64,000 nucleotides of DNA, taken from NCBI GenBank assembly GCA_041743505.1, contig JBGTMQ010000017.1, positions 85,368 to 149,367 of the forward strand, in the 5' to 3' direction. A program made the position numbers and the translations under genes. Below are positions 1 to 64,000 of this stretch, in pieces. The number at the start of each line of letters is the position of its first letter. Positions within the stretch are counted from its first letter, which is position 1. The notes under the pieces are model-generated. The model was given only the letters and a program-made list of their open reading frames with translations, did not search any database and was not told where the DNA came from. Origin of the DNA: Candidatus Saccharimonadia bacterium (lineage in GTDB: Bacteria > Patescibacteriota > Saccharimonadia > UBA4664).

Positions 1-39
1 ACTCCGGGCTTCCGAGGCTGAGCTGCTATTATCGTAACT

Positions 40-1038
40 ATGACACCAAACTCATGGCGCCCGCTACGCACATTATTACCAGCACTCATTACCTGTATAA
101 CATCTGCCGCTATTGGCACTGGATTGCTGTTCATGCTTTTCACCTACAGCGCGAAGCTTGAGGTATGTGCCGGACTTGCGATAGCCCTATGTATCGGGGT
201 CGGTGGGCTAATTGCAGCCAGCGCAACCTTGGCTTCCGCAGTGGCTGTAGGGCATGGACTACTACAAAGAATACGCATCCAATACGCCGGGTCGCTCATA
301 GCTCTGTCTTACTTCAGCTGGAGCTTGCTTTCAATATGCCTTTACCGCTGGTTGCCGGTAAATTCATTGTTTTTCCTAGCCATCTCCGCCGCCTTATTTG
401 TCAGCAGCTTCATATTCTACGACTGGTACTTAAGCTCGTTTCGGGCACCAAAAAGCCGCAAAGTATGGATAATAATTTTGGCGGCCGTGGCATGTCTGCT
501 GCTGGCGACAGTTGGGCACGACAGGGTCGGAGTCGCATCGGCAACCCGGGCCAGTGAAATCCGGGCAGCATTAGCCGAAAGCGGTATGACATTCCTTGTC
601 CCACCACCCAATTCATCTTACCCTCAACCTTACTCGATCGCGCCTCAATCCACCCGCGATGGCCACACGGATTATCGGGTTGGCGCTTATTTTAGTATAG
701 ATACTGGAAAGCATAACGGTACGACTTTGTACGAGTATAAGTATCCGGACGGTACAGACCCGATTCTAGACTGCCGACGTATTTCGTCACTATTAATTTC
801 AGAGTGGAGTGATCAGAAAGTATGTAGGCTCGTTACAACACTGCCGTCCGGAACCAATATTTATGCATCACCTGGAGGTTCCCCATTGTTTGTTATCAAG
901 AATGGGATCGTCGCGATCTATTCACCGCCAGACACCATGAACGATCAGGAAGCGTATGAATTTTTAGATCATCTTGTGCCGCTCGAAATCAACTCATTCC
1001 TAAAAACACTCCACCAGAAAAACCCAATGAATTACTAG
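40..1038 (+). CDS. hypothetical polytopic membrane protein
   Basis: 332-aa ORF. The N-terminal half has about 5 hydrophobic helices, the C-terminal half is hydrophilic. No recognisable catalytic motif. Confidence 0.45.
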   Translation: MTPNSWRPLRTLLPALITCITSAAIGTGLLFMLFTYSAKLEVCAGLAIALCIGVGGLIAASATLASAVAVGHGLLQRIRIQYAGSLIALSYFSWSLLSICLYRWLPVNSLFFLAISAALFVSSFIFYDWYLSSFRAPKSRKVWIIILAAVACLLLATVGHDRVGVASATRASEIRAALAESGMTFLVPPPNSSYPQPYSIAPQSTRDGHTDYRVGAYFSIDTGKHNGTTLYEYKYPDGTDPILDCRRISSLLISEWSDQKVCRLVTTLPSGTNIYASPGGSPLFVIKNGIVAIYSPPDTMNDQEAYEFLDHLVPLEINSFLKTLHQKNPMNY

Positions 1039-1092
1039 GACTCTACATCAACCTACGCATCATGACCCTATTATTAGGGCAGTCTGCCAATA

Positions 1093-1488
1093 CTAGTTAC
1101 GCTTCAGTTCCCGAGAATAGAGCCCAGCCACAATTAGAGTCAGACCATAAATTACTACTATGGGAACGATCGCTGAACTAGGTTGTTTACCGAATAGCAC
1201 AAAACTGACATAGGTGGGAAAAAACAATACAAACACCCCTAACGCCCAACGATTTCTCCGATATAAACCCGCGATTAGCATTGTAAGTATAGCCCCTGCC
1301 AAAAGCAGCCAAGCACCACTAACGAGAGCTTCTTTTGCTCCACCTGGACCCGAAAGCATGAATAAAAGTCCTGAGCCCACCGCACCCAACAAAGTCACAG
1401 CATAAACCGGGGCAATAAGTAGGCAGACTAAAACAAACCCGAGGGATAATTTTTCAATTTTACGTTGCATATACTTAATATAACGCAA
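1093..1488 (-). CDS. hypothetical small membrane protein
   Basis: 131-aa ORF with 4 predicted TM helices (Gly/Ala/Leu-rich). No motif recognised. Confidence 0.4.
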   Translation of the reverse strand: MRYIKYMQRKIEKLSLGFVLVCLLIAPVYAVTLLGAVGSGLLFMLSGPGGAKEALVSGAWLLLAGAILTMLIAGLYRRNRWALGVFVLFFPTYVSFVLFGKQPSSAIVPIVVIYGLTLIVAGLYSRELKRN

Positions 1489-1623
1489 ATAGGCCTATGG
1501 AAAAACAAAATAAAGAAAAGACATTTACAAAAAACTGAATACATGTTATAGTCTAAAAAGCAGTAGAAAGCTATTGATAAGCTCTCTATTTTTCTGCCTG
1601 CACCTCCACAACTCACAGTAAGG

Positions 1624-2067
1624 ATGAGTGGCCCCATGTCTAGACGAGCCAAGGCTTTGGGCATAGCAACCGTCGGCGCGTTACTGGCGATAATGGGATT
1701 CTTCGTTTTCTTTTCTAGCCCTGAAGGTCCATCTGCACCCGCTAGTAACAACCCGGCTTCACCAACCGCTACGCCTCAGCCTGATCCAATATCAGCCGAG
1801 AATGTGCGGTATCTGGAGCAGGCCCTGAATAGTGACATCCAGACCGAGCAGGCCAAAGTTCTGCCGAGTATGCTGCGTGATGATTTTCTGCGCCAAAACC
1901 AACCTGCCTTGCCGCCCGGTACAACCGTCCAACTCAAAACGGATACATTCGTTGCCGGTGGCGATACTGGCCAGATCGAAGCCGCCGCTTCAAGTGGCGA
2001 ACTCTATATCCTGCACCTCATCCGTGAAAACGGTATGTGGCTGATTCTCTACACGGAGGCAAAATGA
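1624..2067 (+). CDS. hypothetical membrane-anchored/secreted protein
   Basis: 147-aa ORF with an N-terminal TM/signal segment and a Pro/Ala/Ser-rich linker. Its 3' end overlaps the lipase gene start at 2037 by 31 nt, so the two are probably co-transcribed. Confidence 0.45.
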   Translation: MSGPMSRRAKALGIATVGALLAIMGFFVFFSSPEGPSAPASNNPASPTATPQPDPISAENVRYLEQALNSDIQTEQAKVLPSMLRDDFLRQNQPALPPGTTVQLKTDTFVAGGDTGQIEAAASSGELYILHLIRENGMWLILYTEAK

Positions 2068-3389
2068 AACCGGCAATGTGGCGAGCCAGCACTATACTGG
2101 CAGCCTTCGCTCTGTTCTTCGCAGCCTTGGCCTTCCCCGGCCAAGCCAGTCCGGCAGGCTGCGTGCCCGACCTTAGTCAGCGCTTACCCGTAATCCTGGT
2201 GCATGGCTTTAGCGATCGCCCAGCCGTCTGGGGCAGCGCCAATGATCCAAACTCCATGCTGCACACCGTTGGCCGGATCCCAAACACGTATGTCGAAACC
2301 TTCGACTACGAGTCCACTAACAAACGCTGGATCGACGACCCTGCAATTGGACGGAGTTTAGCTAGAAGAATTGCCTGTGTAGCAGCCTCCTCACGCCAGG
2401 CTAATGGACCCGGCAAGGTTATCGTTATCGGTCACTCGATGGGCGGACTAGCAGCTAAGTATGCCGCTACACAAACAGTGGAAGGCCACAAAGTTGCTGG
2501 TGACATTGGCCTAGTGGCAACCATAGGCACACCAAATACTGGTAATGGATGGGCCAATGGTTACGCACTTGTTCGCTCAGCCATTTGTTCAGCTATAACG
2601 ATGGCCAAAGCAGTGCAGTTGCAGTTCTTGTGTGATGGCGATGCAGTCGAAGGTTTACAAAGCCACTCGCAGCAAATCGACGCCCTACCCCCACTCCCTG
2701 GTAACATCCCCGTCATAGCCATTGCCGGCGACGTCACGGTCACCTACTCGTTCTTCCAGCTCACCCTGAAAGACACGGATAGCGATCTGATCGTTACCAA
2801 ACAATCCGCCCTCAAAGGGGCAGCCCATCCTAAATTGGGCGGCGGCGAAGAAGTGGTTGCATGCGAAACCAGCATTCAGGCGCTCGACCATGTCAAGCTT
2901 GGCTCTGCATTACCTGGCAATCCAGTCTTACCCTCCTGCTGGCACAACGGCCTGCCAAGCAACCAAGAGGTCAAGCTTGCGGTAACAAGCACCATCGAGA
3001 AGTACCAACGAGCTCTGGCAGCCAACCAGGCGCTTGCACCATACATCGGCACCTGGACGGTCCATGGCGGTAAGCTGGAGATCCGGCCCGACCGCACGGG
3101 CACTCACACGCTCAACCTCGGTTGTGGCGCTGCTGTCACTAACTGCAACGAGATCGACCAACTCACGTTCACGGGACCGGTCAACGGAACACTCACCGCT
3201 AAGGTAACGGGTGTATCGGTACCAACCGGACAGGCAGCCAACTACAAAGTTGGGGACACGTTTAAGCTCACACTCGAACGTGAAGGTCATATTCTGCGCA
3301 CTGCCTGGTCTGATAACAAAGACCATGGCAACCCTTACTGGTGCGACTCGCACGCGTCAACAAACAGTTTCACTGAATGCGGACAGTAA
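2037..3389 (+). CDS. secreted alpha/beta-hydrolase, lipase/esterase family (GHSMGG nucleophile elbow)
   Basis: N-terminal signal peptide. LVHGF...GHSMGG motif is typical of the bacterial lipase/PGAP1-like fold. The C-terminal ~130 aa is homologous to lipoprotein 32473..33027. Confidence 0.65.
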   Translation: MADSLHGGKMKPAMWRASTILAAFALFFAALAFPGQASPAGCVPDLSQRLPVILVHGFSDRPAVWGSANDPNSMLHTVGRIPNTYVETFDYESTNKRWIDDPAIGRSLARRIACVAASSRQANGPGKVIVIGHSMGGLAAKYAATQTVEGHKVAGDIGLVATIGTPNTGNGWANGYALVRSAICSAITMAKAVQLQFLCDGDAVEGLQSHSQQIDALPPLPGNIPVIAIAGDVTVTYSFFQLTLKDTDSDLIVTKQSALKGAAHPKLGGGEEVVACETSIQALDHVKLGSALPGNPVLPSCWHNGLPSNQEVKLAVTSTIEKYQRALAANQALAPYIGTWTVHGGKLEIRPDRTGTHTLNLGCGAAVTNCNEIDQLTFTGPVNGTLTAKVTGVSVPTGQAANYKVGDTFKLTLEREGHILRTAWSDNKDHGNPYWCDSHASTNSFTECGQ

Positions 3390-3550
3390 ATGAGGTGTCC
3401 CAAGGACGGAAATCTACGGCAAACCAGCCGCTAGGTATCCGTCCTTTTTAGTTGCGCCGGTTAAGCTTAATCCATCTGCCTTCACACTAAATGTAAGGAA
3501 CTTACATTTAAGTTCCCCGTGGTTATATGTAAGTTGCCTACATTTAGTGG

Positions 3551-5119
3551 CTACCTAATTACCCGACCCCTAGCTTGGCTAAGCTCGTGCTCCATCTGAC
3601 GAAAAATCCCGCCATCCTTTATCACCAATTCCACAATCTCATCCGCCCGCTGCTGACTCCCCGCCACACTATAAACCCGCAATTGAGGCGCATTACCCGA
3701 CGGCCGAAAATGCACCACATCGCCGTTATCAAAATAAATTCGCACTCCATCCAGGTGGTTCACCTTCTTAACCGTCCCAAACCCATGCTCAATCGTAAAA
3801 AACTCTCCCAGCTTAGCGTAAACAGCCCCAGTATCATGAGCAAACTCGGCCACAATGGCCCGCGACGCCTCAGCCGGAAAATTATCAACCAGCCCGGCCT
3901 GGCTGTACCGCCGAGGCAGCGCACCAAACAACTCAGACACCGACCGCCCTGACTCCGCTGCGGCCACCAGCGCTACCACAATCGGCAGTATCGCATCCCG
4001 GGTCGGCAATGGCGCCAGCGTCGCACCGTTAACCTCAAGCGGCGTCTGAGTCATAAACCCGCCGTTCACCTCCCAACCCACAGCCAAAGAGCCCGCTCCA
4101 GCTCCTTGAGCCATAGCCGAGATCACGTACGGCGAACCAATCCGGGTATGCCGCCATTCAATCCCCGCCGAGCCCAAGTAGCTGTCCGCCGCATCACTAG
4201 CCGTTACCGGGTAGGCCGCAAACTCAGCCTTCAGCCATACCGCCACCACAGCCCCCAGCACATCCCCGCGATGGAACTCGCCGGCAGCGTCAAACACCAT
4301 GGGCCGGTCACTGTCGCCGTCCGTCGACACAATCGCAAAGCTACCTGGATGTTCCTGCACCAACCGCACCACATATTCTTCGTGGTGAGACGTAATATTT
4401 TCGCTATCAAACGGCACAAACACATCCGACCGGCCCATCGGCACTGCCTCGGCCCCCAAGGCCGTCAAAATCTCAACCACCAGATCCCGGCCCACCGCCG
4501 AATGCTGGTACACCACCACCTTTTTACCCGCCAGCGGCCGCCCTTTAAAAATAGCCTTGAACCGGTCCACATACATCCGCTCTGCCGCCTCCTCGGCCGC
4601 CGGCAAATCCACCACCTCACGAAACTCACCCCGCTCGTCGAAAATCGCCTCCACAGCATCCACCGCATACAACTCCTGCCGCACCGACGCCACTGCCACC
4701 TTTATGGCCGCCTCGTCCTCCTTCAGTACCTCACCGTCAGGCTTATAAAACTTAATCCCGTTCCTATCAGCCGGAATATGGCTCCCCGTCACCATAATCC
4801 CCGCCGATTTGTGGCTTAGCGCAGCCAATCCCAGTGCCGGCGTTGGAATCAAACCACAATAATTAACCCGGCAACCCTCGTCGCCTGCCGCCCGCGCCAC
4901 CGACCGCATAATCCGCGGCGTGCTATCGCGCAAATCCCCGGCCACATACACCACGTCCCCGGCATCTAACTGCTTTGTTTGCTTCAGAAAGCGCAAAAAA
5001 CCTACCGTGTTGATGTAGCATTCCAAATCAGTCATATCCGTTACCAGATCGCGCAACCCCGAGGTCCCAAACGACAGCTCCCGGGGCTTATACGCTAGCA
5101 CATCACGCAGACAGGACAT
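3551..5119 (-). CDS. phosphoglucomutase-like alpha-D-phosphohexomutase
   Basis: FGTSGLRD sugar-phosphate loop and TGSHIPADRNGIKFY phosphoserine loop (a variant of TASHNP). Length fits E. coli Pgm-type enzymes. The ORF extends to 5155, but the start is probably the internal Met (MSCLRD...) at 5119. Confidence 0.7.
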   Translation of the reverse strand: MSCLRDVLAYKPRELSFGTSGLRDLVTDMTDLECYINTVGFLRFLKQTKQLDAGDVVYVAGDLRDSTPRIMRSVARAAGDEGCRVNYCGLIPTPALGLAALSHKSAGIMVTGSHIPADRNGIKFYKPDGEVLKEDEAAIKVAVASVRQELYAVDAVEAIFDERGEFREVVDLPAAEEAAERMYVDRFKAIFKGRPLAGKKVVVYQHSAVGRDLVVEILTALGAEAVPMGRSDVFVPFDSENITSHHEEYVVRLVQEHPGSFAIVSTDGDSDRPMVFDAAGEFHRGDVLGAVVAVWLKAEFAAYPVTASDAADSYLGSAGIEWRHTRIGSPYVISAMAQGAGAGSLAVGWEVNGGFMTQTPLEVNGATLAPLPTRDAILPIVVALVAAAESGRSVSELFGALPRRYSQAGLVDNFPAEASRAIVAEFAHDTGAVYAKLGEFFTIEHGFGTVKKVNHLDGVRIYFDNGDVVHFRPSGNAPQLRVYSVAGSQQRADEIVELVIKDGGIFRQMEHELSQARGRVIR

Positions 5120-6470
5120 TTTGCTCCCTAGTTTTGATAGTAGCCGACAGCGCATCCAGCTTAGCCTGCATCAACCCCGGCGTATTCGCCTCCAGATTCA
5201 GCCGGACAATCGGCTCCGTATTACTCATGCGCAAGTTAAACCACCAGTCAGAGTACTCCACGGTCAACCCGTCCAGCCGGTTTTGCTCTCCATCTTTATG
5301 AAGCTCACTCAAATAATCCAACAATGCCGGCGCATCGCTCACCGTAAAGTTCGTTTCCTCAGGCATGGAATAGCGGTTATACGAATCCACCAGCTCACTT
5401 AGCTTGCATCCGCTTTCAGTCAAAGCCACCATCGTCACAATGGCTCCAATAAGCCCCGAATCAGCATAGAAGTTCTCCTTAAAGAACAAATGCCCCGTCG
5501 TTTCGCCTCCAAACGGCGCCCCGGTCTTCATCATTTCGGCGCCAATACTCACCCGCCCGGCCTTGACACAGGTCGGCCGCCCACCCCATTCACGGATAAA
5601 CTCCCTAGTGGCCCGGCTCGTCCGAACTTCATGAACAATCTCGGCTTCAGGATACAGTTTCAAATAATGCTTTGCCACGATGGTCAATAAAACACTTCCA
5701 TCCACCGGCCGCCCTTTATCGTCCACAAACACCGCCCGGTCCCCGTCACCATCAAAAGCGATACCAAAATCCAAGCTACCTTCCTGGATCGCCGCCTGCA
5801 AATCCCGCAGGTTCTCCAGCTTGCGCGGGTTAGCCTCGTGGTTTGGGAATGTCCCGTCCAGCTCGTAATACAGCTCCTTAACATCCAATGACAATCGTGG
5901 CTGGATATGAGGTAAAATTGCCCCCGCCATGCCATTTCCCGTATCAATAGCGATACGGTACGGTTTCAGCGGCGTTGTCACAAACTGCAGGCAATGCTTC
6001 ACCCAGTCTTCGGTGATATCCCGCGGCCCTACACTTCCCGGTGTTGCCGCCGGCTCCTTATAGCGCGCATCCTTAACCGCGTCTCGAATCTCAGCCAAAC
6101 CGCCGTCCAAACCCACCGGCTGTACCTTGTCCCGGTATATCTTGATCCCGTTATACGCCCCCGGATTATGGCTGGCTGTCACCACTGCGCCACCCGCCAA
6201 GTCATAATGACCGACCGCAAAATAAATCATGTCGCTCGTGACTTCACCGATATCGATCACTTCGCGCCCTTGCTTCATCAAGCCGGCTTTAACCTCACCG
6301 GCCAATTCCTGCGAGTCCGGCCGCATATCATAACCAACGGCTACCGGACCCTCCACCGGCAAAAAGTCGGCCAACGCCCGGCCGATGCCATGGGCCAGCT
6401 CCGGCGTTAATTCTGTTCCTACTAGCCCCCGGACGTCGTACGCTTTAAAAATGTGGGTTGGAAAATTCAT
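5103..6470 (-). CDS. phosphomannomutase/phosphoglucomutase
   Basis: FKAYDVRG N-terminal motif, TASHNPGAYNGIKIY active-site serine loop, GDGDR metal-binding loop; 455 aa. Confidence 0.8.
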   Translation of the reverse strand: MNFPTHIFKAYDVRGLVGTELTPELAHGIGRALADFLPVEGPVAVGYDMRPDSQELAGEVKAGLMKQGREVIDIGEVTSDMIYFAVGHYDLAGGAVVTASHNPGAYNGIKIYRDKVQPVGLDGGLAEIRDAVKDARYKEPAATPGSVGPRDITEDWVKHCLQFVTTPLKPYRIAIDTGNGMAGAILPHIQPRLSLDVKELYYELDGTFPNHEANPRKLENLRDLQAAIQEGSLDFGIAFDGDGDRAVFVDDKGRPVDGSVLLTIVAKHYLKLYPEAEIVHEVRTSRATREFIREWGGRPTCVKAGRVSIGAEMMKTGAPFGGETTGHLFFKENFYADSGLIGAIVTMVALTESGCKLSELVDSYNRYSMPEETNFTVSDAPALLDYLSELHKDGEQNRLDGLTVEYSDWWFNLRMSNTEPIVRLNLEANTPGLMQAKLDALSATIKTREQNVLSA

Positions 6471-6529
6471 ATTCTCAGTGTATCACCAGATATTCCGGCC
6501 GCTTGCCTGTGCGCTATAATGCATGCATT

Positions 6530-7486
6530 ATGACCCGTCACAACCACCTCAACTCACCCGTATCATTAATCGGTATCCCCCTCGACCTCGGCGCCGAAAA
6601 CCTCGGCGTCGATATCGGTCCAGACGCCTTTCGTCACCAAAAAATCATCGACAAACTCAACCGCACCGGCCTCGCCATTACCGACCATGGCAACATCGCC
6701 GTAGCCGGCCGTGCCGGTCTCGACCCGGGCAGCCCCAACCAACGCTACCTGCCCGAAATCCTCAGCGTCAGCCAGCGTTCCGCCGAGCTCACCGAAGCCC
6801 AAATCCGCGCCGGCCACCGCATTGTCGGCCTCGGGGGCGACCATTCCGTCACGCTCGGCCTGGTTTCCGGCGCCCGGGCGGCTCTCACCGGCGCCATCGG
6901 CCTCATTTACTTCGACGCCCACGGCGACATGAACACCCCCGACACCACTCTCACTGGCAACGTCCACGGCATGCATCTAGCTGCTCTGCTCGGCTTCGGC
7001 GAACCAAAGCTCACTAATTTCCATGGCCCCTCACCCAAAATCGAGCCCCAAAACCTGCTCCACATCGCCGGCAACGACTTCGACCAAGCTGAACTCGACC
7101 TCATCGCCCGCGAGCACCTGGCCGCTTTCACCCTCACCGATGTCCTTACCCAAGGCTTAGGCCCGCTCTTCAAACGTATCAACGACCTCGCCGCTCGCGT
7201 CGACCATATCTGGGTCAGCTTCGACCTCGACGCCATCGACCGCCTCTACGCTCCCGGTGCCGGCATGCCCAATCCTGGTGGCCTCACCTACCGCGAAGTC
7301 GCCGCCCTAGCGACCCATATCGGCCAAACCTGTCCCGTTGCCGGACTCGACATCGTCGAATACAATCCGCTCACGGACGAGCACAGTCGCACCGCCGAGC
7401 TAGGCATTGAGCTCATCGCCAAGCTACTAGGTCACGACTACAACTGGTATTCCGATTATCTCGCCCGTAACGACGTCAACCGCTAA
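6530..7486 (+). CDS. arginase family protein (arginase/agmatinase fold)
   Basis: GGDHSVTLG, DAHGDMNTP and SFDLDAIDxxYAPGAGxPNPGGLTYRE manganese-binding motifs. The ORF opens at 6458, but the likely start is ATG 6530 (MTRHNHL...IGIPLDLG). A TATAAT at 6515-6520 lies only 10 nt upstream, suggesting a near-leaderless transcript. Confidence 0.75.
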   Translation: MTRHNHLNSPVSLIGIPLDLGAENLGVDIGPDAFRHQKIIDKLNRTGLAITDHGNIAVAGRAGLDPGSPNQRYLPEILSVSQRSAELTEAQIRAGHRIVGLGGDHSVTLGLVSGARAALTGAIGLIYFDAHGDMNTPDTTLTGNVHGMHLAALLGFGEPKLTNFHGPSPKIEPQNLLHIAGNDFDQAELDLIAREHLAAFTLTDVLTQGLGPLFKRINDLAARVDHIWVSFDLDAIDRLYAPGAGMPNPGGLTYREVAALATHIGQTCPVAGLDIVEYNPLTDEHSRTAELGIELIAKLLGHDYNWYSDYLARNDVNR

Positions 7487-7635
7487 TTACGTGGCCCTGT
7501 CATCCGGTCCAAAAACCGTTTCAGTAACTTCGTGCCAAGTCTAAACAGAACAATTCTTACAATCCATCGCATCAATACCGCCATATCTGACCTCCATCAG
7601 GTTACATTAACCCGTCCACCAACCGGATAAATCAG

Positions 7636-7998
7636 TCAATCCGCTAAATCAGCCGGCTTGCCCAGTAAACGCTCGCGCGCCCGGCTTGCGGCCACCTCCA
7701 TCCGCTCAGTCTCCCACGTCAAAACCTGCCTGCCAAGATCGGTTAGTGCATATATCCGCCTAGGTTTACCCCGGTTTAAAGCCCCGTCATTCTCCAGCTC
7801 ATAAATCAAACCCACTCTCAACAGCTTTCCCAATGCCGGGTACACCATGCCACTATTTGCTTTAAAGTATCGCCCAGCATCAGCTTGGGCCTTTTTTATC
7901 ACGTCATACCCCGTCATATAATTCTCCGCTAGTGCTAGCAAAATATGGTAAGTTTGCGGAGTTAAGGGCAAAAACTCCTCGCGGGAAGTTATATTCAT
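7636..7998 (-). CDS. PadR family transcriptional regulator
   Basis: Winged-HTH pattern YHILLAL..x..GYDV...SGMVYPALGKLLRVGLI. Start moved from 8088 to internal Met 7998, because the extension is occupied by ATGTAAG/CTTACAT operator palindromes. Confidence 0.6.
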   Translation of the reverse strand: MNITSREEFLPLTPQTYHILLALAENYMTGYDVIKKAQADAGRYFKANSGMVYPALGKLLRVGLIYELENDGALNRGKPRRIYALTDLGRQVLTWETERMEVAASRARERLLGKPADLAD

Positions 7999-8118
7999 AC
8001 CCACACTATATGTCAGCAACTTACATTTAGCCACGGGAACCATAAATGTAAGTTCATTACATTTAGCGAGTGGACACAGGGAGAACACTCACGAGTCAGA
8101 CTAATATCCAGCACGACC

Positions 8119-9417
8119 CTACTTCAATCGCCCCCGAATTGCCCCTCGTACCACCTCTGCTTCATCCCAAGGGTGCTCGCCATCCGCCCGCTCTATCATC
8201 TTTTCGTGCCCCTTGCCCAAAAACACCACCATATCACCCGTCCGCGCCTGCCCAATCGCAAAACCAATCGCCTCAGTCCTATCCGCCACCAAAAACAGAT
8301 CCTTATCCCGCGTTTTACCCGAGCTCTCAGCCCCTTCAGCTATCTGGCGCATTATCGCCGCTCCGTCCTCATCCCGGTCATCCTCCTCCGTCACCACTAC
8401 CACATCGGCAAATTTACCGGCCAAACTGCCCTGAATAGCCCGCTTACCAGCATCCCGCCGTCCTGCCGAACCAAACAACACAATCAGCCGGCCCTCAGTT
8501 AATTGCTTCATTTGGGGCAATAATTTCTCAAATGACTGCGGCGTATGCGCAAAGTCCACGATCACCCCATAATCCTGGCCTTCATCAAGGCTATTCATCC
8601 GCCCCGCCACCGTCTCCAGCGCCGCAATCCCGCGCTCAATTCGCTCTGCCGGCAGCCCCACAGCCAAACCCACGCCCACCGCCGCCAGCGAGTTCGACAC
8701 GTTAAACCCACCCGGCAAATTCACCCTCAGCTTTAACGTCTGCTCACCATACGTAACCTCGTACTCACTGCCATCAGCATCACTTTTGAGCTTAGCCGGC
8801 ACCAAATCAGCTTTCCCTAAACCATATCGGATCACGCTAGGCACCGCCGCCGCAAAATACTCCGCACTGGCATCATCCGCATTCACAATTCCCATCCGCA
8901 GTCCCCGCGCATTTCGTCCCGTCAGCTCAAACAACTTCACCTTAGCTGCCCGGTACCGCTCAAACGTCCCGTGATAATCCAGATGCTCGTGCCCCACATT
9001 CGTCATCACCGCCACGCTATACGGTATTCCCCACACTCGGTTCTGCGCCAACGCATGACTCGTCGTCTCCAGCACCAGCCACTCTATTCCCTCGGCCCGC
9101 AGCTCCGCAATCCGCCTAAGCATCGGCAGCGTCTGCATTGTGGTCATGTGGACCTGGTTATCATGCCAGTTTCCCGGCACCCCATAGCCAATCGTCGTCA
9201 TCAACCCCGTCTTCACCCCCGCATCATTGAGCATGGTATAAATCATGGTCGACGTCGTCGTCTTACCATCCGTCCCCGTCACCCCGATCACCTTCATACC
9301 CCGAGCCGGAAAGCCCGTCACCGTCTGCCACAATATTGACTCCAGCAGATGCCCGAACGGCTCAATGGACCTAAACAACCCCCGCGGAATAAGTGCTTTT
9401 ACAAGTTTGCGTAACAT
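8119..9417 (-). CDS. Mur ligase family protein (MurE-like UDP-MurNAc-peptide ligase)
   Basis: GVTGTDGKTTT P-loop, ETTSHAL and VDFAHTP Mur-ligase motifs. The N-terminal domain is short. The position normally holding DNPR/DDPR reads EEDDRDED, so amino-acid specificity is unclear. Confidence 0.65.
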   Translation of the reverse strand: MLRKLVKALIPRGLFRSIEPFGHLLESILWQTVTGFPARGMKVIGVTGTDGKTTTSTMIYTMLNDAGVKTGLMTTIGYGVPGNWHDNQVHMTTMQTLPMLRRIAELRAEGIEWLVLETTSHALAQNRVWGIPYSVAVMTNVGHEHLDYHGTFERYRAAKVKLFELTGRNARGLRMGIVNADDASAEYFAAAVPSVIRYGLGKADLVPAKLKSDADGSEYEVTYGEQTLKLRVNLPGGFNVSNSLAAVGVGLAVGLPAERIERGIAALETVAGRMNSLDEGQDYGVIVDFAHTPQSFEKLLPQMKQLTEGRLIVLFGSAGRRDAGKRAIQGSLAGKFADVVVVTEEDDRDEDGAAIMRQIAEGAESSGKTRDKDLFLVADRTEAIGFAIGQARTGDMVVFLGKGHEKMIERADGEHPWDEAEVVRGAIRGRLK

Positions 9418-9566
9418 AATAATTCCCTATTGCTTAGCTCATTATCGCACACCCTCAGACCAAAATGAGTGCTTATGCTTGCATTATTTTGCATTGTGTG
9501 TTATTATATTAATGTTCGATACCACTGGTGCCTCATGGCACTTGCACTCTAGAAAATGAGGTTCCC

Positions 9567-10013
9567 GTGACCGCAAAGCAACGCGTTAACCCGGACACCG
9601 TCGGCAGGGTAGCCTGCGTCCTAATCGTGTTCGTCGCCGCCCTCTGCTTAGTTGTTCCCGAGATCGCGTCGTACTTCAACTACCAGGCCATTGTCACGGT
9701 GTGCAATAAAGACACCGAGTTGCGCCCCGACGGGCTTGGTTCGTACCAGGTATTCACCCCCACCGGTGACTACACGATGGAAAACAGCTCGTGGCTAACC
9801 ATGGGCAGTAAGGAGTACGACCAAACCAGCACCGAGATTTACAACAACTGGTCGGCGCTCAAGCACGGAACCACCTACATTGTCACCATCGAGGGACTAT
9901 CCTGGACACCTCACTGGATGTCTAACAACATCATAAAGGCTGTCCCGGCCCCTGCTATCCAGCAACGCCCGGATCTCTGCTCCCCCAGAACAGAGAAGCT
10001 GAGAACCGCATGA
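9567..10013 (+). CDS. hypothetical membrane-anchored protein
   Basis: ORF from GTG 9528. A GAGG RBS 5 nt before GTG 9567 favours the shorter start. One TM helix then a hydrophilic domain. Followed by a structured terminator. Confidence 0.4.
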   Translation: MTAKQRVNPDTVGRVACVLIVFVAALCLVVPEIASYFNYQAIVTVCNKDTELRPDGLGSYQVFTPTGDYTMENSSWLTMGSKEYDQTSTEIYNNWSALKHGTTYIVTIEGLSWTPHWMSNNIIKAVPAPAIQQRPDLCSPRTEKLRTA

Positions 10014-10023
10014 ATAGCACCCG

Positions 10024-10077
10024 GACCCGAAGCGTGTCAGGCAATCCAGCCTGTACACCGATTCGGGTCCTTTTTTG
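10024..10077 (+). terminator. structured rho-independent terminator (conserved element, copy 1)
   Basis: GACCCGAA...TCAGGCAATCCAGCCTG...TTCGGGTC stem plus a T6 run. A second copy is at 12151..12200. Confidence 0.55.
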
Positions 10078-10101
10078 AAGCTAACCTGTCAACCTCAAGA
10101 G

Positions 10102-10938
10102 CTACCCGCTGGGATCATCTCCCTTCCAATCATCATCTAATATTGGCTTTCTAGCGGCCAAACGAGGCAATTCATCATAATCCGGCCGCAGCCTCAAGCC
10201 ACTACTAATTAATCCAAACAACTGCCGCATCGCCTCTGCGATCTGCGGGCTTTCAATGATCATACCCATCGCTTCACGGCCAAACGAGATGATCGACATT
10301 TTGTTGCCATATATCCCCCATTCGACCGGCGCCGTGTAGTCGCCCGCTGGGATCCAGGTACGCGTCAACAACATCAACGGATCCGTCACCTTATAGTTTG
10401 CCGCCGCCGTTGGCACATCCGCAATTATGGCGTAGCGCTTAATGCCCGCCTTCCGGGCTTTGTTCCGGATATAATGCACATACTCAAAATCATAAAATTC
10501 CAGATCTGCCGCTGTATGGATCAAGTAGATCGGCTCACCAGTCTCAATCTGATCCTCGTAAATCTTCTTCGTCTCCTCCTGCCCCTCAAACAGCCGTATC
10601 CCGGGACGCTCGTTATGAGTATTAAAAAACCGCAACAGCTCCGGCAACGATTGCTCAAAAGCCTTCTCCCGCTCCAACGCCTCATTTCGTTGCTGCCGTA
10701 CCAACTCCTCCAAAGCCACCGGGTTCAGCGCCCGGAACGTCACCTTTCGGGTATCCTTCACCCGCTCTGCTAAGCCAAGTTCAACCAGTCTGTCCAGCAC
10801 TGTGTAGGCATTCGTCCTCGTTTCGCCGCTAAAACCGGCAGTTTGAGGCGCCGTCGAATCACCATGCTCAATCAACGCCAGATACACACTAGCCTGAGCC
10901 GGGTTCAAGCCAAATCGGGTAAGCAGCTTTCGATCCAT
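10102..10938 (-). CDS. TrmB-like transcriptional regulator
   Basis: N-terminal LLTRFGLNPAQASVYLALIEHG...AYTVLDRLVELGLAERV matches the TrmB-type wHTH, followed by a coiled-coil and a C-terminal domain. Alternative start at 10974. Confidence 0.5.
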   Translation of the reverse strand: MDRKLLTRFGLNPAQASVYLALIEHGDSTAPQTAGFSGETRTNAYTVLDRLVELGLAERVKDTRKVTFRALNPVALEELVRQQRNEALEREKAFEQSLPELLRFFNTHNERPGIRLFEGQEETKKIYEDQIETGEPIYLIHTAADLEFYDFEYVHYIRNKARKAGIKRYAIIADVPTAAANYKVTDPLMLLTRTWIPAGDYTAPVEWGIYGNKMSIISFGREAMGMIIESPQIAEAMRQLFGLISSGLRLRPDYDELPRLAARKPILDDDWKGDDPSG

Positions 10939-11128
10939 AAATGCAAGCTTAACATGTCGGATTGCATCCGACAAACAATCATCATAGGTTCGATAACTTG
11001 CGTTAATTCAATGTATTAGTGTTGACAATAATGTTAATTCGTGCTAAACTGCTCCTGTTCTGTTTTCACAATGAAACACGCTGTTTTGACAATCCAGGCC
11101 ACCCCCATCGAAAGAAGGCGAGTCAGCC

Positions 11129-12124
11129 ATGCTGGCCACTACCGAGCCGTTCACTGTCCGCCATGACGGCCACCTCCGCCAGTTGTTCAAGCTCACAGAC
11201 ATACCTTGGTCCGACGACCAAGCTACCAATGCTAAGGCCGCGGCCCAGCGGTGGCTAGGCGGTGAGCATGGCAAGACTGTCGTTAAATACCCGTCGCCTA
11301 TTCTCACGGCTGTATTGCCTCTAGGCGAGGCCATGGGCATGCGTGATGCCACCTCTCCCCCGCCTGGTACCGTCCTGGATGGTACCAACAACCTCGGTGG
11401 AACTATCACGGCCGCCATCAAGCGCTACGAGCTCAACAAAAAGCTGAAGGCCGAGGGCTACCGCCTTGGTCCTATCACCGGCTGGTATGGCCAGCGGCTC
11501 CGGCAGGTCGAGCGCGAAGGCGCCGTCAATGACATTGTCGCTCGCCTTGAAGCCCAAAATCTGCTAAACCACCCCTGGGTGAAGCATCAGCTCACGCTTG
11601 GCGGGAGCCCCAACCCATGGAGGCAGCCGTTCGCCACCGAGTATGAGATCGGCATCGTTGCCGCTATCCTTGTCTTCGGCATCAATGTCAGCATCGCTCA
11701 TACCGAAGAGATTGAGGAGGCATCACGCCTTCCAGGCGTACCTGGCCGAGCCATCCTTTGGCAACGCCTGACACTGCCGGATGATTCCAGCTTGTACGTC
11801 CTCAACTGCGCCGCTCAAGAACGAATTCTCGATGGCCGTCCGTCCGATCCCCGGCCTACCACCGAGTCATCCGCCCAAGAGTGGCTCACCGTCTTCCACC
11901 CGAAATTCGGCAGCAGCATCGGTTTAGTTTCCGGCAATCCCCATACCGAACGGACCATTGGGGATGTCGATCGCATTTTCGCTCGCTCAGGTAGGAGCGA
12001 CCTCAAGATTACGGTCATCGGCACCGCTGCCACTGCTGCCACCGAAGCCGCAGAGCTTCAGCTAGCTAGGGCCATGCTCGGTGAAATCGCCCGCCTGCTC
12101 AATAACGAGCAACGAGACAACTGA
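11129..12124 (+). CDS. hypothetical protein
   Basis: 331-aa ORF with consistent coding character. No motif recognised. Followed by copy 2 of the conserved terminator element. Confidence 0.45.
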   Translation: MLATTEPFTVRHDGHLRQLFKLTDIPWSDDQATNAKAAAQRWLGGEHGKTVVKYPSPILTAVLPLGEAMGMRDATSPPPGTVLDGTNNLGGTITAAIKRYELNKKLKAEGYRLGPITGWYGQRLRQVEREGAVNDIVARLEAQNLLNHPWVKHQLTLGGSPNPWRQPFATEYEIGIVAAILVFGINVSIAHTEEIEEASRLPGVPGRAILWQRLTLPDDSSLYVLNCAAQERILDGRPSDPRPTTESSAQEWLTVFHPKFGSSIGLVSGNPHTERTIGDVDRIFARSGRSDLKITVIGTAATAATEAAELQLARAMLGEIARLLNNEQRDN

Positions 12125-12150
12125 GCAACAACTCACGCAACAGCGTTTCA

Positions 12151-12200
12151 GACCCGAAAGCTATCAGGCAATCCAGCCTGGTGCCTTCGGGTCTTTTTCT
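12151..12200 (+). terminator. structured rho-independent terminator (conserved element, copy 2)
   Basis: GACCCGAAAGCTATCAGGCAATCCAGCCTGGTGCCTTCGGGTC plus a T-run. The central loop TCAGGCAATCCAGCCTG is identical to copy 1. Confidence 0.55.
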
Positions 12201-12269
12201 TTGTTTATTTGGCAATGATGTGTCATTATTTTCGCTACGACATTCACTTTCTACACACTAGGAGTCGAA

Positions 12270-13109
12270 ATGGTCAAGTACCCCTACAAAGTAAGCTTCC
12301 CAAGTGCCCTCTATAAGCCAATTCCGACGATGCATGAACTGCGTCAACGCAAAATCGGCTACCGGGACATACCCATTGATAGAAGCAATTCACGCTACAA
12401 TGAGCCAGTCGTTGACCTAGCCGGCCTCGGTTTAGCCGGTCAAGCCTACTACTCCCGCTCTAATGCCACGCTCGATCAAGCTGTACCGGGAGTAAACCCC
12501 AAGCTATACTTGCGCCGCTCCATAGCGCAAGAACTAGCTCGTATCAATACTTCGCTCGCCAACCCGGTCATTGTTGACCTGTTTGGTAGCTCAGTAGAGC
12601 TGTATTTCGAGGACGCACTGCGGCCGGTCAGCTTGCAACAGCAACTCCATGACCAGGTCTTCCCTGACCTCCTAACCAAAGCCGGATTATCAGGTGCTGA
12701 GCTCGAACAACGGCGCAGCGAGCTCATTGCCGCTCCGTCACACGACCCTGATAGCCCACCTCCCCACAGTACCGGCGGCGCCTTCGATGTGCGCCTGCGG
12801 TATACCCAGTCCACCCGGCTCTATGTACCTGATGTTAACGTCTGGCTGGGCTACGAAGATGCCGAAACAACCGAACGCGTTAATCCTGATTACTACGAGT
12901 GGAAGCTTCCGGCTACAGCAGCCGATGCTACCGCCCAAAGGCATCGTCGCGCCTTTTACGCCATTTTGACCGGCGCAGCCTTCGGAGTCGAAACCGGTTT
13001 TGTGGTCAATCCCACCGAATCGTGGCACTACAGCCGCGGTGACCAGATGTGGGCCCGGCTAAGCGGAAATCACGCAGCCTACTATTCTCGGGTAGAAACC
13101 CCCGGCTAG
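12270..13109 (+). CDS. D-Ala-D-Ala dipeptidase-like peptidase, M15D (VanX/DdpX family)
   Basis: SHDP...HSTGGAFDV (the SxHxxGxAxD zinc motif) and ESWHY (the VanX EWWH-like motif), with a ~90-aa N-terminal extension. Confidence 0.65.
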   Translation: MVKYPYKVSFPSALYKPIPTMHELRQRKIGYRDIPIDRSNSRYNEPVVDLAGLGLAGQAYYSRSNATLDQAVPGVNPKLYLRRSIAQELARINTSLANPVIVDLFGSSVELYFEDALRPVSLQQQLHDQVFPDLLTKAGLSGAELEQRRSELIAAPSHDPDSPPPHSTGGAFDVRLRYTQSTRLYVPDVNVWLGYEDAETTERVNPDYYEWKLPATAADATAQRHRRAFYAILTGAAFGVETGFVVNPTESWHYSRGDQMWARLSGNHAAYYSRVETPG

Positions 13110-13198
13110 GAAGCGTTTATTCTCAGCAGCATCACCCAAGACAGTATTCCGTCCTTGCGCCGTCACTACCCCGAGCTGGTCTAGCATAGAATGAGGCT

Positions 13199-13480
13199 GT
13201 GATGCCTGAATACTCCCCTGTCTTTTCCATTCTGCTATTCCTCGTTGGAGCCGCCATTGGCTACACCATCTACCGGATCGGCCAACGCCCCACCGCCGAG
13301 CGGCGGATAGCAGTCTTAGCTGTCATCGAGCTCTCGCCTGAAGGCATCACCTTCGACAAGCTCCAAAACCGGCTATATCTTAACCCACGGACACTTCAAA
13401 GCACCCTCGACATCCTCGTCGACAAGACCGGCGTGGTCTATCTGGACGACAACTCGCGCTACCACGTTCGACACTACTAA
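13199..13480 (+). CDS. hypothetical small membrane-anchored protein with a possible winged-helix segment
   Basis: 93 aa. N-terminal TM helix, then GITFDKLQNRLYLNPRTLQSTLDILVDKTGVVYL, which is wHTH-like. Confidence 0.3.
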   Translation: MMPEYSPVFSILLFLVGAAIGYTIYRIGQRPTAERRIAVLAVIELSPEGITFDKLQNRLYLNPRTLQSTLDILVDKTGVVYLDDNSRYHVRHY

Positions 13481-13550
13481 CAGTCCATCCGCAACAAAGC
13501 TCCCCGGCTAACTCAGTCGGGGAGCACATTATTTTTTAAGCTCCAAATTT

Positions 13551-14597
13551 TCAGTACAAAAACTTTTCCGGTGACCGGTTGGCCAGTTTTGTGGCTATGC
13601 GTTCACCAAATTTGCGCCAAAACCGGTACTTTTGCGAACTCAGCGGCAGATCCCAGCAACCAATAAACTCGGTAATCTCAGGATTAAACTTAGACTTAAA
13701 TGCGTACAAACCGTCCCGCGGATCACCAGTACCAATCTGGTCAGGGTTGGGTACGCCCACCAGGTCATAGCTGGTAACCCCCCGGCTTTTCAGCCATCGC
13801 ATTGCTTCCCATTGGATCAAATAACTAGCCTGCAGCTCACGCTTAACATCAAACGAGCCACCGTCCTTGTACCATCCCCGCTGACCTAAAAACGTTACAA
13901 AAATACCTGCCAGCACCTCACCCTCGTGCTTAGCAAACAAAATCTGCCCCTGGCCAGCCCGGGTTTGCAACCGCCAATAGTGCTGGAAATACTTTTTAGG
14001 TCGCAAACCGTACTTGGCCCGCACCTCAGTCGCCTTCATCAATTCAAACATCTGGTCCAGATTTTCCGGTGTAAGCTCTGCCGGCTCCACCACCACACTG
14101 CCAGCCTGGCTCTTGCGGATATTGCGTCGGGCCGATTGATTAAAACTCGCCAGAATCTCGTCTTCACCCGGCGCCAGATCAACAAACACGGTCGATTTCG
14201 AGCCCGGGTCCCGGTTCGCCCGCACAACACCCAACCGTAACAAGCCATTTTTATCTGCTAAATCGTCATCCGGCACCTCGCTCTCAAACCGCACAAACGC
14301 CGCAGGTAATTTAGCCGCCTTAGTTTGAGCCACAATCTCGTAGAAATCGGCCACCGTAGCCACACCTGGTCCTTTTGGGCAATACCAGACTTCCCCCTGC
14401 AATGGCACCTGCCTCACCAGCCATTGCGCCGCTACCACCCGGCCACCCGCAAGTTGGTAGGTGTACCGGCGCGGTTGCCAACCCCATTTCGATTTGAACT
14501 CACCCCAAGCCTTAGTTTGCAACGCCATCCCACCGTCCGGGTTAGCGGCAACAAGTTCATCCCAGCGGGCTAGTTCGTCATCAGTGGCAGTTCGCAT
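13551..14597 (-). CDS. FemAB-family peptidoglycan peptide-bridge aminoacyltransferase
   Basis: 348 aa, two GNAT-like halves. N-terminal ALQTKAWGEFKSKWGW and overall architecture typical of FemX/FemAB (lipid II aminoacyl transferase). Confidence 0.65.
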   Translation of the reverse strand: MRTATDDELARWDELVAANPDGGMALQTKAWGEFKSKWGWQPRRYTYQLAGGRVVAAQWLVRQVPLQGEVWYCPKGPGVATVADFYEIVAQTKAAKLPAAFVRFESEVPDDDLADKNGLLRLGVVRANRDPGSKSTVFVDLAPGEDEILASFNQSARRNIRKSQAGSVVVEPAELTPENLDQMFELMKATEVRAKYGLRPKKYFQHYWRLQTRAGQGQILFAKHEGEVLAGIFVTFLGQRGWYKDGGSFDVKRELQASYLIQWEAMRWLKSRGVTSYDLVGVPNPDQIGTGDPRDGLYAFKSKFNPEITEFIGCWDLPLSSQKYRFWRKFGERIATKLANRSPEKFLY

Positions 14598-14666
14598 TTG
14601 TATTATTGTACCTCAACCATTACTCATCACACGCCTTCAACCAAACCCTTTTAGGCCCAGGCCTTC

Positions 14667-15692
14667 TTAAGTATGCCGCCGCCCCAAAAGCCGCCGCCCA
14701 ATCGGCTTAGCTAGCGGCCATAACCGCTCCCACAACTTATAACCAAACTTATTCAACGGATAATCCCATGTGCCTATATAATCCGTCTCATCCGGACCAA
14801 ATCCGTCCTTAAAGCGGGAAACTCCCTCATTCAGCCGGCCGTTAAAGTCGTACACATGATATCCGGCCACCTTCATATCCATCATGACCCGCCATTTCAA
14901 AAAGTAGTTAGCCTTCAACTCCTGGCCCTCAACCGTCACGCCACCATACAGCTCGTAAGCAGTCTCCCCGGCTGTCCCCAACCATAAAAATGCCACCGGC
15001 CGCCCCCCAACCCGTGCATAATACAACCAACCCTGCGGTCCAAATTGGCTATACAGAACCGAATAATAGTCCTCTGTGTGAATGCCAAAACCAGCCCGTT
15101 TCGCCGTTTCTCCGTAAATCTCGTACATCGGCCCCAGATCACCAGCCGTTTCCCGCATCACCTCCACGCCGTCACGCTCAGCCTTGCGAATGTACTGACG
15201 ATGCTTGCGCGCCATCGGCGCAAGTATCGCCTCCTCGGGCTTCGTCAGGTCAATGGTGTAAGTCTCACCCAGCTGAATCTGGTTCACCGCCTTCACCCAC
15301 CCGGGCGGCAGTTTAGCCTTAGTCCAAGCCGGCTCCAGCCTCACATACAGCACCCGGTGCGCCTTGGCCCACTCCGCCAGTTGCCGCAACAACATCACCA
15401 TAGCCGGATTAGTCGGATCTACTACCGGCCCACGCGGCACATACGCCACAAACCGGCCGGTATGCGGTATGGGCCACAGCAGCACCTGCACCGCCGCCGC
15501 CCACTCGCTGCCGGCCTGCAGCGCCAGGCGGTACGGCACCCAGCTGTTGGTTCGTTTAGCCTCGCCCCAACCCCAAAGCTGCAACGGATGGCCTTGCGGA
15601 TGCCCGGCTACATATGCGTCCCAGGTCCCAGCATCAGTTATTTCGACGATTTGCATAGCCGCATTGTACCCGATTTGCCACCGCTTGTTCAT
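14667..15692 (-). CDS. FemAB-family peptidoglycan peptide-bridge aminoacyltransferase (paralog)
   Basis: 341 aa, same architecture as 13551..14597 (LQLWGWGEAKRTNSW...). Tandem paralog. Confidence 0.65.
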   Translation of the reverse strand: MNKRWQIGYNAAMQIVEITDAGTWDAYVAGHPQGHPLQLWGWGEAKRTNSWVPYRLALQAGSEWAAAVQVLLWPIPHTGRFVAYVPRGPVVDPTNPAMVMLLRQLAEWAKAHRVLYVRLEPAWTKAKLPPGWVKAVNQIQLGETYTIDLTKPEEAILAPMARKHRQYIRKAERDGVEVMRETAGDLGPMYEIYGETAKRAGFGIHTEDYYSVLYSQFGPQGWLYYARVGGRPVAFLWLGTAGETAYELYGGVTVEGQELKANYFLKWRVMMDMKVAGYHVYDFNGRLNEGVSRFKDGFGPDETDYIGTWDYPLNKFGYKLWERLWPLAKPIGRRLLGRRHT

Positions 15693-15760
15693 CCACTAGT
15701 TGACCATCACACCTAACGCATGCTATCAACTCGATATGGCATCACTTCGGGGGAGGGTCC

Positions 15761-16123
15761 ATGGACGCCATTTGCGGTATTTGGTCGGCCCAAGTGCCGG
15801 CCATCATCACCGACCACCATAGCTTAAGGGCTAAAGGCCAGGTAGTTCTCATCTACGATACCAGTGAACCGCTGCATATTGAGGTTTTGCTAGGCCGGAC
15901 CCGTGGCTTACCCGCGCATATCTGGCAACTCAGCTACAACCTCTTCTACGGGCCGTTTGAAGAATTCACCTTTCACGCTCGTAAGGACCGGCTCTCCATC
16001 ACGCTCCTTAATGAATCCATCCATTTATTCCTCGACAGCCTGGAGATAATGCGCCAAATTGGCGCCGATAGCGTCCCTTCAGCCTGGGACGAGCTCCTGG
16101 ATCGCCTGCGCGAAACCAGTTGA
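15761..16123 (+). CDS. hypothetical protein
   Basis: 120-aa soluble ORF. No motif recognised with confidence. Confidence 0.35.
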   Translation: MDAICGIWSAQVPAIITDHHSLRAKGQVVLIYDTSEPLHIEVLLGRTRGLPAHIWQLSYNLFYGPFEEFTFHARKDRLSITLLNESIHLFLDSLEIMRQIGADSVPSAWDELLDRLRETS

Positions 16124-16216
16124 GCCCATTCTCGAATTCGTTCGAGAGTGGGCTCCATTTATGCTCAGGCTCACACAATTTCGCATATTCCGCTCCAACA
16201 CGTTAAAATCAAGCTC

Positions 16217-17260
16217 ATGAAAATACTCGGCATCGAAACCAGCTGCGACGAAACTGCCGCCGCCCTCGTCCAGGACGGCCGCCACGTCCTGTCCAACGTT
16301 ATCGCCAGCCAAATCGACATTCACACCGAATACGGCGGCGTCGTCCCCGAAGTCGCTGCCAGAAGCCACATCGAGGTCATATTGCCCGTCATCCACCAGG
16401 CCCTTGACCAAGCCAATACTACCTGGGACGACATCGACGGCATCGCCGTCACCCACGGCCCCGGCCTGCTTGGCTCACTCCTCATCGGCACTATGACCGC
16501 CCGCTCCATCGCCCTAGCCCGCCACAAGCCACTCTACGCCGTCAATCACGTCGTCGCCCACACCTTCGCCAACGCCCTCATCCCCCAAACCGCCGGCTTT
16601 ACACCAGATCTCTTTCCCCTACTCTCCCTCTCCGCCTCAGGCAAGCACTCCGACCTGCTTCTATTCGAATCCCCCCTCAAATACCGCTTGCTCGGTCAAT
16701 CCCGCGACGACGCCGCCGGCGAAGCCTTCGACAAAGTCGCCCGTCTCCTCGGCCTCGCCTATCCCGGCGGCCCCAAGATCGACCAAATGGCCCCTCTCGG
16801 CAATCCAAACGTCTTTAAGCTCCCCAAAGCCAACCTCGGAGGCTCATACGATTTTAGTTTCTCGGGCTTAAAAACCGCCGTCCTGCGCCAACTCCAAGCC
16901 GCTGTCGGCGGCGACTTCCGTACTCACTCCACCGAAATACCGGCCCGACTCACCGACCAACAAAAGCACGACATGGCCGCTAGCTTCCAGCAAACTATCT
17001 ACGAAACCATGGCCGGCCAACTCCACCGCGCTTACGTGGAATTCCAACCCAAAACTGTAGTTATCGCCGGTGGCGTGGCCGCCAGCCGCCGTCTACGCGA
17101 GATTGTTTCACAACAAATTCCCCTCGAAATGAACTACGCCCCCATGCAATACTGCACCGACAACGGCGCCATGGTCGCAGCTCTCGGCTATCACCTTGCC
17201 CAAGCCGGCCACTCCGTAGATCCCCTCACCCTTAAAACCAACCCCAGCTTAGAGGTCTAA
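16217..17260 (+). CDS. tsaD: tRNA N6-adenosine threonylcarbamoyltransferase TsaD (Kae1/Gcp)
   Basis: MKILGIETSCDETAAALV N-terminus and Kae1/TsaD metal-binding His motifs (HVVAH..). The ORF opens at 16148, but the conserved start is 16217. Confidence 0.85.
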   Translation: MKILGIETSCDETAAALVQDGRHVLSNVIASQIDIHTEYGGVVPEVAARSHIEVILPVIHQALDQANTTWDDIDGIAVTHGPGLLGSLLIGTMTARSIALARHKPLYAVNHVVAHTFANALIPQTAGFTPDLFPLLSLSASGKHSDLLLFESPLKYRLLGQSRDDAAGEAFDKVARLLGLAYPGGPKIDQMAPLGNPNVFKLPKANLGGSYDFSFSGLKTAVLRQLQAAVGGDFRTHSTEIPARLTDQQKHDMAASFQQTIYETMAGQLHRAYVEFQPKTVVIAGGVAASRRLREIVSQQIPLEMNYAPMQYCTDNGAMVAALGYHLAQAGHSVDPLTLKTNPSLEV

Positions 17261-17323
17261 CCGCCATAAAGCTGTTATAATATGTCCTCTCCGCACGTCT
17301 TAGGGCCTTAGAAATGAGCGGTT

Positions 17324-18595
17324 CTACTCTGCATCGTTCGACTGCCACCACTTATCCCACTGCTGCTTTACTGCATCCCGGTCGCTCTTAGGTAGGGTAC
17401 CAAGAATAAATACCTTGCCATTATCGGCAAATAGCTGGTTGAAGACGGTTAGAATCTCGGCCCTGGTGATGCCTTGAATGACGGCACACAGGTCGGCAAT
17501 AGATACCGTCTCACCGGTGAGCTGGTAATACCAGGCCAACGTATCGAGCTCGTTTCTGGGGAAGTATCGGTCGATCATCATGGTTGTTGTGCGATGATGC
17601 ACGTAGGCCCCGTATTGCTCGTCGGTAAGATCACGGCTGAATGCTCGTAAACCCTGCTCGAGCGCCATGTAGAAGGGCAGCACCTTACCGGGCGCAAAGC
17701 TCGCCACAATCTCAAATGTACCGCAAAAGTTAAGGGTGTTGGCATCGACCGCCAAATCATAAATCAGGCCCTTATCCCGCAAATAACGCCAGAGGTACGC
17801 CTGAAGCATCTCGGCGAGCAGATCGACCGTTGCATCATCCTTCAGGGTGCGCCACGGGTAAAAATGAATGTATCCGAACCTGACTTGCTCGGCTTTGTAC
17901 GATTTCAGCGCTAAGCTCTTGTTGTGCGAATTGGGGCCCATCAGCTCGAGCGGTGCAGCCGCATAGGTAGAACCTTCCGGCACGACTCGTTCGAGTTCGG
18001 CGGCAAAGGCCTGGGTGTCGATCTCACCAGCAACCGCCAGGATTGCACCGTCCGGCAGATAGTAGCGTTTGCGAAACTCAAGCACCGCGCCGACCGACTC
18101 GGGCATATCAAATGCTTCCGGGTCGCGGCCAAGCGATGAATCCAAGCCGTAAAAGCCTTCGAGCGTGTAGGCATTATGCCGTGACTCAAGTGTATCGCGC
18201 TCCCCTAGCGACTCCTCCGTAATGACACCAAATTGGGTCTGTAATTTGTCATCGGGCAGATCAATGGGTGCAAATATAGTTTGGATTGCAGCAATGGCTT
18301 GGGAAAGATCCTCTTTAGGAACCGCAAACGAATAAATCGTATTCATCGAGTACACCGCCGCCGAAAACGTATCCCGGATATATACCGGTATCCAGCTTGC
18401 TTGGTCAAAGGAATCATGCAGCTTATCTGAGATAACATGCTCGATTAGGTGGGAAAATCCATGCTCCCCGTCTCCCTCATGGGCCGCACCGACCGGCAAG
18501 GACAATTGGAAATAGACCGCCTCGAGTTTGGAGTAGTCGGATACGGTAATGAGTGTAAGCCCATTGGATAATGTCTTGGTGGTGGCTGATTTCAT
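17324..18595 (-). CDS. M16 family (pitrilysin/insulinase-like) zinc peptidase
   Basis: HxxEH inverted zinc motif (GFSHLIEHV), size 423 aa. Confidence 0.65.
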   Translation of the reverse strand: MKSATTKTLSNGLTLITVSDYSKLEAVYFQLSLPVGAAHEGDGEHGFSHLIEHVISDKLHDSFDQASWIPVYIRDTFSAAVYSMNTIYSFAVPKEDLSQAIAAIQTIFAPIDLPDDKLQTQFGVITEESLGERDTLESRHNAYTLEGFYGLDSSLGRDPEAFDMPESVGAVLEFRKRYYLPDGAILAVAGEIDTQAFAAELERVVPEGSTYAAAPLELMGPNSHNKSLALKSYKAEQVRFGYIHFYPWRTLKDDATVDLLAEMLQAYLWRYLRDKGLIYDLAVDANTLNFCGTFEIVASFAPGKVLPFYMALEQGLRAFSRDLTDEQYGAYVHHRTTTMMIDRYFPRNELDTLAWYYQLTGETVSIADLCAVIQGITRAEILTVFNQLFADNGKVFILGTLPKSDRDAVKQQWDKWWQSNDAE

Positions 18596-18625
18596 ACGGT
18601 GATTATAGCGGATTTAAAACAAAGC

Positions 18626-18668
18626 AGAGTCGGTGAGGTAGCAAAAACACTACCTCACCGACTCCTTC
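18626..18668 (-). terminator. rho-independent terminator
   Basis: Perfect 15-bp stem GAGTCGGTGAGGTAG/CTACCTCACCGACTC, followed on the minus strand by a T-rich tract. It lies downstream of the 18691..18864 gene. Confidence 0.6.
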
Positions 18669-18690
18669 AAAATTCAAACAATCATACTAC

Positions 18691-18864
18691 TTAGCGGCCG
18701 CCACGGCCGCTATTACCACCCTGGCCGGTGCGCCGGTCAGTCCCGTGGGTCTTGTTGGTCTGACGACCGGAACCGGTACCAGTATCGGTCTTGAACAGCT
18801 TGCCGACGGAGGTGCCGCCGCCCTTCGGCGTCTGCCCACCCTTATACCACGGCTTCTTGCCCAT
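18691..18864 (-). CDS. small glycine-rich basic protein, KGG-repeat stress-protein-like
   Basis: MGKKPWYKGGQTPKGGG... with KGG repeats. A GAGAGGG RBS lies 7 nt upstream of Met 18864. The ORF extends to 18900. Confidence 0.4.
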   Translation of the reverse strand: MGKKPWYKGGQTPKGGGTSVGKLFKTDTGTGSGRQTNKTHGTDRRTGQGGNSGRGGR

Positions 18865-18990
18865 GTAGTTCACCCTCTCGAGAGGTGTAGGGAGTAGCAC
18901 CTAATGGCTGTCGTTTCCCCGCTCGAATGCCGAGAAACCAAGGTGCTCGCCGTAGAATACTATACAGATTGGGGTTTGTCAAGAGGAAAT

Positions 18991-19581
18991 CTAACCCAGC
19001 AAATGTCTGCCGCGCTCGTCAATCTCAACCGCACCCTGTCGGATAACCTCAATCTCATCAGCCACCACCCGAATAATCGTCGAAGGCGCCCGCCCTGACA
19101 AATCGCCCTTGTCTACGTAAAAATCCACCTTGTCACCAAAATAATCCCGCGCTTCCTGCAAAACAGTCGCGCCAGGCTCACCAGGCTGATTTGCACTCGA
19201 AGTCACCAACGGACCTGTCTGTTCAAGAACTTGCCGCACGTGCTCATCAGCCACCACCCGGAACCCCTGCCTCCCCGTATCCTGATGCAAATAGGCCAAG
19301 TCCTCGCCCAATGGCGTTTCCACGCTCAGCGGATTCGGCCACCACCGCTCAACCCGGCGCAAATGCTGCTCAGGCACCCCCAACTCAATCAGCTGCTCCA
19401 CACTCGCCGCAATCACTGTCCCCGGCTTCCGCTCCCGTCGCTTCAGCGCGTACAGCCGCGCCACAGCCGCCTTATCAGCCGCCCGGGCCACCAATCCATA
19501 CACCGTATCCGTCGGCATCACACCCACGCCGCCCGCATTCAGGATGGCTACCGCGTCTTCAGCTAAGTGTGTTGTTATCAT
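18991..19581 (-). CDS. tsaC: L-threonylcarbamoyladenylate synthase TsaC/YrdC/Sua5 family
   Basis: PTDTVYGL...KxRxxxKP YrdC signature. Conserved start at Met 19581; the ORF extends to 19713. Confidence 0.8.
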   Translation of the reverse strand: MITTHLAEDAVAILNAGGVGVMPTDTVYGLVARAADKAAVARLYALKRRERKPGTVIAASVEQLIELGVPEQHLRRVERWWPNPLSVETPLGEDLAYLHQDTGRQGFRVVADEHVRQVLEQTGPLVTSSANQPGEPGATVLQEARDYFGDKVDFYVDKGDLSGRAPSTIIRVVADEIEVIRQGAVEIDERGRHLLG

Positions 19582-19725
19582 CCGCTCTATTATAATTACC
19601 TTGCCAAAAGTGTCAATTGGTGGCATATTATCCAAGGACAAACCGGTCGCATCACCAGTCAGCCCGCACCTACTCATCTGGCAGGTCCAAAAGACGCTGC
19701 CAAGACTACGCAAAGGAGCATAACC

Positions 19726-20046
19726 ATGTCAGCTACGGTCACGTCGAGCCCACACTATCAGGTCTCGACCGAGCCCGGGCAGCATGATGGCCTTACCGCA
19801 GACCAGCTAACCGAGATCGACGTTGAATTCATCGTTGCGCTCGGCAATCTCGTCAAACCGGGTACAGATCCGAAAACTATCATTCCGGCGCTGGCAAGCC
19901 GGCTAAGGTACTTTCCGCCTGAGCACATTGCCCTGGCTCTCGATCGTAGCCGCGCAACCGGAGGTCTTGCTCGCCTGGTTAGTTTGTACAAAGATGAGCA
20001 TCCTCCCGTGGTAACGGACGCGCTCGACCGCTGCTACCATCGGTAA
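19726..20046 (+). CDS. hypothetical protein
   Basis: ATG 19726 is preceded by an AAAGGAG RBS; 106 aa, no motif recognised. Confidence 0.4.
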   Translation: MSATVTSSPHYQVSTEPGQHDGLTADQLTEIDVEFIVALGNLVKPGTDPKTIIPALASRLRYFPPEHIALALDRSRATGGLARLVSLYKDEHPPVVTDALDRCYHR

Positions 20047-20217
20047 TCTTTCTCAACAAGCGTTATAATAACGCTTACGCACCCACAAAAGGAGGTGAAA
20101 AATGAGCCGGAGGCATGGAGGCGGCAACTGCCAATTGCTTGGCGGCAGCGAGAGCGGCAACTAGCCAAAACATCCGCTCAACAGGGCCGGAGAACACATC
20201 AGTTCTCCGGCCCTCAT

Positions 20218-21408
20218 TCATTTCCTCTGCCTCCGCTTCCGCTCTGGTTTTACCCAGCCGTTTGGGACCGCCTCGGGATCATCAATCGTCTCGTCATCCC
20301 AAGCCATGGGCGGCGGGAATCTCCCGCGCCGTTTGGCGCCGCCCTCACAATCAGAGTTATCAGCATAAAAGGCCATGACCGCTTCAAACGTCCTGGTTCG
20401 CACCCATTCGTACTGACCACTGCTAATCTTGGCCACGGTTACGTAACCAACGCCGGCGCCGGCAGCGATCTCTCGAAGCCGCCACTTATTCCATTGCAGT
20501 GCCTGAATTCTCCGCCGGGCTCCCAACGCCCGGACACCCTTGTCGACTGCCAGCGGGTCAAAGCCAACCGCAATTATTGCCGCCGCATCGGCCGCATTAA
20601 CCCACTTTAGGCCTCTGTTCTTGGCTTTGTATAGGATCCCGAACACTCTGGTATAAGGCCGCTTAGCCCCCCGCGCAATCGCTCCCATCGGCATGCCTTG
20701 GTCAAGCAGCAGCTCAATGTGCCGTACCACCGGACCCACCCGCACCCGCTTCGCTGTCAGGCTTCCATCTCTCAGCGACGCTAAATGCAGTTGCTCAACA
20801 TGCACGGTGAGCTCTCGCCTGATCGCACCAGCATCCACGAGGCTCCAATCCGGCTGGCTTTTCGGATCATCGATCGAACTATCCGGCCATGCTTCCGCCG
20901 GCGGATATTGCTTAAGCTCGGCCCGGTCATGTGCAGTCAGCGAATCACCAAGCTCAAACTTGTGGGCCTGATAAAACTCGTCAAGCAATCCAGCCACCGC
21001 CGTCGAGAGTTTCCGCTCTGTACCACGCATAATGTCCGCCACGGTCGCGCAGCCGACGCCAGAACCATCCGCCACGGTTACAAGCCGCCACCCACGCCGG
21101 GCCAAGGCAAACAATCGTCGTCGAAACCGGAAGGCGTTAGGACCAGCCGCAGCCAAATGGTCCCTCCTGGCCTCCAAAGCAAAGATCCGCTCCGCCTTTT
21201 CAGCCAAAATTCGCTTCGGTCTCGGCTTACCAGTCGTTCCGCGCATTATCACCGTCACGTCACTTGGCGACAGATTAGCTGCCTGCTCAATCTCCCGTGC
21301 CGTAATCTGTTGATCCAGGAGGATTTGAATCGTGACGCGGACCAGCCCGGCGTCAACCCAGCAAGCCATTCGGGCTCCTTTTCTCTTTTCACAAGGTGCT
21401 CTGATCAC
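20218..21408 (-). CDS. hypothetical protein with 3-4 tandem helix-turn-helix-like repeats
   Basis: Internal repeats of the form W-R/L-x-V/I-A-x-G-x-G-V-G-x-x-T-V-A-x-I, e.g. IAAGAGVGYVTVAKISSG and VTVADGSGVGCATVADIMRG. Basic C-terminal tail. Confidence 0.45.
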   Translation of the reverse strand: MIRAPCEKRKGARMACWVDAGLVRVTIQILLDQQITAREIEQAANLSPSDVTVIMRGTTGKPRPKRILAEKAERIFALEARRDHLAAAGPNAFRFRRRLFALARRGWRLVTVADGSGVGCATVADIMRGTERKLSTAVAGLLDEFYQAHKFELGDSLTAHDRAELKQYPPAEAWPDSSIDDPKSQPDWSLVDAGAIRRELTVHVEQLHLASLRDGSLTAKRVRVGPVVRHIELLLDQGMPMGAIARGAKRPYTRVFGILYKAKNRGLKWVNAADAAAIIAVGFDPLAVDKGVRALGARRRIQALQWNKWRLREIAAGAGVGYVTVAKISSGQYEWVRTRTFEAVMAFYADNSDCEGGAKRRGRFPPPMAWDDETIDDPEAVPNGWVKPERKRRQRK

Positions 21409-21556
21409 TTAATTATTTGCACACGCTAGCTGGCAACACAACCTCCATGGCTCCGGTCTCATGCCAATGCCCCCGCACGGTAAAACCAGTACGGGGGCAT
21501 TTTATCCCAAGGATCTCGCCACCCGAATCCCTGAAATTATCAAAGCCGCCACGAAG

Positions 21557-22342
21557 CTAAGCCTCGGGCATAGCTAGGCCAACGACATGAAAACCTCCGT
21601 CAACGTGCACGATTTCGCCGGTAGTCGCCGGAAACCAATCCGACAATAACGCCACGCAAGCCCGGGCTGCCGGAGTCTGGTTCCTGGTATCCCAACCCAA
21701 GGGCGCGCGAGTGCTCCAGGGGCCAGCGATACTATCGAAACCCGGGATCGACTTGGCTGCCATCGTAGCCAATGGGCCGGCTGATACAAGATTGACCCGA
21801 ACTTGGTAAGGCCCAAGATAAACCGCCAAGTAGCGGGCGGTAGCCTCCAAAGCTGCCTTGGCTACACCCATCCAGTCATAGGCCGGCCAAGTTCGGCTGG
21901 CGTCAAAGTCCAATCCCACGATTGAACCACCGTGCTCCTGCATCAACGGCAGCAAAGCACCAGCCAATGCCTTGAGGGAGAAAGCAGAGGTTTGCAACGC
22001 CACTGACACGTCTGACCACGGCGCACCGAGAAAATCCCCTCCCAAGCAAGAACTCGGCGCGAAGGCCACGCTATGGAGTAATCCATCCAGCTTACCCCAC
22101 CGCCGGCCAAGCTCTCCTGATACCTCGGACAGGTGATCAGGATTGTTTACATCAAGCTCCAGCACATCCGGTGGAGCTGGTAATTTCTTGGCCACTCGGC
22201 GGGTCAAGTTTAACCCCCGCCCAAAGCCTGTCAACGCCAGCTCAGCGCCTTGCTCTTGAGCCACGCGTGCCACTTCATAGGCAATGGAGCCCTCAGTTAA
22301 GACGCCGGTTATCAACAATGACTTATTATCCAACAGCCCCAT
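21557..22342 (-). CDS. fabI: enoyl-[acyl-carrier-protein] reductase (NADH) FabI
   Basis: LLxNKSLLITGVLTEGSIAYEVARVAQEQGAEL N-terminal Rossmann/FabI signature; 261 aa. Confidence 0.85.
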   Translation of the reverse strand: MGLLDNKSLLITGVLTEGSIAYEVARVAQEQGAELALTGFGRGLNLTRRVAKKLPAPPDVLELDVNNPDHLSEVSGELGRRWGKLDGLLHSVAFAPSSCLGGDFLGAPWSDVSVALQTSAFSLKALAGALLPLMQEHGGSIVGLDFDASRTWPAYDWMGVAKAALEATARYLAVYLGPYQVRVNLVSAGPLATMAAKSIPGFDSIAGPWSTRAPLGWDTRNQTPAARACVALLSDWFPATTGEIVHVDGGFHVVGLAMPEA

Positions 22343-22546
22343 CGGGGCCTCCTTAAGTCAGATGGGACGGACAGTTTAAGTATTAACATGGGCAAGCATC
22401 GATCCGCAATTAAACTAACCTCCATGCCTGCATACCGCTCTCATGCTCTCTCTGTAACGTGCTACACTGATGCGCATGATGAGCTCAAGATAACCATCTG
22501 AGTGTAATCTCTCACCACATAACGACAACGTTTGAGAGGAGCCTAA

Positions 22547-25099
22547 ATGCCCCACCAACTCGACAAAACCTACGATCCCACCAAACACGAAGCTAAAATA
22601 TATCAACGCTGGGAAGACTCCGGTGCCTTCAAACCGAACCCTAAAGCCAAAAAAGATCCATTTAGCATCATTCTGCCCCCACCTAACGCCAACGGCCACA
22701 TCCACGTCGGCACGGCCATGTTCACCATCGAGGACATCATGATCCGCTACCGTCGCATGCAAGGCCACCCGGCCCTGTGGCTGCCAGGAATGGATCATGC
22801 CGGTATCGAAACCCAAGTTGTCTACGAACGTGAGCTCGCCAAAGAGGGCAAATCTCGCTTTGATTTCACCCGTGAGCAGTTCTACAACAACGTCATGGAC
22901 TACACCAAGACTAACCAGTCCATCATGATCGCCGAGCTCAAAAGCATGGGCTTTAGCCTAGATTGGAGCCGCCTCAAGTTCACCCTCGACCCTGATATCA
23001 CCGAAATCGTCTACGACACCTTCAAACGCCTCCATGACGCCGGCTACATCTATCGCGGCAACCGCATCGTCAATTGGTGCCCTTTCTGCCGCTCCGCCTT
23101 CGCCGACATCGAGGTCAAATACCGCGAGCAACTCGATCCGCTGTACTACATCAAATATGGTCCCTTCGTGCTCGCCACCGTCCGCCCCGAAACCAAATTT
23201 GGTGACACCGCTGTAGCCGTTAACCCCAAAGACCAGCGCTACACCAAATACGTCGGTCAAGAAATCGAAGCCGAAAGCGTGCTCGGGCACAAATTCAAAC
23301 TCAAAGTCATCGCCGACGACCATGTCGATCCCGAATTCGGCACCGGCGTCGTCAAAGTCACTCCCGCCCACGACCCCAACGACTGGGAAATGGGCTTGCG
23401 CCATAATCTGGAAGTCAAACAAGCCATCGGCACCGACGGCCGCCTAACCGGGCTCACCGGCAAGTACGCCGGCATGCCTGCCACTGAGGCCCGCGCCCAA
23501 ATCGCCCATGACATGGAAGAACGCGGCCTCATGGACCACATCGACATGAATTATAAACACAGCGTCGGCTACCACGATCGCTGCGGCACCCTCATAGAGC
23601 CCCTCGTAGTGGAGCAGTGGTGGTTGCGCGTCGGTGAGCTCAAAAAACCGGCTATCCAGGCCATCAAATCCGGCGAAATCAAATTCGTGCCCGAACGCTT
23701 CACCAAAGCTGCCCTCGACTGGCTGGAAAATCTTCGCGACTGGAACATCAGCCGTCAGAACTGGTGGGGCATGCGCGTCCCGGTCTACTACAATGCTTCC
23801 GGCGACAAATCCAAACCCGAATACATCATCGGCACCGAAGAAGATGCCGTCAAAACCTACGGCAAAGGCGGCTACGAAGCCGAAACCGACAATTTCGACA
23901 CCTGGTTCAGCTCCGGCCAGTGGCCCTTTGCCACGCTCATGGCCACTGGCGACTTCGATAAGGGCTCCTACCCTACCTCAGTCATGGAAACCGGCCGTGA
24001 CATCCTCTTCCTCTGGGTCACCCGCATGATGATGCTCGGCCTCTTCCGCACCGGCGAAGTTCCCTTCCGCACCGTCTACCTGCATGGCATGGTCACCGAC
24101 GCCCACGGCAAAAAAATGTCCAAATCCAAGGGTAATGTCATTAACCCCCTGGAAATGACCGGCAAATACGGCACCGACGCGTTGCGCCTGGCCCTCACCA
24201 TCGGCATCACCCCCGGCAACGACGGTGCAATCTCGGAGCAAAAAATCGAAGGTTACCGCAACTTCAATAACAAACTCTGGAACGTTGCCCGCTTCATCCT
24301 CGGCCAATTACCCGAAGATTACCTCCCCGCTGAGCCCAAGCTCACTTCCCCCGCTGATCATTGGATGATGGCCAAGCTCAACACAGCCACCCGCGACACC
24401 ACCAAGGCCATCGGGGACTACCGCTTCTCTGAAGCCGGCCAAATCATCTATTCCCTACTCTGGGACGACTTCGCTGATTGGTACCTGGAAGCCTCCAAGG
24501 TCTCACCCAACCACGACTTGCTCATCTACGGCCTCGAAACCATCCTCAAACTGGTCCATCCCATCGCCCCATTTGTATCTGAAGCCATCTGGAGCCAGCT
24601 CCCCTGGCAAAAACAACAGCTCATCGTCACGCCCTGGCCTGAACCCGCCACCATCAAAACCAGCAATAAAGCCGCACTTGAGTTCGAAAACCTGAAACAA
24701 GTCGTCCAAGCCACCCGCACCGTCGCCGCCGAAGAACAATTATCCAAACCAACCATCCTCACCACCAATGACCAGCTCATCCAATCAGCCGGCCTCATCC
24801 AGCGCCTCGCTAGGGCAGGGGAGGTTAAGCGGGTAGAGCAGGGAAGTGGCCTCTACCTCGATACAACCGCCGATGCCTGGCTCCAGGCCGACGACAAGCT
24901 CATCAACGCTCGCCGCCGCCGCCTCACTGGGCAACGCAACGAAAAAGCCGCCTACCTCAAAACCCTCGAATCCAAGCTAGGCAACACCAAATACGTCGAA
25001 TCCGCCCCGGCTAACATCGTCCAAGAAACCCGTGATCGCCGCAATGAGACCGCCCAACTGCTCGAAAAACTCGATAGTCAACTCAAAACATTAAATTAG
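22547..25099 (+). CDS. valS: valine--tRNA ligase
   Basis: PPPNANGxIHVGTA HIGH-type motif, KMSKSKGNVI, TWFSSGQWPF, and a C-terminal coiled-coil tail; 850 aa. Confidence 0.9.
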   Translation: MPHQLDKTYDPTKHEAKIYQRWEDSGAFKPNPKAKKDPFSIILPPPNANGHIHVGTAMFTIEDIMIRYRRMQGHPALWLPGMDHAGIETQVVYERELAKEGKSRFDFTREQFYNNVMDYTKTNQSIMIAELKSMGFSLDWSRLKFTLDPDITEIVYDTFKRLHDAGYIYRGNRIVNWCPFCRSAFADIEVKYREQLDPLYYIKYGPFVLATVRPETKFGDTAVAVNPKDQRYTKYVGQEIEAESVLGHKFKLKVIADDHVDPEFGTGVVKVTPAHDPNDWEMGLRHNLEVKQAIGTDGRLTGLTGKYAGMPATEARAQIAHDMEERGLMDHIDMNYKHSVGYHDRCGTLIEPLVVEQWWLRVGELKKPAIQAIKSGEIKFVPERFTKAALDWLENLRDWNISRQNWWGMRVPVYYNASGDKSKPEYIIGTEEDAVKTYGKGGYEAETDNFDTWFSSGQWPFATLMATGDFDKGSYPTSVMETGRDILFLWVTRMMMLGLFRTGEVPFRTVYLHGMVTDAHGKKMSKSKGNVINPLEMTGKYGTDALRLALTIGITPGNDGAISEQKIEGYRNFNNKLWNVARFILGQLPEDYLPAEPKLTSPADHWMMAKLNTATRDTTKAIGDYRFSEAGQIIYSLLWDDFADWYLEASKVSPNHDLLIYGLETILKLVHPIAPFVSEAIWSQLPWQKQQLIVTPWPEPATIKTSNKAALEFENLKQVVQATRTVAAEEQLSKPTILTTNDQLIQSAGLIQRLARAGEVKRVEQGSGLYLDTTADAWLQADDKLINARRRRLTGQRNEKAAYLKTLESKLGNTKYVESAPANIVQETRDRRNETAQLLEKLDSQLKTLN

Positions 25100-25123
25100 C
25101 GATAAATTCGGGTATGAAAATAG

Positions 25124-25150
25124 GGGACCGGGAATTATCTCCCGGTCCCC
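25124..25150. terminator. bidirectional terminator hairpin
   Basis: GGGGACCGGG-loop-CCCGGTCCCC between the convergent genes valS and 25164..25682. Confidence 0.5.
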
Positions 25151-25163
25151 TTAAAGATCCTGG

Positions 25164-25682
25164 CTAGTCTAGATTAAGCAGCTGAAACGACCAGTTCGGG
25201 CGGTTGCCGCTCACGGTCAGAAGAGTCGAATTCTCAACCAACCAGACCTCCACCTGGTCACCCGCTAGCAGCAGTTGGTTTATCGCATCGGTCTTAGTAC
25301 TACCAAATACCTCGGCCACCTCATCGACTGCTGAACACACCCGCTCCAGGAGAATGAATGTCTCCTTGGTATTTACCGGCTTCCGGCGAAGACCAACCTT
25401 CACCAAGAGGCCATAGAACCAGCCCTTAATTACTGCTCGCCGGCTTGGGTCATTAACCTTATAAAACTCAATATTGTCGCTATCCGGTCGCCGCAGTCCA
25501 ATCTGCAGGCCGTTCACCATCGGCAGCGTAATTTGAGCCCCACGCCATATAAGCCGGTTAGCGGCCTCCTCGCGATCACCGCCGTATCTGGCAACAGACC
25601 GGCCAATCGCTCGTTCCGCCCGCGGAGTCAGGAAAACCGTCATAGCCGTATCTTCGCCATCCCAGTGAAAGATATCCTGCAT
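25164..25682 (-). CDS. hypothetical protein
   Basis: 172-aa ORF, no motif recognised. Confidence 0.4.
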   Translation of the reverse strand: MQDIFHWDGEDTAMTVFLTPRAERAIGRSVARYGGDREEAANRLIWRGAQITLPMVNGLQIGLRRPDSDNIEFYKVNDPSRRAVIKGWFYGLLVKVGLRRKPVNTKETFILLERVCSAVDEVAEVFGSTKTDAINQLLLAGDQVEVWLVENSTLLTVSGNRPNWSFQLLNLD

Positions 25683-25814
25683 GGTCTCACTCCATTCCGG
25701 AGCCGCCTGGTCAATTCAAAGAACGTAATGAAGCTTATACCATATAACCCCCGCAATTCAAGTTCATGTCCCACGATCACTGCCACGAAACGCTCATGCT
25801 ACTATCAAAGCTAG

Positions 25815-26651
25815 ATGAGTAACTCAAAGCCCTCCAGTCGTAGTAACGTCGGTTTCTGGCTCGCCGCCGGCCTGATCACCGTCTCAGCCGCCGGGCTGGC
25901 CGCCTCAGCCTGGCCGCTGGTCATGGCCACCGCCCACACTCAATCCGACCGGCTGTTTGAAGCAGGGAAGACCGCACAGGGGAGTGAGGCCCAGCTCAAC
26001 TTTGACCTGGCCGTCCGTCTCAACCCCAGCAACCAGCCGGCAGCCCTTGAGCTCGCCCGCACCCAAATAGCCGCCGGTCAGAGTCAACAAGCCACCCGGA
26101 CCCTCGGGCGGGCAGGGGAGGGGACTGAGGCACTACGCCTCCGGCTCAAATCACAGCTGGAACTCGGCCGGCTCAACGATGCCGCCGCCTCAGCCAACAA
26201 ACTAGCTACTACCGTCTCCACTACCAACGATGATCTGGTCTTAGCCGCCCTCACCAACATTCTCAACGCCAATAGCGAGCGCAACCAGAACCTGGTAGGC
26301 CGTATAACCGCACCAGAGGCCGCTGGACGCGTTGCAGCCGCGCAGTCGGACAAAATAACCCTGGCACGAGAACTATACGCCAGCGGGCTTCTAGAGAGCT
26401 CAAAACGCTTGCTCGTGAAACAACCGCCCTCGTACGAGCGTGATTACCTCCTGGCTAACATCGATTATACCCAGCCCACCTCGGATAACCTGACCTCGGC
26501 TGAAAAGCACGCAACTACCGCCGTCGCGCTCAACCCAGTCAGCCAACCAGCCCGCCAACTCCTCATCCGCATACTAAACGCCAGCGATAAAACCGAAGCC
26601 GCTGCCAAACAACAGCGGCTCCTAGCTCAATTAAAAAGCGGCCGGCCCTAA
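25815..26651 (+). CDS. hypothetical membrane-anchored protein, helical-repeat (TPR-like) ectodomain
   Basis: N-terminal TM helix, then an Ala/Leu-rich helical-repeat region. Confidence 0.4.
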   Translation: MSNSKPSSRSNVGFWLAAGLITVSAAGLAASAWPLVMATAHTQSDRLFEAGKTAQGSEAQLNFDLAVRLNPSNQPAALELARTQIAAGQSQQATRTLGRAGEGTEALRLRLKSQLELGRLNDAAASANKLATTVSTTNDDLVLAALTNILNANSERNQNLVGRITAPEAAGRVAAAQSDKITLARELYASGLLESSKRLLVKQPPSYERDYLLANIDYTQPTSDNLTSAEKHATTAVALNPVSQPARQLLIRILNASDKTEAAAKQQRLLAQLKSGRP

Positions 26652-27295
26652 AATCGGCTGCCACCCGAAGCAGATCCCAGCCAGGTATGGGGGTTGCCAT
26701 CCCAACACCAGCCAAGATTCGGGCACTTCTGTCCATTAATCCAAATAGCCGGAACTCGCTTATCACCACTATGACGGGAAGCCAGCAACGAAAAACAGCT
26801 ATTCTTCCTTAAAAAATCCGGAAATTGAGTAACAATCGCCACTCCCTCGTCAATGGTGAGGGGTAAGCGGTTATCATTCACGATCAGTTTCATCGCCTCA
26901 CTCGGCGGTAAATTGATAGTATCCTTCCCTCGGTCTATATCAATCAACAAGTAGGCCTTAGCTTTGGGAATAAGGGCACCTTGAATCGGCAGAAAGTCTT
27001 TCGGCTCATGAGGATATAACTTTATGACCCCGCGCTTACCTTCGCGCTCCACAAGCGCCATAGCGGCATCCGTACCCACTAAGTCGCTTTTGATAACGAT
27101 CACGAACGGCAGCCGCCCTGCCTCTAGATCAACCTCGGGAGCAACCAAATCTGCCAGCTTTAATCTAAGCGGCTCAATGTGGGCCAAAAACTCCTCAGCC
27201 GGCAATCCAGCCGCATCAGCGTAGCCTTTTTGAAGCAGATTATTCACCTGCCTGTCGAAATTCTTGATTAGTTCGCCTGATCCATTGCTCATCAT
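26648..27295 (-). CDS. hypothetical protein
   Basis: The ORF extends to 27340, but that would overlap tRNA-Ser. The likely start is Met 27295 (MSNGSGEL...). Confidence 0.4.
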   Translation of the reverse strand: MMSNGSGELIKNFDRQVNNLLQKGYADAAGLPAEEFLAHIEPLRLKLADLVAPEVDLEAGRLPFVIVIKSDLVGTDAAMALVEREGKRGVIKLYPHEPKDFLPIQGALIPKAKAYLLIDIDRGKDTINLPPSEAMKLIVNDNRLPLTIDEGVAIVTQFPDFLRKNSCFSLLASRHSGDKRVPAIWINGQKCPNLGWCWDGNPHTWLGSASGGSRF

Positions 27296-27312
27296 TATTG
27301 AATAAATCCTTT

Positions 27313-27402
27313 TGGCGGAGAGGGTGGGATTCGAACCCACGGAAGCCTTGCGGCCTCACCGCATTTCGAGTGCGGCGCACTAGTCCACTATGCGACCTCT
27401 CC
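27313..27402 (-). tRNA. tRNA-Ser (anticodon CGA)
   Basis: Cloverleaf GGAGAGG...CCTCTCCGCCA with a long variable arm, anticodon loop CTCGAAA, encoded CCA. Confidence 0.8.
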
Positions 27403-27549
27403 AGATATAATCAAACCGCACTGTTTCGACGTGAAACATCAGTTTGGCTCTCAAGTTGAACCCACCTAAGGTAGCATATTTTCATCCGTTTGTTGAGGCG
27501 CGCCCAAGTAAATAGCGGCTGGATTGTGTCCAACCGCTACCATCGCCAC

Positions 27550-28167
27550 TCAAGCGGCAAAACGAAACTCCTTCGGCAGCAATTGTTTTAGGCGCTCCCG
27601 CGCACGGAGCGCCAGGGCATTAACTGCTACCCGATTACGGCTCATCACAATCGCAGTCTCTGCTGACGACAAACCCTGAAAGTACCTCAGCCTGATACAT
27701 TCCTGCTGTTCAGGAGTCAACATCCTAATACAACGCCTGAGCTCAGCATGAACGATTAACTCAACCACTTCATGCTCTGGACCACCGCTATCAGAGCCAG
27801 CATCAAGTATCTCAGCGGTGGTCATCTCCAGCCTATGCTGGCTAGACTTCACATGATCCAATATGAGATTACGGGCAATAGTAACCAACCAGGCCCCAAT
27901 ATCTTGACCCTGATAACGAACCGAAGCTATCCGGCGCAACGCTCGCAAAAAGGTCTCGCTGGTTATGTCCTCTGCTAATGAACGGTCGCTGAGACGGAAT
28001 AAAGCAAACCGGAAAATAACGTCACGGTATCTGTCATAAAGCTGCCCATATGCCTCCATGTCGCCTTTCTGAGCAGCCCAGACCAGGTTCCATTGGTCCA
28101 GCAAGGCGCTATCAATCTCGTCAGGCTCTACCGCAGGCTCAATTGCTACTTCCGTCTGAGCGGTCAT
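27550..28167 (-). CDS. RNA polymerase sigma factor, ECF (sigma-70 family group 4)
   Basis: Region 2 (DRYRDVIFRFALFRL..AEDITSETFLRAL) and region 4 HTH (YFQGLSSAETAIVMSRNRVAVNALALRAR); 205 aa. Confidence 0.8.
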   Translation of the reverse strand: MTAQTEVAIEPAVEPDEIDSALLDQWNLVWAAQKGDMEAYGQLYDRYRDVIFRFALFRLSDRSLAEDITSETFLRALRRIASVRYQGQDIGAWLVTIARNLILDHVKSSQHRLEMTTAEILDAGSDSGGPEHEVVELIVHAELRRCIRMLTPEQQECIRLRYFQGLSSAETAIVMSRNRVAVNALALRARERLKQLLPKEFRFAA

Positions 28168-28337
28168 GGTTTACTCCCTTCAGGATCACTCCAGTCCTTG
28201 CGATTGAAAATGAAAATGTGTGAGTACTACTTACGGTCTTCTTTATATTCGCACAGATAAACCAATAATGACCAGCCTTATGCTTACCTGGGGTGCTTCC
28301 CTAAAGTATCAAATTATGGTAATCTCCTAGGGTCCTT

Positions 28338-28413
28338 GCGCTTGTAGCTCAGTGGATAGAGCATCAGCTTGCGGTGCTGAGGGTCGGAGGTTCAAGTCCT
28401 CCCAAGCGCACCA
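28338..28413 (+). tRNA. tRNA-Arg (anticodon GCG as read; 76 nt, CCA encoded)
   Basis: Canonical cloverleaf: acceptor GCGCTTG/CAAGCGC, anticodon stem TCAGC/GCTGA, loop TTGCGGT. A terminator-like hairpin follows. Confidence 0.65.
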
Positions 28414-28499
28414 AGAAAAGTGTCCGAGCCAGTCTCGGGCCTTTTTCTTGGTTACTTCCTGCGCTTGACAGATATAAAACCAGCTATTACATTACTCGA

Positions 28500-28574
28500 G
28501 CGCTTGTAGCTCAATTTGGATAGAGCACTCGGTTTCTAACCGAGGGGTTGTGGGTTCGAGTCCTGCCAAGCGCG
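28500..28574 (+). tRNA. tRNA-Arg (anticodon TCT), possibly divergent
   Basis: Same acceptor and D-arm as the preceding tRNA, anticodon loop TTTCTAA. The T-stem GTGGG/CCTGC needs two G-U pairs and there is no encoded CCA. Confidence 0.55.
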
Positions 28575-28722
28575 CTACATCAAAGTCAATCTAACCGCTC
28601 AGCGGTTTCCGGCTTCGATTCTCCGGTCAACCCGGTCAGGTCACTGACCGGGTTCTTCTTTTAACCAAAGCCTCTCTACAATAAAAACGGCCGGACGATC
28701 GCTCGTCCGGCCTTAACCGTGC

Positions 28723-30510
28723 CTATGGCACAAATACTTGATGAATCGCGGTGATCCTGTTTCGGTCGATCACCACACGGTAGTAGCTGTTGGGGTTGGA
28801 TATAAATATCCCCCTGAGCTCGCTCAGCGTCGACGGCACGCCCTCAACCACCCCCCTGCCAGTACTCTGCCACTTCGTGATGGTAGCGCCGGGCGCAACC
28901 TCCATAATGCGCAGCAATGGATTATTGTTGCGCGTGTAGACCATATTGCAGGCAGCAATCGGCGCCTCGTTACCGTCCTCGCGGCAGGCCTTCGCGGCCG
29001 CGGCCCCCACAAACCACTGAACAACGTCGAATGTAACCACAGCCCGGTTCGGATCTACGTCTTTCAGAAAAGCATAATGCTCGCCCTGCAGGCCGTTTGC
29101 AGTCGGGTTCTCACCGATCTCCGGAGCCTTTTCCAAGTAAACACTGACCACACCGGCATTCTGCGGTGCTAGACCAGCCACCAGCCCCTCGACCCAGGCA
29201 GTCAGGACGCCAGGGTTGCTCCAGATGTTCTTGAACTGAGTGATCTGACGGGCCAGCGGCGTAATAGTTACGCCCTTGACCGCCTTTCCGGCACTCTTAC
29301 CCTTGTTGAGGACCTTTTCCCAGGTACCGTGAACCGCCTTGCCTGTCGGCTCGGCGCACTTGGTCAAGACCTCGTCGATAAACTGAGCTGCCTTCTTGCG
29401 GCCTTCCTCGCCTTCGAACTCCTTCGGATTGCGCGTAGCCTGGTACTCACGGGCAGCCGCCGCAAAACACTCCGTGATCTGCTGCAACTTCGCGTGGTTA
29501 TCCTTGTACTTGCGCAGCTCCTTCCAGGCAGCGCCCTTTTGGTCAATACCCATCCCGACGGTCCACAGAGCCATGTCCGCCATCAGTAGACCGGCATCAA
29601 CTCGCGTCGTAATCCGGGCGCCAGGTTCCAGCTCGTCAGTCTTAACGGTCAACTTCACGCTCTTACCACCACGCAGGAAAAATTCGTCTGCGTATGTCGC
29701 CTGAGCGATCAGCTGGCTCATCACCTCCTCAAAGCTGTCACCCTCGGGCACAGCCGCCTCAACCGTCACGCCCTTCGGCAGCTTAACGAGAGTGGGGTAG
29801 TAGTGCGTGTTGGCCAAAATCAGCCGCGCCTCGCCAGTCCGTCCGGTATCTTCGGTGCAAGCCGGCCTTGCGTTGGGCAGGCCATAGTCAACCACCCTCA
29901 CATTGAGTAAATCGCTTGGTTTAGCGCAGCTCGCGTCAGGTGTTTCAGGCCACATTCTGGAGACATACCCGTTGGTAGGGCTCCCATCATTGCGCAAGGT
30001 GTCCTTCGTGGCACTGATGGCAAAATCCTTAGCCGCCTTAACAGCAGCCGGATCCTGAGCCACCGGATCCCACGTCGAGAAGTGGTCAGTCTGGACAATC
30101 AGCCGGCGATTTTCCCGGTCAACCGTAAATGGCACCGGCAACCTGGCCTGCAGTTCTTCACTGTAGACCGTCACCATCAAATCCTCCGGCGTCACGCCAC
30201 CTGGCAGCGGGTCAGGATACGCAAAACTAAGCGTAGCCTGGCCGTTCAGCTCACCTTGGGTCGGCTCAATATCCACCGGGGGCGAAATCTGAATTACGTT
30301 CGGCCAGGTAGCAGCCAGATCTGGCGAGTCCAGCGCCGGGCTAATACGAATGCTTGCGCCCGGCTCAAGACTACCGGGATCAGCCGTAGCCGAAACCCCG
30401 TTCACCGCGGCAGACGCTCCATCACCCGAACCGGCCGAACAACCAGCCGTCGTGATAACCAAAGCTGCCGCAGCAGCAAGAGTGGGAACACATCTCCAAG
30501 ACCGTTTCAT
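28723..30510 (-). CDS. hypothetical large lipoprotein
   Basis: MKRSWRCVPTLAAAAALVITTAGCSAG gives a lipobox when started at Met 30510; the ORF extends to 30588. 595 aa, no catalytic motif recognised. Confidence 0.5.
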   Translation of the reverse strand: MKRSWRCVPTLAAAAALVITTAGCSAGSGDGASAAVNGVSATADPGSLEPGASIRISPALDSPDLAATWPNVIQISPPVDIEPTQGELNGQATLSFAYPDPLPGGVTPEDLMVTVYSEELQARLPVPFTVDRENRRLIVQTDHFSTWDPVAQDPAAVKAAKDFAISATKDTLRNDGSPTNGYVSRMWPETPDASCAKPSDLLNVRVVDYGLPNARPACTEDTGRTGEARLILANTHYYPTLVKLPKGVTVEAAVPEGDSFEEVMSQLIAQATYADEFFLRGGKSVKLTVKTDELEPGARITTRVDAGLLMADMALWTVGMGIDQKGAAWKELRKYKDNHAKLQQITECFAAAAREYQATRNPKEFEGEEGRKKAAQFIDEVLTKCAEPTGKAVHGTWEKVLNKGKSAGKAVKGVTITPLARQITQFKNIWSNPGVLTAWVEGLVAGLAPQNAGVVSVYLEKAPEIGENPTANGLQGEHYAFLKDVDPNRAVVTFDVVQWFVGAAAAKACREDGNEAPIAACNMVYTRNNNPLLRIMEVAPGATITKWQSTGRGVVEGVPSTLSELRGIFISNPNSYYRVVIDRNRITAIHQVFVP

Positions 30511-30686
30511 CTGAACCCCTTCTGCGAAAACAATGGTCAATGAACAAGCAACTCGTTTCGAGCAACCTCGTGCTCTATTAATACACAATAATCTTAGTTA
30601 GTCAAGAATCTGGGGCGAGCCCTCAAACACCGGATAACCAACAATAGACACTCATATCGGCCGGGCCTGGCTGATATGAGTGTCTA

Positions 30687-30716
30687 TTGACATATAGGTA
30701 AATAACATGATATAAT
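30687..30716 (+). promoter_or_regulatory. sigma70-like promoter overlapped by a 16-bp inverted repeat
   Basis: TTGACA-17/18-ATATAAT. The perfect IR AATAGACACTCATATC(N14)GATATGAGTGTCTATT at 30643..30688 overlaps the -35. Confidence 0.5.
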
Positions 30717-30760
30717 ATAATCATTGCCATTCCGGTCGTACCCTACGAAAAGAGCCCACC

Positions 30761-31261
30761 ATGACTCAGTCCAACCTCCCGGCCATCAATCAGCTAGACC
30801 AGTGGCTCCGCCAAGCTCACAACGAGCTTGTCGAGAGTCTCGCCCCGGTCCTGGATATTGAGGCCGGCCTTCGCGAGGTCCTCGGGCGAGGTAGTCTCCG
30901 GTTTAGTCTGAAAGATGAACCTGCCCCCGACGTCAACGCCAGCCAAGATTTTTTTGGCAGCCTCATGGATGTGCTTGACCACGCGCTCCGTCAAATCCCA
31001 CCGCTCGTCCCCTCGTCGCCATTCCCGACGCCCGGTGAAGTGGACGCCCGCTGGAAGGCAAAGCTCAAAGCCGCTTACGAATCGCTCGTACGTCTCGTGA
31101 ACGAGAAGCTCAATGAAGAGCCTAGAGGCGTTTACTCAGTCGAGATCCCCCAGGGCACCCACCAGAGCGTAGTGCGCCGGGTATGCGGTGAGCTGGAGCG
31201 TACAGGCTGGTGCACGAGCTCCAGCAAGGCACTCATCCGGTTCTATCGAGCGGCTCGCTAG
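30761..31261 (+). CDS. hypothetical protein
   Basis: 166-aa soluble ORF downstream of the promoter/IR. Confidence 0.4.
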   Translation: MTQSNLPAINQLDQWLRQAHNELVESLAPVLDIEAGLREVLGRGSLRFSLKDEPAPDVNASQDFFGSLMDVLDHALRQIPPLVPSSPFPTPGEVDARWKAKLKAAYESLVRLVNEKLNEEPRGVYSVEIPQGTHQSVVRRVCGELERTGWCTSSSKALIRFYRAAR

Positions 31262-31553
31262 GTAGTCCGCCCGGGGCAACAACCCCCGGCACCACCAATG
31301 TCCACGACATCCATGAAAGGATGATCCCGATGAACTGGGCGATAACGGATAGCGGCGGCGGCAAGGCGGTGTTTAGCACCTCAAGAGATCACGAAAACTG
31401 CGATCATGAAGGCGACCATCAGCGGCAGTATTCAGGCGGCCAGACCCCACCTCCTGATCCAGTCCAGCAAGCACAGGCGGAAGATGACGCTCCCTAACAG
31501 ATTCCGGGCAACAACCACCCGATCAGTTTCCGCTGGTCGGGTTTTCTCTTTAC

Positions 31554-32195
31554 CTAGAAGCGCAGGTAGCGGGTGAGGCGCTCAACAAAGTCAGGCTCAC
31601 GGTCAGCCCGAGGCAAGTGAGCCTCCAGATGCGCCACGATATCATCAAAGTCTTCATCGCTAAAAAGCACCGTCAAGCGGGGCATAAAGCGCTTAGTCGG
31701 CTCCAAATCAATAGTGTGCCATGATTCATCACTCAGCACACCGAACGAGCGGAATGTATTGAACGGGTAAGCCTTGCCCTCAATCGTAATATTCTTCGCA
31801 TCCAGCTCATAAGTCAGCACCCTCGGTGGTTTATGGGCGTATACGGCAATCGCCACCCCCATCGCCAGGAAAACCCCGACACTAAGCCACAGTTTGAACA
31901 CAACCGCTGCCAGCAACAATACGGCCACCAGCAAAAACAGGCCGGCATACCATCCAACCCCTTTATGGTGATGAACATACTCAGAAGCCTGCCAGCTAAA
32001 TGTTTCGTTGGCCAGCGGGTTTATGTCCTCTTCATCCTCGTACACTTCATCGTCACCAAGCTCTGCCTCGGCCGGCTCTTGGTCGGCCTGAGGCTGCTCA
32101 AGCTCGGCCAGCTCCTGCTCAACCGCCGGCTGAACCTCAGGCTGCTCTTCTGCAGATTGCGGCCCAATCTGGTTTGTTTGCTTCTCTGGCGGCAT
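31554..32195 (-). CDS. hypothetical membrane protein with acidic N-terminal region
   Basis: Glu/Gln/Pro-rich N-terminus, two TM helices, C-terminal globular part. Confidence 0.4.
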   Translation of the reverse strand: MPPEKQTNQIGPQSAEEQPEVQPAVEQELAELEQPQADQEPAEAELGDDEVYEDEEDINPLANETFSWQASEYVHHHKGVGWYAGLFLLVAVLLLAAVVFKLWLSVGVFLAMGVAIAVYAHKPPRVLTYELDAKNITIEGKAYPFNTFRSFGVLSDESWHTIDLEPTKRFMPRLTVLFSDEDFDDIVAHLEAHLPRADREPDFVERLTRYLRF

Positions 32196-32472
32196 ACCCT
32201 GTTCCTATTTCACAATCATTATGGCTCATATCGCGCCACAAGTACACATTTACGCTTATGGCTACAAGGCCGAGATTAATAAAGCTTCCTAGCATAGGGT
32301 AGTGCACTCGATGCAGTGTAACCAGATAGGGACACTGCACTCAATGCACTAGGTAAGGTTAGGGAAATGCCATAACTCTCAGCTCCTAAACTCAAGCATA
32401 TTTACAAGACAAGCCAGTTATGCTATAATTAACTATTGCACCTCCACAACCCACGAAAAGGACTGATCGCTA

Positions 32473-33027
32473 ATGTTCATGCGAGCGGGAATCATCATCT
32501 TTACCCTGTTCTGCGCCATCGCAGCAGCAGGATGCAGTAGCTCCCTCGCTGGATCCAGCCCTGATACTGCTAGTCTTCCTGGTCGCGAGGACCGTACGGT
32601 TGTCCTCAACGATGCGAGATTCGGATCATACGTTGGCACCTGGAGCCTGCATGGCGCCACCCTGGTCATCGACCGGCAGCGCACGGGCACCCAAACCACC
32701 AACCTCGGGGAATGCTTCCCGGACCCCAACGCCGAGTCAACCGCCATGTGCAATGAAGTTGCTCACCTCAAGTTCACCGAGCCAACCGCCGACGGCATCA
32801 CCGCCACGGTCACCTCGGTGGAATACAAGGAATGGGGCGAGGATACAGCACCCGAGGGCTATCGCCCCAACCCCAACGTCGGCCTACAAACCGGCGACTC
32901 GTTCAGGCTAGCTCTTCACGGCCAAAACACCCTCCTCACCACGTGGCTCGGCCGCAAAGAGCACCTCAACACCGGCGTCAATCCCAATTGGTGCAAGAAC
33001 GGCACCACCTCCGAATGCGGTGCGTAA
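32473..33027 (+). CDS. hypothetical lipoprotein sharing a domain with the C-terminus of the 2037..3389 lipase
   Basis: Lipobox FTLFCAIAAAGCSSS. Residues ~50-184 align with the lipase C-terminal domain (W..HG..L.I.R.RTGT.T.NLG.C...C.E...L.FT.P..G.TA.VT.V...GD.F.L.L....L.T.W.....G.NP.WC......EC). Confidence 0.55.
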   Translation: MFMRAGIIIFTLFCAIAAAGCSSSLAGSSPDTASLPGREDRTVVLNDARFGSYVGTWSLHGATLVIDRQRTGTQTTNLGECFPDPNAESTAMCNEVAHLKFTEPTADGITATVTSVEYKEWGEDTAPEGYRPNPNVGLQTGDSFRLALHGQNTLLTTWLGRKEHLNTGVNPNWCKNGTTSECGA

Positions 33028-33123
33028 CGGCACATAACAATGCGCCCCCAGGACGGAATCCACAGCAATCCAGCTGTGAGATCTCCGTCCTTTTTATTTT
33101 GCTTTCACGAACAAATAATTGCT

Positions 33124-33209
33124 TGGCGGAAGGGGTGGGATTCGAACCCACGAGGCGTTAGCCCGCTGGTTTTCAAGACCAGTGCCATCAACCACTCGGC
33201 CACCCTTCC
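33124..33209 (-). tRNA. tRNA-Ser (anticodon TGA)
   Basis: Long variable arm, anticodon loop CTTGAAA, T-loop TTCGAAT, encoded CCA. Confidence 0.8.
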
Positions 33210-33282
33210 GTACTGTGCTATTGGGGCCCACAATCAGGCCCTGATACAAGAATAACCTCTGGTCGCTTCCAGGGGTCATTCT

Positions 33283-33376
33283 GGCGGAGAGGGAGAGATT
33301 CGAACTCTCGCGGGGGATTACTCCCCCCTACAGGTTTAGCAAACCCGCCCCTTCAGCCACTTGGGTACCTCTCCAC
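33283..33376 (-). tRNA. tRNA-Ser (anticodon GCT)
   Basis: Long variable arm, anticodon loop TTGCTAA, T-loop TTCGAAT, encoded CCA. Confidence 0.8.
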
Positions 33377-33644
33377 TTCACGAACTCGACTACTATACCG
33401 CGAGGCAGCGTTTTGCTCAAGCCCTTTTAGCCATAAAAAATTAGCCCGGCACAAAGGCCGGGCATAAACGCCAATGCCCAAGCATTAACGAAAAGGTACA
33501 GGCAATGAAGTTAATCAGCTAACGGTGGCGGCAGGCGATCCCCGCACGGATCTTACGTGCCTGCCGCCACCTCCCTTCTCCCTCCACCCATTTCGAAAGG
33601 AGAAAGTCTCGGACCTGCTATAAATGTAAGCCCAAATTAGTTCT

Positions 33645-33929
33645 CTATTCAACCCGTTGATGCAATATCAGAGTAGTCCGGCCAAACCGATGCTTTTCGC
33701 TAACAAGAACTGCGCGCCCCTTTTGGGTAAGCCGGTAGCAGCGGGTTTGCGGCACTTTAATAGTAAAACCCTCCTGTACCAGGCGATTAATGGCCTTATA
33801 AAGCGACCGCTCACTCGCAAGCACAATGCTCTGAGTATCTTCAGCGATTTGTTGGTGAATACCCGGTACATCAAGTTCATCTACAGTGAGGGCAAGCAAG
33901 ACATATAAGGTTAATGGAGATGGCGGCAT
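33645..33929 (-). CDS. PadR-like winged-helix transcriptional regulator
   Basis: LYVLLAL...x...SLYKAINRLVQEGF pattern. Start placed at Met 33929; the ORF extends to 33983. Confidence 0.45.
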   Translation of the reverse strand: MPPSPLTLYVLLALTVDELDVPGIHQQIAEDTQSIVLASERSLYKAINRLVQEGFTIKVPQTRCYRLTQKGRAVLVSEKHRFGRTTLILHQRVE

Positions 33930-34137
33930 AAAGGTATTTCTAATTATTCTAACGAGGGTACTGTACCGAGGGCAGTAAATCAAATATAGGCATCTATTTA
34001 TTGCTTACATAAGGCAAAATATAACACCCATCCATTGCTCACTGCCCTGAGGGCAGAAGGTAGCCACAGGGAAAACAGAAAAGATCAGGGAATCCCGCCG
34101 AATTCAACCCATTTCAAGTTCAACCCGTATTCCCGTA

Positions 34138-34860
34138 TTAATGTCGCGCCACCGCCGCACCCCACACCTCACTAGCCCCGGCCTCGCGCAATACCCAAGC
34201 ACATTCATCGAGCGTAGCACCCGTCGTCACCACGTCATCCACAATCAAAACCCGCTCACCACGCCCCTTACCAACCGCATAAAACGCTCCTTGAACTCCA
34301 ACCAACCGTTCAATCCGGCTCCGCCCCATCTGGTGCTCAGTCGTAGTTCGTCCGAGCAGCGAACGGTAGGGAAGCCGCAAATGTCGCGCCAATACCCGCC
34401 CAATCAGCTCAGACTGGTTATACCCACGCTCCCGGTAACGTCCCGGCGCAATTGGCACTGCCGTCACCACATCAAACACCAGCCCGCCTTCCAGCCCCGA
34501 AAGCAATAACTGCGCCGCCACTCCAGCCCCGGACCGGGTACGTTCAAACTTGAGGCTCAAAATCAGTTTCTTAACCGCCCCCTCGTACCGGGCGGCCACG
34601 CTCACTCCGGCCAATACCTTCTGTTCAAAGCACCCGCCACACGTCAACCCAAGCCGCGAGCTTCGATGGCAGAAACAGCAGATCTCCACCGGCCGCCGCA
34701 CCCCATTTCGGCAATCCACACACAACAAAACACCTTGGCTCCCGCACCCCAAACACTCCGGCGGCGCAAGCATTTCTATCAGTTGGCGAAGCGGCATCGG
34801 TGTTCCTTGCGTTCCATCTGGCAATTCGCCTATAATAGGCAAAAGATGCCCGCAGCGCAA
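34138..34860 (-). CDS. comFC: ComF family protein (ComFC, phosphoribosyltransferase-domain competence protein)
   Basis: N-terminal CxxC...CxxC zinc finger plus C-terminal PRTase motif VLIVDDVVTTGATL. Possible alternative start at Met 34797. Confidence 0.7.
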   Translation of the reverse strand: MRCGHLLPIIGELPDGTQGTPMPLRQLIEMLAPPECLGCGSQGVLLCVDCRNGVRRPVEICCFCHRSSRLGLTCGGCFEQKVLAGVSVAARYEGAVKKLILSLKFERTRSGAGVAAQLLLSGLEGGLVFDVVTAVPIAPGRYRERGYNQSELIGRVLARHLRLPYRSLLGRTTTEHQMGRSRIERLVGVQGAFYAVGKGRGERVLIVDDVVTTGATLDECAWVLREAGASEVWGAAVARH

Positions 34861-34916
34861 ATAAAAAACCGCGGGCCTAAAACTTAGCTAGTTATCTAAA
34901 GTGGAGATTCATCTAA

Positions 34917-35354
34917 ATGCCGGGTAAGAAAAACGCTTCCCAGACCGATCCAGAGAACGTATTACAGGATGACTTCCTCGATACTACTATGGAAGGCGAG
35001 GACGACTGGATGGCGGAGGCCGAAGGCCAGCTAGCCGTCGACGTCTATCAGACCAAAGAAAACGTTGTCATTAAGGCGCCCATCGCCGGCGTCACTCCTG
35101 ACAAGATCGACATCGAAGTCGCCGAAGACGTCGTCACCATCCGTGGTGAGCGGGTCGAAGAGAAGGAAGTCGACCGTGAGCACTACTACGTCCAAGAGTG
35201 CTACTGGGGTTCATTCTCTCGCTCAGTCATCCTACCGACCTCAACCATCGCCGAAAAAGCCGCCGCCAGCCTCAAAGACGGCGTATTAACGGTTACCATC
35301 CCCAAAGTCGCCCAAGACAAAGTCAAGAAGATCAAGGTCAAGCCGCTAGTCTAA
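34917..35354 (+). CDS. Hsp20/alpha-crystallin family small heat-shock protein
   Basis: Alpha-crystallin domain (AVDVYQTKENVVIKAPIAGVTPDKIDIEV...GVLTVTIPK). Confidence 0.85.
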   Translation: MPGKKNASQTDPENVLQDDFLDTTMEGEDDWMAEAEGQLAVDVYQTKENVVIKAPIAGVTPDKIDIEVAEDVVTIRGERVEEKEVDREHYYVQECYWGSFSRSVILPTSTIAEKAAASLKDGVLTVTIPKVAQDKVKKIKVKPLV

Positions 35355-35374
35355 CCACCAGCTCAGCCGACCTT

Positions 35375-35402
35375 AAAAACCGCCCACCCGGGCGGTTTTT
35401 TA
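35375..35402 (+). terminator. rho-independent terminator of hsp20
   Basis: CCGCCCACCCGGGCGG hairpin followed by T6. Confidence 0.6.
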
Positions 35403-35419
35403 ATCGCAAAGCATCAACT

Positions 35420-35452
35420 AAAAAGAGCCCCGCAGGGCTCTTTTCTAAAACT
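35420..35452 (-). terminator. rho-independent terminator of the pilin gene array
   Basis: AGAGCCC-CGCA-GGGCTCT hairpin with a T-run when read on the minus strand; it sits just 3' of the 35463 stop. Confidence 0.5.
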
Positions 35453-35462
35453 CGGGGAGAGT

Positions 35463-35906
35463 CTACTGAGCGTTATTCAACGCATTGATGACGAACTGGA
35501 CCGCTGCGAAGGACAAGATGGCTACCACGATACCCACGATGGCGTAGGTGATGGTGTTCTTGGCCGCTTCAACGTTCTTCGGATCACCATTGGAGACAGC
35601 GTAGCGCAGACCACCAACGATCAAAAACAGCACCGCTACGGCACCGACCAGGAAGATCAAAGTGTTAGCAGCCACCTGGAAGATGCCACCCTGACCAAAC
35701 AAGTTATCTTTGGTGCCATCAGCCTGCGAACATGCCGCTCCACTACTGATATTCAAGTTGGTGGTATTACAGTCGCCTTGCGCAGCCAAAGCCGGCGCCG
35801 GAGCCATCGTCGCGACGGTGGCCAAGCTAAAAACTCCAAACCCAAAGGCGAGAGTAAGAGCCTGAAATGTTACGGCAATTTTCTTGCCAAGAGTTGTGAT
35901 GCTCAT
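35463..35906 (-). CDS. VirB2/TrbC-like pilin paralog 1 (signal peptide plus two C-terminal TM helices)
   Basis: 147 aa. N-terminal signal-like segment, then LIFLVGAVAVLFLIVGGLRYAVSNGDPKNVEAAKNTITYAIVGIVVAILSFAAVQF. Two hydrophobic helices separated by a short basic loop is the VirB2-type topology. Confidence 0.55.
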   Translation of the reverse strand: MSITTLGKKIAVTFQALTLAFGFGVFSLATVATMAPAPALAAQGDCNTTNLNISSGAACSQADGTKDNLFGQGGIFQVAANTLIFLVGAVAVLFLIVGGLRYAVSNGDPKNVEAAKNTITYAIVGIVVAILSFAAVQFVINALNNAQ

Positions 35907-35988
35907 CTGAACCTAAAGACTCCTTTATAATTTCAATCAGTTAGTTTGAGCTGAATTTACCATAAGCATAAGGCAAAAGGCAAATCAT

Positions 35989-36306
35989 CTACTTATTGAA
36001 GGTTGTAACCACGAAGTTAACGATTGCGTATGCGGCAATGGCCAAAATAAGACCAATTACTGAGTACAAAATGGTGTTTCGTGCAGCTTCTGCCTGCTTA
36101 GGATCACCATTCGACGTTATGTAGCGCAAGGCCCCAATAATAATCATTATAACCGCCAGCGCACCGATCAAAAAAATCAGCGCGTTCGAAACAGCCGAAA
36201 AAATGACATTGATGTCTTTATTACCACAAGCCGTTTTGCAAGCGGCACCGGCACCACCACCAATAACGTTTGTAGCGTTATCGGCTAATTTAAAAAACTT
36301 TTCCAT
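35989..36306 (-). CDS. VirB2/TrbC-like pilin paralog 2
   Basis: 105 aa; LIFLIGALAVIMIIIGALRYITSNGDPKQAEAARNTILYSVIGLILAIAAYAIVNF. No obvious signal peptide. Confidence 0.55.
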   Translation of the reverse strand: MEKFFKLADNATNVIGGGAGAACKTACGNKDINVIFSAVSNALIFLIGALAVIMIIIGALRYITSNGDPKQAEAARNTILYSVIGLILAIAAYAIVNFVVTTFNK

Positions 36307-36322
36307 GAAACCTAAATACTCC

Positions 36323-36628
36323 TTAACTTAGTCTGGTACCAATAAACGTAACAGCCGCATACGCAGCAATAGCCACAACGAGGCCCACAATGGCATAAAT
36401 AATCGTTTCGCGGCCTTGCTTGACACGGGTTGGGCTACCAGCCGCTGTCACAATCTGAAGACCACCAACGATGATAAAGATTATCGCCAAAGCGCCGATA
36501 ATGTAAACCAGTAGTTCCACTATGTTACCTAAAGCGTCACTTACGTTCTGGGTAGAGTCCGGCAGCCCGGTCTCACCTTTGAGCGATATTCCCGCTACAT
36601 ATAGGTGGGTCAAAGCCGACTGCATCAT
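36323..36628 (-). CDS. VirB2/TrbC-like pilin paralog 3
   Basis: 101 aa; LVYIIGALAIIFIIVGGLQIVTAAGSPTRVKQGRETIIYAIVGLVVAIAAYAAVTF. Confidence 0.5.
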   Translation of the reverse strand: MMQSALTHLYVAGISLKGETGLPDSTQNVSDALGNIVELLVYIIGALAIIFIIVGGLQIVTAAGSPTRVKQGRETIIYAIVGLVVAIAAYAAVTFIGTRLS

Positions 36629-36975
36629 TAGAACCTACTCGCAATAAACGTGACCCCAGCGTATGCCACCATCACGATAATCAGCCCGGTTACAGCTTGA
36701 GTTATAATCTCTTTGGCCCGCTTCAGCCGCGCCGGGTCACCAATCGCCGTCACATAATAAATGCCGCCCACAATAATAAAAATCACCGCCAGGGCGCCGG
36801 CGAAAGCCATGAGAATCCGAACGAGATTGCCCAAAATAATAATGATGTCATAGACACCCGTAATCTTAACGTCATTACCAGGACAGCTAATACCGTCCCA
36901 AATACTCGGAAAAATTCCTGTCTTAGTGCCGCATGCATTGGCTGCCACTTTAAAGAACTGAAGTATCGGCTCCAT
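36628..36975 (-). CDS. VirB2/TrbC-like pilin paralog 4
   Basis: 115 aa; AFAGALAVIFIIVGGIYYVTAIGDPARLKRAKEIITQAVTGLIIVMVAYAGVTF. Its stop and start overlap the neighbouring genes. Confidence 0.5.
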   Translation of the reverse strand: MEPILQFFKVAANACGTKTGIFPSIWDGISCPGNDVKITGVYDIIIILGNLVRILMAFAGALAVIFIIVGGIYYVTAIGDPARLKRAKEIITQAVTGLIIVMVAYAGVTFIASRF

Positions 36976-37485
36976 CTACAGAATTCCTCCCGGTACCACG
37001 AAGCTTAGTATCGCAAAGGCTAGTATGAACAAAACCAAGGCCGTAACGGCATTTATCAGCCGGTCCTTCGCATCAGTAATTGCCTTGGGATCGCCATTAG
37101 ACACGATGTACTGGATACCCGCCACAATCACCATCAAAACTACTGCCGCGCCAACCGTAGCGGACAAGAACTGCAAAATGGTTTTCAGGTAATTAACAAC
37201 TATGCCGCCACCACTATTATCGACGCAATTTGAACCACCGCCCGGGTTTTTCGTAATCGGGACACCAATAGCCACCTGCCCTTCCGGACAGGTAATGTTA
37301 GACGGCTGTGGCGCTGTAGCACACTCGTTGATATTGCCGGAAGTGTCACAGGCCGGTTCCGCAGCCAAAGCCACCGTCGGCAAAGCTAGCGTCGGCAAAG
37401 CTAGCGCCGTAACTGCCGCCACAGTCAGTAAAATTTTGGCCAGGAAGCGTCTCATTGGCTGAAATTGTAGCCAAGCCCAAAGCAT
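36976..37485 (-). CDS. VirB2/TrbC-like pilin paralog 5 (signal peptide with a tandem-repeat segment)
   Basis: 169 aa; ...VGAAVVLMVIVAGIQYIVSNGDPKAITDAKDRLINAVTALVLFILAFAILSF. Signal peptide LALPTLALPTVALAA is encoded by an 18-nt tandem DNA repeat. Alternative start at Met 37455. Confidence 0.5.
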   Translation of the reverse strand: MLWAWLQFQPMRRFLAKILLTVAAVTALALPTLALPTVALAAEPACDTSGNINECATAPQPSNITCPEGQVAIGVPITKNPGGGSNCVDNSGGGIVVNYLKTILQFLSATVGAAVVLMVIVAGIQYIVSNGDPKAITDAKDRLINAVTALVLFILAFAILSFVVPGGIL

Positions 37486-37528
37486 AAGTCAAAACATTCT
37501 TTGACAAACGAGTCAAAACCTGTTACTT

Positions 37529-40051
37529 TTGTTGATTGTGTTTTTGGTGAATCACATCTGGGGGAGGGCAGCTAGACAATCGCTGTGGGCGATCCTGTTT
37601 GCTGTGCTCTTGTGCCTGGTGCCTCAAGCCGTTTCCGCCGCCGGCGAATCCTACACCTGGCAAGGCACAGGTGACGCCAGCATTGTAGCCTCCGGCGGTA
37701 ACTTCGGGGTCAATAAAACCACCTTCGCCAAGACCGCCGACGCCGGCGGAAGCGCCACCTTTACCGCCAACGCCACCTATGAATGTAGCGGCAAAACCGT
37801 CACCGGCCCGCTTACCATCACAGTGGCTGCCGACAAGTACAAAAAAGCCTACCCCACCGAAGGAAGCGTTACGGGCGCCGGCGCTGCCTGTGCCTTTACG
37901 GCCGCGGTAATCAGCAAAGCCAACGTCGATCAGGTCACCGGCCAGCCCGTCCCCGCCGCCGGCCAGGACCCACGGGAAAGCTGCGACCAAGGCGGGTTTA
38001 CCTGGCTGTTCTGCCCCGTCATCGACAATATATCCTCAGCCGTTGCCGGCCTGGCCCGGGACGTGCTGGGGCCCATGCTTGAGGTCAAACCAATCAGCCC
38101 AGAAACCACACCGGATCTCTACAAAACCTGGACTCATATCCGTGACTTTGCTGTAGTCCTGTTTATTCTCGTGTTTTTTGCCATTATCGGCGCCACACTC
38201 ATACAACAAGATATCGGCGGCTTCGACCAATATACCGTCAAAAAGATCTTGCCCCGACTGGTTATTGCCTCAATCATGGTACAGTTTAGCTTCCTCATCT
38301 CAGGCATTATTGTCGATATCGGAAATGTCCTTGGAGGTGGCATCGGCCACTTGCTGTCTGCGGTCACTGATCCATCCAAAGGCCCGGCCAGCTTCACCAA
38401 CCTGGTCGGCAACCTGGTCACCGGAAGTGTAGCCTCGGTTGCAGGACTGGGCGCCGTCGCCGTCCTGGCGTCGTGGACTGTCGCAATCCCTGTGCTGCTC
38501 GGCCTGCTCTTGAGCCTGCTGACCGTCTTCCTGACGCTTGGCGCCCGCTTCCTCATCCTGGCCGTCCTGATCGCCATCTCACCGATAGCCATGCTCGCCT
38601 GGGTCCTCCCGAACACTCGCGATTTTGCCGCCGCCTGGTTCGAGTTTTTCGTCCGGCTCGTCCTAATGTACCCGCTGGTTATCCTCATCATCTCCGTAGC
38701 CGGCATCGTCAACCAAATACTGCCGTTTAGTGGCGACACCGCCAATAGCGGCAGCGCAGCAGTCGCAGTAGCCCTCATCAAGCCGCTTGTCGTCATTGCC
38801 GCCTTCCTCATTATTCCCATCAGCTTCAAGCTCGCCGGGCTAGCCCTGAGCCGTATCCATGGCCTGCTCACCGGCGTTGCCCAACAGGGTAAAGGCCTCA
38901 TCAAGGGCAGCGATATGTACCAACGGGGCCTCGAGGACCGTCAGGGACGCAAGAATACCTACATGGGCCGCGTCCTCAACTCCAAAACCATCAGCTCACT
39001 CCAAAATAAGGGGCGCGGCGGCCAAGCAGTCGGCGGTTTCATGAGCGGCGCCGCCGCCGTAGCCTTAATGCGCGCCCCCGCCAGCAAAGCCGCTTTGCAA
39101 CGCAGTAACTCTGCACTAGTGGCCAAGCGGGAAAAGAATCTGACCGAAATCAAAGAGGCCCAAAACCCCAACAACCTCAAAGCCGCTTTAGCCGCCATGA
39201 ATGGCGACGAAAGCGCCCGGGCCAAGCTGCAAAGAACCGCTCCAGACTTACTCCGCCTGGCTTCAACCGCTTCCGGCCGCGAAGCCATGTTCAACCGCCT
39301 TCTCGCCACTGAGTTCGCCGACAGCAAAGACCTTGACCAGTTCCGCACAACCGCACCAAAACGCGGCCTCAAATACTTTGGTGTCACCGGTGATACATCC
39401 GCGGAATGGCGCTCCCTGCGTGACGCCGGCCAGGCCAAACGTAACCAGTTACCGACCATCGTACAGCGGCTCGAACAAGCCAAAACCTACGACGTGGTTG
39501 ACCGCGCCGGCAACACGCTCAAGACCATTTCCCGTGACATGGGCGCCGTTGATATGAATGGCGTCTCCAAGTCATTCGCCAAATACACCGCTGCCAAGCT
39601 GGCCGATGTCTCGCCGGATGTCTTTGAAATGATGACCGACACCGCCAACCCAATCGCCGCCATGGATGCTGCCGAGGCCATGGCCATTGGATTGGAGCCA
39701 CGGCAACTCGCCAAAGTCTTCGACCCCAATGACCGCAACCCGGCTCCCCCTGAGCGCAAGATCGCTATCGCTAAAGCTATGCGGGCCCAATATGAGAACG
39801 TCTGGAACACCAACGATGAATACCGCTCCACCTTCGACGCCATGCATCATCAATTGGTCCGCGACGACAAGCTTGGCGTCCAGCTAACCCGTACCGCCGG
39901 CGCCACCGAAACCCAGCTCCGTGCCCTCTCAAACGAAGGCCAATCCTACGTTGCCTCGCGCTGGCTCAAAGACAAGAACTTCAAGTACTCAGATCTAAGC
40001 GGCATGACCGTCGCCGACATCAACGCCGCCGGCCATGCCCTCCGGAGATAA
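37529..40051 (+). CDS. VirB6/TrbL-like polytopic T4SS membrane protein with long hydrophilic C-terminal extension (paralog A)
   Basis: TTG start (the exact start is uncertain). Signal peptide, then a Cys-containing exported segment (CDQGGFTWLFCPVIDN), at least 6 TM helices (DQYTVKKILPRLVIASIMVQFSFLISGIIVDIGN...), then a ~400-aa Ala/Lys-rich soluble tail. Confidence 0.55.
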   Translation: MLIVFLVNHIWGRAARQSLWAILFAVLLCLVPQAVSAAGESYTWQGTGDASIVASGGNFGVNKTTFAKTADAGGSATFTANATYECSGKTVTGPLTITVAADKYKKAYPTEGSVTGAGAACAFTAAVISKANVDQVTGQPVPAAGQDPRESCDQGGFTWLFCPVIDNISSAVAGLARDVLGPMLEVKPISPETTPDLYKTWTHIRDFAVVLFILVFFAIIGATLIQQDIGGFDQYTVKKILPRLVIASIMVQFSFLISGIIVDIGNVLGGGIGHLLSAVTDPSKGPASFTNLVGNLVTGSVASVAGLGAVAVLASWTVAIPVLLGLLLSLLTVFLTLGARFLILAVLIAISPIAMLAWVLPNTRDFAAAWFEFFVRLVLMYPLVILIISVAGIVNQILPFSGDTANSGSAAVAVALIKPLVVIAAFLIIPISFKLAGLALSRIHGLLTGVAQQGKGLIKGSDMYQRGLEDRQGRKNTYMGRVLNSKTISSLQNKGRGGQAVGGFMSGAAAVALMRAPASKAALQRSNSALVAKREKNLTEIKEAQNPNNLKAALAAMNGDESARAKLQRTAPDLLRLASTASGREAMFNRLLATEFADSKDLDQFRTTAPKRGLKYFGVTGDTSAEWRSLRDAGQAKRNQLPTIVQRLEQAKTYDVVDRAGNTLKTISRDMGAVDMNGVSKSFAKYTAAKLADVSPDVFEMMTDTANPIAAMDAAEAMAIGLEPRQLAKVFDPNDRNPAPPERKIAIAKAMRAQYENVWNTNDEYRSTFDAMHHQLVRDDKLGVQLTRTAGATETQLRALSNEGQSYVASRWLKDKNFKYSDLSGMTVADINAAGHALRR

Positions 40052-40084
40052 AACTGCTCACCAGAGCCACAAACCACAAGCAGT

Positions 40085-40113
40085 TTGACATTTTTGTAGG
40101 CTTGGTGTATAAT
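40085..40113 (+). promoter_or_regulatory. consensus sigma70 promoter
   Basis: TTGACA-17 nt-TATAAT read directly in the sequence, about 100 nt upstream of the 40212 gene. Confidence 0.6.
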
Positions 40114-40211
40114 GTAGTTATGATTTGGAAGCAATACTAAAACTCCAAATCTGTTGATCCGGCATCCGCTGGATTTGACAACTCACGAGACATAGCCCGA
40201 GGGGGGCCGAA

Positions 40212-40907
40212 ATGTCTGCACCACTGAAGGACCAGCCACGGCTATACGAGACGCCGGCCTCACCGCCGGCTCGCGACAAGTTCCGGCACCGTCACCCAGT
40301 TATCTTCTGGGGCTTGATCTTAAGCCCGGTGCCATTACTTATCATTGCCTTCATGGCATTGGTACTACTGGCCAGCGCGCTGCCTGATGTCCCATCCGCG
40401 GCATCACCAGCTCCCGGCAGCATCAGCTCCACCCAGGGACAGGTAACCGCGCCGGCGCCACAGCGGGCCGACCCCACCAAGCAATACGATCTGTCCACGC
40501 CCACGGGTAAGATCGCGGCCTCAGATGCAATTGTGGCCATGGGCCCGCTCAAGACTGAATACTACCTCGATGCTACCGCCAGCGAGGTCGAAATCCGGGA
40601 CTGGGTCATAGACGTCGTGTTCATGCACTGCAACCCTTCAAACCGCTTTACCCGGTTTGACCTTCTGGCGCCGAACATCATTGCCGATCCCGTCCCCGGG
40701 AATTCGGTATATGATCTCTTCGACAACTGTGCCACTATCGGCACTCCAACCACGCAGTACCAGTACATGCTCAACCCCGTTCCAAATAAACCGGTCCGCC
40801 AGTACGACTGGGTCCTGGTCCGCCCGGGTCAACCGGACACCATGGCCACCGTACACCTCACCTGGAGGTCTGACCATTGGCTCATCACGGCAGTCAGCCC
40901 CCACTGA
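40212..40907 (+). CDS. hypothetical bitopic membrane protein (VirB8-like topology)
   Basis: 231 aa. Short cytoplasmic N-terminus, one TM helix, ~160-aa extracytoplasmic domain. The size and topology resemble VirB8, but no sequence motif confirms it. Confidence 0.4.
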   Translation: MSAPLKDQPRLYETPASPPARDKFRHRHPVIFWGLILSPVPLLIIAFMALVLLASALPDVPSAASPAPGSISSTQGQVTAPAPQRADPTKQYDLSTPTGKIAASDAIVAMGPLKTEYYLDATASEVEIRDWVIDVVFMHCNPSNRFTRFDLLAPNIIADPVPGNSVYDLFDNCATIGTPTTQYQYMLNPVPNKPVRQYDWVLVRPGQPDTMATVHLTWRSDHWLITAVSPH

Positions 40908-41013
40908 CCAGTCCGCGAAACAGCCCGCCCTAGCGACGTAGATACCCATCTACGGAGCTAGGGCATTTTTTGTTTTGATACATTGATTCCGCTCATGCTA
41001 AAATCGAGTCATC

Positions 41014-43716
41014 ATGGTGGATCAAACAGCAGCGGGCAAGCGCTTTATGAACCAGCGGTCTTCCGTCTGGCAACGAACCGTTTTTGGCCTCGCGCTAATC
41101 GCCGTCAGCCTCCTTGGCAACCTGCTGCTCATTGCCACAGCTTCGGCCGCCCCCGGCCGCCCCGAGGTCTACACGAAAATCAGCGAAGACGTCATTGCAG
41201 TCACAGGCGGCTATTTCGTAGACAAAACCTACAACCTTACGAAAATTCCAGGCACAAATAACTACCGGGGCGGTGTCCATGCCCCGGAATTTGACTATCC
41301 GTTCGCCAAATGTCTCTTTAGACACACCATCAACGTCGACGACGCCAATCCCCACAAAGGTGTAGTTGAAATCGAAACGGGCTTCGGAAACGGCAGCAAC
41401 TGTACCACCCAGCCTGAGAACTTTGAATGGGGCCCCGTCATCATCGCCCAGCCAGGTCAAACCCAAGAACAAGCCGCCGCTGCCGCCGGTGGTGGCGGTG
41501 CCGCCGGAGCCAATGAAATCGTAGCCACCTGCGACGCCGGCGCCTTCACCTGGCTCCTCTGCCCATTCATCGTCATCGCCCAAGACGGTGTCCGGATCCT
41601 CCAGGGCTGGGTCGAAAACGTCCTCGTCGTCACCCCGTTCAATACCAGCTCCCCGCTCTATTCCGCCTGGTCCGCCTTCCGCAACCTGGCCGACGTCTTC
41701 TTCGTCCTCATTTTCTTCGTCATCATCTTTGGCACCGGCCTCGGTCTAGACAACTACACTGTCAAAAAGATCCTGCCACGCTTAATAGCTGCCGCCATCC
41801 TCGTCCAATTTTCATACATCCTCTCCAGTATCGCCGTCGATTTCTCTAACATACTAGGTCTCGGTTTAAGCCAACTTGTTGCGTCAGCTGTGCCCGCCCA
41901 GTTTAACGCCGAGAAGAGTACCTATCTCCAGGTTGCTGCCCCCATTGCCGGCCTTCTAACCCTTGGTGTGGCCGGCGGAACCATTATCGCCATTGGCGCA
42001 CTGGTACCCGTTATGCTAGCTCTCGCTTCTGCATTCCTATCAATGCTAGCAGTCTTCGTCACGCTCGAGATCCGGCTTATCCTCATCAACTTCCTGGTTG
42101 TTATCTCCCCATTCGCCTTTGTATTCTGGGTACTACCCAACACCCAGCAGTATTTCAAAATGTGGTGGGAATATTTCAGCAAACTCCTTTTAATGTTCCC
42201 AATCATCATGCTCATGTTCACCGCCGCCAACCTGTTCAACCAAGTCACCATCACCACCAACACCGGCGACTTTAACGGCGACATAGCCAAAAACATCATT
42301 GCCTCCCTCCTGCCAATCTTCGTCTTCTTCCTCGTACCAGCCACCTTTAAACTCGCCGGCAGCGCCCTAGCCTTCGGCCATGGCTTAGTCACCCGAGCCG
42401 GCGGCGGTACCAACAAGGGCCTCCAAAGTGCCTTCTGGGGCAAGGATCAGCAGGAACGAAGCAAGCTTAAAGGTCAACAGAAACTTATGAATTTACGAGA
42501 CCAAGGACCTGCTAGCACCCGACTAGGTCGGTTTGCGCAAAACGCACAAAAACAAGCCGCTCAAAAACGTTCAGGATTCGGGTTTGGTGCCGATAAAGGC
42601 TTAAAGGGGCTTCAAATGAACCGAGCCCTCGATAAAACCGCCAGCGAACTCGCCCAATCGGCAGCAACAAAGGACTTCCACGCCCAGTACGGCAAACAAA
42701 CCTATGCGAATACTATGGCAAACCGCAAAGCAGCCGAAATGGACAAAATGCTCACTCAAAGCGCAAACGAAGCCTTCCTGAATCAAGAAGTAGATGTTGG
42801 AGGGGTCAATCTAAAAATTAAAGATGTCAACCTAAACGAAAGCGGCATCAAATCACTGAAGGACAAGGTTAAATCAGCCCTCAGTGACGGCGACCACGCT
42901 ACAGCTATAGCCGCCATGACAAAGCTCAGTCAATCGCAAAGCGGCGAAGACGCACTACAACAGCTTCGGGCAGATCCAAATGTATTCGGAGGCACAGACA
43001 CTGAACCTGTAATAAATAAGTTAAAAGATGTTTGGTCAAAAGGCACTGCAAACGCCAAAAGTCCTGACTTTAAAAAACCACCACAGAATGCCTGGAGCGA
43101 CCTAAGCCAAGAAGAAATAACAAGCATGAGCAATAAACAAGTAAATCGTGCTCTTGAGTATTACAATCGGAACGCTAGTGATCCAAAAGCACAAAAAGCT
43201 GCCAAACAATTTAGCGATAACTTCCAGAAAATACTTGCTAACCCTAACACCGCCAGCAAAATTAATCCGGATAGTGTTGATGCCGTCCAAAATTATCAGT
43301 GGGCCAAAGACACGACTACCGGCAAAGTCCTTACAGGGACTCCGCATCAAGACAGAACAGTATTTAGTAGCACCTCAGACTACCAGGCAGCAGCACATGC
43401 AGCTTCGTTATATACCAAACCGGGTTCAGCCACACCACCCCCAGCACAACCAGCCCCTCAGCCCGCAGCTCCACCACCACAACCAACTCCAACTCCGCTT
43501 ACACAACCAACCGTCAACGTAAATGTCCAGCCGACAAAGCCGACTATCATAACCGCTCCTCGCGCCGGTACACAGTTCCAACAGCCAACTCCTGGCTCCC
43601 TCTACGTCCCGAGCTCATACCAACCACCAACCACCAACCCGCGGCCACCCAAGGTTGATGTTGCCGTCGAAGAACACCGTGACGATCAAATCGGTGACGA
43701 CCGTAGTATCAGCTAA
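41014..43716 (+). CDS. VirB6/TrbL-like polytopic T4SS membrane protein with long hydrophilic C-terminal extension (paralog B)
   Basis: Paralog of 37529..40051 (CDAGAFTWLLCPFIV...; DNYTVKKILPRLIAAAILVQFSYILSSIAVDFSN...). 900 aa, with a Pro/Gln/Thr-rich C-terminus. Alternative start at Met 41047. Confidence 0.55.
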   Translation: MVDQTAAGKRFMNQRSSVWQRTVFGLALIAVSLLGNLLLIATASAAPGRPEVYTKISEDVIAVTGGYFVDKTYNLTKIPGTNNYRGGVHAPEFDYPFAKCLFRHTINVDDANPHKGVVEIETGFGNGSNCTTQPENFEWGPVIIAQPGQTQEQAAAAAGGGGAAGANEIVATCDAGAFTWLLCPFIVIAQDGVRILQGWVENVLVVTPFNTSSPLYSAWSAFRNLADVFFVLIFFVIIFGTGLGLDNYTVKKILPRLIAAAILVQFSYILSSIAVDFSNILGLGLSQLVASAVPAQFNAEKSTYLQVAAPIAGLLTLGVAGGTIIAIGALVPVMLALASAFLSMLAVFVTLEIRLILINFLVVISPFAFVFWVLPNTQQYFKMWWEYFSKLLLMFPIIMLMFTAANLFNQVTITTNTGDFNGDIAKNIIASLLPIFVFFLVPATFKLAGSALAFGHGLVTRAGGGTNKGLQSAFWGKDQQERSKLKGQQKLMNLRDQGPASTRLGRFAQNAQKQAAQKRSGFGFGADKGLKGLQMNRALDKTASELAQSAATKDFHAQYGKQTYANTMANRKAAEMDKMLTQSANEAFLNQEVDVGGVNLKIKDVNLNESGIKSLKDKVKSALSDGDHATAIAAMTKLSQSQSGEDALQQLRADPNVFGGTDTEPVINKLKDVWSKGTANAKSPDFKKPPQNAWSDLSQEEITSMSNKQVNRALEYYNRNASDPKAQKAAKQFSDNFQKILANPNTASKINPDSVDAVQNYQWAKDTTTGKVLTGTPHQDRTVFSSTSDYQAAAHAASLYTKPGSATPPPAQPAPQPAAPPPQPTPTPLTQPTVNVNVQPTKPTIITAPRAGTQFQQPTPGSLYVPSSYQPPTTNPRPPKVDVAVEEHRDDQIGDDRSIS

Positions 43717-43739
43717 CAATCCCCCGACAACTTGCTTAC

Positions 43740-43768
43740 TTGCTAATTATTAGTAAATATGCTATAAT
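43740..43768 (+). promoter_or_regulatory. sigma70 promoter with extended -10
   Basis: TTGCTA-17-TGcTATAAT upstream of the 43846 gene. Confidence 0.55.
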
Positions 43769-43845
43769 AAATAATCTATTTGTGCTTCTTTTTTATATGA
43801 ACACATATAGCGCCCCCGACAGCCTCGACAAGACAGGAAAAGCTA

Positions 43846-44532
43846 ATGAGCAAGCAAGGTTGGGAAGCGTACAAAGCAGACGCCCTCAAGCGGCTTGAAG
43901 GTCGTGACGTACAAGCGCCGAGTCAACCAACCCAGACGCTGGGTCAGACACCTCAAGCGCCAACGACTGCACAGGCACCAACTGCTGAGTTTGATCCTGC
44001 GGCAGCATTCCGCGCACACCAAGCCACCGAGCAAACACGTCAACGTGAGCTCGCACAACAGCACGCAGCAGAACGTGAGCTTACTCAAACAAGAGCCCGA
44101 GAGCTTTCAGCTTTCATCGAACGCCTTCGGATGCTCCTGTCCAAAAAAGGCTCACCTGGGCTAACAAGCTTCGAGATTCAGTTAACATATTCCATGTATG
44201 AACCAGCGGTACGGCGAAGGAGTGGTCGTATAATTTCTCCCGAAAAAGAAACACCCCCGACATATCGGACAGAATGGGGCTGGGAGATTGCAAGTATTCA
44301 AGGCCCCGGTGACTATATCTCGTCGCCTCGTTATAATCTCATGCTCTGTAGAGATGGAGCACTATGGGTTACTCTTGGAGCTAGAACATACCTCGATATA
44401 AGTGACGAAACCGGCAATTTCACCCTGACTTGCCGACAAACATCACTTTCACTAGCTAGGCTAGAAGCCGACATCATTCCGGGAGTGGCGAGGTTAGTTG
44501 ATAACCTCAATCTCCAGTGGGATGGCAACTAG
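43846..44532 (+). CDS. hypothetical protein, cassette paralog 1 (candidate T4SS-associated substrate)
   Basis: 228 aa. N-terminus MSKQGWEAYKADALKRLEGR, then a Q/P/T-rich low-complexity segment, a coiled coil, and a C-terminal globular domain (TEWGW.IA...NLMLC.DG.LWVTLG...DIIPGV.RL...L.WDGN). No signal peptide. Confidence 0.5.
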   Translation: MSKQGWEAYKADALKRLEGRDVQAPSQPTQTLGQTPQAPTTAQAPTAEFDPAAAFRAHQATEQTRQRELAQQHAAERELTQTRARELSAFIERLRMLLSKKGSPGLTSFEIQLTYSMYEPAVRRRSGRIISPEKETPPTYRTEWGWEIASIQGPGDYISSPRYNLMLCRDGALWVTLGARTYLDISDETGNFTLTCRQTSLSLARLEADIIPGVARLVDNLNLQWDGN

Positions 44533-44540
44533 CTGTCCAC

Positions 44541-44575
44541 CCCGCCCCTTGCGAACTGCAGGGGGTCTTATTATT
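44541..44575 (+). terminator. conserved terminator element, copy 1
   Basis: CCACCCCGCCCCTTGCGAACTGCAGGGGGTCTTATTATTT: stem CCCCTTGC/GCAGGGGG plus a T-run. Confidence 0.6.
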
Positions 44576-44630
44576 TACCAATAAATGCTCCGCAAAGCCG
44601 CTGTTTGTGGGCGAATTCCTTCTTACACGC

Positions 44631-44659
44631 TTGCAAGAATTGCAGAAATATGTTATAAT
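44631..44659 (+). promoter_or_regulatory. sigma70 promoter with extended -10
   Basis: TTGCAA-17-TGtTATAAT. The -10 region ATGTTATAATTAACTAT is nearly identical to the one at 32421..32437. Confidence 0.55.
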
Positions 44660-44722
44660 TAACTATCTATCACTCTCCTGAGTTGTTAGTGCACCAACTT
44701 CCGCTACAGACAGGACAACCCG

Positions 44723-45388
44723 ATGAGCAAGCAAGGCTGGGAATCGTACGTACAAGATGCCCTCAAGCGACTCAAAGCACGTCAGGCGCCTACAACAAGT
44801 CAACCAACCCAACTGGCTCAGCCTAGCCAGCCAGCTTCAACATCTAGGGACCCTGCAACCCAACTTCGAGCACATCAAGCTGAAATGCAAACTCGTCAAC
44901 GTGAGGAAACGAAACGCCAAGCGACCGAGCTCCTAGAAGCTGAGCAAGAAAACCAAGAGCTGGCAGCCTTCCTAGAACGGCTTCAACGCTTTTTGTTGAA
45001 GCACAACTCACCAGGACTATCAAGCTTCAGTATTCAAACTGGCGGCCACGAAAATAAGAAACTACCTTCAGAGCCCACGGGTCCGCTAGCCGGACGGAGG
45101 AAAGAAGATACAACTTACTCGGTGCCAATAAGCCGAACTGAATGGGGTTGGCAAATAGCCACCCAGAGAGATAGCAGTGGCGAGTCACCAAATACCAACC
45201 TCATGTTGTGTCAGGACGGAACACTTTGGGTTACGCTCGGGTCTACCGTCTACTTTGATGGTTCAGATGGAACCGGCCGGCACACTCTAGGCCACAAAAC
45301 AATTGACACGGTCGGTCTATACATCGATATCATCCCTGGCGTCACCCGACTCCTAAGCGAGCTCGGTCTAGAGTGGGATGGCAACTAA
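44723..45388 (+). CDS. hypothetical protein, cassette paralog 2
   Basis: 221 aa, same architecture as 43846..44532 (MSKQGWESYVQDALKRLKAR...TEWGWQIA...NLMLCQDGTLWVTLG...DIIPGVTRL...LEWDGN). Confidence 0.5.
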   Translation: MSKQGWESYVQDALKRLKARQAPTTSQPTQLAQPSQPASTSRDPATQLRAHQAEMQTRQREETKRQATELLEAEQENQELAAFLERLQRFLLKHNSPGLSSFSIQTGGHENKKLPSEPTGPLAGRRKEDTTYSVPISRTEWGWQIATQRDSSGESPNTNLMLCQDGTLWVTLGSTVYFDGSDGTGRHTLGHKTIDTVGLYIDIIPGVTRLLSELGLEWDGN

Positions 45389-45398
45389 CCCATCAGCC

Positions 45399-45432
45399 CC
45401 GCCCCCTGCGAAACTGCAGGGGGTCTTTTTAA
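45399..45432 (+). terminator. conserved terminator element, copy 2
   Basis: CAGCCCCGCCCCCTGCGAAACTGCAGGGGGTCTTTTT. Confidence 0.6.
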
Positions 45433-45452
45433 TAAAAACATACGCGTAAAGA

Positions 45453-45481
45453 TTGACAAAATATTAAATACAATATATAAT
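45453..45481 (+). promoter_or_regulatory. consensus sigma70 promoter
   Basis: TTGACA-17-TATAAT upstream of the 45578 gene. Confidence 0.6.
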
Positions 45482-45577
45482 ATAGGATTCAACAACTGCA
45501 TTAGCCGTACCGCCGCCTGCAGCAAGACGAAACTTTTCATCGATACCGATAACACCTCCGATCTGAAAGGCTAAATC

Positions 45578-46240
45578 ATGTGGCCCTTCCGTAACCGACG
45601 AACCAGAATGCAGCCCACTACAGACAAAGGCGAACCAACGAGCTTGATGGGCTGGAGAAGCAACCGTGCCAAGCGAATCGCAGAGGTACAAGCACGAACC
45701 GCCGAAAGACGCAAGCGAACCGCAGAAGTACAAGCACGAACCCTTGCAAGACTACGTCGAACCTTGGGTCCTCAGAGTGTATCAACTGACTCTGCTACAT
45801 CCAATCTTGCATCCACTGGCTCCTCAAATACGACCGACACAGTCAGCGTATTCGATCGGGCGAAGCAAGCCGCTCAAGCGGACGACGCTGCTAGCACTCA
45901 GATTGCTGCTGCTCGCTATCAGGAAGACGCGGATGCCGTTCAAGCAGCAGCCGCTGATTGGTTTATCCGCATGGGCGTGAGGCCAGTACCGGTAACAACC
46001 GGCAGAGGCGGGGGAGTAGATGTAGAATTTCTCACCGCTTACTGGGAACTAGAAGGACGGAGCTTCCGGGGTACTATGTTACTAACCGGCAGTGGCTCTT
46101 ATGGAACCCTCAGGGTTGAGATCAAAGTAGAGCCAGTATGGTGCAGCTATCCAAAAGGTCGCTGTCAATACTGCCCTCACGAAAGCTGGAGAGATGCAAA
46201 CAACTTGACGGAGTTAGGTCTAGCTCTCCGTAGTTCTTAA
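45578..46240 (+). CDS. hypothetical protein, cassette gene 3 (basic N-terminus with tandem repeat)
   Basis: 220 aa. N-terminal Arg-rich segment with a ~39-nt DNA tandem repeat (AEVQARTAERRKR / AEVQARTLARLRR). Unrelated to paralogs 1 and 2 but flanked by the same promoter and terminator architecture. Confidence 0.45.
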   Translation: MWPFRNRRTRMQPTTDKGEPTSLMGWRSNRAKRIAEVQARTAERRKRTAEVQARTLARLRRTLGPQSVSTDSATSNLASTGSSNTTDTVSVFDRAKQAAQADDAASTQIAAARYQEDADAVQAAAADWFIRMGVRPVPVTTGRGGGVDVEFLTAYWELEGRSFRGTMLLTGSGSYGTLRVEIKVEPVWCSYPKGRCQYCPHESWRDANNLTELGLALRSS

Positions 46241-46249
46241 CCCGTCCAC

Positions 46250-46287
46250 CCCCGCCCCTTGCGAAACTGCAAGGGGCCTTCTTTTTA
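46250..46287 (+). terminator. conserved terminator element, copy 3
   Basis: CCACCCCCGCCCCTTGCGAAACTGCAAGGGGCCTTCTTTTT. Confidence 0.6.
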
Positions 46288-46405
46288 CCCAAATATTGAA
46301 ATGTTCCGGTTCACAGATTCGTATATTTAGCATAACCATTCGCAATAAATGGCACTTTATCGCTACTCCATTTGCAATAATAGGAAAATTTACCCCCAAA
46401 ATCAC

Positions 46406-46434
46406 TTGCCCCCACAGCAATCTGGCGATACAAT
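46406..46434 (+). promoter_or_regulatory. sigma70-like promoter upstream of the virB3/virB4-like operon
   Basis: TTGCCC-17-TACAAT. Preceded by direct repeats ATTCGCAATAAATGG / ATTTGCAATAATAGG. Confidence 0.4.
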
Positions 46435-46506
46435 GACCCATTCGCTTGGAGTCGAAGGCGATATAGCGTAAGCTTATTACAAGTAGTGGTGTGAGTTCAG
46501 GAGCCA

Positions 46507-47352
46507 ATGGGACAGTATAAAGTTCCTCAAGACGTCGAGTCCGAAGATAAAATCCTTGGGCCGTTAACGTTCAAACAGTTTATTTACGCCTTGGTCGGGT
46601 TCGGTTGGGCCATCGTGTGCTTTGGTGTTTTTCAAAAAATACCTGTTGTAATGATTTTATTGGGATTGCCGCCTACAACGCTATTCTTGCTGCTGGCTTT
46701 TTACCGGCGCGATGGCCAGAACTTCGAGCAATTACTCATCGCCATGGTCGGCTTCTTCGGTAACGACCGCAAACGGCTCTGGCGCAAGGATGACGTGGCG
46801 GAGACGTTCCACATTGAGCCGCACAAGATCATCAAGGAGCAGAGCCAGCGCAACCCGGTCGAAGTCCGCAGTGAGCTAGAGCGCCTGGCTACCATGATCG
46901 ACGCCCGTGGCTGGAACCAAACGCCTGTCCCGGCCGCCGAGGTCATCTCGCCCATCGGCTACAATGCCGGCGACCGGCTGGTAGCACCGGACAGCACGCC
47001 GGCCAACAGCAACCTGCCCCAGCCTCAAGCCAGCGAAGACATGCTAGACCTACAACACAGCCCACTGGCCCAAAACCTGGCCAGCCTCATCGAGACGGCA
47101 GCTGCTGACGTCCGCGAAGAGGCCATCGGCCAAATGAAAGCCCGCCAAACCGCCGCCCAGCGTCAAGCCGCTACTGCCGCTGCCACTCCCGCCCAGAGCA
47201 TAAGCGGCGTGACAGCAACCAACCCGAACGATATAATGAGATTAGCAACGGAGAGGGATGACTTGACCGTCTCGCAGCTGGCCGCGACCGCCACTCGGAA
47301 CGCGCCCCTGCAAGAAGGTCAGTCAGTGAGTGTACGCGCAAATGGTCAATAA
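46507..47352 (+). CDS. VirB3/PrgI-like T4SS membrane protein
   Basis: An AGGAG RBS. Two closely spaced TM helices near the N-terminus (LTFKQFIYALVGFGWAIVCFGVF...VMILLGLPPTTLFLLLAFY), immediately upstream of the VirB4-like ATPase. Long hydrophilic C-terminal tail. Confidence 0.5.
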   Translation: MGQYKVPQDVESEDKILGPLTFKQFIYALVGFGWAIVCFGVFQKIPVVMILLGLPPTTLFLLLAFYRRDGQNFEQLLIAMVGFFGNDRKRLWRKDDVAETFHIEPHKIIKEQSQRNPVEVRSELERLATMIDARGWNQTPVPAAEVISPIGYNAGDRLVAPDSTPANSNLPQPQASEDMLDLQHSPLAQNLASLIETAAADVREEAIGQMKARQTAAQRQAATAAATPAQSISGVTATNPNDIMRLATERDDLTVSQLAATATRNAPLQEGQSVSVRANGQ

Positions 47353-48088
47353 CCAGTCAACCAGTAACCCAGCCAACACCGGCAAGAGCACTCAGGGCAG
47401 CTTGCTGATTTCTGAAATCAAAGACGGCGTGGTCGTAATGCGCGACGGCTCGTTGCGCGGCGTCATCCTCGGCTCGGCCATTAACTTCGACCTCATGAGC
47501 TCGCAGGAGCAGGAGGCCGTCGAATTTGCTTACCAGGGCTTTATTAACTCATTGCACTTTCCCGTCCAAATCAGTATCAAGAGCCAGAAAATAGACCTGG
47601 ACGGATATCTCGAAAAGTTAACCGCCCTGCGCAGTGCCCAGCCCAATGAGCTGCTCGGCCTGCTCATGGACGACTACATGGCTAACATCAAGGCCCTGGT
47701 CGACGAGGTCAACATTATGGACAAGCAGTTCTACGTCACCGTGCCGTTCTTCCCGCCGGTAAATCCCACCAAAACGGTTAGCCTCATTGCCGGCATCAAA
47801 GCCGCCTTACAACCCGTCCCGATTATTACGGTTGAAGAAGATGAGTTCAAAAAGTACAAGCAAGAGCTGTCGCAGCGCATGGCCTTGGTCTCAAGCGGCA
47901 TGTCCCAAATGGGCATCCGGGCGCTAGCCTTGGGTACCCAGGAGCTGGTTGACCTGTATTACGGCTGGTACAACCCGGATGTGGCCGTCAACGAGAAACT
48001 CATCGACACTTCACAGCTCACCTCACCGGTAGTTACCAAGGGTGACGGCGCCGCGCCCCGCGGACCATTACCGGGAGCACCAGTATGA
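47342..48088 (+). CDS. VirB4-like ATPase, N-terminal domain encoded as a separate ORF
   Basis: ISEIKDGVVVMRDGSLRGVILGSAINFDLMSSQEQEAVEFAYQGFINSLHFPVQISIKSQKIDLDGYLEKL matches the conserved VirB4/TrbE/CagE N-terminal region. The start overlaps the upstream stop. Confidence 0.55.
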   Translation: MVNNQSTSNPANTGKSTQGSLLISEIKDGVVVMRDGSLRGVILGSAINFDLMSSQEQEAVEFAYQGFINSLHFPVQISIKSQKIDLDGYLEKLTALRSAQPNELLGLLMDDYMANIKALVDEVNIMDKQFYVTVPFFPPVNPTKTVSLIAGIKAALQPVPIITVEEDEFKKYKQELSQRMALVSSGMSQMGIRALALGTQELVDLYYGWYNPDVAVNEKLIDTSQLTSPVVTKGDGAAPRGPLPGAPV

Positions 48089-48224
48089 GACGGTTCCGCC
48101 ACGCGTACCTGGATGCAGTACCAGGAAAGAGCGAAGCCCGGAGTGAGGCGTACTTAAACGTACGCCAAGCGAGGACTGTAGCTCATGACGCCGTAATGCG
48201 CCAGGTACGCGGGGAGGATAGCTA

Positions 48225-50114
48225 ATGGCTATATTTGGCAAAAAACAAGAACCAATGACACCAGGCGGCCTGGCCGCAGCTCAACAAGCTCAAGAGCAGC
48301 GCGAAGCCGAGTTAATCTACCGCCAAGGCATTGTCACCATGCGCGACCTCATCGCGCCACCATCACTCGAGATCGAGTCAGGCTACATTCGGCTAGGCAA
48401 GCGCTTCGCCAAGACCATTTACGTCTACGGTTTTCCCCGCCAGGTCTTTACCGGCTGGCTATCGCCCATTATCAACCTGGACGAAATTATCGACATTTCG
48501 CTGTTTATTTATCCCGTAGAGAGCAAGGTCGTGCTGGAAAACCTGCGCAAAAAAGTCGGTCAGCTGGAGGCCAGTTACTCGATCAACCAGGAGAAGGGCA
48601 AAGTCCGCGACCCTGGACTCGAAGCCGCCATCCAAGACGCCGAGGAACTGCGTGACAAACTCCAGGTAGGGGAGGAGCGCTTCTTCCGCTTCGGCTTGTA
48701 CCTCACCATGTATGCCGATTCACTCGACGAGCTCACCCAAGTCACCCGCAAAATCGAGGGCATTTTCGGCCAGTCACTGGTCTACACCAAGCCGGCCACC
48801 ATGCAGATGGAGCAGGGCTTCAACTCCACCACACCGCTCGGCTCAGACCAGCTCGGCATCTCCCGCAACATGAACACCGGCGCCCTGTCTACCAGTTTCC
48901 CGTTCACCTCGGCCGAATTGAGCCGCAACGAAGGAGTGTTGTACGGCCTCAACCGGCACAACAACGGTTTGGTTTTGTTTGACCGCTTCTCGCTCGAAAA
49001 CGCCAACATGGTCGTGTTCGCCAAGTCCGGCGCCGGTAAGTCCTTCGCTATCAAGCTCGAAGCCCTACGTAGCCTCATGATGGGCACCGAAATCATCATC
49101 ATCGACCCGGAGAACGAGTACAAAACCCTCGCAGAGGCCGTCGGCGGCAGCTACCTGCGCCTGTCCCTGGCTGCCACCACCCGCATCAATCCCTTTGACC
49201 TGCCGCGCGTCTTTGACCAGGAAGAGGCCGACAACGCCTTGCAGGCCAACATTATCACTCTGCACGGCCTGCTGCGCCTCATGATGGGTGGTGCCTCCGT
49301 CAACACCACCACCGGCGCCACGCTCACCACACCACTGACTCCGGCCGAAGACGCCGACCTGGACGTGGCTATCATCAACACCTACGCCCGCGCCGGCATC
49401 ACCAAAGACCCGTTGACCCACAACGTCATGCCGCCAACCATGAATGACCTCTATAACACCCTGGCCTCCATGACCGGCAACGGCCCCGGACTGGCCCAGC
49501 GCCTGCGCAAATACACCACCGGCACATTCAGTGGTATCTTCTCAGAACAGTCCAACGTCAAACTCGACAACCCGTTCCTGGTCTTCAACATCCGCGACCT
49601 CGAAGACGAACTGCGGCCCGTCGGCATGTACATCGTCCTAAATTACATCTGGAACAAGGTCAAATCCGACAAGCGTAGGCGCATCCTCATCGTGGACGAG
49701 GCTTGGCAGCTCATGAAATACGACGACTCGGCTGCCTTCATGTTCTCTCTGGCCAAACGTGCCCGCAAGTACTTCCTCGGCCTTACCACCATCTCCCAGG
49801 ACGTGGAAGACTTCTTGAGTAACAAAATGGGCCGGGCAGTCGTGGCCAACTCCTCGCTACAGCTCTTGCTCAAGCAAGCCCCCAGCGCCATCGACATCGT
49901 GGCCGACACCTTCAAGCTCACCAGCGAGGAGAAAAACCGCCTCAGCCAGTTCCCGGTCGGTGAAGGATTGTTCTTTGCCGGTCTCAACCACGTCATCATT
50001 CGCATTCTCGCCTCACAAACCGAAGCCGAGCTCATCTCAACCAACCCGCAAGCTCTCCAAGCCGCCCGCCAGGAGCAGGCTGAGGCTGATGCCGGTCGCC
50101 AAGGAGCAGCCTGA
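48225..50114 (+). CDS. VirB4/TrbE-like T4SS ATPase, central and C-terminal ATPase part
   Basis: A GGGGAGGA RBS; Walker A FAKSGAGKSF; Walker B RRILIVDEAWQLM; conserved VirB4 middle region (IAPPSLEIESGYIRLGKRFAKTIYVYGFP). Confidence 0.8.
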   Translation: MAIFGKKQEPMTPGGLAAAQQAQEQREAELIYRQGIVTMRDLIAPPSLEIESGYIRLGKRFAKTIYVYGFPRQVFTGWLSPIINLDEIIDISLFIYPVESKVVLENLRKKVGQLEASYSINQEKGKVRDPGLEAAIQDAEELRDKLQVGEERFFRFGLYLTMYADSLDELTQVTRKIEGIFGQSLVYTKPATMQMEQGFNSTTPLGSDQLGISRNMNTGALSTSFPFTSAELSRNEGVLYGLNRHNNGLVLFDRFSLENANMVVFAKSGAGKSFAIKLEALRSLMMGTEIIIIDPENEYKTLAEAVGGSYLRLSLAATTRINPFDLPRVFDQEEADNALQANIITLHGLLRLMMGGASVNTTTGATLTTPLTPAEDADLDVAIINTYARAGITKDPLTHNVMPPTMNDLYNTLASMTGNGPGLAQRLRKYTTGTFSGIFSEQSNVKLDNPFLVFNIRDLEDELRPVGMYIVLNYIWNKVKSDKRRRILIVDEAWQLMKYDDSAAFMFSLAKRARKYFLGLTTISQDVEDFLSNKMGRAVVANSSLQLLLKQAPSAIDIVADTFKLTSEEKNRLSQFPVGEGLFFAGLNHVIIRILASQTEAELISTNPQALQAARQEQAEADAGRQGAA

Positions 50115-50136
50115 TGAGGCACAAGGAGGGTAAGTA

Positions 50137-53088
50137 GTGGCAGAACCAGCACGGCCACTCGACTCTGATCAACCCGAATACCTGGATTCACGGGCCGCAC
50201 GTAAAGCCCGCATGCGTGGTGGCTCTATCGAAGGTGGCGGTGAGGGCGGCGAACCAGTCAACCGCGACCTCCGGGCAGTTCCCGAATCCGAGACCAAGCC
50301 CGAAGCCCCGGCCAACGAGATGGGGGACAACGCAAAAAATCAGGGCCGCCCTAACCTCCGGGTAATCCCGGGAGGCAAAAGCGATAATGCCGGTTCGCGG
50401 ACCGGCGGAGCCCCAGACCCCGGCGCCTCAGGCGGCCAAAATAACCCCGCTGGTGGGCCCGGCTCCAAGAGCAGCAAAGGCGGCGTCGGCGGCAAACTGG
50501 GGCAAATGTTCGGCCGCAACAAGAAAAAAATGATAGCCGGCGGTGGCATCGGCGCCGTTCTCATAAGTGCAATCCTCGGCGTCATCGCTCTTCTGCCCCT
50601 CAAAATGGAATCGTTAATCCAAAACGTCATCAAGGATGAGTTCAAGCGTGCTAACTATGCGGTTGGTGAGCGGGCCGAAGTGCTCGCGGTCTATTACTTG
50701 GCCCGTAAAGCCAATGTTGACATTGGCAGAAATATTGTAACCGGCGGTCCCGTCGATCTCCTGTTCGGCAATATGGCCAAGAACGACTTCGAAAAAACAC
50801 TTCTCAAAAACCATGGTATTAAAGTTGAAGCAGGTTCCGCCAGGGGTCGCATTAAGGTTACGTATACAGGACCGTACGAGACTAAGAGCATCGACGATCC
50901 GCTTAGTGAGTATATTAACCAAGACCTCAGTAGCAACGATTCCCGTGCATTCTTAAAAGCCGCCACGAAAGAATATACCAGAAGTGCCACCAAATACCCG
51001 CTTGTGCTTATCCGACGCCACATCCGGTCCTGGATGCGCAACGCCTACGGCATTCGTAAATGGAAGCTTTATGACGGCAAAAAGGGCAAAGAGGCCAGTA
51101 AATTTATTGATGGTGAAATCCGGACTGCAGCCATGAGTTCCTATGGAGATCGTGTAGGTAGAGGTTTGAGTTGTATCTTGGGCGATAAAGCCAGTTGTCC
51201 CGACGCGGCCAAAGCCAACCCCAATCCAAACGAGGGCCGGCCCGCCAATGCCGATGGCGAAGCTGCCAGACTGGCGCTAAACGAAGCCATCTCTGAGGTA
51301 GCTGGGAGCGAAGAAACCTTGACTACCGATGCCGTGACAAAAAAAGTTAGCGAAAGCTTACTCAAGCAAACCGCCACCAAAGCCATCCCCATCATTGGCT
51401 GGATCGACCTCGCTGCCCGCATCGATGATGTCGTCTGGCATAATATTATCGGCCAAATCATCGCCGACTACCGCGCTGCGCAATACGCCGCCACCTTCGC
51501 CATCTTCGCCACCGCCGCCGACAACCAAAAGGAGGGCATAGACGGCACTACCAAGAACCGTGCCTCCGGCGACGAAGTCAACGCCGTCATGCTCAAGGTA
51601 GCTGATGTTCATAAGTCAGCCGACTTCCAGCGAATTTTTTTTAACCGGGCCGGCGGTCAAAAGCTGCCTCCAGAAAAACAAGTCAACAGCGCCAACGCTG
51701 CCAGCTTTACCGCCGGCTATCAAAAGGAAATGTTCATCTTCCATTACGGTATCTTCGTTCCATACCTAGCCACTATTGGCCAAGTTGTCAACTTCCTTGG
51801 CGACCTTATCGGCGGGGTTCTCGGGGTAATTGGCGACGCCCTCACCGCGGTGCTGCCGTTTTTGAACGACGTCAAAAAATTCATAGGTGAAGTCATGATG
51901 AAAGTATTTCAATGGATCTTCCCGCCGGTAGTAACCGGCGCCGAACGCGACGGAGAACTCTTTACCGCCATCGACACCGGCGCCGATGTCACCGCCAACG
52001 ATTTCTGCAAAGGTGTCTTGGGCTGTGTCAAAGTATCACCCACCGCCGCCGCCGAAGCTGACCGCCGAATAGCTATAAATGAAGCCACCGAGTTTAGACA
52101 GCAGGACCTTATTTCCCGCATTACCGATATTCAGAACCCCAACGCCTTCGGTGCCCGTTTCCTCGCCCTCATGCCCACCAGCGTCGGCAGTGTTACTAGT
52201 CAAACTCAAGACTATTTGGCGTCCATTTTTTCCAACCCCTTACGATTCTTTGCGCCATTCCTGGGTGTACTGTCTCACACCTTAGCGCATGGTGTCAGCG
52301 CTGACGCGCCCATTCCCAAAGAGCATGGTGTCCAACAGTACAATGTAACCCAAGAAATGATCGATGCCCCCTTGAACGAGCTCGTCGCCAGCGGCAAGGC
52401 CAAAACCCGCGAAGACTGTCTCAACCCGTCCATAAATCCCGAAGCCGCCAACCCCGAAGGACCCAATAGCTGTCTCTTGGAGCTAGCCGCCGTTCAAGCT
52501 ATGAATGCCGTTTACACCAAAGACAATGACGGTGGTCTCGAGCCCGAAGCCGGCGCACCCGCCGGCGGTGGCGGTATCATCAATGGACCTGGCGGCAATA
52601 TAGCCACAGCCGGCTGCAACGACGCTAGAACCTGCGCCCAAAAAATCCTAGCTCTTGTACCAAGCAAAATTACCTTCCAGCAACCCAGCGACCGGTCAGA
52701 CATGGAAAAAGTTGCCAACGGCCAACCAGTCGTTTACTGCCAGGTCAATGGCCCCATCAACACCACGCTGCTCCAAGCCATCGTCGTGGCCGGCCAGACC
52801 TACAGCTTTAGCATCAACGCCCTAGCCTCCGGTCACGGCAAATGTGACGGCGCCTTCCACGACAAGGGCCGAGCCGTTGACGTCGGCAACGTGAACGGCG
52901 TCCAAGCCACCCAATCAAACCTTGGCACCGCCACCTACAAACAATTTGCTCAATTCATTGCCAATCTCTTACCAAACGGCGGTCTTGGCCAAATGCAATG
53001 CCTCGGTTCACTCAGCCCTGCGCCCCACCGCTACTTTGAAGATGGTTGCAACCACATTCACTTCGATGTCGGGGCTGGTGCCCCTTGA
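50137..53088 (+). CDS. large bitopic membrane protein with a C-terminal M15-like (Hedgehog/DD-peptidase fold) zinc-peptidase motif
   Basis: GTG start after an AAGGAGGG RBS. Gly-rich disordered cytoplasmic N-terminus, one TM helix (IGAVLISAILGVIALLPL), an ~830-aa extracytoplasmic region, and a C-terminal SGHGKCDGAFHDKGRAVDV...GCNHIHFDV stretch that resembles H-x7-D...H-x-H zinc ligands. Confidence 0.45.
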   Translation: MAEPARPLDSDQPEYLDSRAARKARMRGGSIEGGGEGGEPVNRDLRAVPESETKPEAPANEMGDNAKNQGRPNLRVIPGGKSDNAGSRTGGAPDPGASGGQNNPAGGPGSKSSKGGVGGKLGQMFGRNKKKMIAGGGIGAVLISAILGVIALLPLKMESLIQNVIKDEFKRANYAVGERAEVLAVYYLARKANVDIGRNIVTGGPVDLLFGNMAKNDFEKTLLKNHGIKVEAGSARGRIKVTYTGPYETKSIDDPLSEYINQDLSSNDSRAFLKAATKEYTRSATKYPLVLIRRHIRSWMRNAYGIRKWKLYDGKKGKEASKFIDGEIRTAAMSSYGDRVGRGLSCILGDKASCPDAAKANPNPNEGRPANADGEAARLALNEAISEVAGSEETLTTDAVTKKVSESLLKQTATKAIPIIGWIDLAARIDDVVWHNIIGQIIADYRAAQYAATFAIFATAADNQKEGIDGTTKNRASGDEVNAVMLKVADVHKSADFQRIFFNRAGGQKLPPEKQVNSANAASFTAGYQKEMFIFHYGIFVPYLATIGQVVNFLGDLIGGVLGVIGDALTAVLPFLNDVKKFIGEVMMKVFQWIFPPVVTGAERDGELFTAIDTGADVTANDFCKGVLGCVKVSPTAAAEADRRIAINEATEFRQQDLISRITDIQNPNAFGARFLALMPTSVGSVTSQTQDYLASIFSNPLRFFAPFLGVLSHTLAHGVSADAPIPKEHGVQQYNVTQEMIDAPLNELVASGKAKTREDCLNPSINPEAANPEGPNSCLLELAAVQAMNAVYTKDNDGGLEPEAGAPAGGGGIINGPGGNIATAGCNDARTCAQKILALVPSKITFQQPSDRSDMEKVANGQPVVYCQVNGPINTTLLQAIVVAGQTYSFSINALASGHGKCDGAFHDKGRAVDVGNVNGVQATQSNLGTATYKQFAQFIANLLPNGGLGQMQCLGSLSPAPHRYFEDGCNHIHFDVGAGAP

Positions 53089-54419
53089 AAAAGGTCATCC
53101 TTCGATTCATTGTCATTAGCATCATGGCAACACTCATACCATCGGGTGTTTTTGCCGTTTCGCCGGAGGACCGCCATGCCATCTATAACAATACGGTCTG
53201 GTATGACCCCTATGCCGTCGAGTGCGGCCCAATCGGTACGGGCATCACCCCTGGCGGCGGTGGACCAGCCGCTCCAGGATCGGATAACATGGAAGAAATC
53301 TGGAACAACCTCATCACCAGACTGACACCGTTCCAAGTAGCCGGCATCATGGGTAACATGCAGTCCGAATCCGGGTTTGACCCCTACATTGTCCAGGGTG
53401 GTGGCCATTCACAAAACCCGTCAGTTGCGGGTGAAGGCGTGGGTTACGGCCTGGTGCAATGGACACCCGGCTCCAAGCTCACCACACTGCTAGCCGGTAA
53501 ACCACCCACCATCCCCAACCAAATCGATGCCTTATGGGTCCAGCTAACCGGCACCGGCGCCCATTCCGAAAAAAAAGCCGGCGACAATTTACGAGCCACC
53601 ACCAGCATTGATGACGCCACAGTAGTTTTCGAGCTTCAGTACGAACGGCACGCCGGCGGGGCCCAGCCGGCCCGCAAAACCCAGGCTCATGCCATCCACA
53701 AACTCGCTCAAGAAAAAGGCTGGAACATGGGCACCGCCGTAGTAGTGCCGGTTGGCAGCGGCGGACCCGGCGGGGGACCAGGCGGCGGCCCGGCTAGTAC
53801 AACACCCCAATCAGCCGCCAACTGTACAGCACCAGCTGGTGCCGGTGGTGTCGGTTGCACCAACGGCGCCAACATATTGCCAGTGCCCCCAGGGGGGAAG
53901 GGAACACCTGCCTGCTACTTCAACCAATCCGACCTCAGTGGCGGCAACTACGATTGGCCCGAATGTGGCTGCCTGCCGACCTCAGCTCTCATCATCCGGG
54001 CCTCGGTCGAAAACAATCCAACCCTTGATCCGGTCAGTGTGCTTGAGGGCGTCCGCTCCAAAGGCGGGGTCCATGAGGGGGGATGCTTGGGTGTACATGG
54101 AGGCGCCATCAACTACATCCAGTCACTAGGCTACCAAACCCAAACCATTGTTCCGTGGCATGGAACAATTACCGATGCCTCAATCGCCACAATAACTAAT
54201 ATGCTTGGACAAGGTTTCATGTTCATGACCCATACTTCTAAATCAATTGACAGCGCCGGCTCTAAAGACACCCCGGGCCACTTCCTAGTCATCCATGCCG
54301 TCGATGCCCAAGGCAATTTCTACGTCGCAAACCCCGGAGCCCGGGCCGATAACAATAAACCTGTTCCAGCCTCCAGAGTAAAAGTCTGGCTGGACATGGC
54401 GGTAGCATTCAAAAAATGA
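53046..54419 (+). CDS. secreted cell-wall hydrolase (VirB1 functional analogue): lysozyme-like domain plus C-terminal CHAP-like peptidase
   Basis: Signal peptide (alternative TTG start at 53085). The AGIMGNMQSESGFDP...GYGLVQWTPG motif is typical of the phage-tail-lysozyme-type muramidase domain found in Gram-positive conjugation hydrolases. The C-terminal Cys...His region (GHFLVIHAVDAQGNFYVANPG) is CHAP-like. Confidence 0.55.
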   Translation: MQPHSLRCRGWCPLKKVILRFIVISIMATLIPSGVFAVSPEDRHAIYNNTVWYDPYAVECGPIGTGITPGGGGPAAPGSDNMEEIWNNLITRLTPFQVAGIMGNMQSESGFDPYIVQGGGHSQNPSVAGEGVGYGLVQWTPGSKLTTLLAGKPPTIPNQIDALWVQLTGTGAHSEKKAGDNLRATTSIDDATVVFELQYERHAGGAQPARKTQAHAIHKLAQEKGWNMGTAVVVPVGSGGPGGGPGGGPASTTPQSAANCTAPAGAGGVGCTNGANILPVPPGGKGTPACYFNQSDLSGGNYDWPECGCLPTSALIIRASVENNPTLDPVSVLEGVRSKGGVHEGGCLGVHGGAINYIQSLGYQTQTIVPWHGTITDASIATITNMLGQGFMFMTHTSKSIDSAGSKDTPGHFLVIHAVDAQGNFYVANPGARADNNKPVPASRVKVWLDMAVAFKK

Positions 54420-54934
54420 TGGACTACCTACGCAATCACCCAATCCTGTCTCTGTTAGTCGGCGGTGGTATTGTGCTAATCGCCATCATTGCAGTAACCG
54501 TCCAAGCGCTCCAATCCAACGATCCCAAAGCAGATCAAGACCCCCAACAAGCTACCAGCTTCTACAGTCCCTTAGCCCAAACCTCAGATAGTCTGCTCGT
54601 AAACTACGGTGGTAGCGCCGACCCCAACCAGGACGCCGTCCATGGACGGTTCAAAGTCCTCGGTCTTGACGCCATGCCGCTACCCCAGTCCGTCAAAGAC
54701 TCCCTGTCATCATCACTAACCACGTCTCTGGAAAAAGTCATAACACCCACGTACTCTTTGGCCTATATTCACATAGACCGCAGTAGTATTAACTGCCACA
54801 CCCAATTTGATTGCCGTTTCTCGCTCTACATAGATAGCCCCGAAAGCTACCACTCTTACCACTCTTACCTCAAACCGGATGGCAGCCAAGCCTACTCGCT
54901 CACCGCTCAACCATTCCCGGGAGCCGGCCAATGA
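54416..54934 (+). CDS. hypothetical bitopic membrane protein
   Basis: 172 aa, one N-terminal TM helix. Translationally coupled (the start overlaps the upstream stop). Confidence 0.4.
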   Translation: MMDYLRNHPILSLLVGGGIVLIAIIAVTVQALQSNDPKADQDPQQATSFYSPLAQTSDSLLVNYGGSADPNQDAVHGRFKVLGLDAMPLPQSVKDSLSSSLTTSLEKVITPTYSLAYIHIDRSSINCHTQFDCRFSLYIDSPESYHSYHSYLKPDGSQAYSLTAQPFPGAGQ

Positions 54935-56277
54935 ATACAGGTATATTAATCCGGCGCGCCATTCTCGGCCTGATACTAATCGGCGCCTTAACCGGCTTTT
55001 GGTACTTCACGATTAGTCATAGTTTTGTGCAATTGACCTTGCCATCAGGAACCGACAAAGCTGAGGTCACCAATAGCCAAACCGGCCGTACCATCACCAC
55101 CCGCGCCAGCTCAGGCTGGATCAACCTGCCCACGGGTGACTACGTCATCACCTACTACCAGGCAGGACAAGCAACCAATATGCAATTCACTCACATCGGG
55201 CCGTTGTCTGTGCAATCCGTCAAACCATCCCAGGCCCAGCCCGGCCAAAAACCGTTAACCGTACTCAACCACGCCGCTGACCTCGTAACGCCGCTTGGTA
55301 ATGGCTACTTGTATCTGGACAAAGCAACCCGCGGACTCAGCTATGCGGATGCGGCCGGAACCACCGACATCAGTGCCCGCTTCCACCTCACAACCAATCC
55401 CGGGGCCAGTCTGGCAGTCAGTGACCAGTCGATCCTCAACACCGTTATTGGCCTCGAACCGGTCACCGGCGGGGGAGTCGTCGTTACCACCACCCGGGGA
55501 GTTTTTACCGCTAGTAGCCCAACCAACATAACCCAGCTCCCGGTTTTTCCTACCGCTAACTTGAACCACACCTCCAGCGCCTACGACCGCCAAACTGGTA
55601 GCCTGTTCGTGCTCTCCAGCTACTCCAAAACCCTCTACCGCTACAATCTCAATAAACCAGCTGCCGCTCCGGCCGTCTTCTATCAAGGCAAACTCGAACT
55701 CAACCGCCTAGCAGCCGGGGGTGGCAAAGTGGTCGCCTACTTCGACTCAGTTCCATCCACCGAGCCAGCTGTGCTCGCCCAGTACGCCTTTAAACGCCAA
55801 CTCAACCCGCTCGTCATCGATGCAGACGGCCAACTCATCAAAGAACTAACCGGCTTCCAACCCGCCACCTATCTCTCGGTATCAGCCAGCGGTAACTACC
55901 TGGCTATCAAGAAGAAACTGGCCGGGTCAATCACCATCTACGATCTGGCTTCAAACAAAACTACTACGATACCCAGCCATGACACTGGCGGCGCCGGCTG
56001 GCGCGGCGACACGTTCTATCTGGCTCGAGACAACGCCATTTGGTCGTATAATACTATTGACGACGATGGCCTCACAAAAGTCGCTGGTACTAATGCACCC
56101 GTAACTCGACTGGTATTAACGCCTAGCCAAACCATTTTGACCACCAATCAAAATACAACCGCCAGCCTAGAAAAAACCGGGGCCACGAAAACACCTGTCA
56201 CTGTTCCATCCGCCCCCGGAACACCGGACCCTGCGCGCTACATTTACTACGCGCCACCACCGGAAACCGGCCGCTAA
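54931..56277 (+). CDS. hypothetical bitopic membrane protein with a large beta-rich ectodomain
   Basis: 448 aa, N-terminal TM helix, Thr/Ser/Gly-rich ectodomain. The start overlaps the upstream stop. Confidence 0.4.
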   Translation: MNTGILIRRAILGLILIGALTGFWYFTISHSFVQLTLPSGTDKAEVTNSQTGRTITTRASSGWINLPTGDYVITYYQAGQATNMQFTHIGPLSVQSVKPSQAQPGQKPLTVLNHAADLVTPLGNGYLYLDKATRGLSYADAAGTTDISARFHLTTNPGASLAVSDQSILNTVIGLEPVTGGGVVVTTTRGVFTASSPTNITQLPVFPTANLNHTSSAYDRQTGSLFVLSSYSKTLYRYNLNKPAAAPAVFYQGKLELNRLAAGGGKVVAYFDSVPSTEPAVLAQYAFKRQLNPLVIDADGQLIKELTGFQPATYLSVSASGNYLAIKKKLAGSITIYDLASNKTTTIPSHDTGGAGWRGDTFYLARDNAIWSYNTIDDDGLTKVAGTNAPVTRLVLTPSQTILTTNQNTTASLEKTGATKTPVTVPSAPGTPDPARYIYYAPPPETGR

Positions 56278-56295
56278 TATTATCAGGAGAGTACC

Positions 56296-56745
56296 ATGCC
56301 GAATAATCGTAAGATAATTATGATCGTAGCGGTGGCCATACTCATCGCCCTCGCCGCCTTCATCACCATCACCAGCTCACCGTCAGGATCCAAAGTCGGC
56401 TCAACACCGTCACCCACCCCGGGACCAGGCGTTCAGTATTCCGGCACCGATGCCCTTATTCGACAAGGCGTCTCGTCAAACAATCTCGAAAACCTCAAAT
56501 TCGCCATTTTCAAATTTAACCGCGATGCCAAAACGGTTACCATCGCCAACGCTGATCATGCCCACAGCATGGCCCCGGATGGCGCCGCCATAGACTCAGT
56601 AGCCTTTGACATAACCATCGACCAAACCACCTACAAAGGTGACCTCCTTAGTGTTGGCCTTGAATCCGCCAAACTAACCCTTAAAGACCCCAAAACCAAA
56701 ACCCTGGTATACGACTCAGGAGTGGTTAAGGTCGATCGCAAATAA
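56296..56745 (+). CDS. hypothetical bitopic membrane protein
   Basis: 149 aa, N-terminal TM helix. Last gene of the plus-strand T4SS-like block. Confidence 0.4.
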   Translation: MPNNRKIIMIVAVAILIALAAFITITSSPSGSKVGSTPSPTPGPGVQYSGTDALIRQGVSSNNLENLKFAIFKFNRDAKTVTIANADHAHSMAPDGAAIDSVAFDITIDQTTYKGDLLSVGLESAKLTLKDPKTKTLVYDSGVVKVDRK

Positions 56746-56756
56746 TAACGGTTTAC

Positions 56757-57017
56757 TTACAAACTCTGGATACTGATCGCCAGCCGCGTATCAGCTAGAT
56801 CATGCCGCCGCAACAATTCAATCTGGCGCATCCTAAGCTCCGACGCCACCGCCGAATTCGGCGTAATAATCCGCAACGTTCCCTGATGCAACTGCTTCAC
56901 CCGGGCTTGTCCCGAATACCATTCATCCAGCGTCGCCTGAACCTGAGTCAACACGTCCGCCCGGTCCATACCCAACTGCTCCCGCTTTTTGGCAAAATAA
57001 TCCTCAAACATGCACAC
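56757..57017 (-). CDS. DUF721 domain protein (DciA-like), recF-associated
   Basis: 86 aa, located immediately downstream of recF as in many dnaA-dnaN-recF-DUF721-gyrB clusters. The TLRIITPNSAVASEL core matches DUF721. Confidence 0.5.
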   Translation of the reverse strand: MCMFEDYFAKKREQLGMDRADVLTQVQATLDEWYSGQARVKQLHQGTLRIITPNSAVASELRMRQIELLRRHDLADTRLAISIQSL

Positions 57018-58080
57018 CCTCAGCCGTCGAAATAATACTATGCGGCGCCTTAATCTCCCGCGTCACTGCATCCGCGTCCGTCGTCGTAATCAGCGTCTGG
57101 TGATCCCGCAAACGCTCTAGTAAATACCCGCGCCGGTTACGGTCCAACTCGCTAAACACGTCATCCAAAAGCAAGATCGGCCGGATACCGGTTTTAGTCT
57201 CCGCATAGCCCACCTCAGCCAGCTTCAGGGCCAACACCACCGTGCGCGTCTCGCCCCGCGACGCCACAGCCGAAATGTCATTGTTTTTAAAATGTACCCT
57301 AAAATCCTCGCGGTGCGGCCCGATAGTCGTAAACCCGGCGCCCAGATCCCGCATCAAGTTGTTATTAAGCGCCTCCATAAAGGCATCTCCGTACGAATCA
57401 CCCGCCACACTAGGCAGATACTCCAGCTCTAGATCTACCACCGAACCGGCAATATCGCCGTACAGGCCGGGCAGGGAAGCATTAAGCTGGACCAGCAAGT
57501 CCTGGCGCTGCTGATAAATCTCCGAGGCTAGCTCCGTCAGCTTCAGATCCCAGGCAAAGATCTGCCGGCGCAAAGCTTCCATCTCCAGTCCCTCCAGGAG
57601 CGCGTTGCGCTGCTTCAGGACGCGCCGGTATGCCTGAAGCGTCTTCAGATACCCCCGGTCGGTCTGGCACAACAAAAAATCCAAGTATTTGCGGCGCCCA
57701 TCCGGCGGCCCAGCCGTCAGCTCCAAATCAGTCGGCTCAAACAACGTCACCTGAATCTGCCCCACATGACCCACCAGCGTGCGCTTGGTTCCGTCATGCG
57801 TAATACGCTTCTCAAGCGGACCACCCGCTACACTCAAACCCAGCGCATATTCCACCTCATCCCCAGATCCCACAATCCGAAAATGGTCCTGCTCATGCCG
57901 GATCAGGTCCCGGTCCTTCGCCCGAAACGATTTCGTCGATGCCAGCGTATACAAACTCTCCAGCAAATTAGTCTTACCGCTGGCATTCGGGCCCACCACC
58001 AGCGTCACCGCCGGATGCAGCTCATACCGCGCCCGCTCATAGGACCTAAAATTCGTTAACTCCAGCTCGCGCATCGTCAT
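57004..58080 (-). CDS. recF: DNA replication and repair protein RecF
   Basis: LELTNFRSYE...VVGPNASGKTNLLESL Walker A, plus an ABC-type signature region. 358 aa. Confidence 0.85.
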   Translation of the reverse strand: MTMRELELTNFRSYERARYELHPAVTLVVGPNASGKTNLLESLYTLASTKSFRAKDRDLIRHEQDHFRIVGSGDEVEYALGLSVAGGPLEKRITHDGTKRTLVGHVGQIQVTLFEPTDLELTAGPPDGRRKYLDFLLCQTDRGYLKTLQAYRRVLKQRNALLEGLEMEALRRQIFAWDLKLTELASEIYQQRQDLLVQLNASLPGLYGDIAGSVVDLELEYLPSVAGDSYGDAFMEALNNNLMRDLGAGFTTIGPHREDFRVHFKNNDISAVASRGETRTVVLALKLAEVGYAETKTGIRPILLLDDVFSELDRNRRGYLLERLRDHQTLITTTDADAVTREIKAPHSIISTAEGVHV

Positions 58081-58306
58081 AGCTACATTGTATCTGATAT
58101 TCGCACGCGACCTACCCCGGTAACCTCAGCTCATCTTTTGCACCCCAGCCACGCCTCAAGCTTCGCCATTTCCATGTACGCTACCTACTAGAATTTTTCT
58201 AGTCATTGTATTTTTCAAGTAATATATTATAATAAATACCTTGGCAAAGCCACAATTAATCAAGTCTTTTCGCTTACGCTCGCTCAACTAGAAAAATTCT
58301 AGTACC

Positions 58307-58642
58307 ATGCCAGCCATGTCATCTCTTGCTCCGCTCCAATCAATCCGGTTTTGCATCCTGCTCGCTCTAGCCAAAGCACCAATGTGCGGCGCCGATATCG
58401 AACGCCAAATCATGGAAGATAGCCGTAGCAGCATTTACATTCATTTCACGACAATCTATAAAACACTCAAATCTCTCAAGCAAAAAGGTTTGATCACCCA
58501 AGCATCACGCCCGTACAGTCTATTATTTGGCCACCCAACAACGACCTATCAACTCACCAACCAAGGCCAACGCATCCTCAAAAACGAAATTTTGCGCCTA
58601 AAATCCGCCCTAACCATCGCCAATCAACGAATTACAGAATAA
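58307..58642 (+). CDS. PadR-like winged-helix transcriptional regulator
   Basis: FCILLALAKAPMCGADIERQI...IYKTLKSLKQKGLI pattern. Two ACTAGAAnnnnnTTCTAGT palindromes lie in its upstream region. Confidence 0.45.
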   Translation: MPAMSSLAPLQSIRFCILLALAKAPMCGADIERQIMEDSRSSIYIHFTTIYKTLKSLKQKGLITQASRPYSLLFGHPTTTYQLTNQGQRILKNEILRLKSALTIANQRITE

Positions 58643-58661
58643 TAACCACCCCACCCAAAAC

Positions 58662-59771
58662 CTAAGTTCTAAGCGGCATCACAATATGAATATAATCATC
58701 AGCCGCTTCATCGCCAGCAGGAGACAAGACGCACGGGTTCAGCTTACCGCTAATCGCAAATGTCACCCGCGGCGACTTAATCACACTCAGCGCATCCTGC
58801 AAATAGCGGGCATTGAGCGAAATCTCTCCATCCTCGCCCGCAACTTCACATTCAGCCGTACTCTTATTGCCACCCACCTCTGAGTCACTAGTCACAATAC
58901 TTACTTCGCCCTCAGGCTTAATCTCAAGCTTAATACTCCCGGCACTCTCGCGCGCAAACAGGCTGGCCACCTTGGTAATACGGCTAAACTCGGCCGTATC
59001 AATATCAAACGACGTCTCTGCCCGCTGTGGAATAATCTGGCGGTAGCTAATAAACTTGCCCTCAATCAACCGCGAAATAAGCTCAACCTCACCCACCCGA
59101 AACATTACCTGGTTCTCGTCCAAGTACAACTCCACATCGCCACTAGACTCATTCAGAAGCCGTACCAGCTCTTGTATTGTCCGGACCGGCACAATCACCG
59201 ACAACTCACGTGACGGCTCCTCAGCCAGCTCTAAACGCTTCTCAGCCAAGCGGTATGAGTCGGTTGCCACGGCATACAGCACCGCGCCCTCAGTATACAA
59301 ATGCACGCCGGCCAAAACCGGCCGGGCTTCATCAACCGAAGCTGCCACTACCACCTGTGCCAGCGCCTCACGCAAAACCCCGTTATCCAATTTCAATACC
59401 GGATCGGACGCCACTTGCGGTATAGTTGGAAACTCTTCGGCCGTGATGCCATTAATCGTTGATTCATAATGAGGCGTTCGCACTGTCAAGTTAGCCTCGT
59501 CTGCTTCCAAATCAATATTCCCGTGCGGCAGACTCGAAACAAACTCCGCAAACAAACGGGCGGGAACTGTTAATGACCCCTGTTGGTCAATTTTAGAGCC
59601 AATCCAATAATTAATCCCAATCTCCAAATTAGTCGCCGACAACCGCAGCCGGTTACCATCCGTCGTTAGGAGTACATTTGATAGCACTGGCAAGCTGGAG
59701 CGGCTGGATACAACCCGGCCAACACTAGCCAGGGCACGAGATAAATTCTCCTGAGTTAGGCTAAGCCTCAT
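58662..59771 (-). CDS. dnaN: DNA polymerase III subunit beta (sliding clamp)
   Basis: 369 aa, three-domain clamp. N-terminal LSLTQENLSRALASVGRVVSSRSSLPVLSNVLL. Confidence 0.85.
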   Translation of the reverse strand: MRLSLTQENLSRALASVGRVVSSRSSLPVLSNVLLTTDGNRLRLSATNLEIGINYWIGSKIDQQGSLTVPARLFAEFVSSLPHGNIDLEADEANLTVRTPHYESTINGITAEEFPTIPQVASDPVLKLDNGVLREALAQVVVAASVDEARPVLAGVHLYTEGAVLYAVATDSYRLAEKRLELAEEPSRELSVIVPVRTIQELVRLLNESSGDVELYLDENQVMFRVGEVELISRLIEGKFISYRQIIPQRAETSFDIDTAEFSRITKVASLFARESAGSIKLEIKPEGEVSIVTSDSEVGGNKSTAECEVAGEDGEISLNARYLQDALSVIKSPRVTFAISGKLNPCVLSPAGDEAADDYIHIVMPLRT

Positions 59772-60120
59772 CTTTCCACTCCTTAACCGATTTACTTCAT
59801 TATACAGATAATACTTAAAAATAATCGTAATAATAGTAAGCTCTGTGGAAACTGGGCAAAAGTCTGTTTTTGGCTTAAACCCATCTATAAAACGCCAATG
59901 CTAATTGAGGATAACCAGTGGGTAGCCCTGGGGTACGCCTGTGTCCGCATCCGGGAAAAGATATTCTCAGCCTGTGGGAAACCAACCAAAATGCTTGTGT
60001 TTCCCACACCATTCCCCAGGTTTTACCCACCATTTTTACCCAGTCGGGGATAATCAAAATTAAAGGGGCCGTAGCCCCTCCAACCTAACTAGATTGATCC
60101 GGGACTACGGCCACATAAAA

Positions 60121-60675
60121 TCATTGATGCATACTCGATGGCGGCAACGATGGGGCATTCCCATATACAACCACACCATCAAGACGTTCATCAGCCTCCA
60201 GCACTCTCGAGTAGTCGGTGGTATAGGGGTCTTTAAGAGTAACTCGTGGGTTGATACCACTGCGGGTAAGCAGGGTCACCGCCTTCCATTCAATTGGCAG
60301 CTTGGCTGACCAACTGGCATAAACGACGCGGGTGCGCTCGTCAAATGCCACCTCAACACTTGCCGCGTCTACCCTAACGCCGCGGCCGTCACACAGTCTC
60401 TGAAGGGTGAAGCTCTTTTTCTCGCCACTAAGAGAAATGGTGAGGTATGCCACGATATTATCGCCAGTGTCTTCCCGGGGTGGGTCTAATCCCGGGTCGC
60501 AAACCGCACTGGTGATCGGAGGTGGATTATCGAGGCGGTGGTAGTACCACGGAATCCCGATGGCCACCAGTCCGAGACAAAGCAAGCTAACAAACAACGC
60601 CGCAATGCTAAACGCCAGGGTGGAATTGATCTTCTTCAAAGGAACTCCCTGATAGTAGGAATAAACCAGACGCAC
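60121..60675 (-). CDS. hypothetical membrane-anchored protein
   Basis: 184 aa, N-terminal TM helix. Located between dnaA and dnaN. Confidence 0.4.
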   Translation of the reverse strand: MRLVYSYYQGVPLKKINSTLAFSIAALFVSLLCLGLVAIGIPWYYHRLDNPPPITSAVCDPGLDPPREDTGDNIVAYLTISLSGEKKSFTLQRLCDGRGVRVDAASVEVAFDERTRVVYASWSAKLPIEWKAVTLLTRSGINPRVTLKDPYTTDYSRVLEADERLDGVVVYGNAPSLPPSSMHQ

Positions 60676-60718
60676 AGAGTAATAGTTAATTATAGCACAT
60701 TTACATACAATTGTCTAC

Positions 60719-62104
60719 TCAAGCTACTTGAGCAAGCTGCTCTTTTATAGCACTCACATCCATCCGCAAGTTCTCATCATCCTCAATTTGCTTCTCAATC
60801 TTACTCACCGAGTGCATAGCCGTAGTATGGTCTCGCCCGCCCACAGCTGCCGCGATCTTCGGAAAACTCAACCCCATCTCGTGGCGCATCAAATACATTA
60901 CGATCTGTCGCGGCACTACAATCTCCTTGTCGCGCTTACTGCCAAGAATGTCCGCCATCTGTAAGTCAAAATAAGCCGCTGTCCGTTCAATCACCACTTT
61001 CGGCGTCATCGGCTTAAACTTAGGCTTCGCTGCCGCCTGTCCAGCCAAAAGCTGCGTGGCCAAAGGCACGTTGGGCTCGATACCCCGTACCTCACAGGCT
61101 CCTAATAATTGCGTCAAAGAGCCTTCTAGCTCCCGAATGTTCTGAGGCATTTGGCGAGCCAAATAATCAATTACATCCAGGGGCAAGATTTTTCCTTGAG
61201 AAGCTGCTTTGGCCTGCAGGATTGCCGAGCGCGTCTCCAGGTCCGGCGGTTGTACGTCGGCCGTCATACCCATGGCAAACCGTGATCGCAACCGGTCCTC
61301 AAGCTGCACCAACAGTTGTGGTGGCTTGTCACTAGAAATAATTATCTGCTTATTGGTTTGGTGCAGTGCGTTAAAGGTATGAAAGAATTCATCCTGAGTT
61401 GCCTCCTTGCCGGCCAGAAACTGCATATCATCAATAATTAACACATCTACATTGCGGTACTTATCAACAAAGGCTGAATTCTTCTTCTTTTGAATAGCGC
61501 CAATAAATTCATTGGTAAAGCTTTCGCTCGATACATACTCAATGCGTTTAGACGGGTCATGCCGCAAAATTTCATTACCCACGGCTTGCATCAAGTGCGT
61601 CTTGCCCAGGCCCACGCCGCCATACAAATACAACGGGTTGTACTTAGTGCCCGGACTCTTGGCCACCGCCTGGCATGCCGCATAAGCCAGCTCATTAGAT
61701 GACCCGACCACAAATGAAGCAAAGGTGTAGCGAGGGTTTAGATTGGTGTTTGGACTAGCTGCCTGAATGGGTAAGCTCGCTTGAGCAGTTTTGGGTTTGG
61801 CTGCCGGCACCTCGGTCCGCTTAGTTGCATGTCCGGCTGGAGCCGTGGCTGGTATCGAGCTAACCTTATATTCAACCGTCTGGACGCCGGTATTCATCTT
61901 GGCCAGCGTAGTTTTTATATCGTTGTGGAACTTGTCTTCCAGCCATTTTTTAGCCATAGCATGAGGCACCGCAATAGTAATATGCCCATTCTCGTTTCCG
62001 ATAATAGTGGTGTTTTTAAACCAGGTAGCAAAGTTAGCCCGGGAAATAGTGACCTCAAGTTCACCCAGGACAGCCTGCCACAACACCTTATGATCCATAC
62101 ACAC
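60719..62104 (-). CDS. dnaA: chromosomal replication initiator protein DnaA
   Basis: AAA+ Walker A GGVGLGKTHL, Walker B LIIDDMQF, C-terminal DNA-binding domain; 461 aa. Confidence 0.9.
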   Translation of the reverse strand: MCMDHKVLWQAVLGELEVTISRANFATWFKNTTIIGNENGHITIAVPHAMAKKWLEDKFHNDIKTTLAKMNTGVQTVEYKVSSIPATAPAGHATKRTEVPAAKPKTAQASLPIQAASPNTNLNPRYTFASFVVGSSNELAYAACQAVAKSPGTKYNPLYLYGGVGLGKTHLMQAVGNEILRHDPSKRIEYVSSESFTNEFIGAIQKKKNSAFVDKYRNVDVLIIDDMQFLAGKEATQDEFFHTFNALHQTNKQIIISSDKPPQLLVQLEDRLRSRFAMGMTADVQPPDLETRSAILQAKAASQGKILPLDVIDYLARQMPQNIRELEGSLTQLLGACEVRGIEPNVPLATQLLAGQAAAKPKFKPMTPKVVIERTAAYFDLQMADILGSKRDKEIVVPRQIVMYLMRHEMGLSFPKIAAAVGGRDHTTAMHSVSKIEKQIEDDENLRMDVSAIKEQLAQVA

Positions 62105-62337
62105 TCCTCAAACGTTGGTACCTATCATAACGGAGCACGAGCCTTTTCCACAACCAGTGTTTTCTATCCCAAATGTAGCCTGATTTATACACAGTTTCAC
62201 ACTTCCAACAGATAAAGCTATAGTGGATAAGTCCGGGGATAAGTGGGGAAAAGGCTGGGGAATTGGTTGTGGTTTTGAAGCCTGGCCATAGCCCGGTCAT
62301 TGACTTATGCACTCTCATACCATAAAATATCCAGGTT
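62105..62337. promoter_or_regulatory. oriC-like dnaA/rpmH intergenic region with DnaA-box-like 9-mers
   Basis: TTATCCACT (reverse complement of AGTGGATAA at ~62223), TTATCCCC (~62236), TTTTCCACA (~62144), TTATACACA (~62195). Also holds the rpmH promoter TTGACT-17-TAAAAT at 62300..62328. Confidence 0.55.
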
Positions 62338-62475
62338 ATGTCGAAGCGAACGTACCAGCCAAAGAAAAGCCGCCGCCAGCGGGTCCATGGGTTCTTAGAA
62401 CGCATGGCTAGCCGCGCCGGGCGTCTTGTCCTCAAGCGCCGCCGGCTCAAGCGCCGCAAGCGCGTTGCCATCTAG
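62338..62475 (+). CDS. rpmH: 50S ribosomal protein L34
   Basis: [45 protein letters not shown], 45 aa. It is below the ORF-track size cutoff and is followed by a strong terminator hairpin. Confidence 0.9.
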
Positions 62476-62510
62476 CAAATAAGCCGCTGTCAGCGGCTTA
62501 TTTGCTAGTT
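62476..62510 (+). terminator. rho-independent terminator of rpmH
   Basis: CAAATAAGCCGCTG-TCA-CAGCGGCTTATTTG perfect hairpin. Confidence 0.6.
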
Positions 62511-62532
62511 TAGATAAGAGTAGAATAATCGT

Positions 62533-62880
62533 ATGCTCGGCCCCCAAAACCGTCTCCGCAAACCCCGTGACATTACCCGTGTTTACAAACGGGGCGTCTA
62601 TGGTGGGGCGGAAGGGCTCTTGAGTTTAAAAGCCGTCACCAGTGGCGATGCCCAGTCTCGCGCTGTTATTGTAGTGAGCAAAAAAGTCGATAAAAGGGCT
62701 GTCCTGCGCAATAAAATCCGCCGCCGTCTATCGGCTGCCCTAGCCGAAATTTGGGCGACAGTGCCCGGCGGTTACGATATAGTAGTAAGTGTTCATTCAG
62801 ATATAAGTGGTCTGCCGGCAGCCCGGTTGCGCGAGTTATTGCAGCTCGCGCTGAAACGTGCCCACCTCACCACCGCCTAA
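62533..62880 (+). CDS. rnpA: ribonuclease P protein component
   Basis: 115 aa basic protein, LRKPRDITRVYKRG...KKVDKRAVLRNKIRRRL (RNR motif region). Confidence 0.8.
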   Translation: MLGPQNRLRKPRDITRVYKRGVYGGAEGLLSLKAVTSGDAQSRAVIVVSKKVDKRAVLRNKIRRRLSAALAEIWATVPGGYDIVVSVHSDISGLPAARLRELLQLALKRAHLTTA

Positions 62881-62891
62881 TCGGAGTTTTC

Positions 62892-63710
62892 ATGTTTAAT
62901 ACCCTTTTGGTTGAGCCCTTATTCAACCTATTGGCCGTTATCTACGCCTACCTGCCTATCCACGACTTTGGCCTTGCCATCATCGTCCTCACCATCATCG
63001 TCCGCATCATTTTGTGGCCGCTCGTCAATAAGCAGCTACATTCACAGAAGGCCATGCAAGAATTACAGCCGGAACTTGTGCGCATTCGCTCCGAGGCTAA
63101 GGGCGACAAGCAGCTTGAGGGCCGCATGGTTATGGAGCTCTACAAAGAAAAAGAAATCAACCCGTTCGCCTCATTTCTACCCATCCTCATTCAATTACCC
63201 ATCTTTTTTGCCTTATTCATCGTTCTAAGTGATCTGGTCAAGCCCAACGAGATCGCAAAATTGGCCTATGACCCGGTGGCACAGCTGGGACCTATCGCCG
63301 ACATCATCAAAAGCACTAAGTTCCACCCGGAATTGCTCGGCCTAGTTGACCTTGCCAAACCCTCGGCTGTGGTAGCCGCAATTGCCGCTCTGGCTCAGTT
63401 CTACCAAACCAAACAGCTTCAGCCCAAGCACCCGTCCGACGACCCCCAGGCCCGGATGATGGCCACCATGATCTACCTGTTTCCCATCCTGACCTTTGGT
63501 GCCGGCCTTTACCTGCCTGCCGCCCTCGCCTTGTACTGGGCTACTACTAGCATAGTAGCCATCTGGCAGCAGTACCTGGTGCTAAACCGCGACGTTGTTG
63601 AACTCGAAGCCTCCATCGACCAGCCGAAGCCAAAGCCGGTTGCTAAACTCAAGTCCGGATCCAAGAACAAGGGCGGCCACAAGGCGAAAGCCAAAGGAGG
63701 CAAAGCATGA
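62892..63710 (+). CDS. yidC: membrane protein insertase YidC (short form)
   Basis: MFNTLLVEPLFNLL..., with YidC/Oxa1 core TM helices (IIVLTIIVRIILWPL, PILIQLPIFFALF) and a basic C-terminus. The ORF opens at 62751, but the conserved start is 62892. Confidence 0.8.
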   Translation: MFNTLLVEPLFNLLAVIYAYLPIHDFGLAIIVLTIIVRIILWPLVNKQLHSQKAMQELQPELVRIRSEAKGDKQLEGRMVMELYKEKEINPFASFLPILIQLPIFFALFIVLSDLVKPNEIAKLAYDPVAQLGPIADIIKSTKFHPELLGLVDLAKPSAVVAAIAALAQFYQTKQLQPKHPSDDPQARMMATMIYLFPILTFGAGLYLPAALALYWATTSIVAIWQQYLVLNRDVVELEASIDQPKPKPVAKLKSGSKNKGGHKAKAKGGKA

Positions 63711-64000
63711 CTGAACAAACAACTCTAGAGTTAGCCAAAAAACGGCTCGAGGAGCTGGTATCTTTTTTTGGAGTGAATGCGGATGTTGAGGCGCGGGAAA
63801 CCGATGAAGGCATTGAGCTCGATGTAGGCACGTCTCCCGTCACCCCGCGCCTGATCGGTCATCGTGGTGATACACTGAGGGCCATCGAATTTCTCGTCAA
63901 TCAAATGGTCAAGCACGCCGACGGCGAAGCCCCCCGTGTTTCTGTGGACGTAGCCGGCTACAAGCAAGCCCGTCGCGCCGCCCTGGAAGAAATGGCCCGT
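63707..64000 (+). CDS. jag: Jag/KhpB-like RNA-binding protein (Jag_N plus KH), 3' partial
   Basis: The ATG overlaps the yidC stop. MTEQTTLELAKKRLEELVSFFGV...GHRGDTLRAIEFLVN (KH-like). It runs off the window end. Confidence 0.65.
   Translation, partial: MTEQTTLELAKKRLEELVSFFGVNADVEARETDEGIELDVGTSPVTPRLIGHRGDTLRAIEFLVNQMVKHADGEAPRVSVDVAGYKQARRAALEEMAR

Follow-up and report, generated by a model that had tools for sequence, protein, structure and literature searches.

The type IV secretion systems (T4SSs) closest to the one analyzed here are those of Southlakia epibionticum ML1 (Wang et al. 2023, Cell; PMC10633639) and Nanosynbacter lyticus TM7x (TM7x_00060/00055/00050), which share its phylum and chromosomal neighborhood. 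In ML1, the T4SS locus is essential for epibiotic growth, and no T4SS before the Saccharibacteria system had been shown to be needed for growth of the bacterium that carries it. The ML1 locus encodes two large proteins of 1088 and 998 aa, both with a C-terminal α-solenoid ('ARM repeat') domain; both genes were called essential by Tn-seq, and SEML1_0013 was assigned to TrbL/VirB6 by structure (Wang 2023). TM7x carries two annotated virB6 genes and a virB8 gene, with opposite regulation: expression of one virB6 rises when the host is first contacted, and that of the other once symbiosis is stable. The term 'extended VirB6' denotes homologs with at least five hydrophobic helices and at least one large central or C-proximal hydrophilic domain (Alvarez-Martinez & Christie; PMC12857230), and a 2025 nomenclature review describes the contribution of these extra domains as not known.

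The window analyzed here, a 64,000-nucleotide stretch from a Candidatus Saccharimonadia bacterium (Saccharibacteria/Patescibacteria), contains an oriC-proximal, chromosomal T4SS locus. Two large proteins, A and B, occupy the positions of SEML1_0013 and SEML1_0011, and the window matches SEML1_0001-0020 gene by gene in an order comparison. The shared arrangement runs dnaA-dnaN-recF … VirB4, TrsD-like, PrgI, a large protein, a ~280-aa protein, a second large protein, pilins and Hsp20 … ValRS. Orthology to the ML1 and TM7x proteins is by position only, with sizes of 840 and 900 aa in the window, which differs further in having three additional small genes between B and PrgI.

Comparison with VirB6 proteins of other systems places A and B in a broader context. 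TrwI/VirB6 of R388 (PDB 7O3V, 8RT9, 8RTD) and Agrobacterium tumefaciens VirB6 share with them a polytopic helical core of the Pfam TrbL family and a setting next to VirB3, VirB4 and VirB2 homologs; the N-out/C-in orientation reported for the Agrobacterium protein is also predicted for A and B. A and B are about three times larger than these proteins and carry an exported, Cys-containing N-domain behind a cleavable signal peptide, as well as a 400-450-aa tail; their system also differs in its monoderm host, its two VirB6 copies and the lack of a recognized VirB5 or a plasmid tblastn match. The extended VirB6 proteins of Rickettsiales (Anaplasma VirB6-1 to -4, Rickettsia RvhB6, and those of Ehrlichia and Wolbachia) resemble A and B in forming several tandem paralogs with a TrbL/VirB6 core and large hydrophilic extensions, accompanied by multiplied, divergent VirB2 pilins, and the organisms that carry them, like Saccharimonadia, are host-dependent with reduced genomes. 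Those organisms are, however, alphaproteobacteria with a diderm envelope, and their extensions showed no homology to those of A and B. In Anaplasma, the C-termini are rich in repeats and were found by experiment to be exposed at the surface (PMC7648143), whereas the tails of A and B are non-repetitive, helical and predicted to be cytoplasmic.

Gram-positive conjugation systems of the PrgH / CD415 type (MPF-FATA) share with our locus a monoderm host, PrgI (VirB3-like), VirB4, VirB8-like NTF2 proteins (a candidate in the window) and wall hydrolases. Pilin genes, absent from those systems, are present here, and annotation of the 64-kb window recognized no relaxase or coupling protein, as was reported for ML1 (PMC10633639). 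Patescibacteria T4SSs are reported to be homologous to the MPF-FATA class, and most of their VirB6 homologs match the MPF-T VirB6 profile, not PrgH (PMC12102498).

Results

Locus organization

Annotation with Pfam and NCBIfam gave the gene order pilins, A, middle gene, B, PrgI, TrsD-like and VirB4, followed in the window by a lysozyme and then recF-dnaN-dnaA. The genes that define the locus are:

35463..37485, minus strand: five small VirB2-like T4SS pilin genes (PF18895 T4SS_pilin matches), divergent from paralog A
37538..40051, plus strand: paralog A, extended VirB6/TrbL (Pfam TrbL; full-length homologs at 38-58% identity; AF2 model and Foldseek match to TrwI/VirB6)
40212..40907, plus strand: middle gene, a bitopic protein of 231 aa with one TM helix (residues 35-53), a low-complexity linker and a ~130-aa C-terminal domain
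41014..43716, plus strand: paralog B, extended VirB6/TrbL (homologous to A; relatives carry PF19590/PF04610; Foldseek match to TrwI/VirB6)
46507..47352, plus strand: PrgI/VirB3-like (Pfam PrgI, 1.8e-14)
47330..48088, plus strand: TrsD/TraC-like (NCBIfam TrsD, 1.1e-5)
48225..50114, plus strand: VirB4-type ATPase (Pfam TraG P-loop/AAA_10)

By the features used for chromosomal T4SS loci in Wang 2023 and Quiñonero-Coronel 2025, the locus fits the Saccharibacteria/Patescibacteria type: it is oriC-proximal and combines a pilin array, VirB6, PrgI, a TrsD-like protein, VirB4 and wall hydrolases. Homologs of A and B come from entries named Candidatus Saccharimonadia or Saccharibacteria. Twelve related loci have the same gene order (the genome scan for related loci returned 9); the five-gene pilin array is kept in L001-L013, and VirB4 identity among related loci is 87-92%. 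At least 9 genomes, the distant L013 among them, keep both A and B. At L007, A is present and the middle gene and B are absent from the locus, and L012 and L015 each have a single VirB6. A tblastn search with A against 72,556 plasmids returned no match, which argues that the system was not recently acquired from a plasmid. As a separate observation, the C-terminal part of a 983-aa protein, for which no PDB or Pfam match was obtained, shows an HxxxxxxD…HxH pattern by eye.

The first-pass annotation had placed a strong promoter between the two large genes, driving a VirB8-sized bitopic protein. The promoter (TTGACA-17-TATAAT, 40085..40113, plus strand, upstream of the middle gene) indeed scores 12/12; it is of the σ70 type and one of 4 perfect consensus promoters in the 64-kb window, where 0.01 would be expected. 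The single TM helix of the middle protein agrees with the bitopic description, and the VirB8 label is plausible mainly by synteny with SEML1_0012 and TM7x_00050. Nine related loci carry a fast-evolving gene of 230-370 aa at this position. The middle gene matched nothing in Pfam or NCBIfam, and a profile built from 8 positional homologs gave weak matches to YoeB/IseA (E 0.0075) and PDB 3bb9 (E 0.9). SEML1_0012 was classified as NTF2-like (e4ec6 = TraM, TraM/VirB8-type; Wang 2023 Table S2), and it is plausible, resting mainly on synteny, that the middle gene is a candidate VirB8-like/NTF2-like component.

Homology of A and B to each other and to VirB6

The earlier reading of A and B as two large paralogs was borne out: the ORFs span 840 and 900 codons, and the proteins align by BLASTP at 37% identity over A151-481 / B172-506 (E 2e-59) and by profile-profile comparison at E 1e-76. 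At the profile level, homology runs about 100 aa beyond the last TM helix; BLASTP gave no alignment between the A tail and the B tail. Both proteins begin with an N-terminal hydrophobic signal and an AxA site (…AVSA, then AGE, in A; …ASA, then APG, in B), and the quoted Cys-containing segments were located as SCDQGGFTWLFCP and TCDAGAFTWLLCP. The near-identical TM stretch is present as YTVKKILPRLVIASIMVQFSFLIS and YTVKKILPRLIAAAILVQFSYILS, which agree at 19 of 24 positions, although the regular expression given for it is one residue off for A. Hydropathy showed hydrophobic blocks in a 2+3+2 arrangement and a polytopic core of at least five hydrophobic helices in each protein, helical in both AF2 models. 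The last TM helix is followed by a tail of ~407 aa in A and ~450 aa in B, and both proteins fall within the definition of an extended VirB6.

Assignment to VirB6/TrbL, also proposed earlier, is supported: A lies above the Pfam TrbL cut-off, B is homologous to A, both models match TrwI/VirB6, and the genes around them leave no doubt about the T4SS setting. Residues 215-424 of A align with positions 3-205 of the 215-position TrbL profile (PF04610) at 27.9 bits, against a cut-off of 25.9, a score just above threshold. B itself matched no Pfam family; among its relatives, 5 of 25 have a TrbL match and most carry a precomputed PF19590 (TrbL_3). No NCBIfam model matched A, B or the middle gene. In Foldseek searches, TrwI/VirB6 of R388 was the sole coherent PDB match for both AF2 models, and no other membrane protein family recurred among the PDB matches. 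Foldseek E values were weak overall (0.03-1). For 8rtd_L, the probability was 0.96 with A and 0.99 with B at E values of 0.03-0.3 (it was the top PDB match for B, E 0.03), and the TM-score was about 0.42-0.46, normalized to the target, over ~290 aligned columns. Searching the PDB with sequence profiles of the two families gave nothing meaningful.

Architecture of A

The A ORF opens at TTG 37529; GTG 37538 is the likelier start, favored by the 837-aa length of database entry P0001 and by N-terminal conservation among homologs. Three regions were delimited:

37640..38125, plus strand: exported N-terminal region (signal peptide with AxA, four invariant Cys, low K+R density)
38126..38827, plus strand: polytopic VirB6 core, residues 200-433 (hydropathy, blocks 2+3+2)
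38828..40048, plus strand: C-terminal tail, residues 434-840 (K/R-rich juxtamembrane stretch, then a folded all-α domain; predicted cytoplasmic)

A-type proteins are conserved over their entire length. The N-terminal region consists of a β-rich domain (residues 38-150), whose strands were modeled by AF2 at pLDDT 72-80, and a C-x9-C amphipathic helix (151-199); the family alignment identifies C86, C121, C152 and C162 as the invariant cysteines. The core has a mean identity of 59% in the family, with invariant R340, P352 and PNT motif and a nearly invariant W370, and was modeled at low confidence because the alignment held only 21 sequences. In the tail, the first 60 residues contain 19 K+R per 100 aa, and the AF2 model (pLDDT 70-91) is helical throughout apart from one small β-hairpin. 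The tails had been described as long, soluble and Ala/Lys/Gln-rich; for A the composition is Ala/Leu/Arg-rich, with only 5% Gln. A phmmer search of 1.84 billion representatives with the A tail returned only 25 matches, and nearly all of these occupy the same place within proteins ~800-900 aa long; the TPR-like repeat proteins P0061 and P0070 were judged to be compositional or helical-repeat matches and were rejected as homologs. The A-type tail is a conserved, clade-specific domain that is predicted to be cytoplasmic.

Architecture of B

An exact-sequence look-up of the B protein found no database record. Its regions are:

41152..41664, plus strand: exported N-terminal region (family alignment, Cys content)
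41665..42360, plus strand: polytopic VirB6 core, residues 218-449 (hydropathy, family alignment, AF2)
42361..43323, plus strand: helical tail domain, residues 450-770 (helices, K/R-rich start; predicted cytoplasmic)
43324..43713, plus strand: disordered Pro/Thr/Gln-rich extension, residues 771-900 (pLDDT 32-45)
43693..43713, plus strand: acidic C-terminal peptide …GDDRSIS, which recurs in relatives

B-type proteins range from 755 to 1485 aa and are hypervariable at both ends, yet the acidic C-terminal peptide is often kept. The N-terminal region comprises a hypervariable domain (residues 47-170; AF2 pLDDT <40) and a C-x9-C helix (171-217); across the family the domain has a mean identity of 12% and a length from ~0 to >600 aa, with ~5 Cys per protein in addition to the 2 invariant ones in the helix. 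The AF2 core model reaches pLDDT 86-94, and residues 476-770 form helices at pLDDT 70-92, with identities of 15-21% in the family for the helical tail. The B tail as a whole (450-900) is Ala/Gln/Lys-rich, as described earlier, and in its Pro/Thr/Gln-rich end Pro makes up 25% and Thr 13% of the final 100 residues. The ending …PGDDRS[IV][SN] occurs in P0030, P0031, P0033-35, L003 and L010, and variants of it in P0032, L001 and L009. A Bartonella BID-domain match in B was considered as an effector signal and rejected, since its 15 bits (E 0.031) fall below the threshold of 29.5, and nothing specific in the PDB matched the tail folds of A and B.

Membrane topology

Positive charge alternates along both families. 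The number of K+R residues per 100 aa is 5-8 in the N-domain, 16-23 in loop 1, 2-5 in loop 2, 17-24 in the Trp loop, 1-3 in loop 6 and 19-20 at the start of the tail. Cysteines are distributed asymmetrically, with 4-7 in the exported part and ~0 in the ~400-aa tail, and the conserved ones are confined to the exported N-terminal part. Two natural split variants, which surfaced in a homolog search with the core profile (9 proteins), are also informative. In L011, an in-frame TAG and then an ATG lie between core and tail, giving a tail ORF devoid of an export signal; in L012, one ORF carries the last TM helix together with the tail, and its N-terminus is acidic while the residues that follow the TM are strongly basic. 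Together, the alternating charge, the placement of cysteines and these split variants favor an N-out/C-in orientation and cytoplasmic α-helical tails. Since the central hydrophobic block of 66-72 aa could cross the membrane one, two or three times (AF2 mostly shows one long helix), it is the charge pattern that suggests an odd number of crossings. Both proteins have a Trp downstream of the invariant PNT motif, within a K/R-rich loop (W370, nearly invariant, in A; W384, invariant, in B); Agrobacterium VirB6 has a conserved Trp in its central cytoplasmic loop, and the PNT-Trp is a candidate counterpart.

The first-pass annotation had suggested that the tails may extend to the cell surface or as far as a host cell. 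In this alternative, the hydrophilic C-terminal tails would be extracellular: surface-exposed, spanning the wall through the Pro/Thr segment, or passed toward the host bacterium by the T4SS, either threaded through it or set free by cleavage. The Pro/Thr-rich disordered segment of B resembles the wall-spanning linkers of monoderm surface proteins, and its disordered acidic C-terminal peptide recalls C-terminal T4SS secretion signals; we count both in favor of extracellular tails, together with the 15-21% identity of the B tail as against ~90% for the nearby VirB4, a contrast expected of parts that face a host. The precedent in Rickettsiales is real: extracellular or translocated tails of extended VirB6 proteins were proposed there earlier, and the C-terminal repeat regions of Anaplasma VirB6-3 and VirB6-4 are trypsin-sensitive on intact cells (PMC7648143). 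In A and B, however, the K+R pattern puts the start of the tail on the side of loop 1 and the Trp loop, opposite the exported N-domain; the tails have no Cys, in contrast to the conserved Cys pairs of the exported N-part; the split tail ORFs either lack an export signal or have an N-out/C-in charge bias; and the A tail is a compact, conserved α-helical domain. The canonical VirB6 topology, with the N-terminus periplasmic and the C-terminus cytoplasmic in Agrobacterium as cited in PMC7648143, runs the same way. We therefore regard extracellular tails as unlikely. The sequence patterns favor cytoplasmic tails for both A and B, in keeping with canonical VirB6 topology, and predict that the outward-facing parts are the variable exported N-domains, not the tails.

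Retention of the pair

In a neighbor-joining tree, the A clade had a support of 100/100, B formed a grade with values of 8-27/100, and the two copies of L013 were sisters. We had considered A and B as two clean, ancient orthologous groups; the tree supports the A clade only. From its placement in the tree, the distant L013 lineage appears to have duplicated VirB6 independently.

One copy could in principle be a decaying or redundant duplicate, so that only one VirB6 works and the tail of the other is evolutionary debris. B-type tails and N-domains diverge fast, with the wide range of lengths noted above, L007 retains A alone at the locus and L012 and L015 a single VirB6, and SEML1_0011 keeps 43-46 transposon insertions through passaging of ML1. 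These observations are outweighed by others that make redundancy very improbable. Neither ORF is broken, and every invariant core residue is present in both; the pair persists in at least 9 genomes, L013 included, and useless genes of 2.5-4 kb would be unlikely to survive in reduced genomes of <1 Mb. Both ML1 genes were called essential by the authors' HMM (Wang 2023), both TM7x virB6 genes are expressed and regulated, and the conserved C-terminal peptide of B argues for selection on its tail. That A and B are instead another polytopic transporter, an ABC-2 permease, can be dismissed almost entirely, since the KEGG K01992 labels of SEML1_0011 and SEML1_0013 (Wang 2023 Table S1), the missing NCBIfam match and the marginal TrbL score of A stand against TrbL as the sole Pfam family matched, VirB6 as the sole coherent structural match, a constant location between T4SS pilins and PrgI/VirB4, and no adjacent ABC ATPase partner.

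Discussion

We consider it likely that A and B are two extended VirB6/TrbL membrane subunits of the oriC-proximal T4SS of Saccharimonadia, with their N-domains outside the cell, their tails in the cytoplasm and a proposed role for the tails in docking. The window adds no new system, as a Saccharibacteria T4SS with two virB6 genes is already known from TM7x. In the published accounts of Saccharibacteria/Patescibacteria T4SSs that we consulted, we found no discussion of topology, of the difference in conservation between A and B or of the C-terminal motif. What is new relative to those accounts is the conserved, clade-specific tail of A; the hypervariability of B combined with a kept acidic C-terminal peptide; and the apparently independent VirB6 duplication in one distant lineage.

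A working model can be outlined. After cleavage of the signal peptide, each protein would expose a disulfide-stabilized, variable N-domain outside the cell; the chain would then make either 5 or 7 membrane crossings, an odd number, leaving a K/R-rich linker and a ~300-400-aa α-helical domain in the cytoplasm. By analogy with VirB6 of R388, the core oligomer may serve as a membrane platform for assembling the five VirB2-like pilins and passing substrate. The outward N-domains could form a collar that meets the cell wall, pilus or host, and the cytoplasmic tails might be scaffolds on which the VirB4/TrsD ATPase module or substrates dock. In B, a ~130-aa disordered Pro/Thr-rich tether would present the acidic C-terminal peptide in the manner of a short linear motif on a leash. 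The paralogs may make mixed oligomers or act at different stages.

A bolder extension of this model, which we offer as a long shot, is that the B tail is a built-in substrate receptor or gate that replaces the coupling protein. The helical domain would sit under the channel, and the leash would bring …S-x-R-L…PGDDRSIS to the VirB4/TrsD ATPase or the channel, as a plug or a mimic of a secretion signal; part of the tail might then be threaded outward at host contact. Host range would be set by the fast-evolving exported N-domains of the two proteins, and repeated, independent VirB6 duplication, as in L013, would reflect selection for two-subunit channels.

For the likelier reading of A and B as VirB6 subunits with cytoplasmic tails, these results pose a sharper question for the tractable Southlakia and TM7x systems, in which the N-domains are predicted to face the host and the tails are not. 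Taking the tails for surface antigens or effectors is tempting, and the present analysis makes it an unlikely reading. The tethered C-terminal peptide of B is mutable, and split-gene variants occur naturally.

A conserved chromosomal T4SS locus

Two very large VirB6/TrbL-like paralogs, here called A and B, had been reported by the first-pass annotation, together with a strong consensus promoter driving a VirB8-sized bitopic protein encoded between them. All of these elements are present, in the following arrangement:

Before A: Hsp20 gene and five T4SS pilin genes (PF18895), divergently oriented
37529..40051, + strand: A, 840 codons
40085..40113, + strand: promoter, perfect TTGACA-17-TATAAT, 5′ of the middle gene
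40212..40907, + strand: middle gene, 231 aa, single TM segment
41014..43716, + strand: B, 900 codons
43846..44532, + strand: small soluble protein ORF, 228 aa, between B and PrgI
44723..45388, + strand: small soluble protein ORF, 221 aa, between B and PrgI
45578..46240, + strand: small soluble protein ORF, 220 aa, between B and PrgI
After B and the three small genes: PrgI (VirB3-like), a TrsD/TraC-like protein and a VirB4-type ATPase
50137..53088, + strand: 983-aa membrane protein, 3′ of VirB4, followed by a lysozyme/C39-like peptidase

For A, the 837-aa length of its database entry and an N-terminus kept among homologues (VF..x.IW…R.SL) point to GTG at 37538 as the probable start.

The window, which carries dnaA, dnaN, a recF-like gene, ValRS, MurE-like and FemAB genes, TsaD and YidC, is chromosomal DNA. 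The homologues of A and B were found in Candidatus Saccharimonadia/Saccharibacteria MAGs, and the order pilins, A, a gene of ~0.7–1.1 kb, B, PrgI, TrsD-like, VirB4, large protein, hydrolase recurs in 12 related loci. Identity to the window is 87–92% for VirB4, 70–82% for the TrsD-like protein and 51–64% for PrgI, versus 36–54% for A and 31–45% for the B core; the neighbouring cytoplasmic components are thus far more conserved than A and B. Between the window and loci L001–L010, a single operon-like cluster shows a striking contrast in rate, with VirB4 conserved and the middle gene below BLAST detection. A tblastn search of 72,556 plasmids with A returned no counterpart, which marks the T4SS described here as chromosomal and specific to its lineage.

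In Southlakia epibionticum ML1 the locus has the same order as the window, gene for gene: dnaA, dnaN, recF, …, VirB4 (SEML1_0008), 0009, PrgI (0010), 0011 (998 aa), 0012 (278 aa), 0013 (1088 aa), pilins 0014–0019 and Hsp20 (Wang 2023, PMC10633639). On structural grounds SEML1_0013 was annotated as 'TrbL/VirB6' and SEML1_0011 as 'Type IV secretion system protein', each with a C-terminal 'ARM repeat' domain (Wang 2023, PMC10633639). Two virB6 genes (TM7x_00055, TM7x_00060) and a virB8 (TM7x_00050) have also been named in Nanosynbacter lyticus TM7x (TM7x transcriptome preprint). A 2025 survey of Patescibacteria T4SS placed VirB6 homologues near virB4 in an oriC-proximal location; for ML1 it refers to 'the detected virB6 gene', and it takes up neither duplication nor tails (PMC12102498). 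Both the system and the gene pair have been described before, in Southlakia and TM7x, and A and B are therefore a further example.

A and B belong to the extended VirB6 subtype

Residues 215–424 of A match nearly the entire Pfam TrbL/VirB6 profile with 27.9 bits, the cut-off being 25.9 bits. B by itself has no match in Pfam; among its relatives, 5 of 25 have a TrbL match, and most a precomputed TrbL_3 match. AlphaFold2 models built with family alignments have mean pLDDT values of 66.8 (A) and 62.9 (B). When these were compared to the PDB with Foldseek, the only recurring, biologically sensible matches were the TrwI/VirB6 chains of the R388 T4SS, with probabilities of 0.96–0.99, weak E-values (0.03–1) and TM-scores of 0.42–0.46 normalised to the target over ~290 columns. 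Taken together with gene context, the HMM and structural matches make membership in the VirB6 family and its 'extended VirB6' subtype (PMC12857230) secure, and the original family assignment was correct.

BLASTP aligns A151–481 with B172–506 at 37% identity (E 2e-59) and finds no alignment between the two proteins elsewhere, while profile-profile comparison of the two families (probability 100%, E 1e-76) extends the homology ~100 residues past the last membrane helix. A signal sequence with an AxA site opens both proteins, and their hydrophobic blocks follow a 2+3+2 arrangement, in agreement with the signal peptides and TM block first described. Both motifs quoted at that stage were found, the second pattern being off by one residue in A. 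The hydrophilic tails, residues 434–840 of A (~407 aa) and 450–900 of B (~450 aa), had both been called Ala/Lys/Gln-rich; this holds for B, which is Ala/Gln/Lys-rich with the expected Pro-rich end (25% Pro in the final 100 residues), but A is Ala/Leu/Arg-rich and not Gln-rich.

The tails are predicted to be cytoplasmic

The first-pass annotation proposed that the tails may reach the cell surface or a host cell. There is precedent for this in Anaplasma, where trypsin reaches the C-terminal repeats of VirB6-3 and VirB6-4 on intact cells (PMC7648143). In canonical VirB6, however, the N-terminus is periplasmic and the C-terminus cytoplasmic (cited in PMC7648143), and the charge distribution of A and B favours that topology. 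In both families, Lys+Arg residues per 100 alternate from 5–8 in the N-domain to 16–23 in loop 1, 2–5 in loop 2, 17–24 in the PNT…W loop, 1–3 in loop 6 and 19–20 in the first 60 tail residues. By the positive-inside rule, this alternation would place the exported N-domain on one side of the membrane and the tail on the other. That arrangement calls for one or three membrane crossings by the central hydrophobic block; AlphaFold2 draws most of the block as one long helix, which is a caveat on the predicted side of the tails. Cysteines are also asymmetric: the exported part contains 4–7 in each protein, against ~0 in ~400 tail residues.

Two split variants bear on the same point:

7895..7903 (JGI 3300053129 Ga0500628_000217): TAG/ATG split in locus L011
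4091..6639 (Logan SRR25158331_50795): split VirB6 in locus L012

In L011 an A-type gene that is otherwise full-length is cut exactly where core meets tail, by a lone in-frame TAG with an ATG two codons on; the read-through product aligns to the A family over its full length, and the tail ORF has no export signal. This split might reflect true gene fission, a pseudogene, an error in sequencing or read-through of the stop codon. In L012 the split precedes the last helix and yields 429-aa and 419-aa ORFs with overlapping stop and start. The second starts with an acidic N-terminus and a single TM helix and continues through a strongly basic stretch into the tail, as in an N-out/C-in anchor. No similarity to the tails of A or B could be detected for the L012 tail, and the locus contains neither middle gene nor second paralog. 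On the strength of charge alternation, cysteine distribution, split variants and canonical topology, we consider it likely that the tails of A and B are cytoplasmic; surface exposure is not supported.

Divergent evolution of the two paralogs

In an alignment of 21 A-family sequences, four invariant cysteines (C86, C121, C152, C162) all lie N-terminal to the first core helix; the N-domain is β-rich (pLDDT 72–80). The core averages 59% identity, and the tail is alignable end to end, at 38% proximally and 25% distally, and is modelled as a compact all-α domain (pLDDT 70–91). Searched alone with phmmer against 1.84 billion representatives, the A tail matched only 25 proteins, nearly all of 780–910 aa and at the same position, which argues that this domain is specific to this VirB6 clade.

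The B family (25 sequences, 755–1485 aa) has a cysteine-rich N-domain that is essentially unalignable (12% identity) and varies in length between almost nothing and several hundred residues; identity is 45% in the core and 15–21% in the tail. In the window's B, residues 476–770 are modelled as helical (pLDDT 70–92) and 770–900 as disordered. Despite this variability a C-terminal peptide recurs: …PGDDRSIS/N in P0030, P0031, P0033–35 and L010, …IGDDRSIS in the window and …PGDDRSVS in L003, with related forms in P0032 (…DDRSRP) and in L001 and L009 (…SERLVDPRVEG[ED]xD…).

In a neighbour-joining tree of the core region, position-A proteins of the window's clade form one group (bootstrap 100/100), and position-B proteins an unresolved grade (8–27/100). 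The distant Saccharibacteria-type locus L013 (1508..8182, Logan SRR16630537_441282) encodes VirB6, a 302-aa gene and VirB6. Its two VirB6 copies pair with one another in the tree (100/100), a pattern that points to independent duplication or to gene conversion more than to a single ancient event. Only one VirB6 is present in L012 and in L015, and only A at the L007 locus. In L007 (2249..5869, CAZDGK010000054.1; a Saccharimonadales MAG) PrgI comes directly after the A-type gene; the contig is only 6.8 kb, so the middle gene and B, missing here, may lie elsewhere.

The middle gene and its promoter

The middle gene occupies the same position in nine loci. Its copies, at 17–22% identity, evolve too fast for BLAST to link them, and all finish with a '…W-x-[IVL]…' strand. 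A profile built from eight copies (the window and positional homologues in L001–L003, L006 and L008–L010) gives E 0.9 against PDB entry 3bb9, which we take to be NTF2-like. The ML1 positional orthologue, SEML1_0012, is annotated as NTF2-like with TraM (VirB8-type) as best domain match (Wang 2023, PMC10633639), and with the 3bb9 match this makes a VirB8-like identity plausible. The same profile matches Bacillus subtilis YoeB/IseA (PDB 2rsx, 8i2e; E 0.0075) across the whole C-terminal domain. YoeB/IseA is a proteinaceous inhibitor of DL-endopeptidase autolysins and wall hydrolases are encoded at the locus, so an inhibitor or regulator is one alternative to the VirB8-like candidate.

Perfect TTGACA-N16-18-TATAAT sites number four in 64 kb, versus 0.01 expected from shuffles:

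19589..19616, − strand
30687..30716, + strand
40085..40113, + strand
45453..45481, + strand

Textbook σ70 consensus sites appear to be in use at selected genes of the organism.

Proposed roles of the two subunits

The data show A and B to be two VirB6-family subunits of a conserved T4SS locus, essential in a cultured relative. Tn-seq in ML1 scored SEML1_0011 and SEML1_0013 as essential and the middle gene SEML1_0012 as non-essential (Wang 2023, PMC10633639). Insertion sites in SEML1_0013 fell from 58 to 5 through passaging, unlike SEML1_0011 (B position), which the authors' HMM scored as essential but which kept 43–46 of 109 sites and ~800–1100 normalised reads (Wang 2023 Table S1); this would fit tolerance in part of the gene, such as the variable tail.

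By analogy with the R388 VirB6 pentamer, the A and B cores may oligomerise into a membrane platform that would serve as assembly base for the five VirB2-like pilins and as a route for substrate. The disulfide-bonded, fast-evolving N-domains would be the parts exposed to wall, pilus or host, and the helical tails, predicted to be cytoplasmic, could scaffold the VirB4/TrsD module or substrates. Neither a coupling protein nor a relaxase was recognised in the ML1 system (PMC10633639) or seen in the 64-kb window annotation. The Pro/Thr-rich leash of B would present the conserved acidic peptide, whose simplest reading is a tethered short linear motif. In TM7x, expression of one virB6 rises at first encounter and that of the other in stable symbiosis (TM7x transcriptome preprint), and this opposite regulation suggests, by analogy, stage-specific or mixed assemblies of A and B. 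The conservation contrast between A and B, the predicted cytoplasmic tails, the B C-terminal motif, the split variants and the probable independent duplication are additions that, while unsurprising to a specialist, provide leads on the role of extended VirB6 domains.

Other ORFs of the locus

The 983-aa ORF opens with a long disordered Gly/Pro/Ser-rich region, followed by a TM segment around residue 145 and a large C-terminal part whose end resembles LAS/M15 zinc peptidases (…H-DKGRAV-D … H-I-H…), as judged by eye only; it has no sequence match in Pfam, NCBIfam or PDB. Positional counterparts of 839–1034 aa are fast-diverging (23–28% identity).

The three-gene insert between B and PrgI spans 43740..46280; its ORFs have no match in Pfam or NCBIfam and are not at the corresponding position in any related locus examined. 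The first two are clear paralogs that begin MSKQGWE.Y and finish …L.WDGN. Every ORF has its own promoter-like site, one being the perfect consensus at 45453..45481, and is followed by a near-identical terminator hairpin (44544, 45401, 46254; GCCCC[TC]TGCGAA(A)CTGCA[GA]GGGG plus a T-run). These three small ORFs are candidate cargo, effector or immunity cassettes.

What the first reader, a model, noticed from the sequence alone, without database searches (positions are those of the whole stretch)
43740..46287. Three monocistronic cassettes with consensus promoters and a shared 40-nt terminator inside the T4SS-like locus
Genes 43846..44532, 44723..45388 and 45578..46240 are each preceded by a near-consensus sigma70 promoter (TTGCTA/TTGCAA/TTGACA-17-TATAAT). 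Each is followed by the same element, CC(A)CCCCGCCCC(T)TGCGAAACTGCAGGGGG plus a T-run, which forms a 7-8 bp GC stem. The first two proteins are clear paralogs. They share the N-terminus MSKQGWE.Y..DALKRL and the C-terminal domain TEWGW.IA...NLMLC.DG.LWVTLG...DIIPGV.RL..L.WDGN. Neither has a signal peptide, and their middle regions diverge (low-complexity Q/P/T plus coiled coil). The third protein is unrelated but packaged identically. Strong independent expression, duplication with diversification and position inside a secretion locus together make them candidate translocated substrates, effector/immunity-like proteins or pilus-associated factors.
Basis: seen in the sequence. Interest (0 to 1): 0.75.

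Follow-up and report, generated by a model that had tools for sequence, protein, structure and literature searches.

The report
Orphan gene cassettes inside Saccharibacteria T4SS
Three self-contained genes, each with its own promoter and a shared terminator, sit as a foreign-looking, lineage-specific 2.7-kb insertion inside the type IV secretion locus of an uncultured Saccharibacteria genome; the proteins have almost no relatives anywhere, so a role as secreted cargo is possible but unproven.

Summary
Three about 220-aa ORFs (43846-44532, 44723-45388, 45578-46240) each follow a sigma70-like promoter. Each ends in the same about 45-nt element, a 9-10 bp GC hairpin plus a T-run, found nowhere else in the window or in 1.5 Mb of related loci.

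The window is a Saccharimonadia (Patescibacteria) chromosome. The cassettes lie between a VirB6/TrbL-type gene and the prgI(VirB3)-trsD-virB4 unit. In about 45 of 55 related genomes, including the closest (89-92% VirB4 identity), those two genes are under 150 nt apart. The cassettes are therefore a roughly 2.7-kb lineage-specific insertion.

Their GC3 (0.43-0.47) is the lowest of all real genes in the window (mean 0.62). casA and casB are old paralogs under purifying selection. casC is unrelated in sequence but carries the same terminator.

An exhaustive profile search found one relative, on a 1.15-kb contig with the same promoter-ORF-hairpin layout. No domain, fold, phage, plasmid or defence match exists.

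Best reading: moron-like, horizontally acquired accessory cassettes, amplified by tandem duplication. A role as T4SS cargo rests on position alone.

The parts
43717..46400 (+). Lineage-specific insertion block of about 2.7 kb: three cassettes plus an AT-rich tail, between the virB6-type stop codon and the native prgI promoter
   Evidence: In about 45 of 55 related loci the virB6-type ORF ends less than 150 nt before prgI. Homology with relatives resumes at about 46400-46430. No tblastn hit for the three ORFs in 80 related loci.
43740..43768 (+). Promoter of cassette A (TTGCTA-17-TATAAT, extended -10 TG)
   Evidence: 70% identical to the cassette B promoter over 47 aligned columns, above the shuffle maximum of 0.67
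43846..44532 (+). casA, 228 aa, soluble: N-terminal helix, Q/P/T-rich linker, long helix, beta-rich C-terminal domain ending in WDGN
   Evidence: GC3 0.43
44533..44578 (+). Shared terminator element, copy 1 (C-rich flank CCACCCCGCCCC, hairpin 44544-44566, T-run)
44631..44659 (+). Promoter of cassette B (TTGCAA-17-TATAAT, extended -10 TG)
44723..45388 (+). casB, 221 aa, paralog of casA (46% identity; pN 0.35, pS 0.70)
   Evidence: low-confidence AF2 model
45389..45435 (+). Shared terminator element, copy 2 (hairpin 45401-45424)
45453..45481 (+). Promoter of cassette C (TTGACA-17-TATAAT, 12 of 12)
45578..46240 (+). casC, 220 aa, basic (pI 9.9) ORFan. Arg-rich N-terminal helix with a 42-nt tandem repeat, linker, long helix, beta-rich domain with C-x6-C-x2-C-x-H, C-terminal helix
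46241..46288 (+). Shared terminator element, copy 3 (hairpin 46254-46277). It carries a C-G to U-A compensatory change relative to copy 2.
46406..46434 (+). Native promoter-like site of the prgI-trsD-virB4 unit (TTGCCC-17-TACAAT), retained downstream of the insertion
   Evidence: the -35 TTG and the -10 TACAAT/TACGAT/TATGAT align with relatives L083, L086, L087 and L006
41014..43716 (+). Left flank: second VirB6/TrbL-type polytopic membrane protein (900 aa)
   Evidence: Paralog of the 840-aa ORF 37529-40051, which hits Pfam TrbL. tblastn hits in 57 related loci.
46507..47352 (+). Right flank: PrgI-family (VirB3-like) protein, followed by trsD-like (47330-48088) and virB4 (48225-50114)

Best explanation
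The block is a lineage-specific, horizontally acquired set of three autonomous accessory transcription units. They are 'moron-like': each has its own sigma70 promoter, a short unstructured leader with a Shine-Dalgarno sequence, one ORF of about 220 aa and its own strong intrinsic terminator.

The block is inserted at the boundary between the virB6-type gene and the separately promoted prgI(VirB3)-trsD-virB4 unit of a Saccharimonadia chromosomal T4SS locus.

How it works:
- Shown from sequence: each gene has the signals to be transcribed on its own and terminated by its hairpin, so it need not depend on the T4SS genes. The T4SS genes downstream keep their native promoter.
- Shown: the repeated terminator is conserved far more than synonymous sites and keeps its pairing through compensatory changes.
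- Inferred: the array grew by tandem duplication, through unequal recombination between the repeated promoter and terminator ends. This gave casA and casB, which then diverged under purifying selection. casC is either an ORF placed in the same chassis or a paralog diverged beyond recognition.
- Shown: the products are soluble, non-membrane proteins. Predicted at low confidence: they share a helix, disordered linker, long helix, small beta domain, C-terminal helix layout.
- Inferred from position only: they most likely act as dispensable, lineage-specific accessory factors of the epibiotic lifestyle, with T4SS cargo or adaptor the leading single guess at about 0.25.
For: Insertion:
- virB6-type and prgI are adjacent (gap under 150 nt) in about 45 of 55 related loci and in the closest relatives.
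- No tblastn hit for the three ORFs in 80 related loci.
- The native prgI promoter and the TAGCGTAAGCTTA motif are retained to the right of the block.

Autonomy:
- Promoters and terminators are present for each gene.
- The leaders show no significant structure and no Rfam match.

Foreign origin:
- GC3 is 0.43-0.47, against a mean of 0.62 (sd 0.07) for the other ORFs. These are the lowest three real genes in the window.
- The codon log-likelihood is about 0, against 0.2-0.6 for resident genes.

Real genes and an old duplication:
- casA versus casB gives pS 0.70 (saturated) and pN 0.35. Constraint varies by region.

Element under constraint and private to the cassettes:
- Copies are 77-84% identical; 97% of cells are paired; two pairs show compensatory change.
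- It occurs only at the three cassettes in 64 kb, and is absent from 1.5 Mb of related loci and from the metagenome and viral collections.

The layout recurs elsewhere:
- The only homolog in 1.84 billion cluster representatives (of about 15 billion proteins), P0124, lies on a 1.15-kb contig with an extended -10 promoter and a hairpin element with the same GTCCACC..GCCCC flank. The first and last 30 nt of that contig are identical.

Permissive site:
- Two other lineages carry IS200-like Y1 transposases in the same junction.
Against: - Only one genome carries the block, and no same-species strain was available. Gain is therefore inferred by parsimony, not observed.
- Low GC3 could reflect weak selection on young or fast-evolving genes rather than transfer.
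- No donor was found: phages, plasmids and viral contigs all gave nothing.
- For casC, the codon statistics do not separate frame 0 from frame 1 and there is no homolog. Its coding status rests on ORF length, the Shine-Dalgarno sequence and its packaging.
- Similarity of the casC promoter and leader to the others is not significant. The shared-chassis idea therefore rests mainly on the terminator.
- Nothing tested bears directly on function.
Confidence: 0.6

Rival explanations
1. The three proteins are substrates (effectors) that the adjacent T4SS translocates into the host bacterium. The conserved C-terminal domain of casA and casB would serve as the recognition module.
For: - Position inside an essential T4SS locus whose substrates are unknown (PMC10633639, PMC12102498).
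- Soluble proteins with no Sec signal.
- Strong independent expression signals.
- Paralogs with a conserved C-terminal domain and variable linkers.
- Lineage-specific content, as is usual for effector repertoires.
Against: - No BID, XVIPCD or other known signal domain matches.
- The C-terminal 30 residues carry net charge -2, -3 and +1.
- No enzymatic or toxin domain, and no fold match.
- No coupling protein in the window.
- The family is absent from all other Saccharibacteria with the same T4SS.
- The junction also accepts unrelated insertions.
Confidence: 0.22
2. The cassettes are selfish or mobile-element-derived cargo (for example from an unknown Saccharibacteria phage or a hairpin-dependent element). 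Their function would be unrelated to secretion, such as exclusion, anti-defence or nucleic-acid binding. They would lie here only because the virB6|prgI boundary is a permissive inter-operon site.
For: - Foreign codon usage.
- Moron-like architecture.
- The same junction holds IS200-like Y1 transposases flanked by GC hairpins in L050 and L059.
- The homolog contig L082 is bounded by identical hairpin elements.
- casC is basic with Arg-rich repeats and a Cys3His cluster.
Against: - No match in PHROGs, PADLOC, phage records, plasmid records or viral contigs.
- No transposase or integrase among the window ORFs of 150 aa or more.
- The element occurs only three times in 64 kb, always directly after a stop codon and in one orientation.
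Confidence: 0.3
3. The block is an integron-like or site-specific-recombination cassette array, and the shared element is the recombination site.
For: - Equal-sized units (853-877 nt apart), each ending in the same structured element.
- One unit carries an unrelated ORF.
- L082 is bounded by identical element copies.
Against: - Each unit has its own promoter, whereas integron cassettes are typically promoterless (established knowledge).
- The element is a near-perfect short hairpin with a T-run and no attC-type core sites.
- No tyrosine recombinase or any integrase among the window ORFs of 150 aa or more.
- casA and casB are related along their whole length, promoter included. That fits tandem duplication.
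Confidence: 0.04
4. One or more of the ORFs, especially casC, is not a functional gene. It would be a decaying duplicate or a chance ORF between regulatory repeats.
For: - The casC codon log-likelihood does not favour its frame.
- casC has no homolog.
- The AF2 models are low-confidence.
Against: - casA and casB show pN/pS of about 0.5 on uncorrected proportions, and about 0.23 after correction, with conserved blocks. A third homolog conserves the same blocks.
- casC is an uninterrupted 220-codon ORF placed exactly between a 12-of-12 promoter with a Shine-Dalgarno sequence and the conserved terminator.
Confidence: 0.05

Closest known systems
Phage 'morons' (autonomous promoter-gene-terminator units inserted between genes that are adjacent in related phages; Hendrix-type definition, from established knowledge)
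   Same: Each unit has its own promoter and its own terminator. The flanking genes are adjacent in relatives. Composition differs from the surroundings. The content is accessory and lineage-specific.
   Different: The host structure is a chromosomal T4SS locus next to dnaA, dnaN and recF in a Patescibacterium, not a phage or prophage. There are no phage genes and no PHROG matches. There are three units in tandem, and they share one terminator element.
Effector genes linked to T4SS loci (Bartonella Bep/BID proteins; Xanthomonas X-Tfe proteins with XVIPCD domains)
   Same: Small multigene sets encoded beside the secretion genes. Paralogs share a conserved C-terminal domain and have variable upstream parts. 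No Sec signal.
   Different: No BID or XVIPCD match: the only BID hit in the locus is a sub-threshold one in the VirB6-type protein, not in the cassettes. No catalytic N-terminal domain, no adjacent immunity gene pattern, and no VirD4 coupling protein in the window. The T4SS is of the monoderm MPF-FATA type, for which no protein signal is defined (PMC12102498).
Patescibacterial/Saccharimonadia T4SS gene cluster (Quinonero-Coronel et al. 2025, PMC12102498; Wang et al. 2023, PMC10633639)
   Same: The surrounding locus matches the published description: VirB6, PrgI/VirB3, TrsD, VirB4, lysozyme/peptidase, pilin, proximity to dnaA, and no relaxase.
   Different: The three cassettes are not part of that conserved set. 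They are missing from every other locus examined.
REP elements with RAYT / IS200-like Y1 transposases
   Same: A short GC-rich hairpin with a conserved 5' flank, repeated after genes. Y1 transposases flanked by hairpins occupy the same junction in two other Saccharibacteria.
   Different: Only three copies in 64 kb, all in one orientation and all directly after cassette stop codons. No Y1 transposase in the window. The T-run makes it a canonical intrinsic terminator.

Membership tests
Rho-independent (intrinsic) terminator | Stable GC-rich stem-loop immediately followed by a U/T-run, placed downstream of a stop codon on the coding strand | tested here: met
   Hairpins of 9-10 pairs, -16.5 to -19.7 kcal/mol, followed by T-rich tails, starting 12-14 nt after each stop codon. 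Termination activity itself was not measured.
Moron (phage accessory transcription unit) | Own promoter and own terminator flanking a single gene | tested here: met
Moron (phage accessory transcription unit) | Inserted between two genes that are adjacent in related genomes | tested here: met
   virB6-type to prgI gap under 150 nt in about 45 of 55 relatives and in the closest ones
Moron (phage accessory transcription unit) | Nucleotide composition distinct from neighbouring genes | tested here: met
   GC3 0.43-0.47 against a mean of 0.62
Moron (phage accessory transcription unit) | Resides in a phage or prophage genome | tested here: not met
   Chromosomal T4SS locus among housekeeping genes, with no phage protein families. 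It therefore works like a moron but is not one in the strict sense.
T4SS-translocated effector | Recognisable translocation signal (BID, XVIPCD, or a positively charged C-terminal tail) | tested here: not met
   No Pfam or NCBIfam match. C-terminal 30-residue net charge is -2, -3 and +1. The signals of monoderm-type T4SSs are unknown, so this does not exclude export.
T4SS-translocated effector | Type IV coupling protein (VirD4/TcpA) available to recruit substrates | tested here: inconclusive
   None among the window ORFs of 150 aa or more. In Patescibacteria the T4CP is usually encoded far from virB4 (PMC12102498), and the rest of the genome was not available.
T4SS-translocated effector | T4SS-dependent transfer into a recipient cell | not testable with these tools
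   Requires a translocation assay.
Integron gene cassette | attC site with paired core sites, and an intI integrase with attI nearby | tested here: not met
   The element is a simple hairpin plus T-run. No recombinase among the window ORFs of 150 aa or more.
Integron gene cassette | Cassettes generally promoterless, expressed from Pc | tested here: not met
   Each unit has its own site scoring 10-12 of 12.
REP/RAYT system | Many dispersed copies of the palindrome, and a RAYT (Y1 transposase) gene | tested here: inconclusive
   Three copies only in 64 kb and no Y1_Tnp in the window. The remaining part of the genome was not searchable.
casA/casB/P0124 protein family (new, unnamed) | Module made of helix (AFLE.L..FL...SPGL..F.IQ) plus beta segment (GW.I...LMLC.DG.LWV), with the end motif DIIP.V..L...L.L.WDG | tested here: met
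   Shared by casA, casB and the first half of P0124. The second half of P0124 repeats the module, z = 8-10 against shuffles. casC does not match.

The most novel reading that the evidence does not exclude
casA, casB and casC would be the first identifiable cargo proteins of the Patescibacterial T4SS. They would be lineage-specific, strongly expressed host-manipulation factors. They would be carried in a portable promoter-ORF-terminator chassis whose repeated hairpin ends let Saccharibacteria duplicate and swap effector genes at the secretion locus.
Probability: 0.1. Interest if true: 0.8.

Novelty: new variant of a known kind. Interest (0 to 1): 0.4.

Why it matters
The T4SS is essential for the epibiotic growth of Saccharibacteria, yet what it transports is unknown (PMC10633639; PMC12102498). 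Lineage-specific, independently expressed soluble proteins planted in the middle of that locus are reasonable candidates to test as cargo or adaptors.

Separately, the case shows that moron-style acquisition (promoter, gene and terminator dropped between two conserved neighbours) also operates in the streamlined chromosomes of ultrasmall bacteria. It also defines a new, extremely rare protein family: three members among roughly 15 billion predicted proteins.

The limits are severe. There is one uncultured genome, no structure and no functional evidence. For now it is a lead, not a discovery.

Tried and rejected
Homology searches:
- Pfam, NCBIfam, PHROGs, PADLOC and PDB sequence searches on casA, casB, casC and P0124 gave nothing above noise.
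- Word-indexed searches of 5.8 billion proteins returned only self and the paralog.
- The exhaustive profile search returned one real relative, P0124. It also returned P0125, rejected as a false positive: a 759-aa protein made of tandem repeats, apparently eukaryotic, whose 11 repeats each weakly match one 39-residue stretch.
- For casC only the word-indexed search, tblastn against the loci, and the phage, plasmid and viral scans were possible. No exhaustive profile search could be run.

Structure:
- AlphaFold2 gave pLDDT 48 for casB (3-sequence alignment) and 57 for casC (single sequence).
- Foldseek against the PDB gave no hit below E = 0.4. The models are used only for the order of secondary structure.

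casC as a diverged paralog:
- BLASTP, hhalign and shuffle tests were all non-significant. It is therefore not claimed.
- The resemblances I saw by eye were SLMGW versus SKQGW at the N-terminus, ELGL at the C-terminus, and CACCTCCGA in the leaders of casC and L082. They are recorded as unproven.

Searches for the element and for the family in DNA collections:
- Exact or degenerate element patterns found nothing in the metagenome and viral collections.
- Back-translated family patterns found nothing in either collection.
- blastn of the whole insertion against phage and plasmid records found nothing.
- A covariance model found only its own training copies, plus one ordinary terminator in L002.

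Other ideas rejected:
- Leader RNA structure or a riboswitch: no Rfam hit, and folding z-scores were not significant.
- Integron or REP readings: rejected or left open as set out in the membership table.
Full report
WHAT IS THERE

ORFs 43846-44532 (casA, 228 aa), 44723-45388 (casB, 221 aa) and 45578-46240 (casC, 220 aa) lie head to tail on the + strand.

Each is preceded by a sigma70-type site:
- TTGCTA-17-TATAAT at 43740
- TTGCAA-17-TATAAT at 44631
- TTGACA-17-TATAAT at 45453

The first two have an extended -10 TG.

Each ORF is followed, 12-14 nt after its stop codon, by a hairpin plus T-run at 44544-44566, 45401-45424 and 46254-46277. The hairpins fold at -16.5 to -19.7 kcal/mol, which is 2.2 to 4.6 sd better than shuffles.

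The three hairpin regions form one repeat family with a spacing of 853-858 nt. They are 77-84% identical over about 48 nt, whereas shuffled controls never exceed 65%. Copy 2 has a C-G pair where copy 3 has U-A and copy 1 has U.G, so pairing is kept through a compensatory change. With only four sequences this is suggestive, not statistically strong: 75 of 500 shuffles reach the observed value.

The leaders (57-90 nt) show no significant structure and no Rfam match.

THE PROTEINS

casA and casB are 46% identical over their full length (E = 4e-60). Synonymous sites are saturated (pS 0.70) while pN is 0.35, so the duplication is old and both copies are under purifying selection.

Constraint is uneven:

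| Region of casA/casB | aa identity | pS | pN |
|---|---|---|---|
| N-terminal 20 residues | 75% | 0.41 | 0.15 |
| Helix 61-112 | 48% | 0.61 | 0.36 |
| Linker before the C-terminal domain | 15% | 0.83 | 0.66 |
| C-terminal domain | 54% | 0.74 | 0.34 |

The linker is essentially free to vary.

casC shows no significant similarity to either paralog by BLASTP, profile comparison or shuffle tests.

None of the three has a hydrophobic segment. casA and casB are near neutral to acidic, and casC is basic with pI 9.9.

AlphaFold2 models were of low confidence (pLDDT 48 and 57). I use them only to note that both proteins are predicted as helix, disordered linker, long helix, beta segment, C-terminal helix. 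Fold searches with these models returned nothing meaningful.

WHERE IT IS

The VirB4 protein at 48225-50114 has thousands of close homologs annotated as Saccharibacteria or Saccharimonadia. The best match among species-representative genomes is 92% identical.

The locus reads, in order:
- T4SS pilin (36976-37485, minus strand)
- VirB6/TrbL-type (37529-40051)
- a 231-aa membrane protein
- a second VirB6-type gene (41014-43716)
- the three cassettes
- PrgI/VirB3 (46507-47352)
- TrsD-like
- VirB4
- a 983-aa protein
- lysozyme/peptidase
- two more ORFs
- recF, dnaN and dnaA

This matches the published description of the Patescibacterial T4SS: of monoderm type, lacking a relaxase, often close to dnaA (PMC12102498). 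In Southlakia epibionticum this T4SS is essential for epibiotic growth, and its substrates are unknown (PMC10633639).

THE KEY COMPARATIVE RESULT

I fetched 80 related loci around VirB4 and five more from the closest protein relatives.

- None encodes anything similar to casA, casB or casC (tblastn).
- In about 45 of 55 loci that cover the region, the VirB6-type ORF ends less than 150 nt before prgI.
- This holds for the closest relatives: L002-L006, and L083, L086 and L087 with 89-92% VirB4 identity.
- To the right of the cassettes, homology with relatives resumes at about 46400-46430. It includes a conserved promoter-like site (TTGCCC-17-TACAAT) and a palindromic motif TAGCGTAAGCTTA about 40 nt before the prgI start.

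So 43717 to about 46400 is a roughly 2.7-kb lineage-specific insertion. It lies at a boundary between two transcription units and leaves the native prgI promoter intact.

Exceptions in other lineages are instructive. Four loci have a split VirB6 tail. Two (L050, L059) carry an IS200-like Y1 transposase flanked by GC hairpins at exactly this junction. The site is therefore a recurrent landing place.

COMPOSITION

The three cassette genes have GC3 of 0.43, 0.47 and 0.47. The other ORFs of the window average 0.62 (sd 0.07), and the T4SS genes range from 0.56 to 0.77.

The only other ORF that low (6523-7017) is an alternative frame inside the arginase gene.

The in-frame codon log-likelihood under the resident codon table is about 0, against 0.2-0.6 for resident genes.

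This argues for acquisition from a lower-GC3 source. The extended -10 promoters look like those in other Saccharibacteria loci, for example in front of the L059 transposase. I therefore suspect a donor within or associated with that group, but I found none. Phage records, plasmid records and viral contigs gave no match.

RARITY AND THE ONE RELATIVE

Word-indexed searches of 5.8 billion proteins returned only the query and its paralog.

An exhaustive profile search of 1.84 billion cluster representatives returned one real relative, P0124 (E = 1e-40). It also returned one false positive made of tandem repeats.

P0124 (317 aa) holds two copies of the helix-plus-beta module (z = 8-10). It lies on a 1,153-nt contig from another sample. 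The layout there is the same:
- a hairpin element with the same 5' flank (GTCCACC..GCCCC) but a different, still complementary stem
- an extended -10 promoter, 70% identical to that of casB
- the ORF
- the identical element again

The first and last 30 nt of the contig are identical. That is what a short-k assembly produces for a tandem array or for a unit bounded by repeats. This last point is my inference from assembler behaviour, not a tool result.

The element itself is private to these cassettes as far as I could look:
- three copies in the 64-kb window
- none in 1.5 Mb of related loci by fuzzy matching or by covariance model
- none in the metagenome or viral collections

One ordinary bidirectional terminator in the closest relative has almost the same stem without the flank. 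The stem sequence alone is therefore not unique.

INTERPRETATION

The best-supported account is structural and evolutionary. A promoter-ORF-terminator unit of foreign origin entered the virB6|prgI boundary. It was amplified by tandem duplication using its repeated ends, and the copies diverged. This is the phage 'moron' logic applied to a chromosomal secretion locus of an ultrasmall bacterium. Four of the five defining moron features are met; residence in a phage is not.

The terminators also insulate the downstream T4SS unit from three strong promoters. That may explain why the element is conserved much better than synonymous sites. Gene conversion is an alternative explanation that I cannot exclude.

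Function is not established. My estimates are:
- T4SS cargo or adaptor: about 0.25. This rests on position, solubility, lack of a Sec signal and lineage specificity.
- A role unrelated to secretion, delivered by an unknown mobile source: about 0.3.
- Integron-like array: unlikely.
- Non-genes: unlikely.

No recombinase, transposase or coupling protein is encoded by any window ORF of 150 aa or more.

VERDICT

The finding is a new variant of a known kind: moron-like accessory cassettes and a new, very rare protein family in a Patescibacterial T4SS locus.

It is of moderate interest as a source of testable candidates for the unknown T4SS cargo. It rests on a single uncultured genome.

Noticed in passing
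window 46464-46476 (also L002:8401, L003:8359, L083:6401): The motif TAGCGTAAGCTTA, which contains the 8-bp palindrome TAAGCTTA, is conserved 40-85 nt upstream of the prgI start in this genome and its closest relatives. It lies downstream of a conserved -10 box. It could be an operator or a leader element of the prgI-trsD-virB4 unit.
   Followed up: partly
L050:7240-7794 and L059:7330-7935: IS200-like Y1 transposase genes (Pfam Y1_Tnp) are inserted at the same virB6|prgI junction in two other Saccharibacteria. Each is flanked by GC-rich palindromes (GGGGGACTGTCCCCC in L050; CAGGGTCTGACCTTGCAA and its inverse in L059), so they look RAYT/REP-like.
   Followed up: partly
window 40212-40907 (promoter 40085-40113): A 231-aa protein with one N-terminal hydrophobic segment lies between the two VirB6-type genes. 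It has a 12-of-12 consensus promoter and no tblastn hit in any of 80 related loci, yet its codon usage is resident-like (GC3 0.71). It is a fast-evolving lineage-specific T4SS-locus gene of a different kind from the cassettes.
   Followed up: partly
window 45670-45753 (casC residues 30-57): A 42-nt tandem duplication (83% identical) encodes the Arg-rich repeat RAKRIAEVQARTAE / RRKRTAEVQARTLA in the N-terminal helix of casC.
   Followed up: no
window 46142-46180 (casC residues 189-201): The only Cys and His residues of casC form a cluster, C-x6-C-x2-C-x-H, which may be a small metal-binding knuckle in the beta-rich domain.
   Followed up: no
L082:1-30 and 1124-1153: The 1,153-nt contig carrying the only homolog (P0124) begins and ends with the same 30 nt, which break inside the hairpin loop. 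This suggests a tandem array or a repeat-bounded unit in that organism.
   Followed up: partly
L002:136-169: The closest relative has an ordinary bidirectional terminator (AAAAGCCCCTGCAAATTGCAGGGGCTTTT). Its stem nearly matches the cassette hairpin, but it lacks the C-rich 5' flank.
   Followed up: partly
window 37529-40051 and 41014-43716: There are two tandem VirB6/TrbL-type genes. The second has a long Pro/Gln/Thr-rich C-terminal tail and lower GC (0.46-0.51) in its 3' half. In several relatives this gene is 1,300-2,200 aa long or is split into pieces.
   Followed up: partly
window 57004-62104 (minus strand): recF, dnaN and dnaA lie immediately downstream of the T4SS locus. This agrees with the published note that Patescibacterial T4SS clusters often sit next to the replication origin.
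   Followed up: yes
P0125 (hit): A 759-aa protein made of about 11 tandem repeats, apparently eukaryotic, scored E = 3e-12 against the casA/casB profile by summing weak matches to one 39-residue stretch. It is an example of a repeat-driven false positive.
   Followed up: yes

What the first reader, a model, noticed from the sequence alone, without database searches (positions are those of the whole stretch)
47330..50114. VirB4 ATPase encoded as two ORFs in different frames
ORF 47342..48088 carries the conserved VirB4 N-terminal domain. ORF 48225..50114 starts with its own strong RBS (GGGGAGGA) and carries the middle region plus the Walker A/B ATPase. The two are separated by 136 nt and lie in different reading frames. 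This is either a genuine split gene with subunits assembling in trans, or a frameshift or sequencing error, or an early pseudogene. That the second part has its own RBS and start favours a real split.
Basis: seen in the sequence. Interest (0 to 1): 0.65.

Follow-up and report, generated by a model that had tools for sequence, protein, structure and literature searches.

The report
Known TrsD–VirB4 gene pair, hairpin insert
The "split VirB4" is real but ordinary, being the two-gene TrsD plus short-VirB4 arrangement already described for type IV secretion systems of Patescibacteria; the only unusual point is that the 136-base gap is a hairpin-forming insertion in a junction where the two genes normally overlap by one base.

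Summary
ORF1 (47342..48088) resembles the VirB4 N-terminus. ORF2 (48225..50114) is a VirB4 ATPase lacking about the first 180 profile positions. They are 136 nt apart, in different frames.

It is not an error or a pseudogene. More than 100 Saccharimonadia protein clusters have each ORF at the same length. All 65 distinct orthologous loci are split. dN/dS is 0.04-0.09 for both ORFs.

The arrangement is already published. ORF1 is a TrsD-family protein, and the order VirB3-like, TrsD, short VirB4 matches pSK41/pGO1. A 2025 survey found 2,272 TrsD homologs in Patescibacteria, most of them next to virB4.

The 136-nt gap is the new part. In 38 of 65 orthologous loci the ORF1 stop and the ORF2 ATG overlap by one base (TAATG). 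That includes all the closest loci retrieved (77-83% identity). The window carries a private insert of about 137 nt. It folds into a long hairpin (z = -5.5) that buries ORF2's ribosome-binding site.

A 46-codon mini-ORF spans the insert exactly, from ATGA at the ORF1 stop to TAATG at the ORF2 start. Five other lineages have unrelated inserts at this junction, also spanned by a mini-ORF. This suggests that translational coupling is being preserved. That is an inference, not a demonstrated mechanism.

The parts
46507..47352 (+). PrgI/VirB3-like membrane protein gene. It overlaps the start of ORF1 by 11 nt.
   Evidence: Pfam PF12666 PrgI, E = 1.8e-14. Same position in orthologous loci.
47342..48088 (+). 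ORF1: TrsD-family protein resembling the VirB4 N-terminus, 248 aa.
   Evidence: NCBIfam TrsD, E = 1e-5. Precomputed Pfam PF26593 'TraC-like'. The family-wide hits, the fused relative and the fold matches are. dN/dS is 0.087.
48073..48077 (+). Ancestral Shine-Dalgarno-like GGGAG inside the last codons of ORF1. Here it sits 7 nt upstream of the mini-ORF ATG.
   Evidence: Read from the sequence. The same GGAG lies about 8-13 nt upstream of the TAATG junction in orthologous loci.
48085..48225 (+). 46-codon bridging mini-ORF (MRRFRHAYLDAVPGKSEARSEAYLNVRQARTVAHDAVMRQVRGEDS). Its ATG overlaps the ORF1 stop (ATGA) and its TAA overlaps the ORF2 ATG (TAATG).
   Evidence: It was called as a gene in an independent assembly. 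It has no homolog among 5.8 billion proteins and no Pfam match.
48086..48222 (+). Lineage-specific insert of about 137 nt at the ORF1/ORF2 junction. The exact ends are ambiguous by 1-2 nt.
   Evidence: Absent from the closest orthologs retrieved, L002-L005 and L091-L094 at 82-83% identity, which read ...CCAGTCTAATGG....
48095..48218 (+). Imperfect palindrome that folds into a long hairpin. The outer arms are 48095-48112 and 48201-48218, and the apical stem is 48147-48153 / 48160-48166.
   Evidence: the repeat finder gives 18-nt arms at 89% complementarity. MFE is -63 kcal/mol, z = -5.54, with 0 of 200 shuffles folding as well.
48211..48218 (+). Shine-Dalgarno GGGGAGGA for ORF2. It lies in the 3' arm of the hairpin and is base-paired in the predicted fold.
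48225..50114 (+). ORF2: VirB4-type ATPase of the TrsE type (629 aa), lacking the N-terminal ~180 positions of single-chain VirB4. Walker A is at 49029-49043 and Walker B at 49680-49700.
   Evidence: NF045971, E = 4e-105, profile positions 183-730 of 752. Pfam P-loop_TraG, AAA_10 and DUF87. It aligns end to end with pSK41 TrsE, E = 2e-43. dN/dS is 0.04-0.06.

Best explanation
ORF1 and ORF2 are two separate, functional genes of a chromosomal monoderm-type type IV secretion system in a Saccharimonadia (Patescibacteria) genome.

ORF1 is a TrsD-family protein, homologous to the N-terminal part of single-chain VirB4. ORF2 is the rest of VirB4: the middle region plus the Walker A/B ATPase domain. It has the same N-terminally short form as TrsE of pSK41/pGO1. 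The gene order VirB3-like (PrgI), TrsD, VirB4 is the standard one for this system.

By inference from single-chain VirB4 structures, TrsD docks onto VirB4 and the VirB3-like protein in trans. It would thereby supply the membrane-proximal N-terminal module.

In relatives the TrsD stop codon and the VirB4 start codon overlap by one base (TAATG), with the ribosome-binding site inside the end of trsD. This is the classic layout for translational coupling.

In this genome only, a palindromic sequence of about 137 nt has inserted at exactly that junction. It leaves both proteins unchanged. It folds into a long hairpin that sequesters the new ribosome-binding site of virB4. It is spanned exactly by a 46-codon mini-ORF that starts on the trsD stop (ATGA) and ends on the virB4 start (TAATG).

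The most likely working (inferred, not shown) is a relay. Ribosomes finishing trsD restart on the mini-ORF, melt the hairpin as they translate it, terminate at TAATG and restart on virB4. Coupled expression would therefore survive the insertion.
For: The split is conserved.
- The 120 best ORF1 homologs are 216-256 aa at 70-100% identity, and those with a source name are from Saccharimonadia/Patescibacteria.
- The 120 best ORF2 homologs are 611-677 aa apart from one 566-aa entry, at 82-92% identity.
- Of the 150 best library representatives of ORF1, all but one (898 aa) are 122-478 aa.
- All 65 distinct orthologous loci are split. 38 have a 1-nt overlap, 16 a gap of 0-20 nt, 3 another overlap and 8 a gap of at least 80 nt.
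- dN/dS is 0.087 for ORF1 and 0.04-0.06 for ORF2.

ORF1 resembles the VirB4 N-terminus. ORF2 lacks that part.

pSK41 has the same order: trsC-position ORF (unnamed hypothetical protein in the record), trsD (227 aa), TrsE-position DUF87 protein (672 aa).

Literature: TrsD shares remote homology with the VirB4 N-terminus. There are 2,272 homologs in CPR genomes, 1,664 of them associated with virB4, and the gene is essential in Southlakia epibionticum (PMC12102498).

The insert:
- It is absent in all the closest relatives retrieved.
- The identical sequence appears in a second assembly (L001).
- The hairpin has z = -5.5.
- No promoter-like or terminator-like site falls in the gap.

The relay pattern: in 6 of 8 junctions with inserts of at least 80 nt (window, L028, L035, L062, L068, L079), an ATG within -3 to +4 nt of the trsD stop opens an ORF of 29-51 codons. 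It spans the whole insert and stops 0-13 nt past the virB4 start. The other two frames are closed in all eight. The shuffle-based Poisson-binomial P is 6e-6.
Against: - No expression, ribosome-profiling or interaction data exist for this organism. Assembly in trans and relay translation are both inferences.
- The test for bridging ORFs was designed after the pattern was seen, on only 8 loci.
- Only the window and L068 inserts fold significantly better than shuffles. The others have z between -0.2 and -1.5.
- ORF2 has a strong ribosome-binding site at ideal spacing, so it might initiate independently whenever the hairpin breathes.
- The ORF1 structure model is only moderate (pLDDT 61), and its fold matches are weak (TM 0.33-0.37, E about 1e-3).
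- ORF1 scores far below NCBIfam's curated TrsD cut-off: 25 bits against 200.
Confidence: 0.85

Rival explanations
1. A single VirB4 gene is broken by a frameshift or by a sequencing or assembly error. The true product would be one chain of about 880 aa.
For: Single-chain relatives exist, for example P0376 (898 aa) and the CD1110 and Mycoplasma-ICE VirB4 families. The two ORFs are adjacent and co-linear with them.
Against: All 65 distinct orthologous loci, from many independent metagenomes and genomes, are split at the same point with a stop/start overlap. The gap is a palindrome, not degraded linker coding sequence. A second assembly gives the identical sequence.
Confidence: 0.01
2. The gene pair is an early pseudogene. 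The insertion has uncoupled or silenced virB4, and the system is decaying in this lineage.
For: The insert is unique to this lineage. It buries the virB4 ribosome-binding site in a -63 kcal/mol hairpin. dN/dS over long branches cannot detect very recent inactivation.
Against: - Both ORFs are intact, full length and under strong constraint.
- The insert leaves the ORF1 C-terminus (…PLPGAPV) and the ORF2 N-terminus (MAIFGKK…) the same as the family consensus or the closest ortholog.
- Every neighbouring T4SS gene examined is intact.
- The T4SS genes, trsD included, are essential in the one cultivated relative tested (PMC12102498).
- The exact ATGA…TAATG bridging ORF is hard to explain without continued selection.
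Confidence: 0.03
3. The split and the insert are real, but the mini-ORF is incidental. virB4 would be translated from its own ribosome-binding site. The hairpin would act as something else: a selfish palindromic (MITE-like or IVS-like) element, an RNase III processing site that separates the trsD and virB4 transcripts, or an mRNA stabiliser.
For: The site GGGGAGGA-N6-ATG is strong. In another lineage (L030) the same junction holds a 23S-rRNA-intervening-sequence protein gene (PF05635, E = 3e-35) flanked by 45-nt inverted repeats; in rRNA such elements are known RNase III substrates (general knowledge, not tested here). The mini-ORF peptide has no homolog. The chance of this one insert being open in that frame is 7-18%.
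Against: The mini-ORF is not merely open. It begins on the ORF1 stop and ends on the ORF2 start. The same bridging is seen in 5 further, unrelated inserts, while the other frames are always closed. The ribosome-binding site is paired in the minimum-energy and centroid folds.
Confidence: 0.3
4. The 137-nt palindrome is an assembly artefact, such as a chimeric or fold-back read product.
For: Palindromic junk can arise from amplification chimeras. The two assemblies that carry it (an NCBI contig of 149,533 nt and a Logan contig from SRR28170471) may derive from the same reads.
Against: The palindrome is imperfect, with 89% complementarity in the arms and many internal mismatches, unlike fold-back artefacts. 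It sits exactly between two intact ORFs and supplies a stop, a start, a ribosome-binding site and an open frame. Two different assemblers agree.
Confidence: 0.04

Closest known systems
TrsD + TrsE of staphylococcal conjugative plasmids pSK41/pGO1 (MPF_FATA, pGO1 subclass), and the equivalent TraD/TraE genes covered by the NCBIfam 'TrsD/TraD family' name
   Same: The gene order is the same: small VirB3-like membrane protein, then a protein of about 230-250 aa (TrsD), then a VirB4 ATPase of about 630-670 aa without the usual N-terminus. ORF2 aligns with pSK41 TrsE over residues 41-622 against 36-643 (E = 2e-43). ORF1 and all 31 relatives tested match the TrsD profile.
   Different: The sequences are very distant. 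ORF1 scores 25 bits against a curated cut-off of 200, and hhalign against pSK41 TrsD gives only 28% probability. The system here is chromosomal, near dnaA, and not on a plasmid. pSK41 has a 14-nt spacer rather than a 1-nt overlap or a hairpin insert.
Patescibacteria/CPR type IV secretion system (Quiñonero-Coronel et al. 2025, PMC12102498; essential in Southlakia epibionticum, Wang et al. 2023)
   Same: The components are identical: VirB6/TrbL-like, PrgI/VirB3, TrsD, VirB4 and a downstream lysozyme/peptidase. The location near the replication origin also matches. TrsD next to virB4 is reported as the commonest configuration.
   Different: The passages of the paper that were searched do not mention the 1-nt overlap, inserts at the junction or bridging mini-ORFs. 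This window carries a private hairpin insert.
Single-chain VirB4/TraC/TrbE ATPases, for example R388 TrwK and the CD1110 family
   Same: ORF1 plus ORF2 are co-linear with them. The Walker A and B motifs are present. The ORF1 model's best fold matches are TrwK.
   Different: Here there are two polypeptides. ORF2 alone covers profile positions 183-730 of 752.
Rickettsia palindromic elements (RPEs), which are palindromic repeats of about 100-150 nt that insert into genes and are translated (recalled from the literature, not tested here)
   Same: A palindromic insert of about 137 nt sits in an essential coding region, is kept open for translation, and leaves the flanking proteins functional.
   Different: RPEs are multi-copy and are translated in frame as part of the host protein. 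This insert is single-copy in everything searched. It is translated, if at all, as a separate mini-ORF between two genes.
23S rRNA intervening-sequence (IVS) elements
   Same: In locus L030 an IVS-protein gene with 45-nt inverted repeats occupies this same junction. The window insert is likewise a long stem.
   Different: The window insert encodes no IVS protein and has no sequence similarity to L030.

Membership tests
TrsD/TraD family (NCBIfam NF041427) / Pfam PF26593 'TraC-like' | Sequence match to the family profile | tested here: inconclusive
   NF041427 is matched at E = 1.1e-5 and 25.4 bits, far below the curated cut-off of 200, over residues 15-71 only. All 32 relatives match it, best E = 4e-10. 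The precomputed Pfam PF26593 hit is unmarked, meaning E <= 1e-5. That model is not in the local Pfam copy, so it could not be rerun.
TrsD/TraD family | Encoded immediately upstream of a VirB4 gene and downstream of a VirB3-like gene | tested here: met
   The order is PrgI 46507-47352, ORF1 47342-48088, VirB4 48225-50114. pSK41 has the same order.
TrsD/TraD family | Remote homology to the N-terminal part of single-chain VirB4 | tested here: met
   ORF1 aligns to residues 6-228 of the fused P0376 (E = 4e-42). Of 32 relatives, 32 match the Mycoplasma-ICE VirB4 profile, 21 match the CD1110 profile, and 19 match TIGR00929. For the window ORF1 itself the CD1110 match is weak (E = 0.05) and falls at positions 11-79 of 752. 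Foldseek's top 14 PDB hits are all TrwK/VirB4.
VirB4-like conjugal transfer ATPase, CD1110 family (NF045971) | Score above the curated cut-off | tested here: met
   ORF2 scores 352.7 bits against a cut-off of 325, E = 4e-105.
VirB4-like conjugal transfer ATPase, CD1110 family (NF045971) | Full-length single chain that includes the N-terminal domain (profile positions 1 to about 180) | tested here: not met
   ORF2 covers profile positions 183-730 of 752 only. The missing part is supplied by a separate gene.
VirB4 ATPase in general | Walker A and Walker B nucleotide-binding motifs | tested here: met
   GAGKS is at residue 269 and RILIVDE at residue 486 of ORF2. Pfam P-loop_TraG, AAA_10 and DUF87 all match.
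Canonical VirB4_CagE (TIGR00929) | Score above the curated cut-off | tested here: not met
   102.9 bits against a cut-off of 643. The protein is a distant, monoderm-type relative.
Translationally coupled gene pair | Stop/start overlap, with the ribosome-binding site inside the upstream gene | tested here: met
   Orthologs: 38 of 65 have TAATG or TGATG, with a GGAG motif about 8-13 nt upstream. Window: ATGA and TAATG overlaps through the mini-ORF. Actual coupling cannot be tested with these tools.
Multi-copy palindromic mobile element (MITE, REP or RPE type) | Several related copies in the genome | tested here: not met
   There is no second copy in the 64-kb window. A scan of genome contigs for the arms gave 7 hits in unrelated high-GC taxa with no internal similarity, which is about the chance expectation. 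Viral contigs gave none. The rest of this genome could not be searched.
Multi-copy palindromic mobile element (MITE, REP or RPE type) | Terminal inverted repeats and a target-site duplication | tested here: inconclusive
   Inverted arms of 18 nt are present at 89% complementarity. No clear target-site duplication is seen, and the junction is ambiguous around TA.
23S rRNA IVS element | Encodes a PF05635 four-helix-bundle protein between long inverted repeats | tested here: not met
   The window's mini-ORF has no Pfam match. L030, at the same junction in another lineage, does meet this feature (E = 3e-35).
Known structured RNA (Rfam) | Match to a covariance model | tested here: not met
   No match at gathering score. 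Only chance-level matches, E >= 0.9, at the relaxed threshold.

The most novel reading that the evidence does not exclude
The trsD-virB4 junction of Patescibacteria is under such strong selection for translational coupling that palindromic elements landing in it survive only if they are spanned by a 'relay' mini-ORF. That mini-ORF starts on the trsD stop codon and ends on, or just past, the virB4 start codon. Ribosomes would be handed from trsD through the insert to virB4 while melting a hairpin that otherwise hides the virB4 ribosome-binding site. The window (46 codons, ATGA…TAATG) would be the cleanest example of a recurrent, previously undescribed way in which operons tolerate selfish insertions.
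Probability: 0.4. Interest if true: 0.5.

Novelty: already known. Interest (0 to 1): 0.27.

Why it matters
The split itself adds nothing new. TrsD next to a short VirB4 is the published norm for Patescibacteria and for pGO1-type Gram-positive systems. Annotators should stop flagging it as a frameshift or a pseudogene.

Two things are of modest value.

1. Across 65 distinct orthologous loci, most junctions are a 1-nt stop/start overlap with the ribosome-binding site inside trsD. This argues that the two halves of this VirB4 are made in fixed proportion, and it fits an obligate complex.
2. The junction has been hit repeatedly by unrelated inserts, several of them visibly palindromic, that are nearly always spanned by a mini-ORF. 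If confirmed on the full set of about 1,600 CPR loci and by ribosome profiling, this would be a clear natural example of selection preserving translational coupling across insertions in an essential operon.

Tried and rejected
1. Frameshift, sequencing error or pseudogene. Rejected on conservation and dN/dS.

2. Known RNA family in the gap. Rfam gave nothing at gathering score or at the relaxed threshold.

3. Promoter or intrinsic terminator in the gap. None was predicted.

4. Multi-copy element.
   - There is no other copy in the window.
   - The arms pattern in genome contigs gave only chance-level hits in unrelated taxa.
   - Nothing was found in viral contigs.

5. Homologs of the 46-aa peptide. 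Only the peptide itself was found, and it has no Pfam match.

6. Sequence relatives of ORF1 among solved structures. None, even at E <= 10.

7. More junctions from viral contigs. There were no relatives.

8. ORF2 homologs with long N-termini as possible markers of in-frame inserts. The only case, P0221/L096, proved to be a mis-called start at an ordinary TAATG junction.

9. Programmed bypassing or frameshifting that would fuse the two ORFs. This was considered but not tested directly. It is unnecessary, because relatives have no gap and the split is universal.

10. A target-site duplication that would point to a transposase-mediated insertion. No convincing one was found.

11. The source accession could not be recovered.

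Full report
**What is in the sequence**

The + strand carries a tightly packed run of genes:
- A PrgI/VirB3-like gene at 46507-47352 (Pfam PF12666, E = 1.8e-14).
- ORF1 at 47342-48088 (248 aa from the ATG; the reading frame opens at GTG 47330).
- A 136-nt gap at 48089-48224.
- ORF2 at 48225-50114 (629 aa).
- A 983-aa ORF, followed by a lysozyme/C39-peptidase protein.

Upstream lie two large polytopic proteins; only 37529-40051 matched Pfam TrbL/VirB6, and 41014-43716 had no Pfam match. ORF1 and ORF2 are in different frames. GGGGAGGA sits 6 nt before the ORF2 ATG.

**What the two ORFs are**

ORF2 is a VirB4-type ATPase. It scores 352.7 bits against NCBIfam CD1110 (cut-off 325, E = 4e-105). It also matches Pfam P-loop_TraG, AAA_10 and DUF87, and has Walker A (GAGKS) and Walker B (RILIVDE) motifs. 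However, it covers only profile positions 183-730 of 752, so the N-terminal ~180 positions are missing.

ORF1 has no hit in the local Pfam copy. The protein database labels it and all its relatives PF26593 'TraC-like'. It also matches NCBIfam TrsD/TraD at E = 1e-5.

Several results show that ORF1 resembles the VirB4 N-terminus:
- All 32 relatives scanned match TrsD, and all 32 match the Mycoplasma-ICE VirB4 profile (best E = 4e-8). 21 match the CD1110 VirB4 profile and 19 match TIGR00929. For the window ORF1 itself the CD1110 match is weak (E = 0.05) and falls at N-terminal positions 11-79 of 752.
- A fused relative, P0376 (898 aa), aligns ORF1 to its residues 6-228 (35% identity, E = 4e-42). 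It aligns ORF2 to its residues 302-889 (50% identity). So the two ORFs are co-linear with a single-chain VirB4, and nothing but a variable linker lies between them.
- An AlphaFold model of ORF1 is only moderate (pLDDT 61). Its 14 best PDB matches are nevertheless all TrwK/VirB4 of plasmid R388, with probability 0.82-1.0 but TM only 0.33-0.37.

**Is the split real?**

Yes, and it is old.
- The 120 best ORF1 homologs are all 216-256 aa.
- The 120 best ORF2 homologs are 611-677 aa, apart from one 566-aa entry.
- In a library of 1.84 billion representatives, 1,834 proteins match ORF1. Among the best 150, only one is a full-length fusion.
- I fetched 80 metagenomic loci and several genomic ones. 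In all 65 distinct loci that hold both genes, they are separate.
- Against relatives whose synonymous sites are saturated, dN/dS is 0.087 for ORF1 and 0.04-0.06 for ORF2.

A sequencing error, a frameshift or decay can be set aside.

**Is it new?**

No. pSK41 has the same order: a small trsC-position ORF (an unnamed hypothetical protein in the record), trsD (227 aa), then the TrsE-position DUF87 protein (672 aa). ORF2 aligns end to end with that TrsE.

Quiñonero-Coronel et al. 2025 (PMC12102498) report the following:
- It is the most abundant T4SS component in Patescibacteria, with 2,272 homologs, 1,664 of them associated with virB4.
- It is essential in Southlakia epibionticum.

The cluster here also lies 7-25 kb from recF-dnaN-dnaA, as that paper describes.

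**The 136-nt gap**

This is the part that is not ordinary.

In the closest relatives retrieved (82-83% identity; L002-L005, L091-L094) the junction reads ...CCAGGAGCACCAGTCTAATGGGA... The TAA of trsD shares its last A with the ATG of virB4. The same 1-nt overlap, with a GGAG motif about 8-13 nt upstream inside trsD, is found in 38 of 65 loci, down to 42% identity. A further 16 loci have gaps of 0-20 nt. This is the textbook layout of translational coupling.

The window instead has about 137 extra bases (48086-48222) at exactly this point. The ORF1 C-terminus (...PLPGAPV) is unchanged, and the ORF2 N-terminus (MAIFGKK...) differs from the closest ortholog (MGIFGKK...) at one residue.

The insert has these properties:
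- It is an imperfect palindrome, with arms at 48095-48112 and 48201-48218 and an apical stem at 48147-48166.
- Its MFE is -63 kcal/mol and z = -5.5.
- It has no Rfam match, and no promoter-like or terminator-like site.
- It has no second copy in the window.
- No credible copy exists in the public collections searched.
- A second assembly (Logan, SRR28170471) has the identical sequence.

**The mini-ORF**

A 46-codon ORF (48085-48225) fills the insert exactly. Its ATG overlaps the trsD TGA (ATGA), and it uses the ancestral GGGAG 7 nt upstream. Its TAA overlaps the virB4 ATG (TAATG). The peptide has no homolog.

On its own this could be chance. Shuffles leave that frame open 7-18% of the time.

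However, seven other loci also carry inserts of 89-455 nt at this junction, unrelated in sequence. In five of them (L028, L035, L062, L068, L079) an ATG within -3 to +4 nt of the trsD stop opens an ORF of 29-51 codons. That ORF spans the whole insert and stops 0-13 nt past the virB4 start. L035 and L068 end in TGATG and TAATG, exactly like the window.

The other two frames are closed in all eight inserts. The probability of 6 or more open frames out of 8 under shuffling is 6e-6.

The two exceptions are:
- L030, where the insert is a complete 23S-rRNA-intervening-sequence protein gene (PF05635, E = 3e-35) between 45-nt inverted repeats.
- L081, where the ORF has only 17 codons.

**How it most likely works**

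Shown:
- Two conserved genes that are co-linear with VirB4.
- A coupled junction in relatives.
- A private hairpin insert spanned by an exactly fitting ORF.

Inferred from single-chain VirB4 structures and from the essentiality data:
- TrsD supplies in trans the N-terminal module that contacts VirB3 and the membrane.
- ORF2 forms the ATPase ring.

Inferred from the anatomy:
- After the insertion, ribosomes that terminate trsD restart on the mini-ORF.
- They unwind the hairpin as they translate it, terminate at TAATG and restart on virB4.

I put the two-gene reading at above 0.95 and the relay at about 0.4-0.5.

The main alternative is that virB4 now starts independently from its own strong site. 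The hairpin would then be a selfish element or an RNase III processing element, and the open frame would be incidental.

Caveats: the bridging test was framed after the pattern was seen, and n = 8. Only two of the inserts (the window and L068) fold significantly better than shuffles.

**Verdict**

The phenomenon is already known as TrsD + VirB4, so overall interest is low. The hairpin insert and the recurrent bridging mini-ORFs are a small new observation that deserves a systematic survey.

Noticed in passing
L028:3736-3880, L035:973-1061, L062:3287-3376, L068:3739-3841, L079:682-790, L081:3712-3888: Unrelated inserts of 89-177 nt sit at the same trsD/virB4 junction in other Patescibacteria. 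Several have arms built of short tandem repeats in inverted orientation, for example L079 GGTTACTGGTTGCGGGTTACGG … CAACCTACAACCTACAACCTA. Five of the six are spanned by a mini-ORF that starts at the trsD stop and ends 0-13 nt past the virB4 start.
   Followed up: partly
L030:3760-4214: A complete 23S-rRNA-intervening-sequence protein gene (PF05635, E = 3e-35; it also weakly matches bAvd-like) is flanked by 45-nt inverted repeats and inserted between trsD and virB4. This is an IVS-type element in an mRNA operon rather than in rRNA.
   Followed up: partly
window 3485-3549 and 8006-8066: Two related AT-rich hairpins share the motif TAAATGTAAG / CTTACATTTA in an otherwise 54% GC window. They may be copies of a small palindromic repeat family. 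They are unrelated to the insert at 48086.
   Followed up: no
window 43846-44532 and 44723-45388: Two adjacent paralogous ORFs of 228 and 221 aa both begin MSKQGWE.Y..DALKRL and both end in W/EWDGN. Pfam finds nothing for the first (the second was not scanned). They lie just upstream of the PrgI-TrsD-VirB4 genes, and their function is unknown.
   Followed up: no
window 57004-62104 (- strand): recF, dnaN and dnaA lie 7-12 kb downstream of virB4 and converge on the T4SS cluster. This fits the published remark that CPR T4SS loci often sit near the replication origin. Perfect 18-nt inverted repeats lie at 58186-58203/58287-58304 and 62472-62508, flanking these genes.
   Followed up: partly
window 37529-40051 and 41014-43716: Two large paralog-like polytopic proteins of 840 and 900 aa share conserved stretches in their membrane regions (e.g. 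YTVKKILPRL, VQFS..IS) and have long C-terminal tails, that of the second being low-complexity and proline-rich. Only the first matches Pfam TrbL/VirB6 (E = 2.5e-6).
   Followed up: no
proteins P0250 (478 aa), P0288 (452 aa), P0245, P0249 and others: In some representatives the TrsD-like domain lies at the C-terminal end of proteins of 300-480 aa (for example residues 209-440 of 478). These may be PrgI/VirB3-TrsD fusions, which would parallel the VirB3-VirB4 fusions known elsewhere. Only NCBIfam was run on two of them.
   Followed up: partly
L096:2501-2560: A gene caller extended virB4 by 19 codons upstream into trsD (P0221, 644 aa), although the locus has the ordinary ...GTGTAATGGGA junction. 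This shows how the overlap can mislead automatic annotation.
   Followed up: yes
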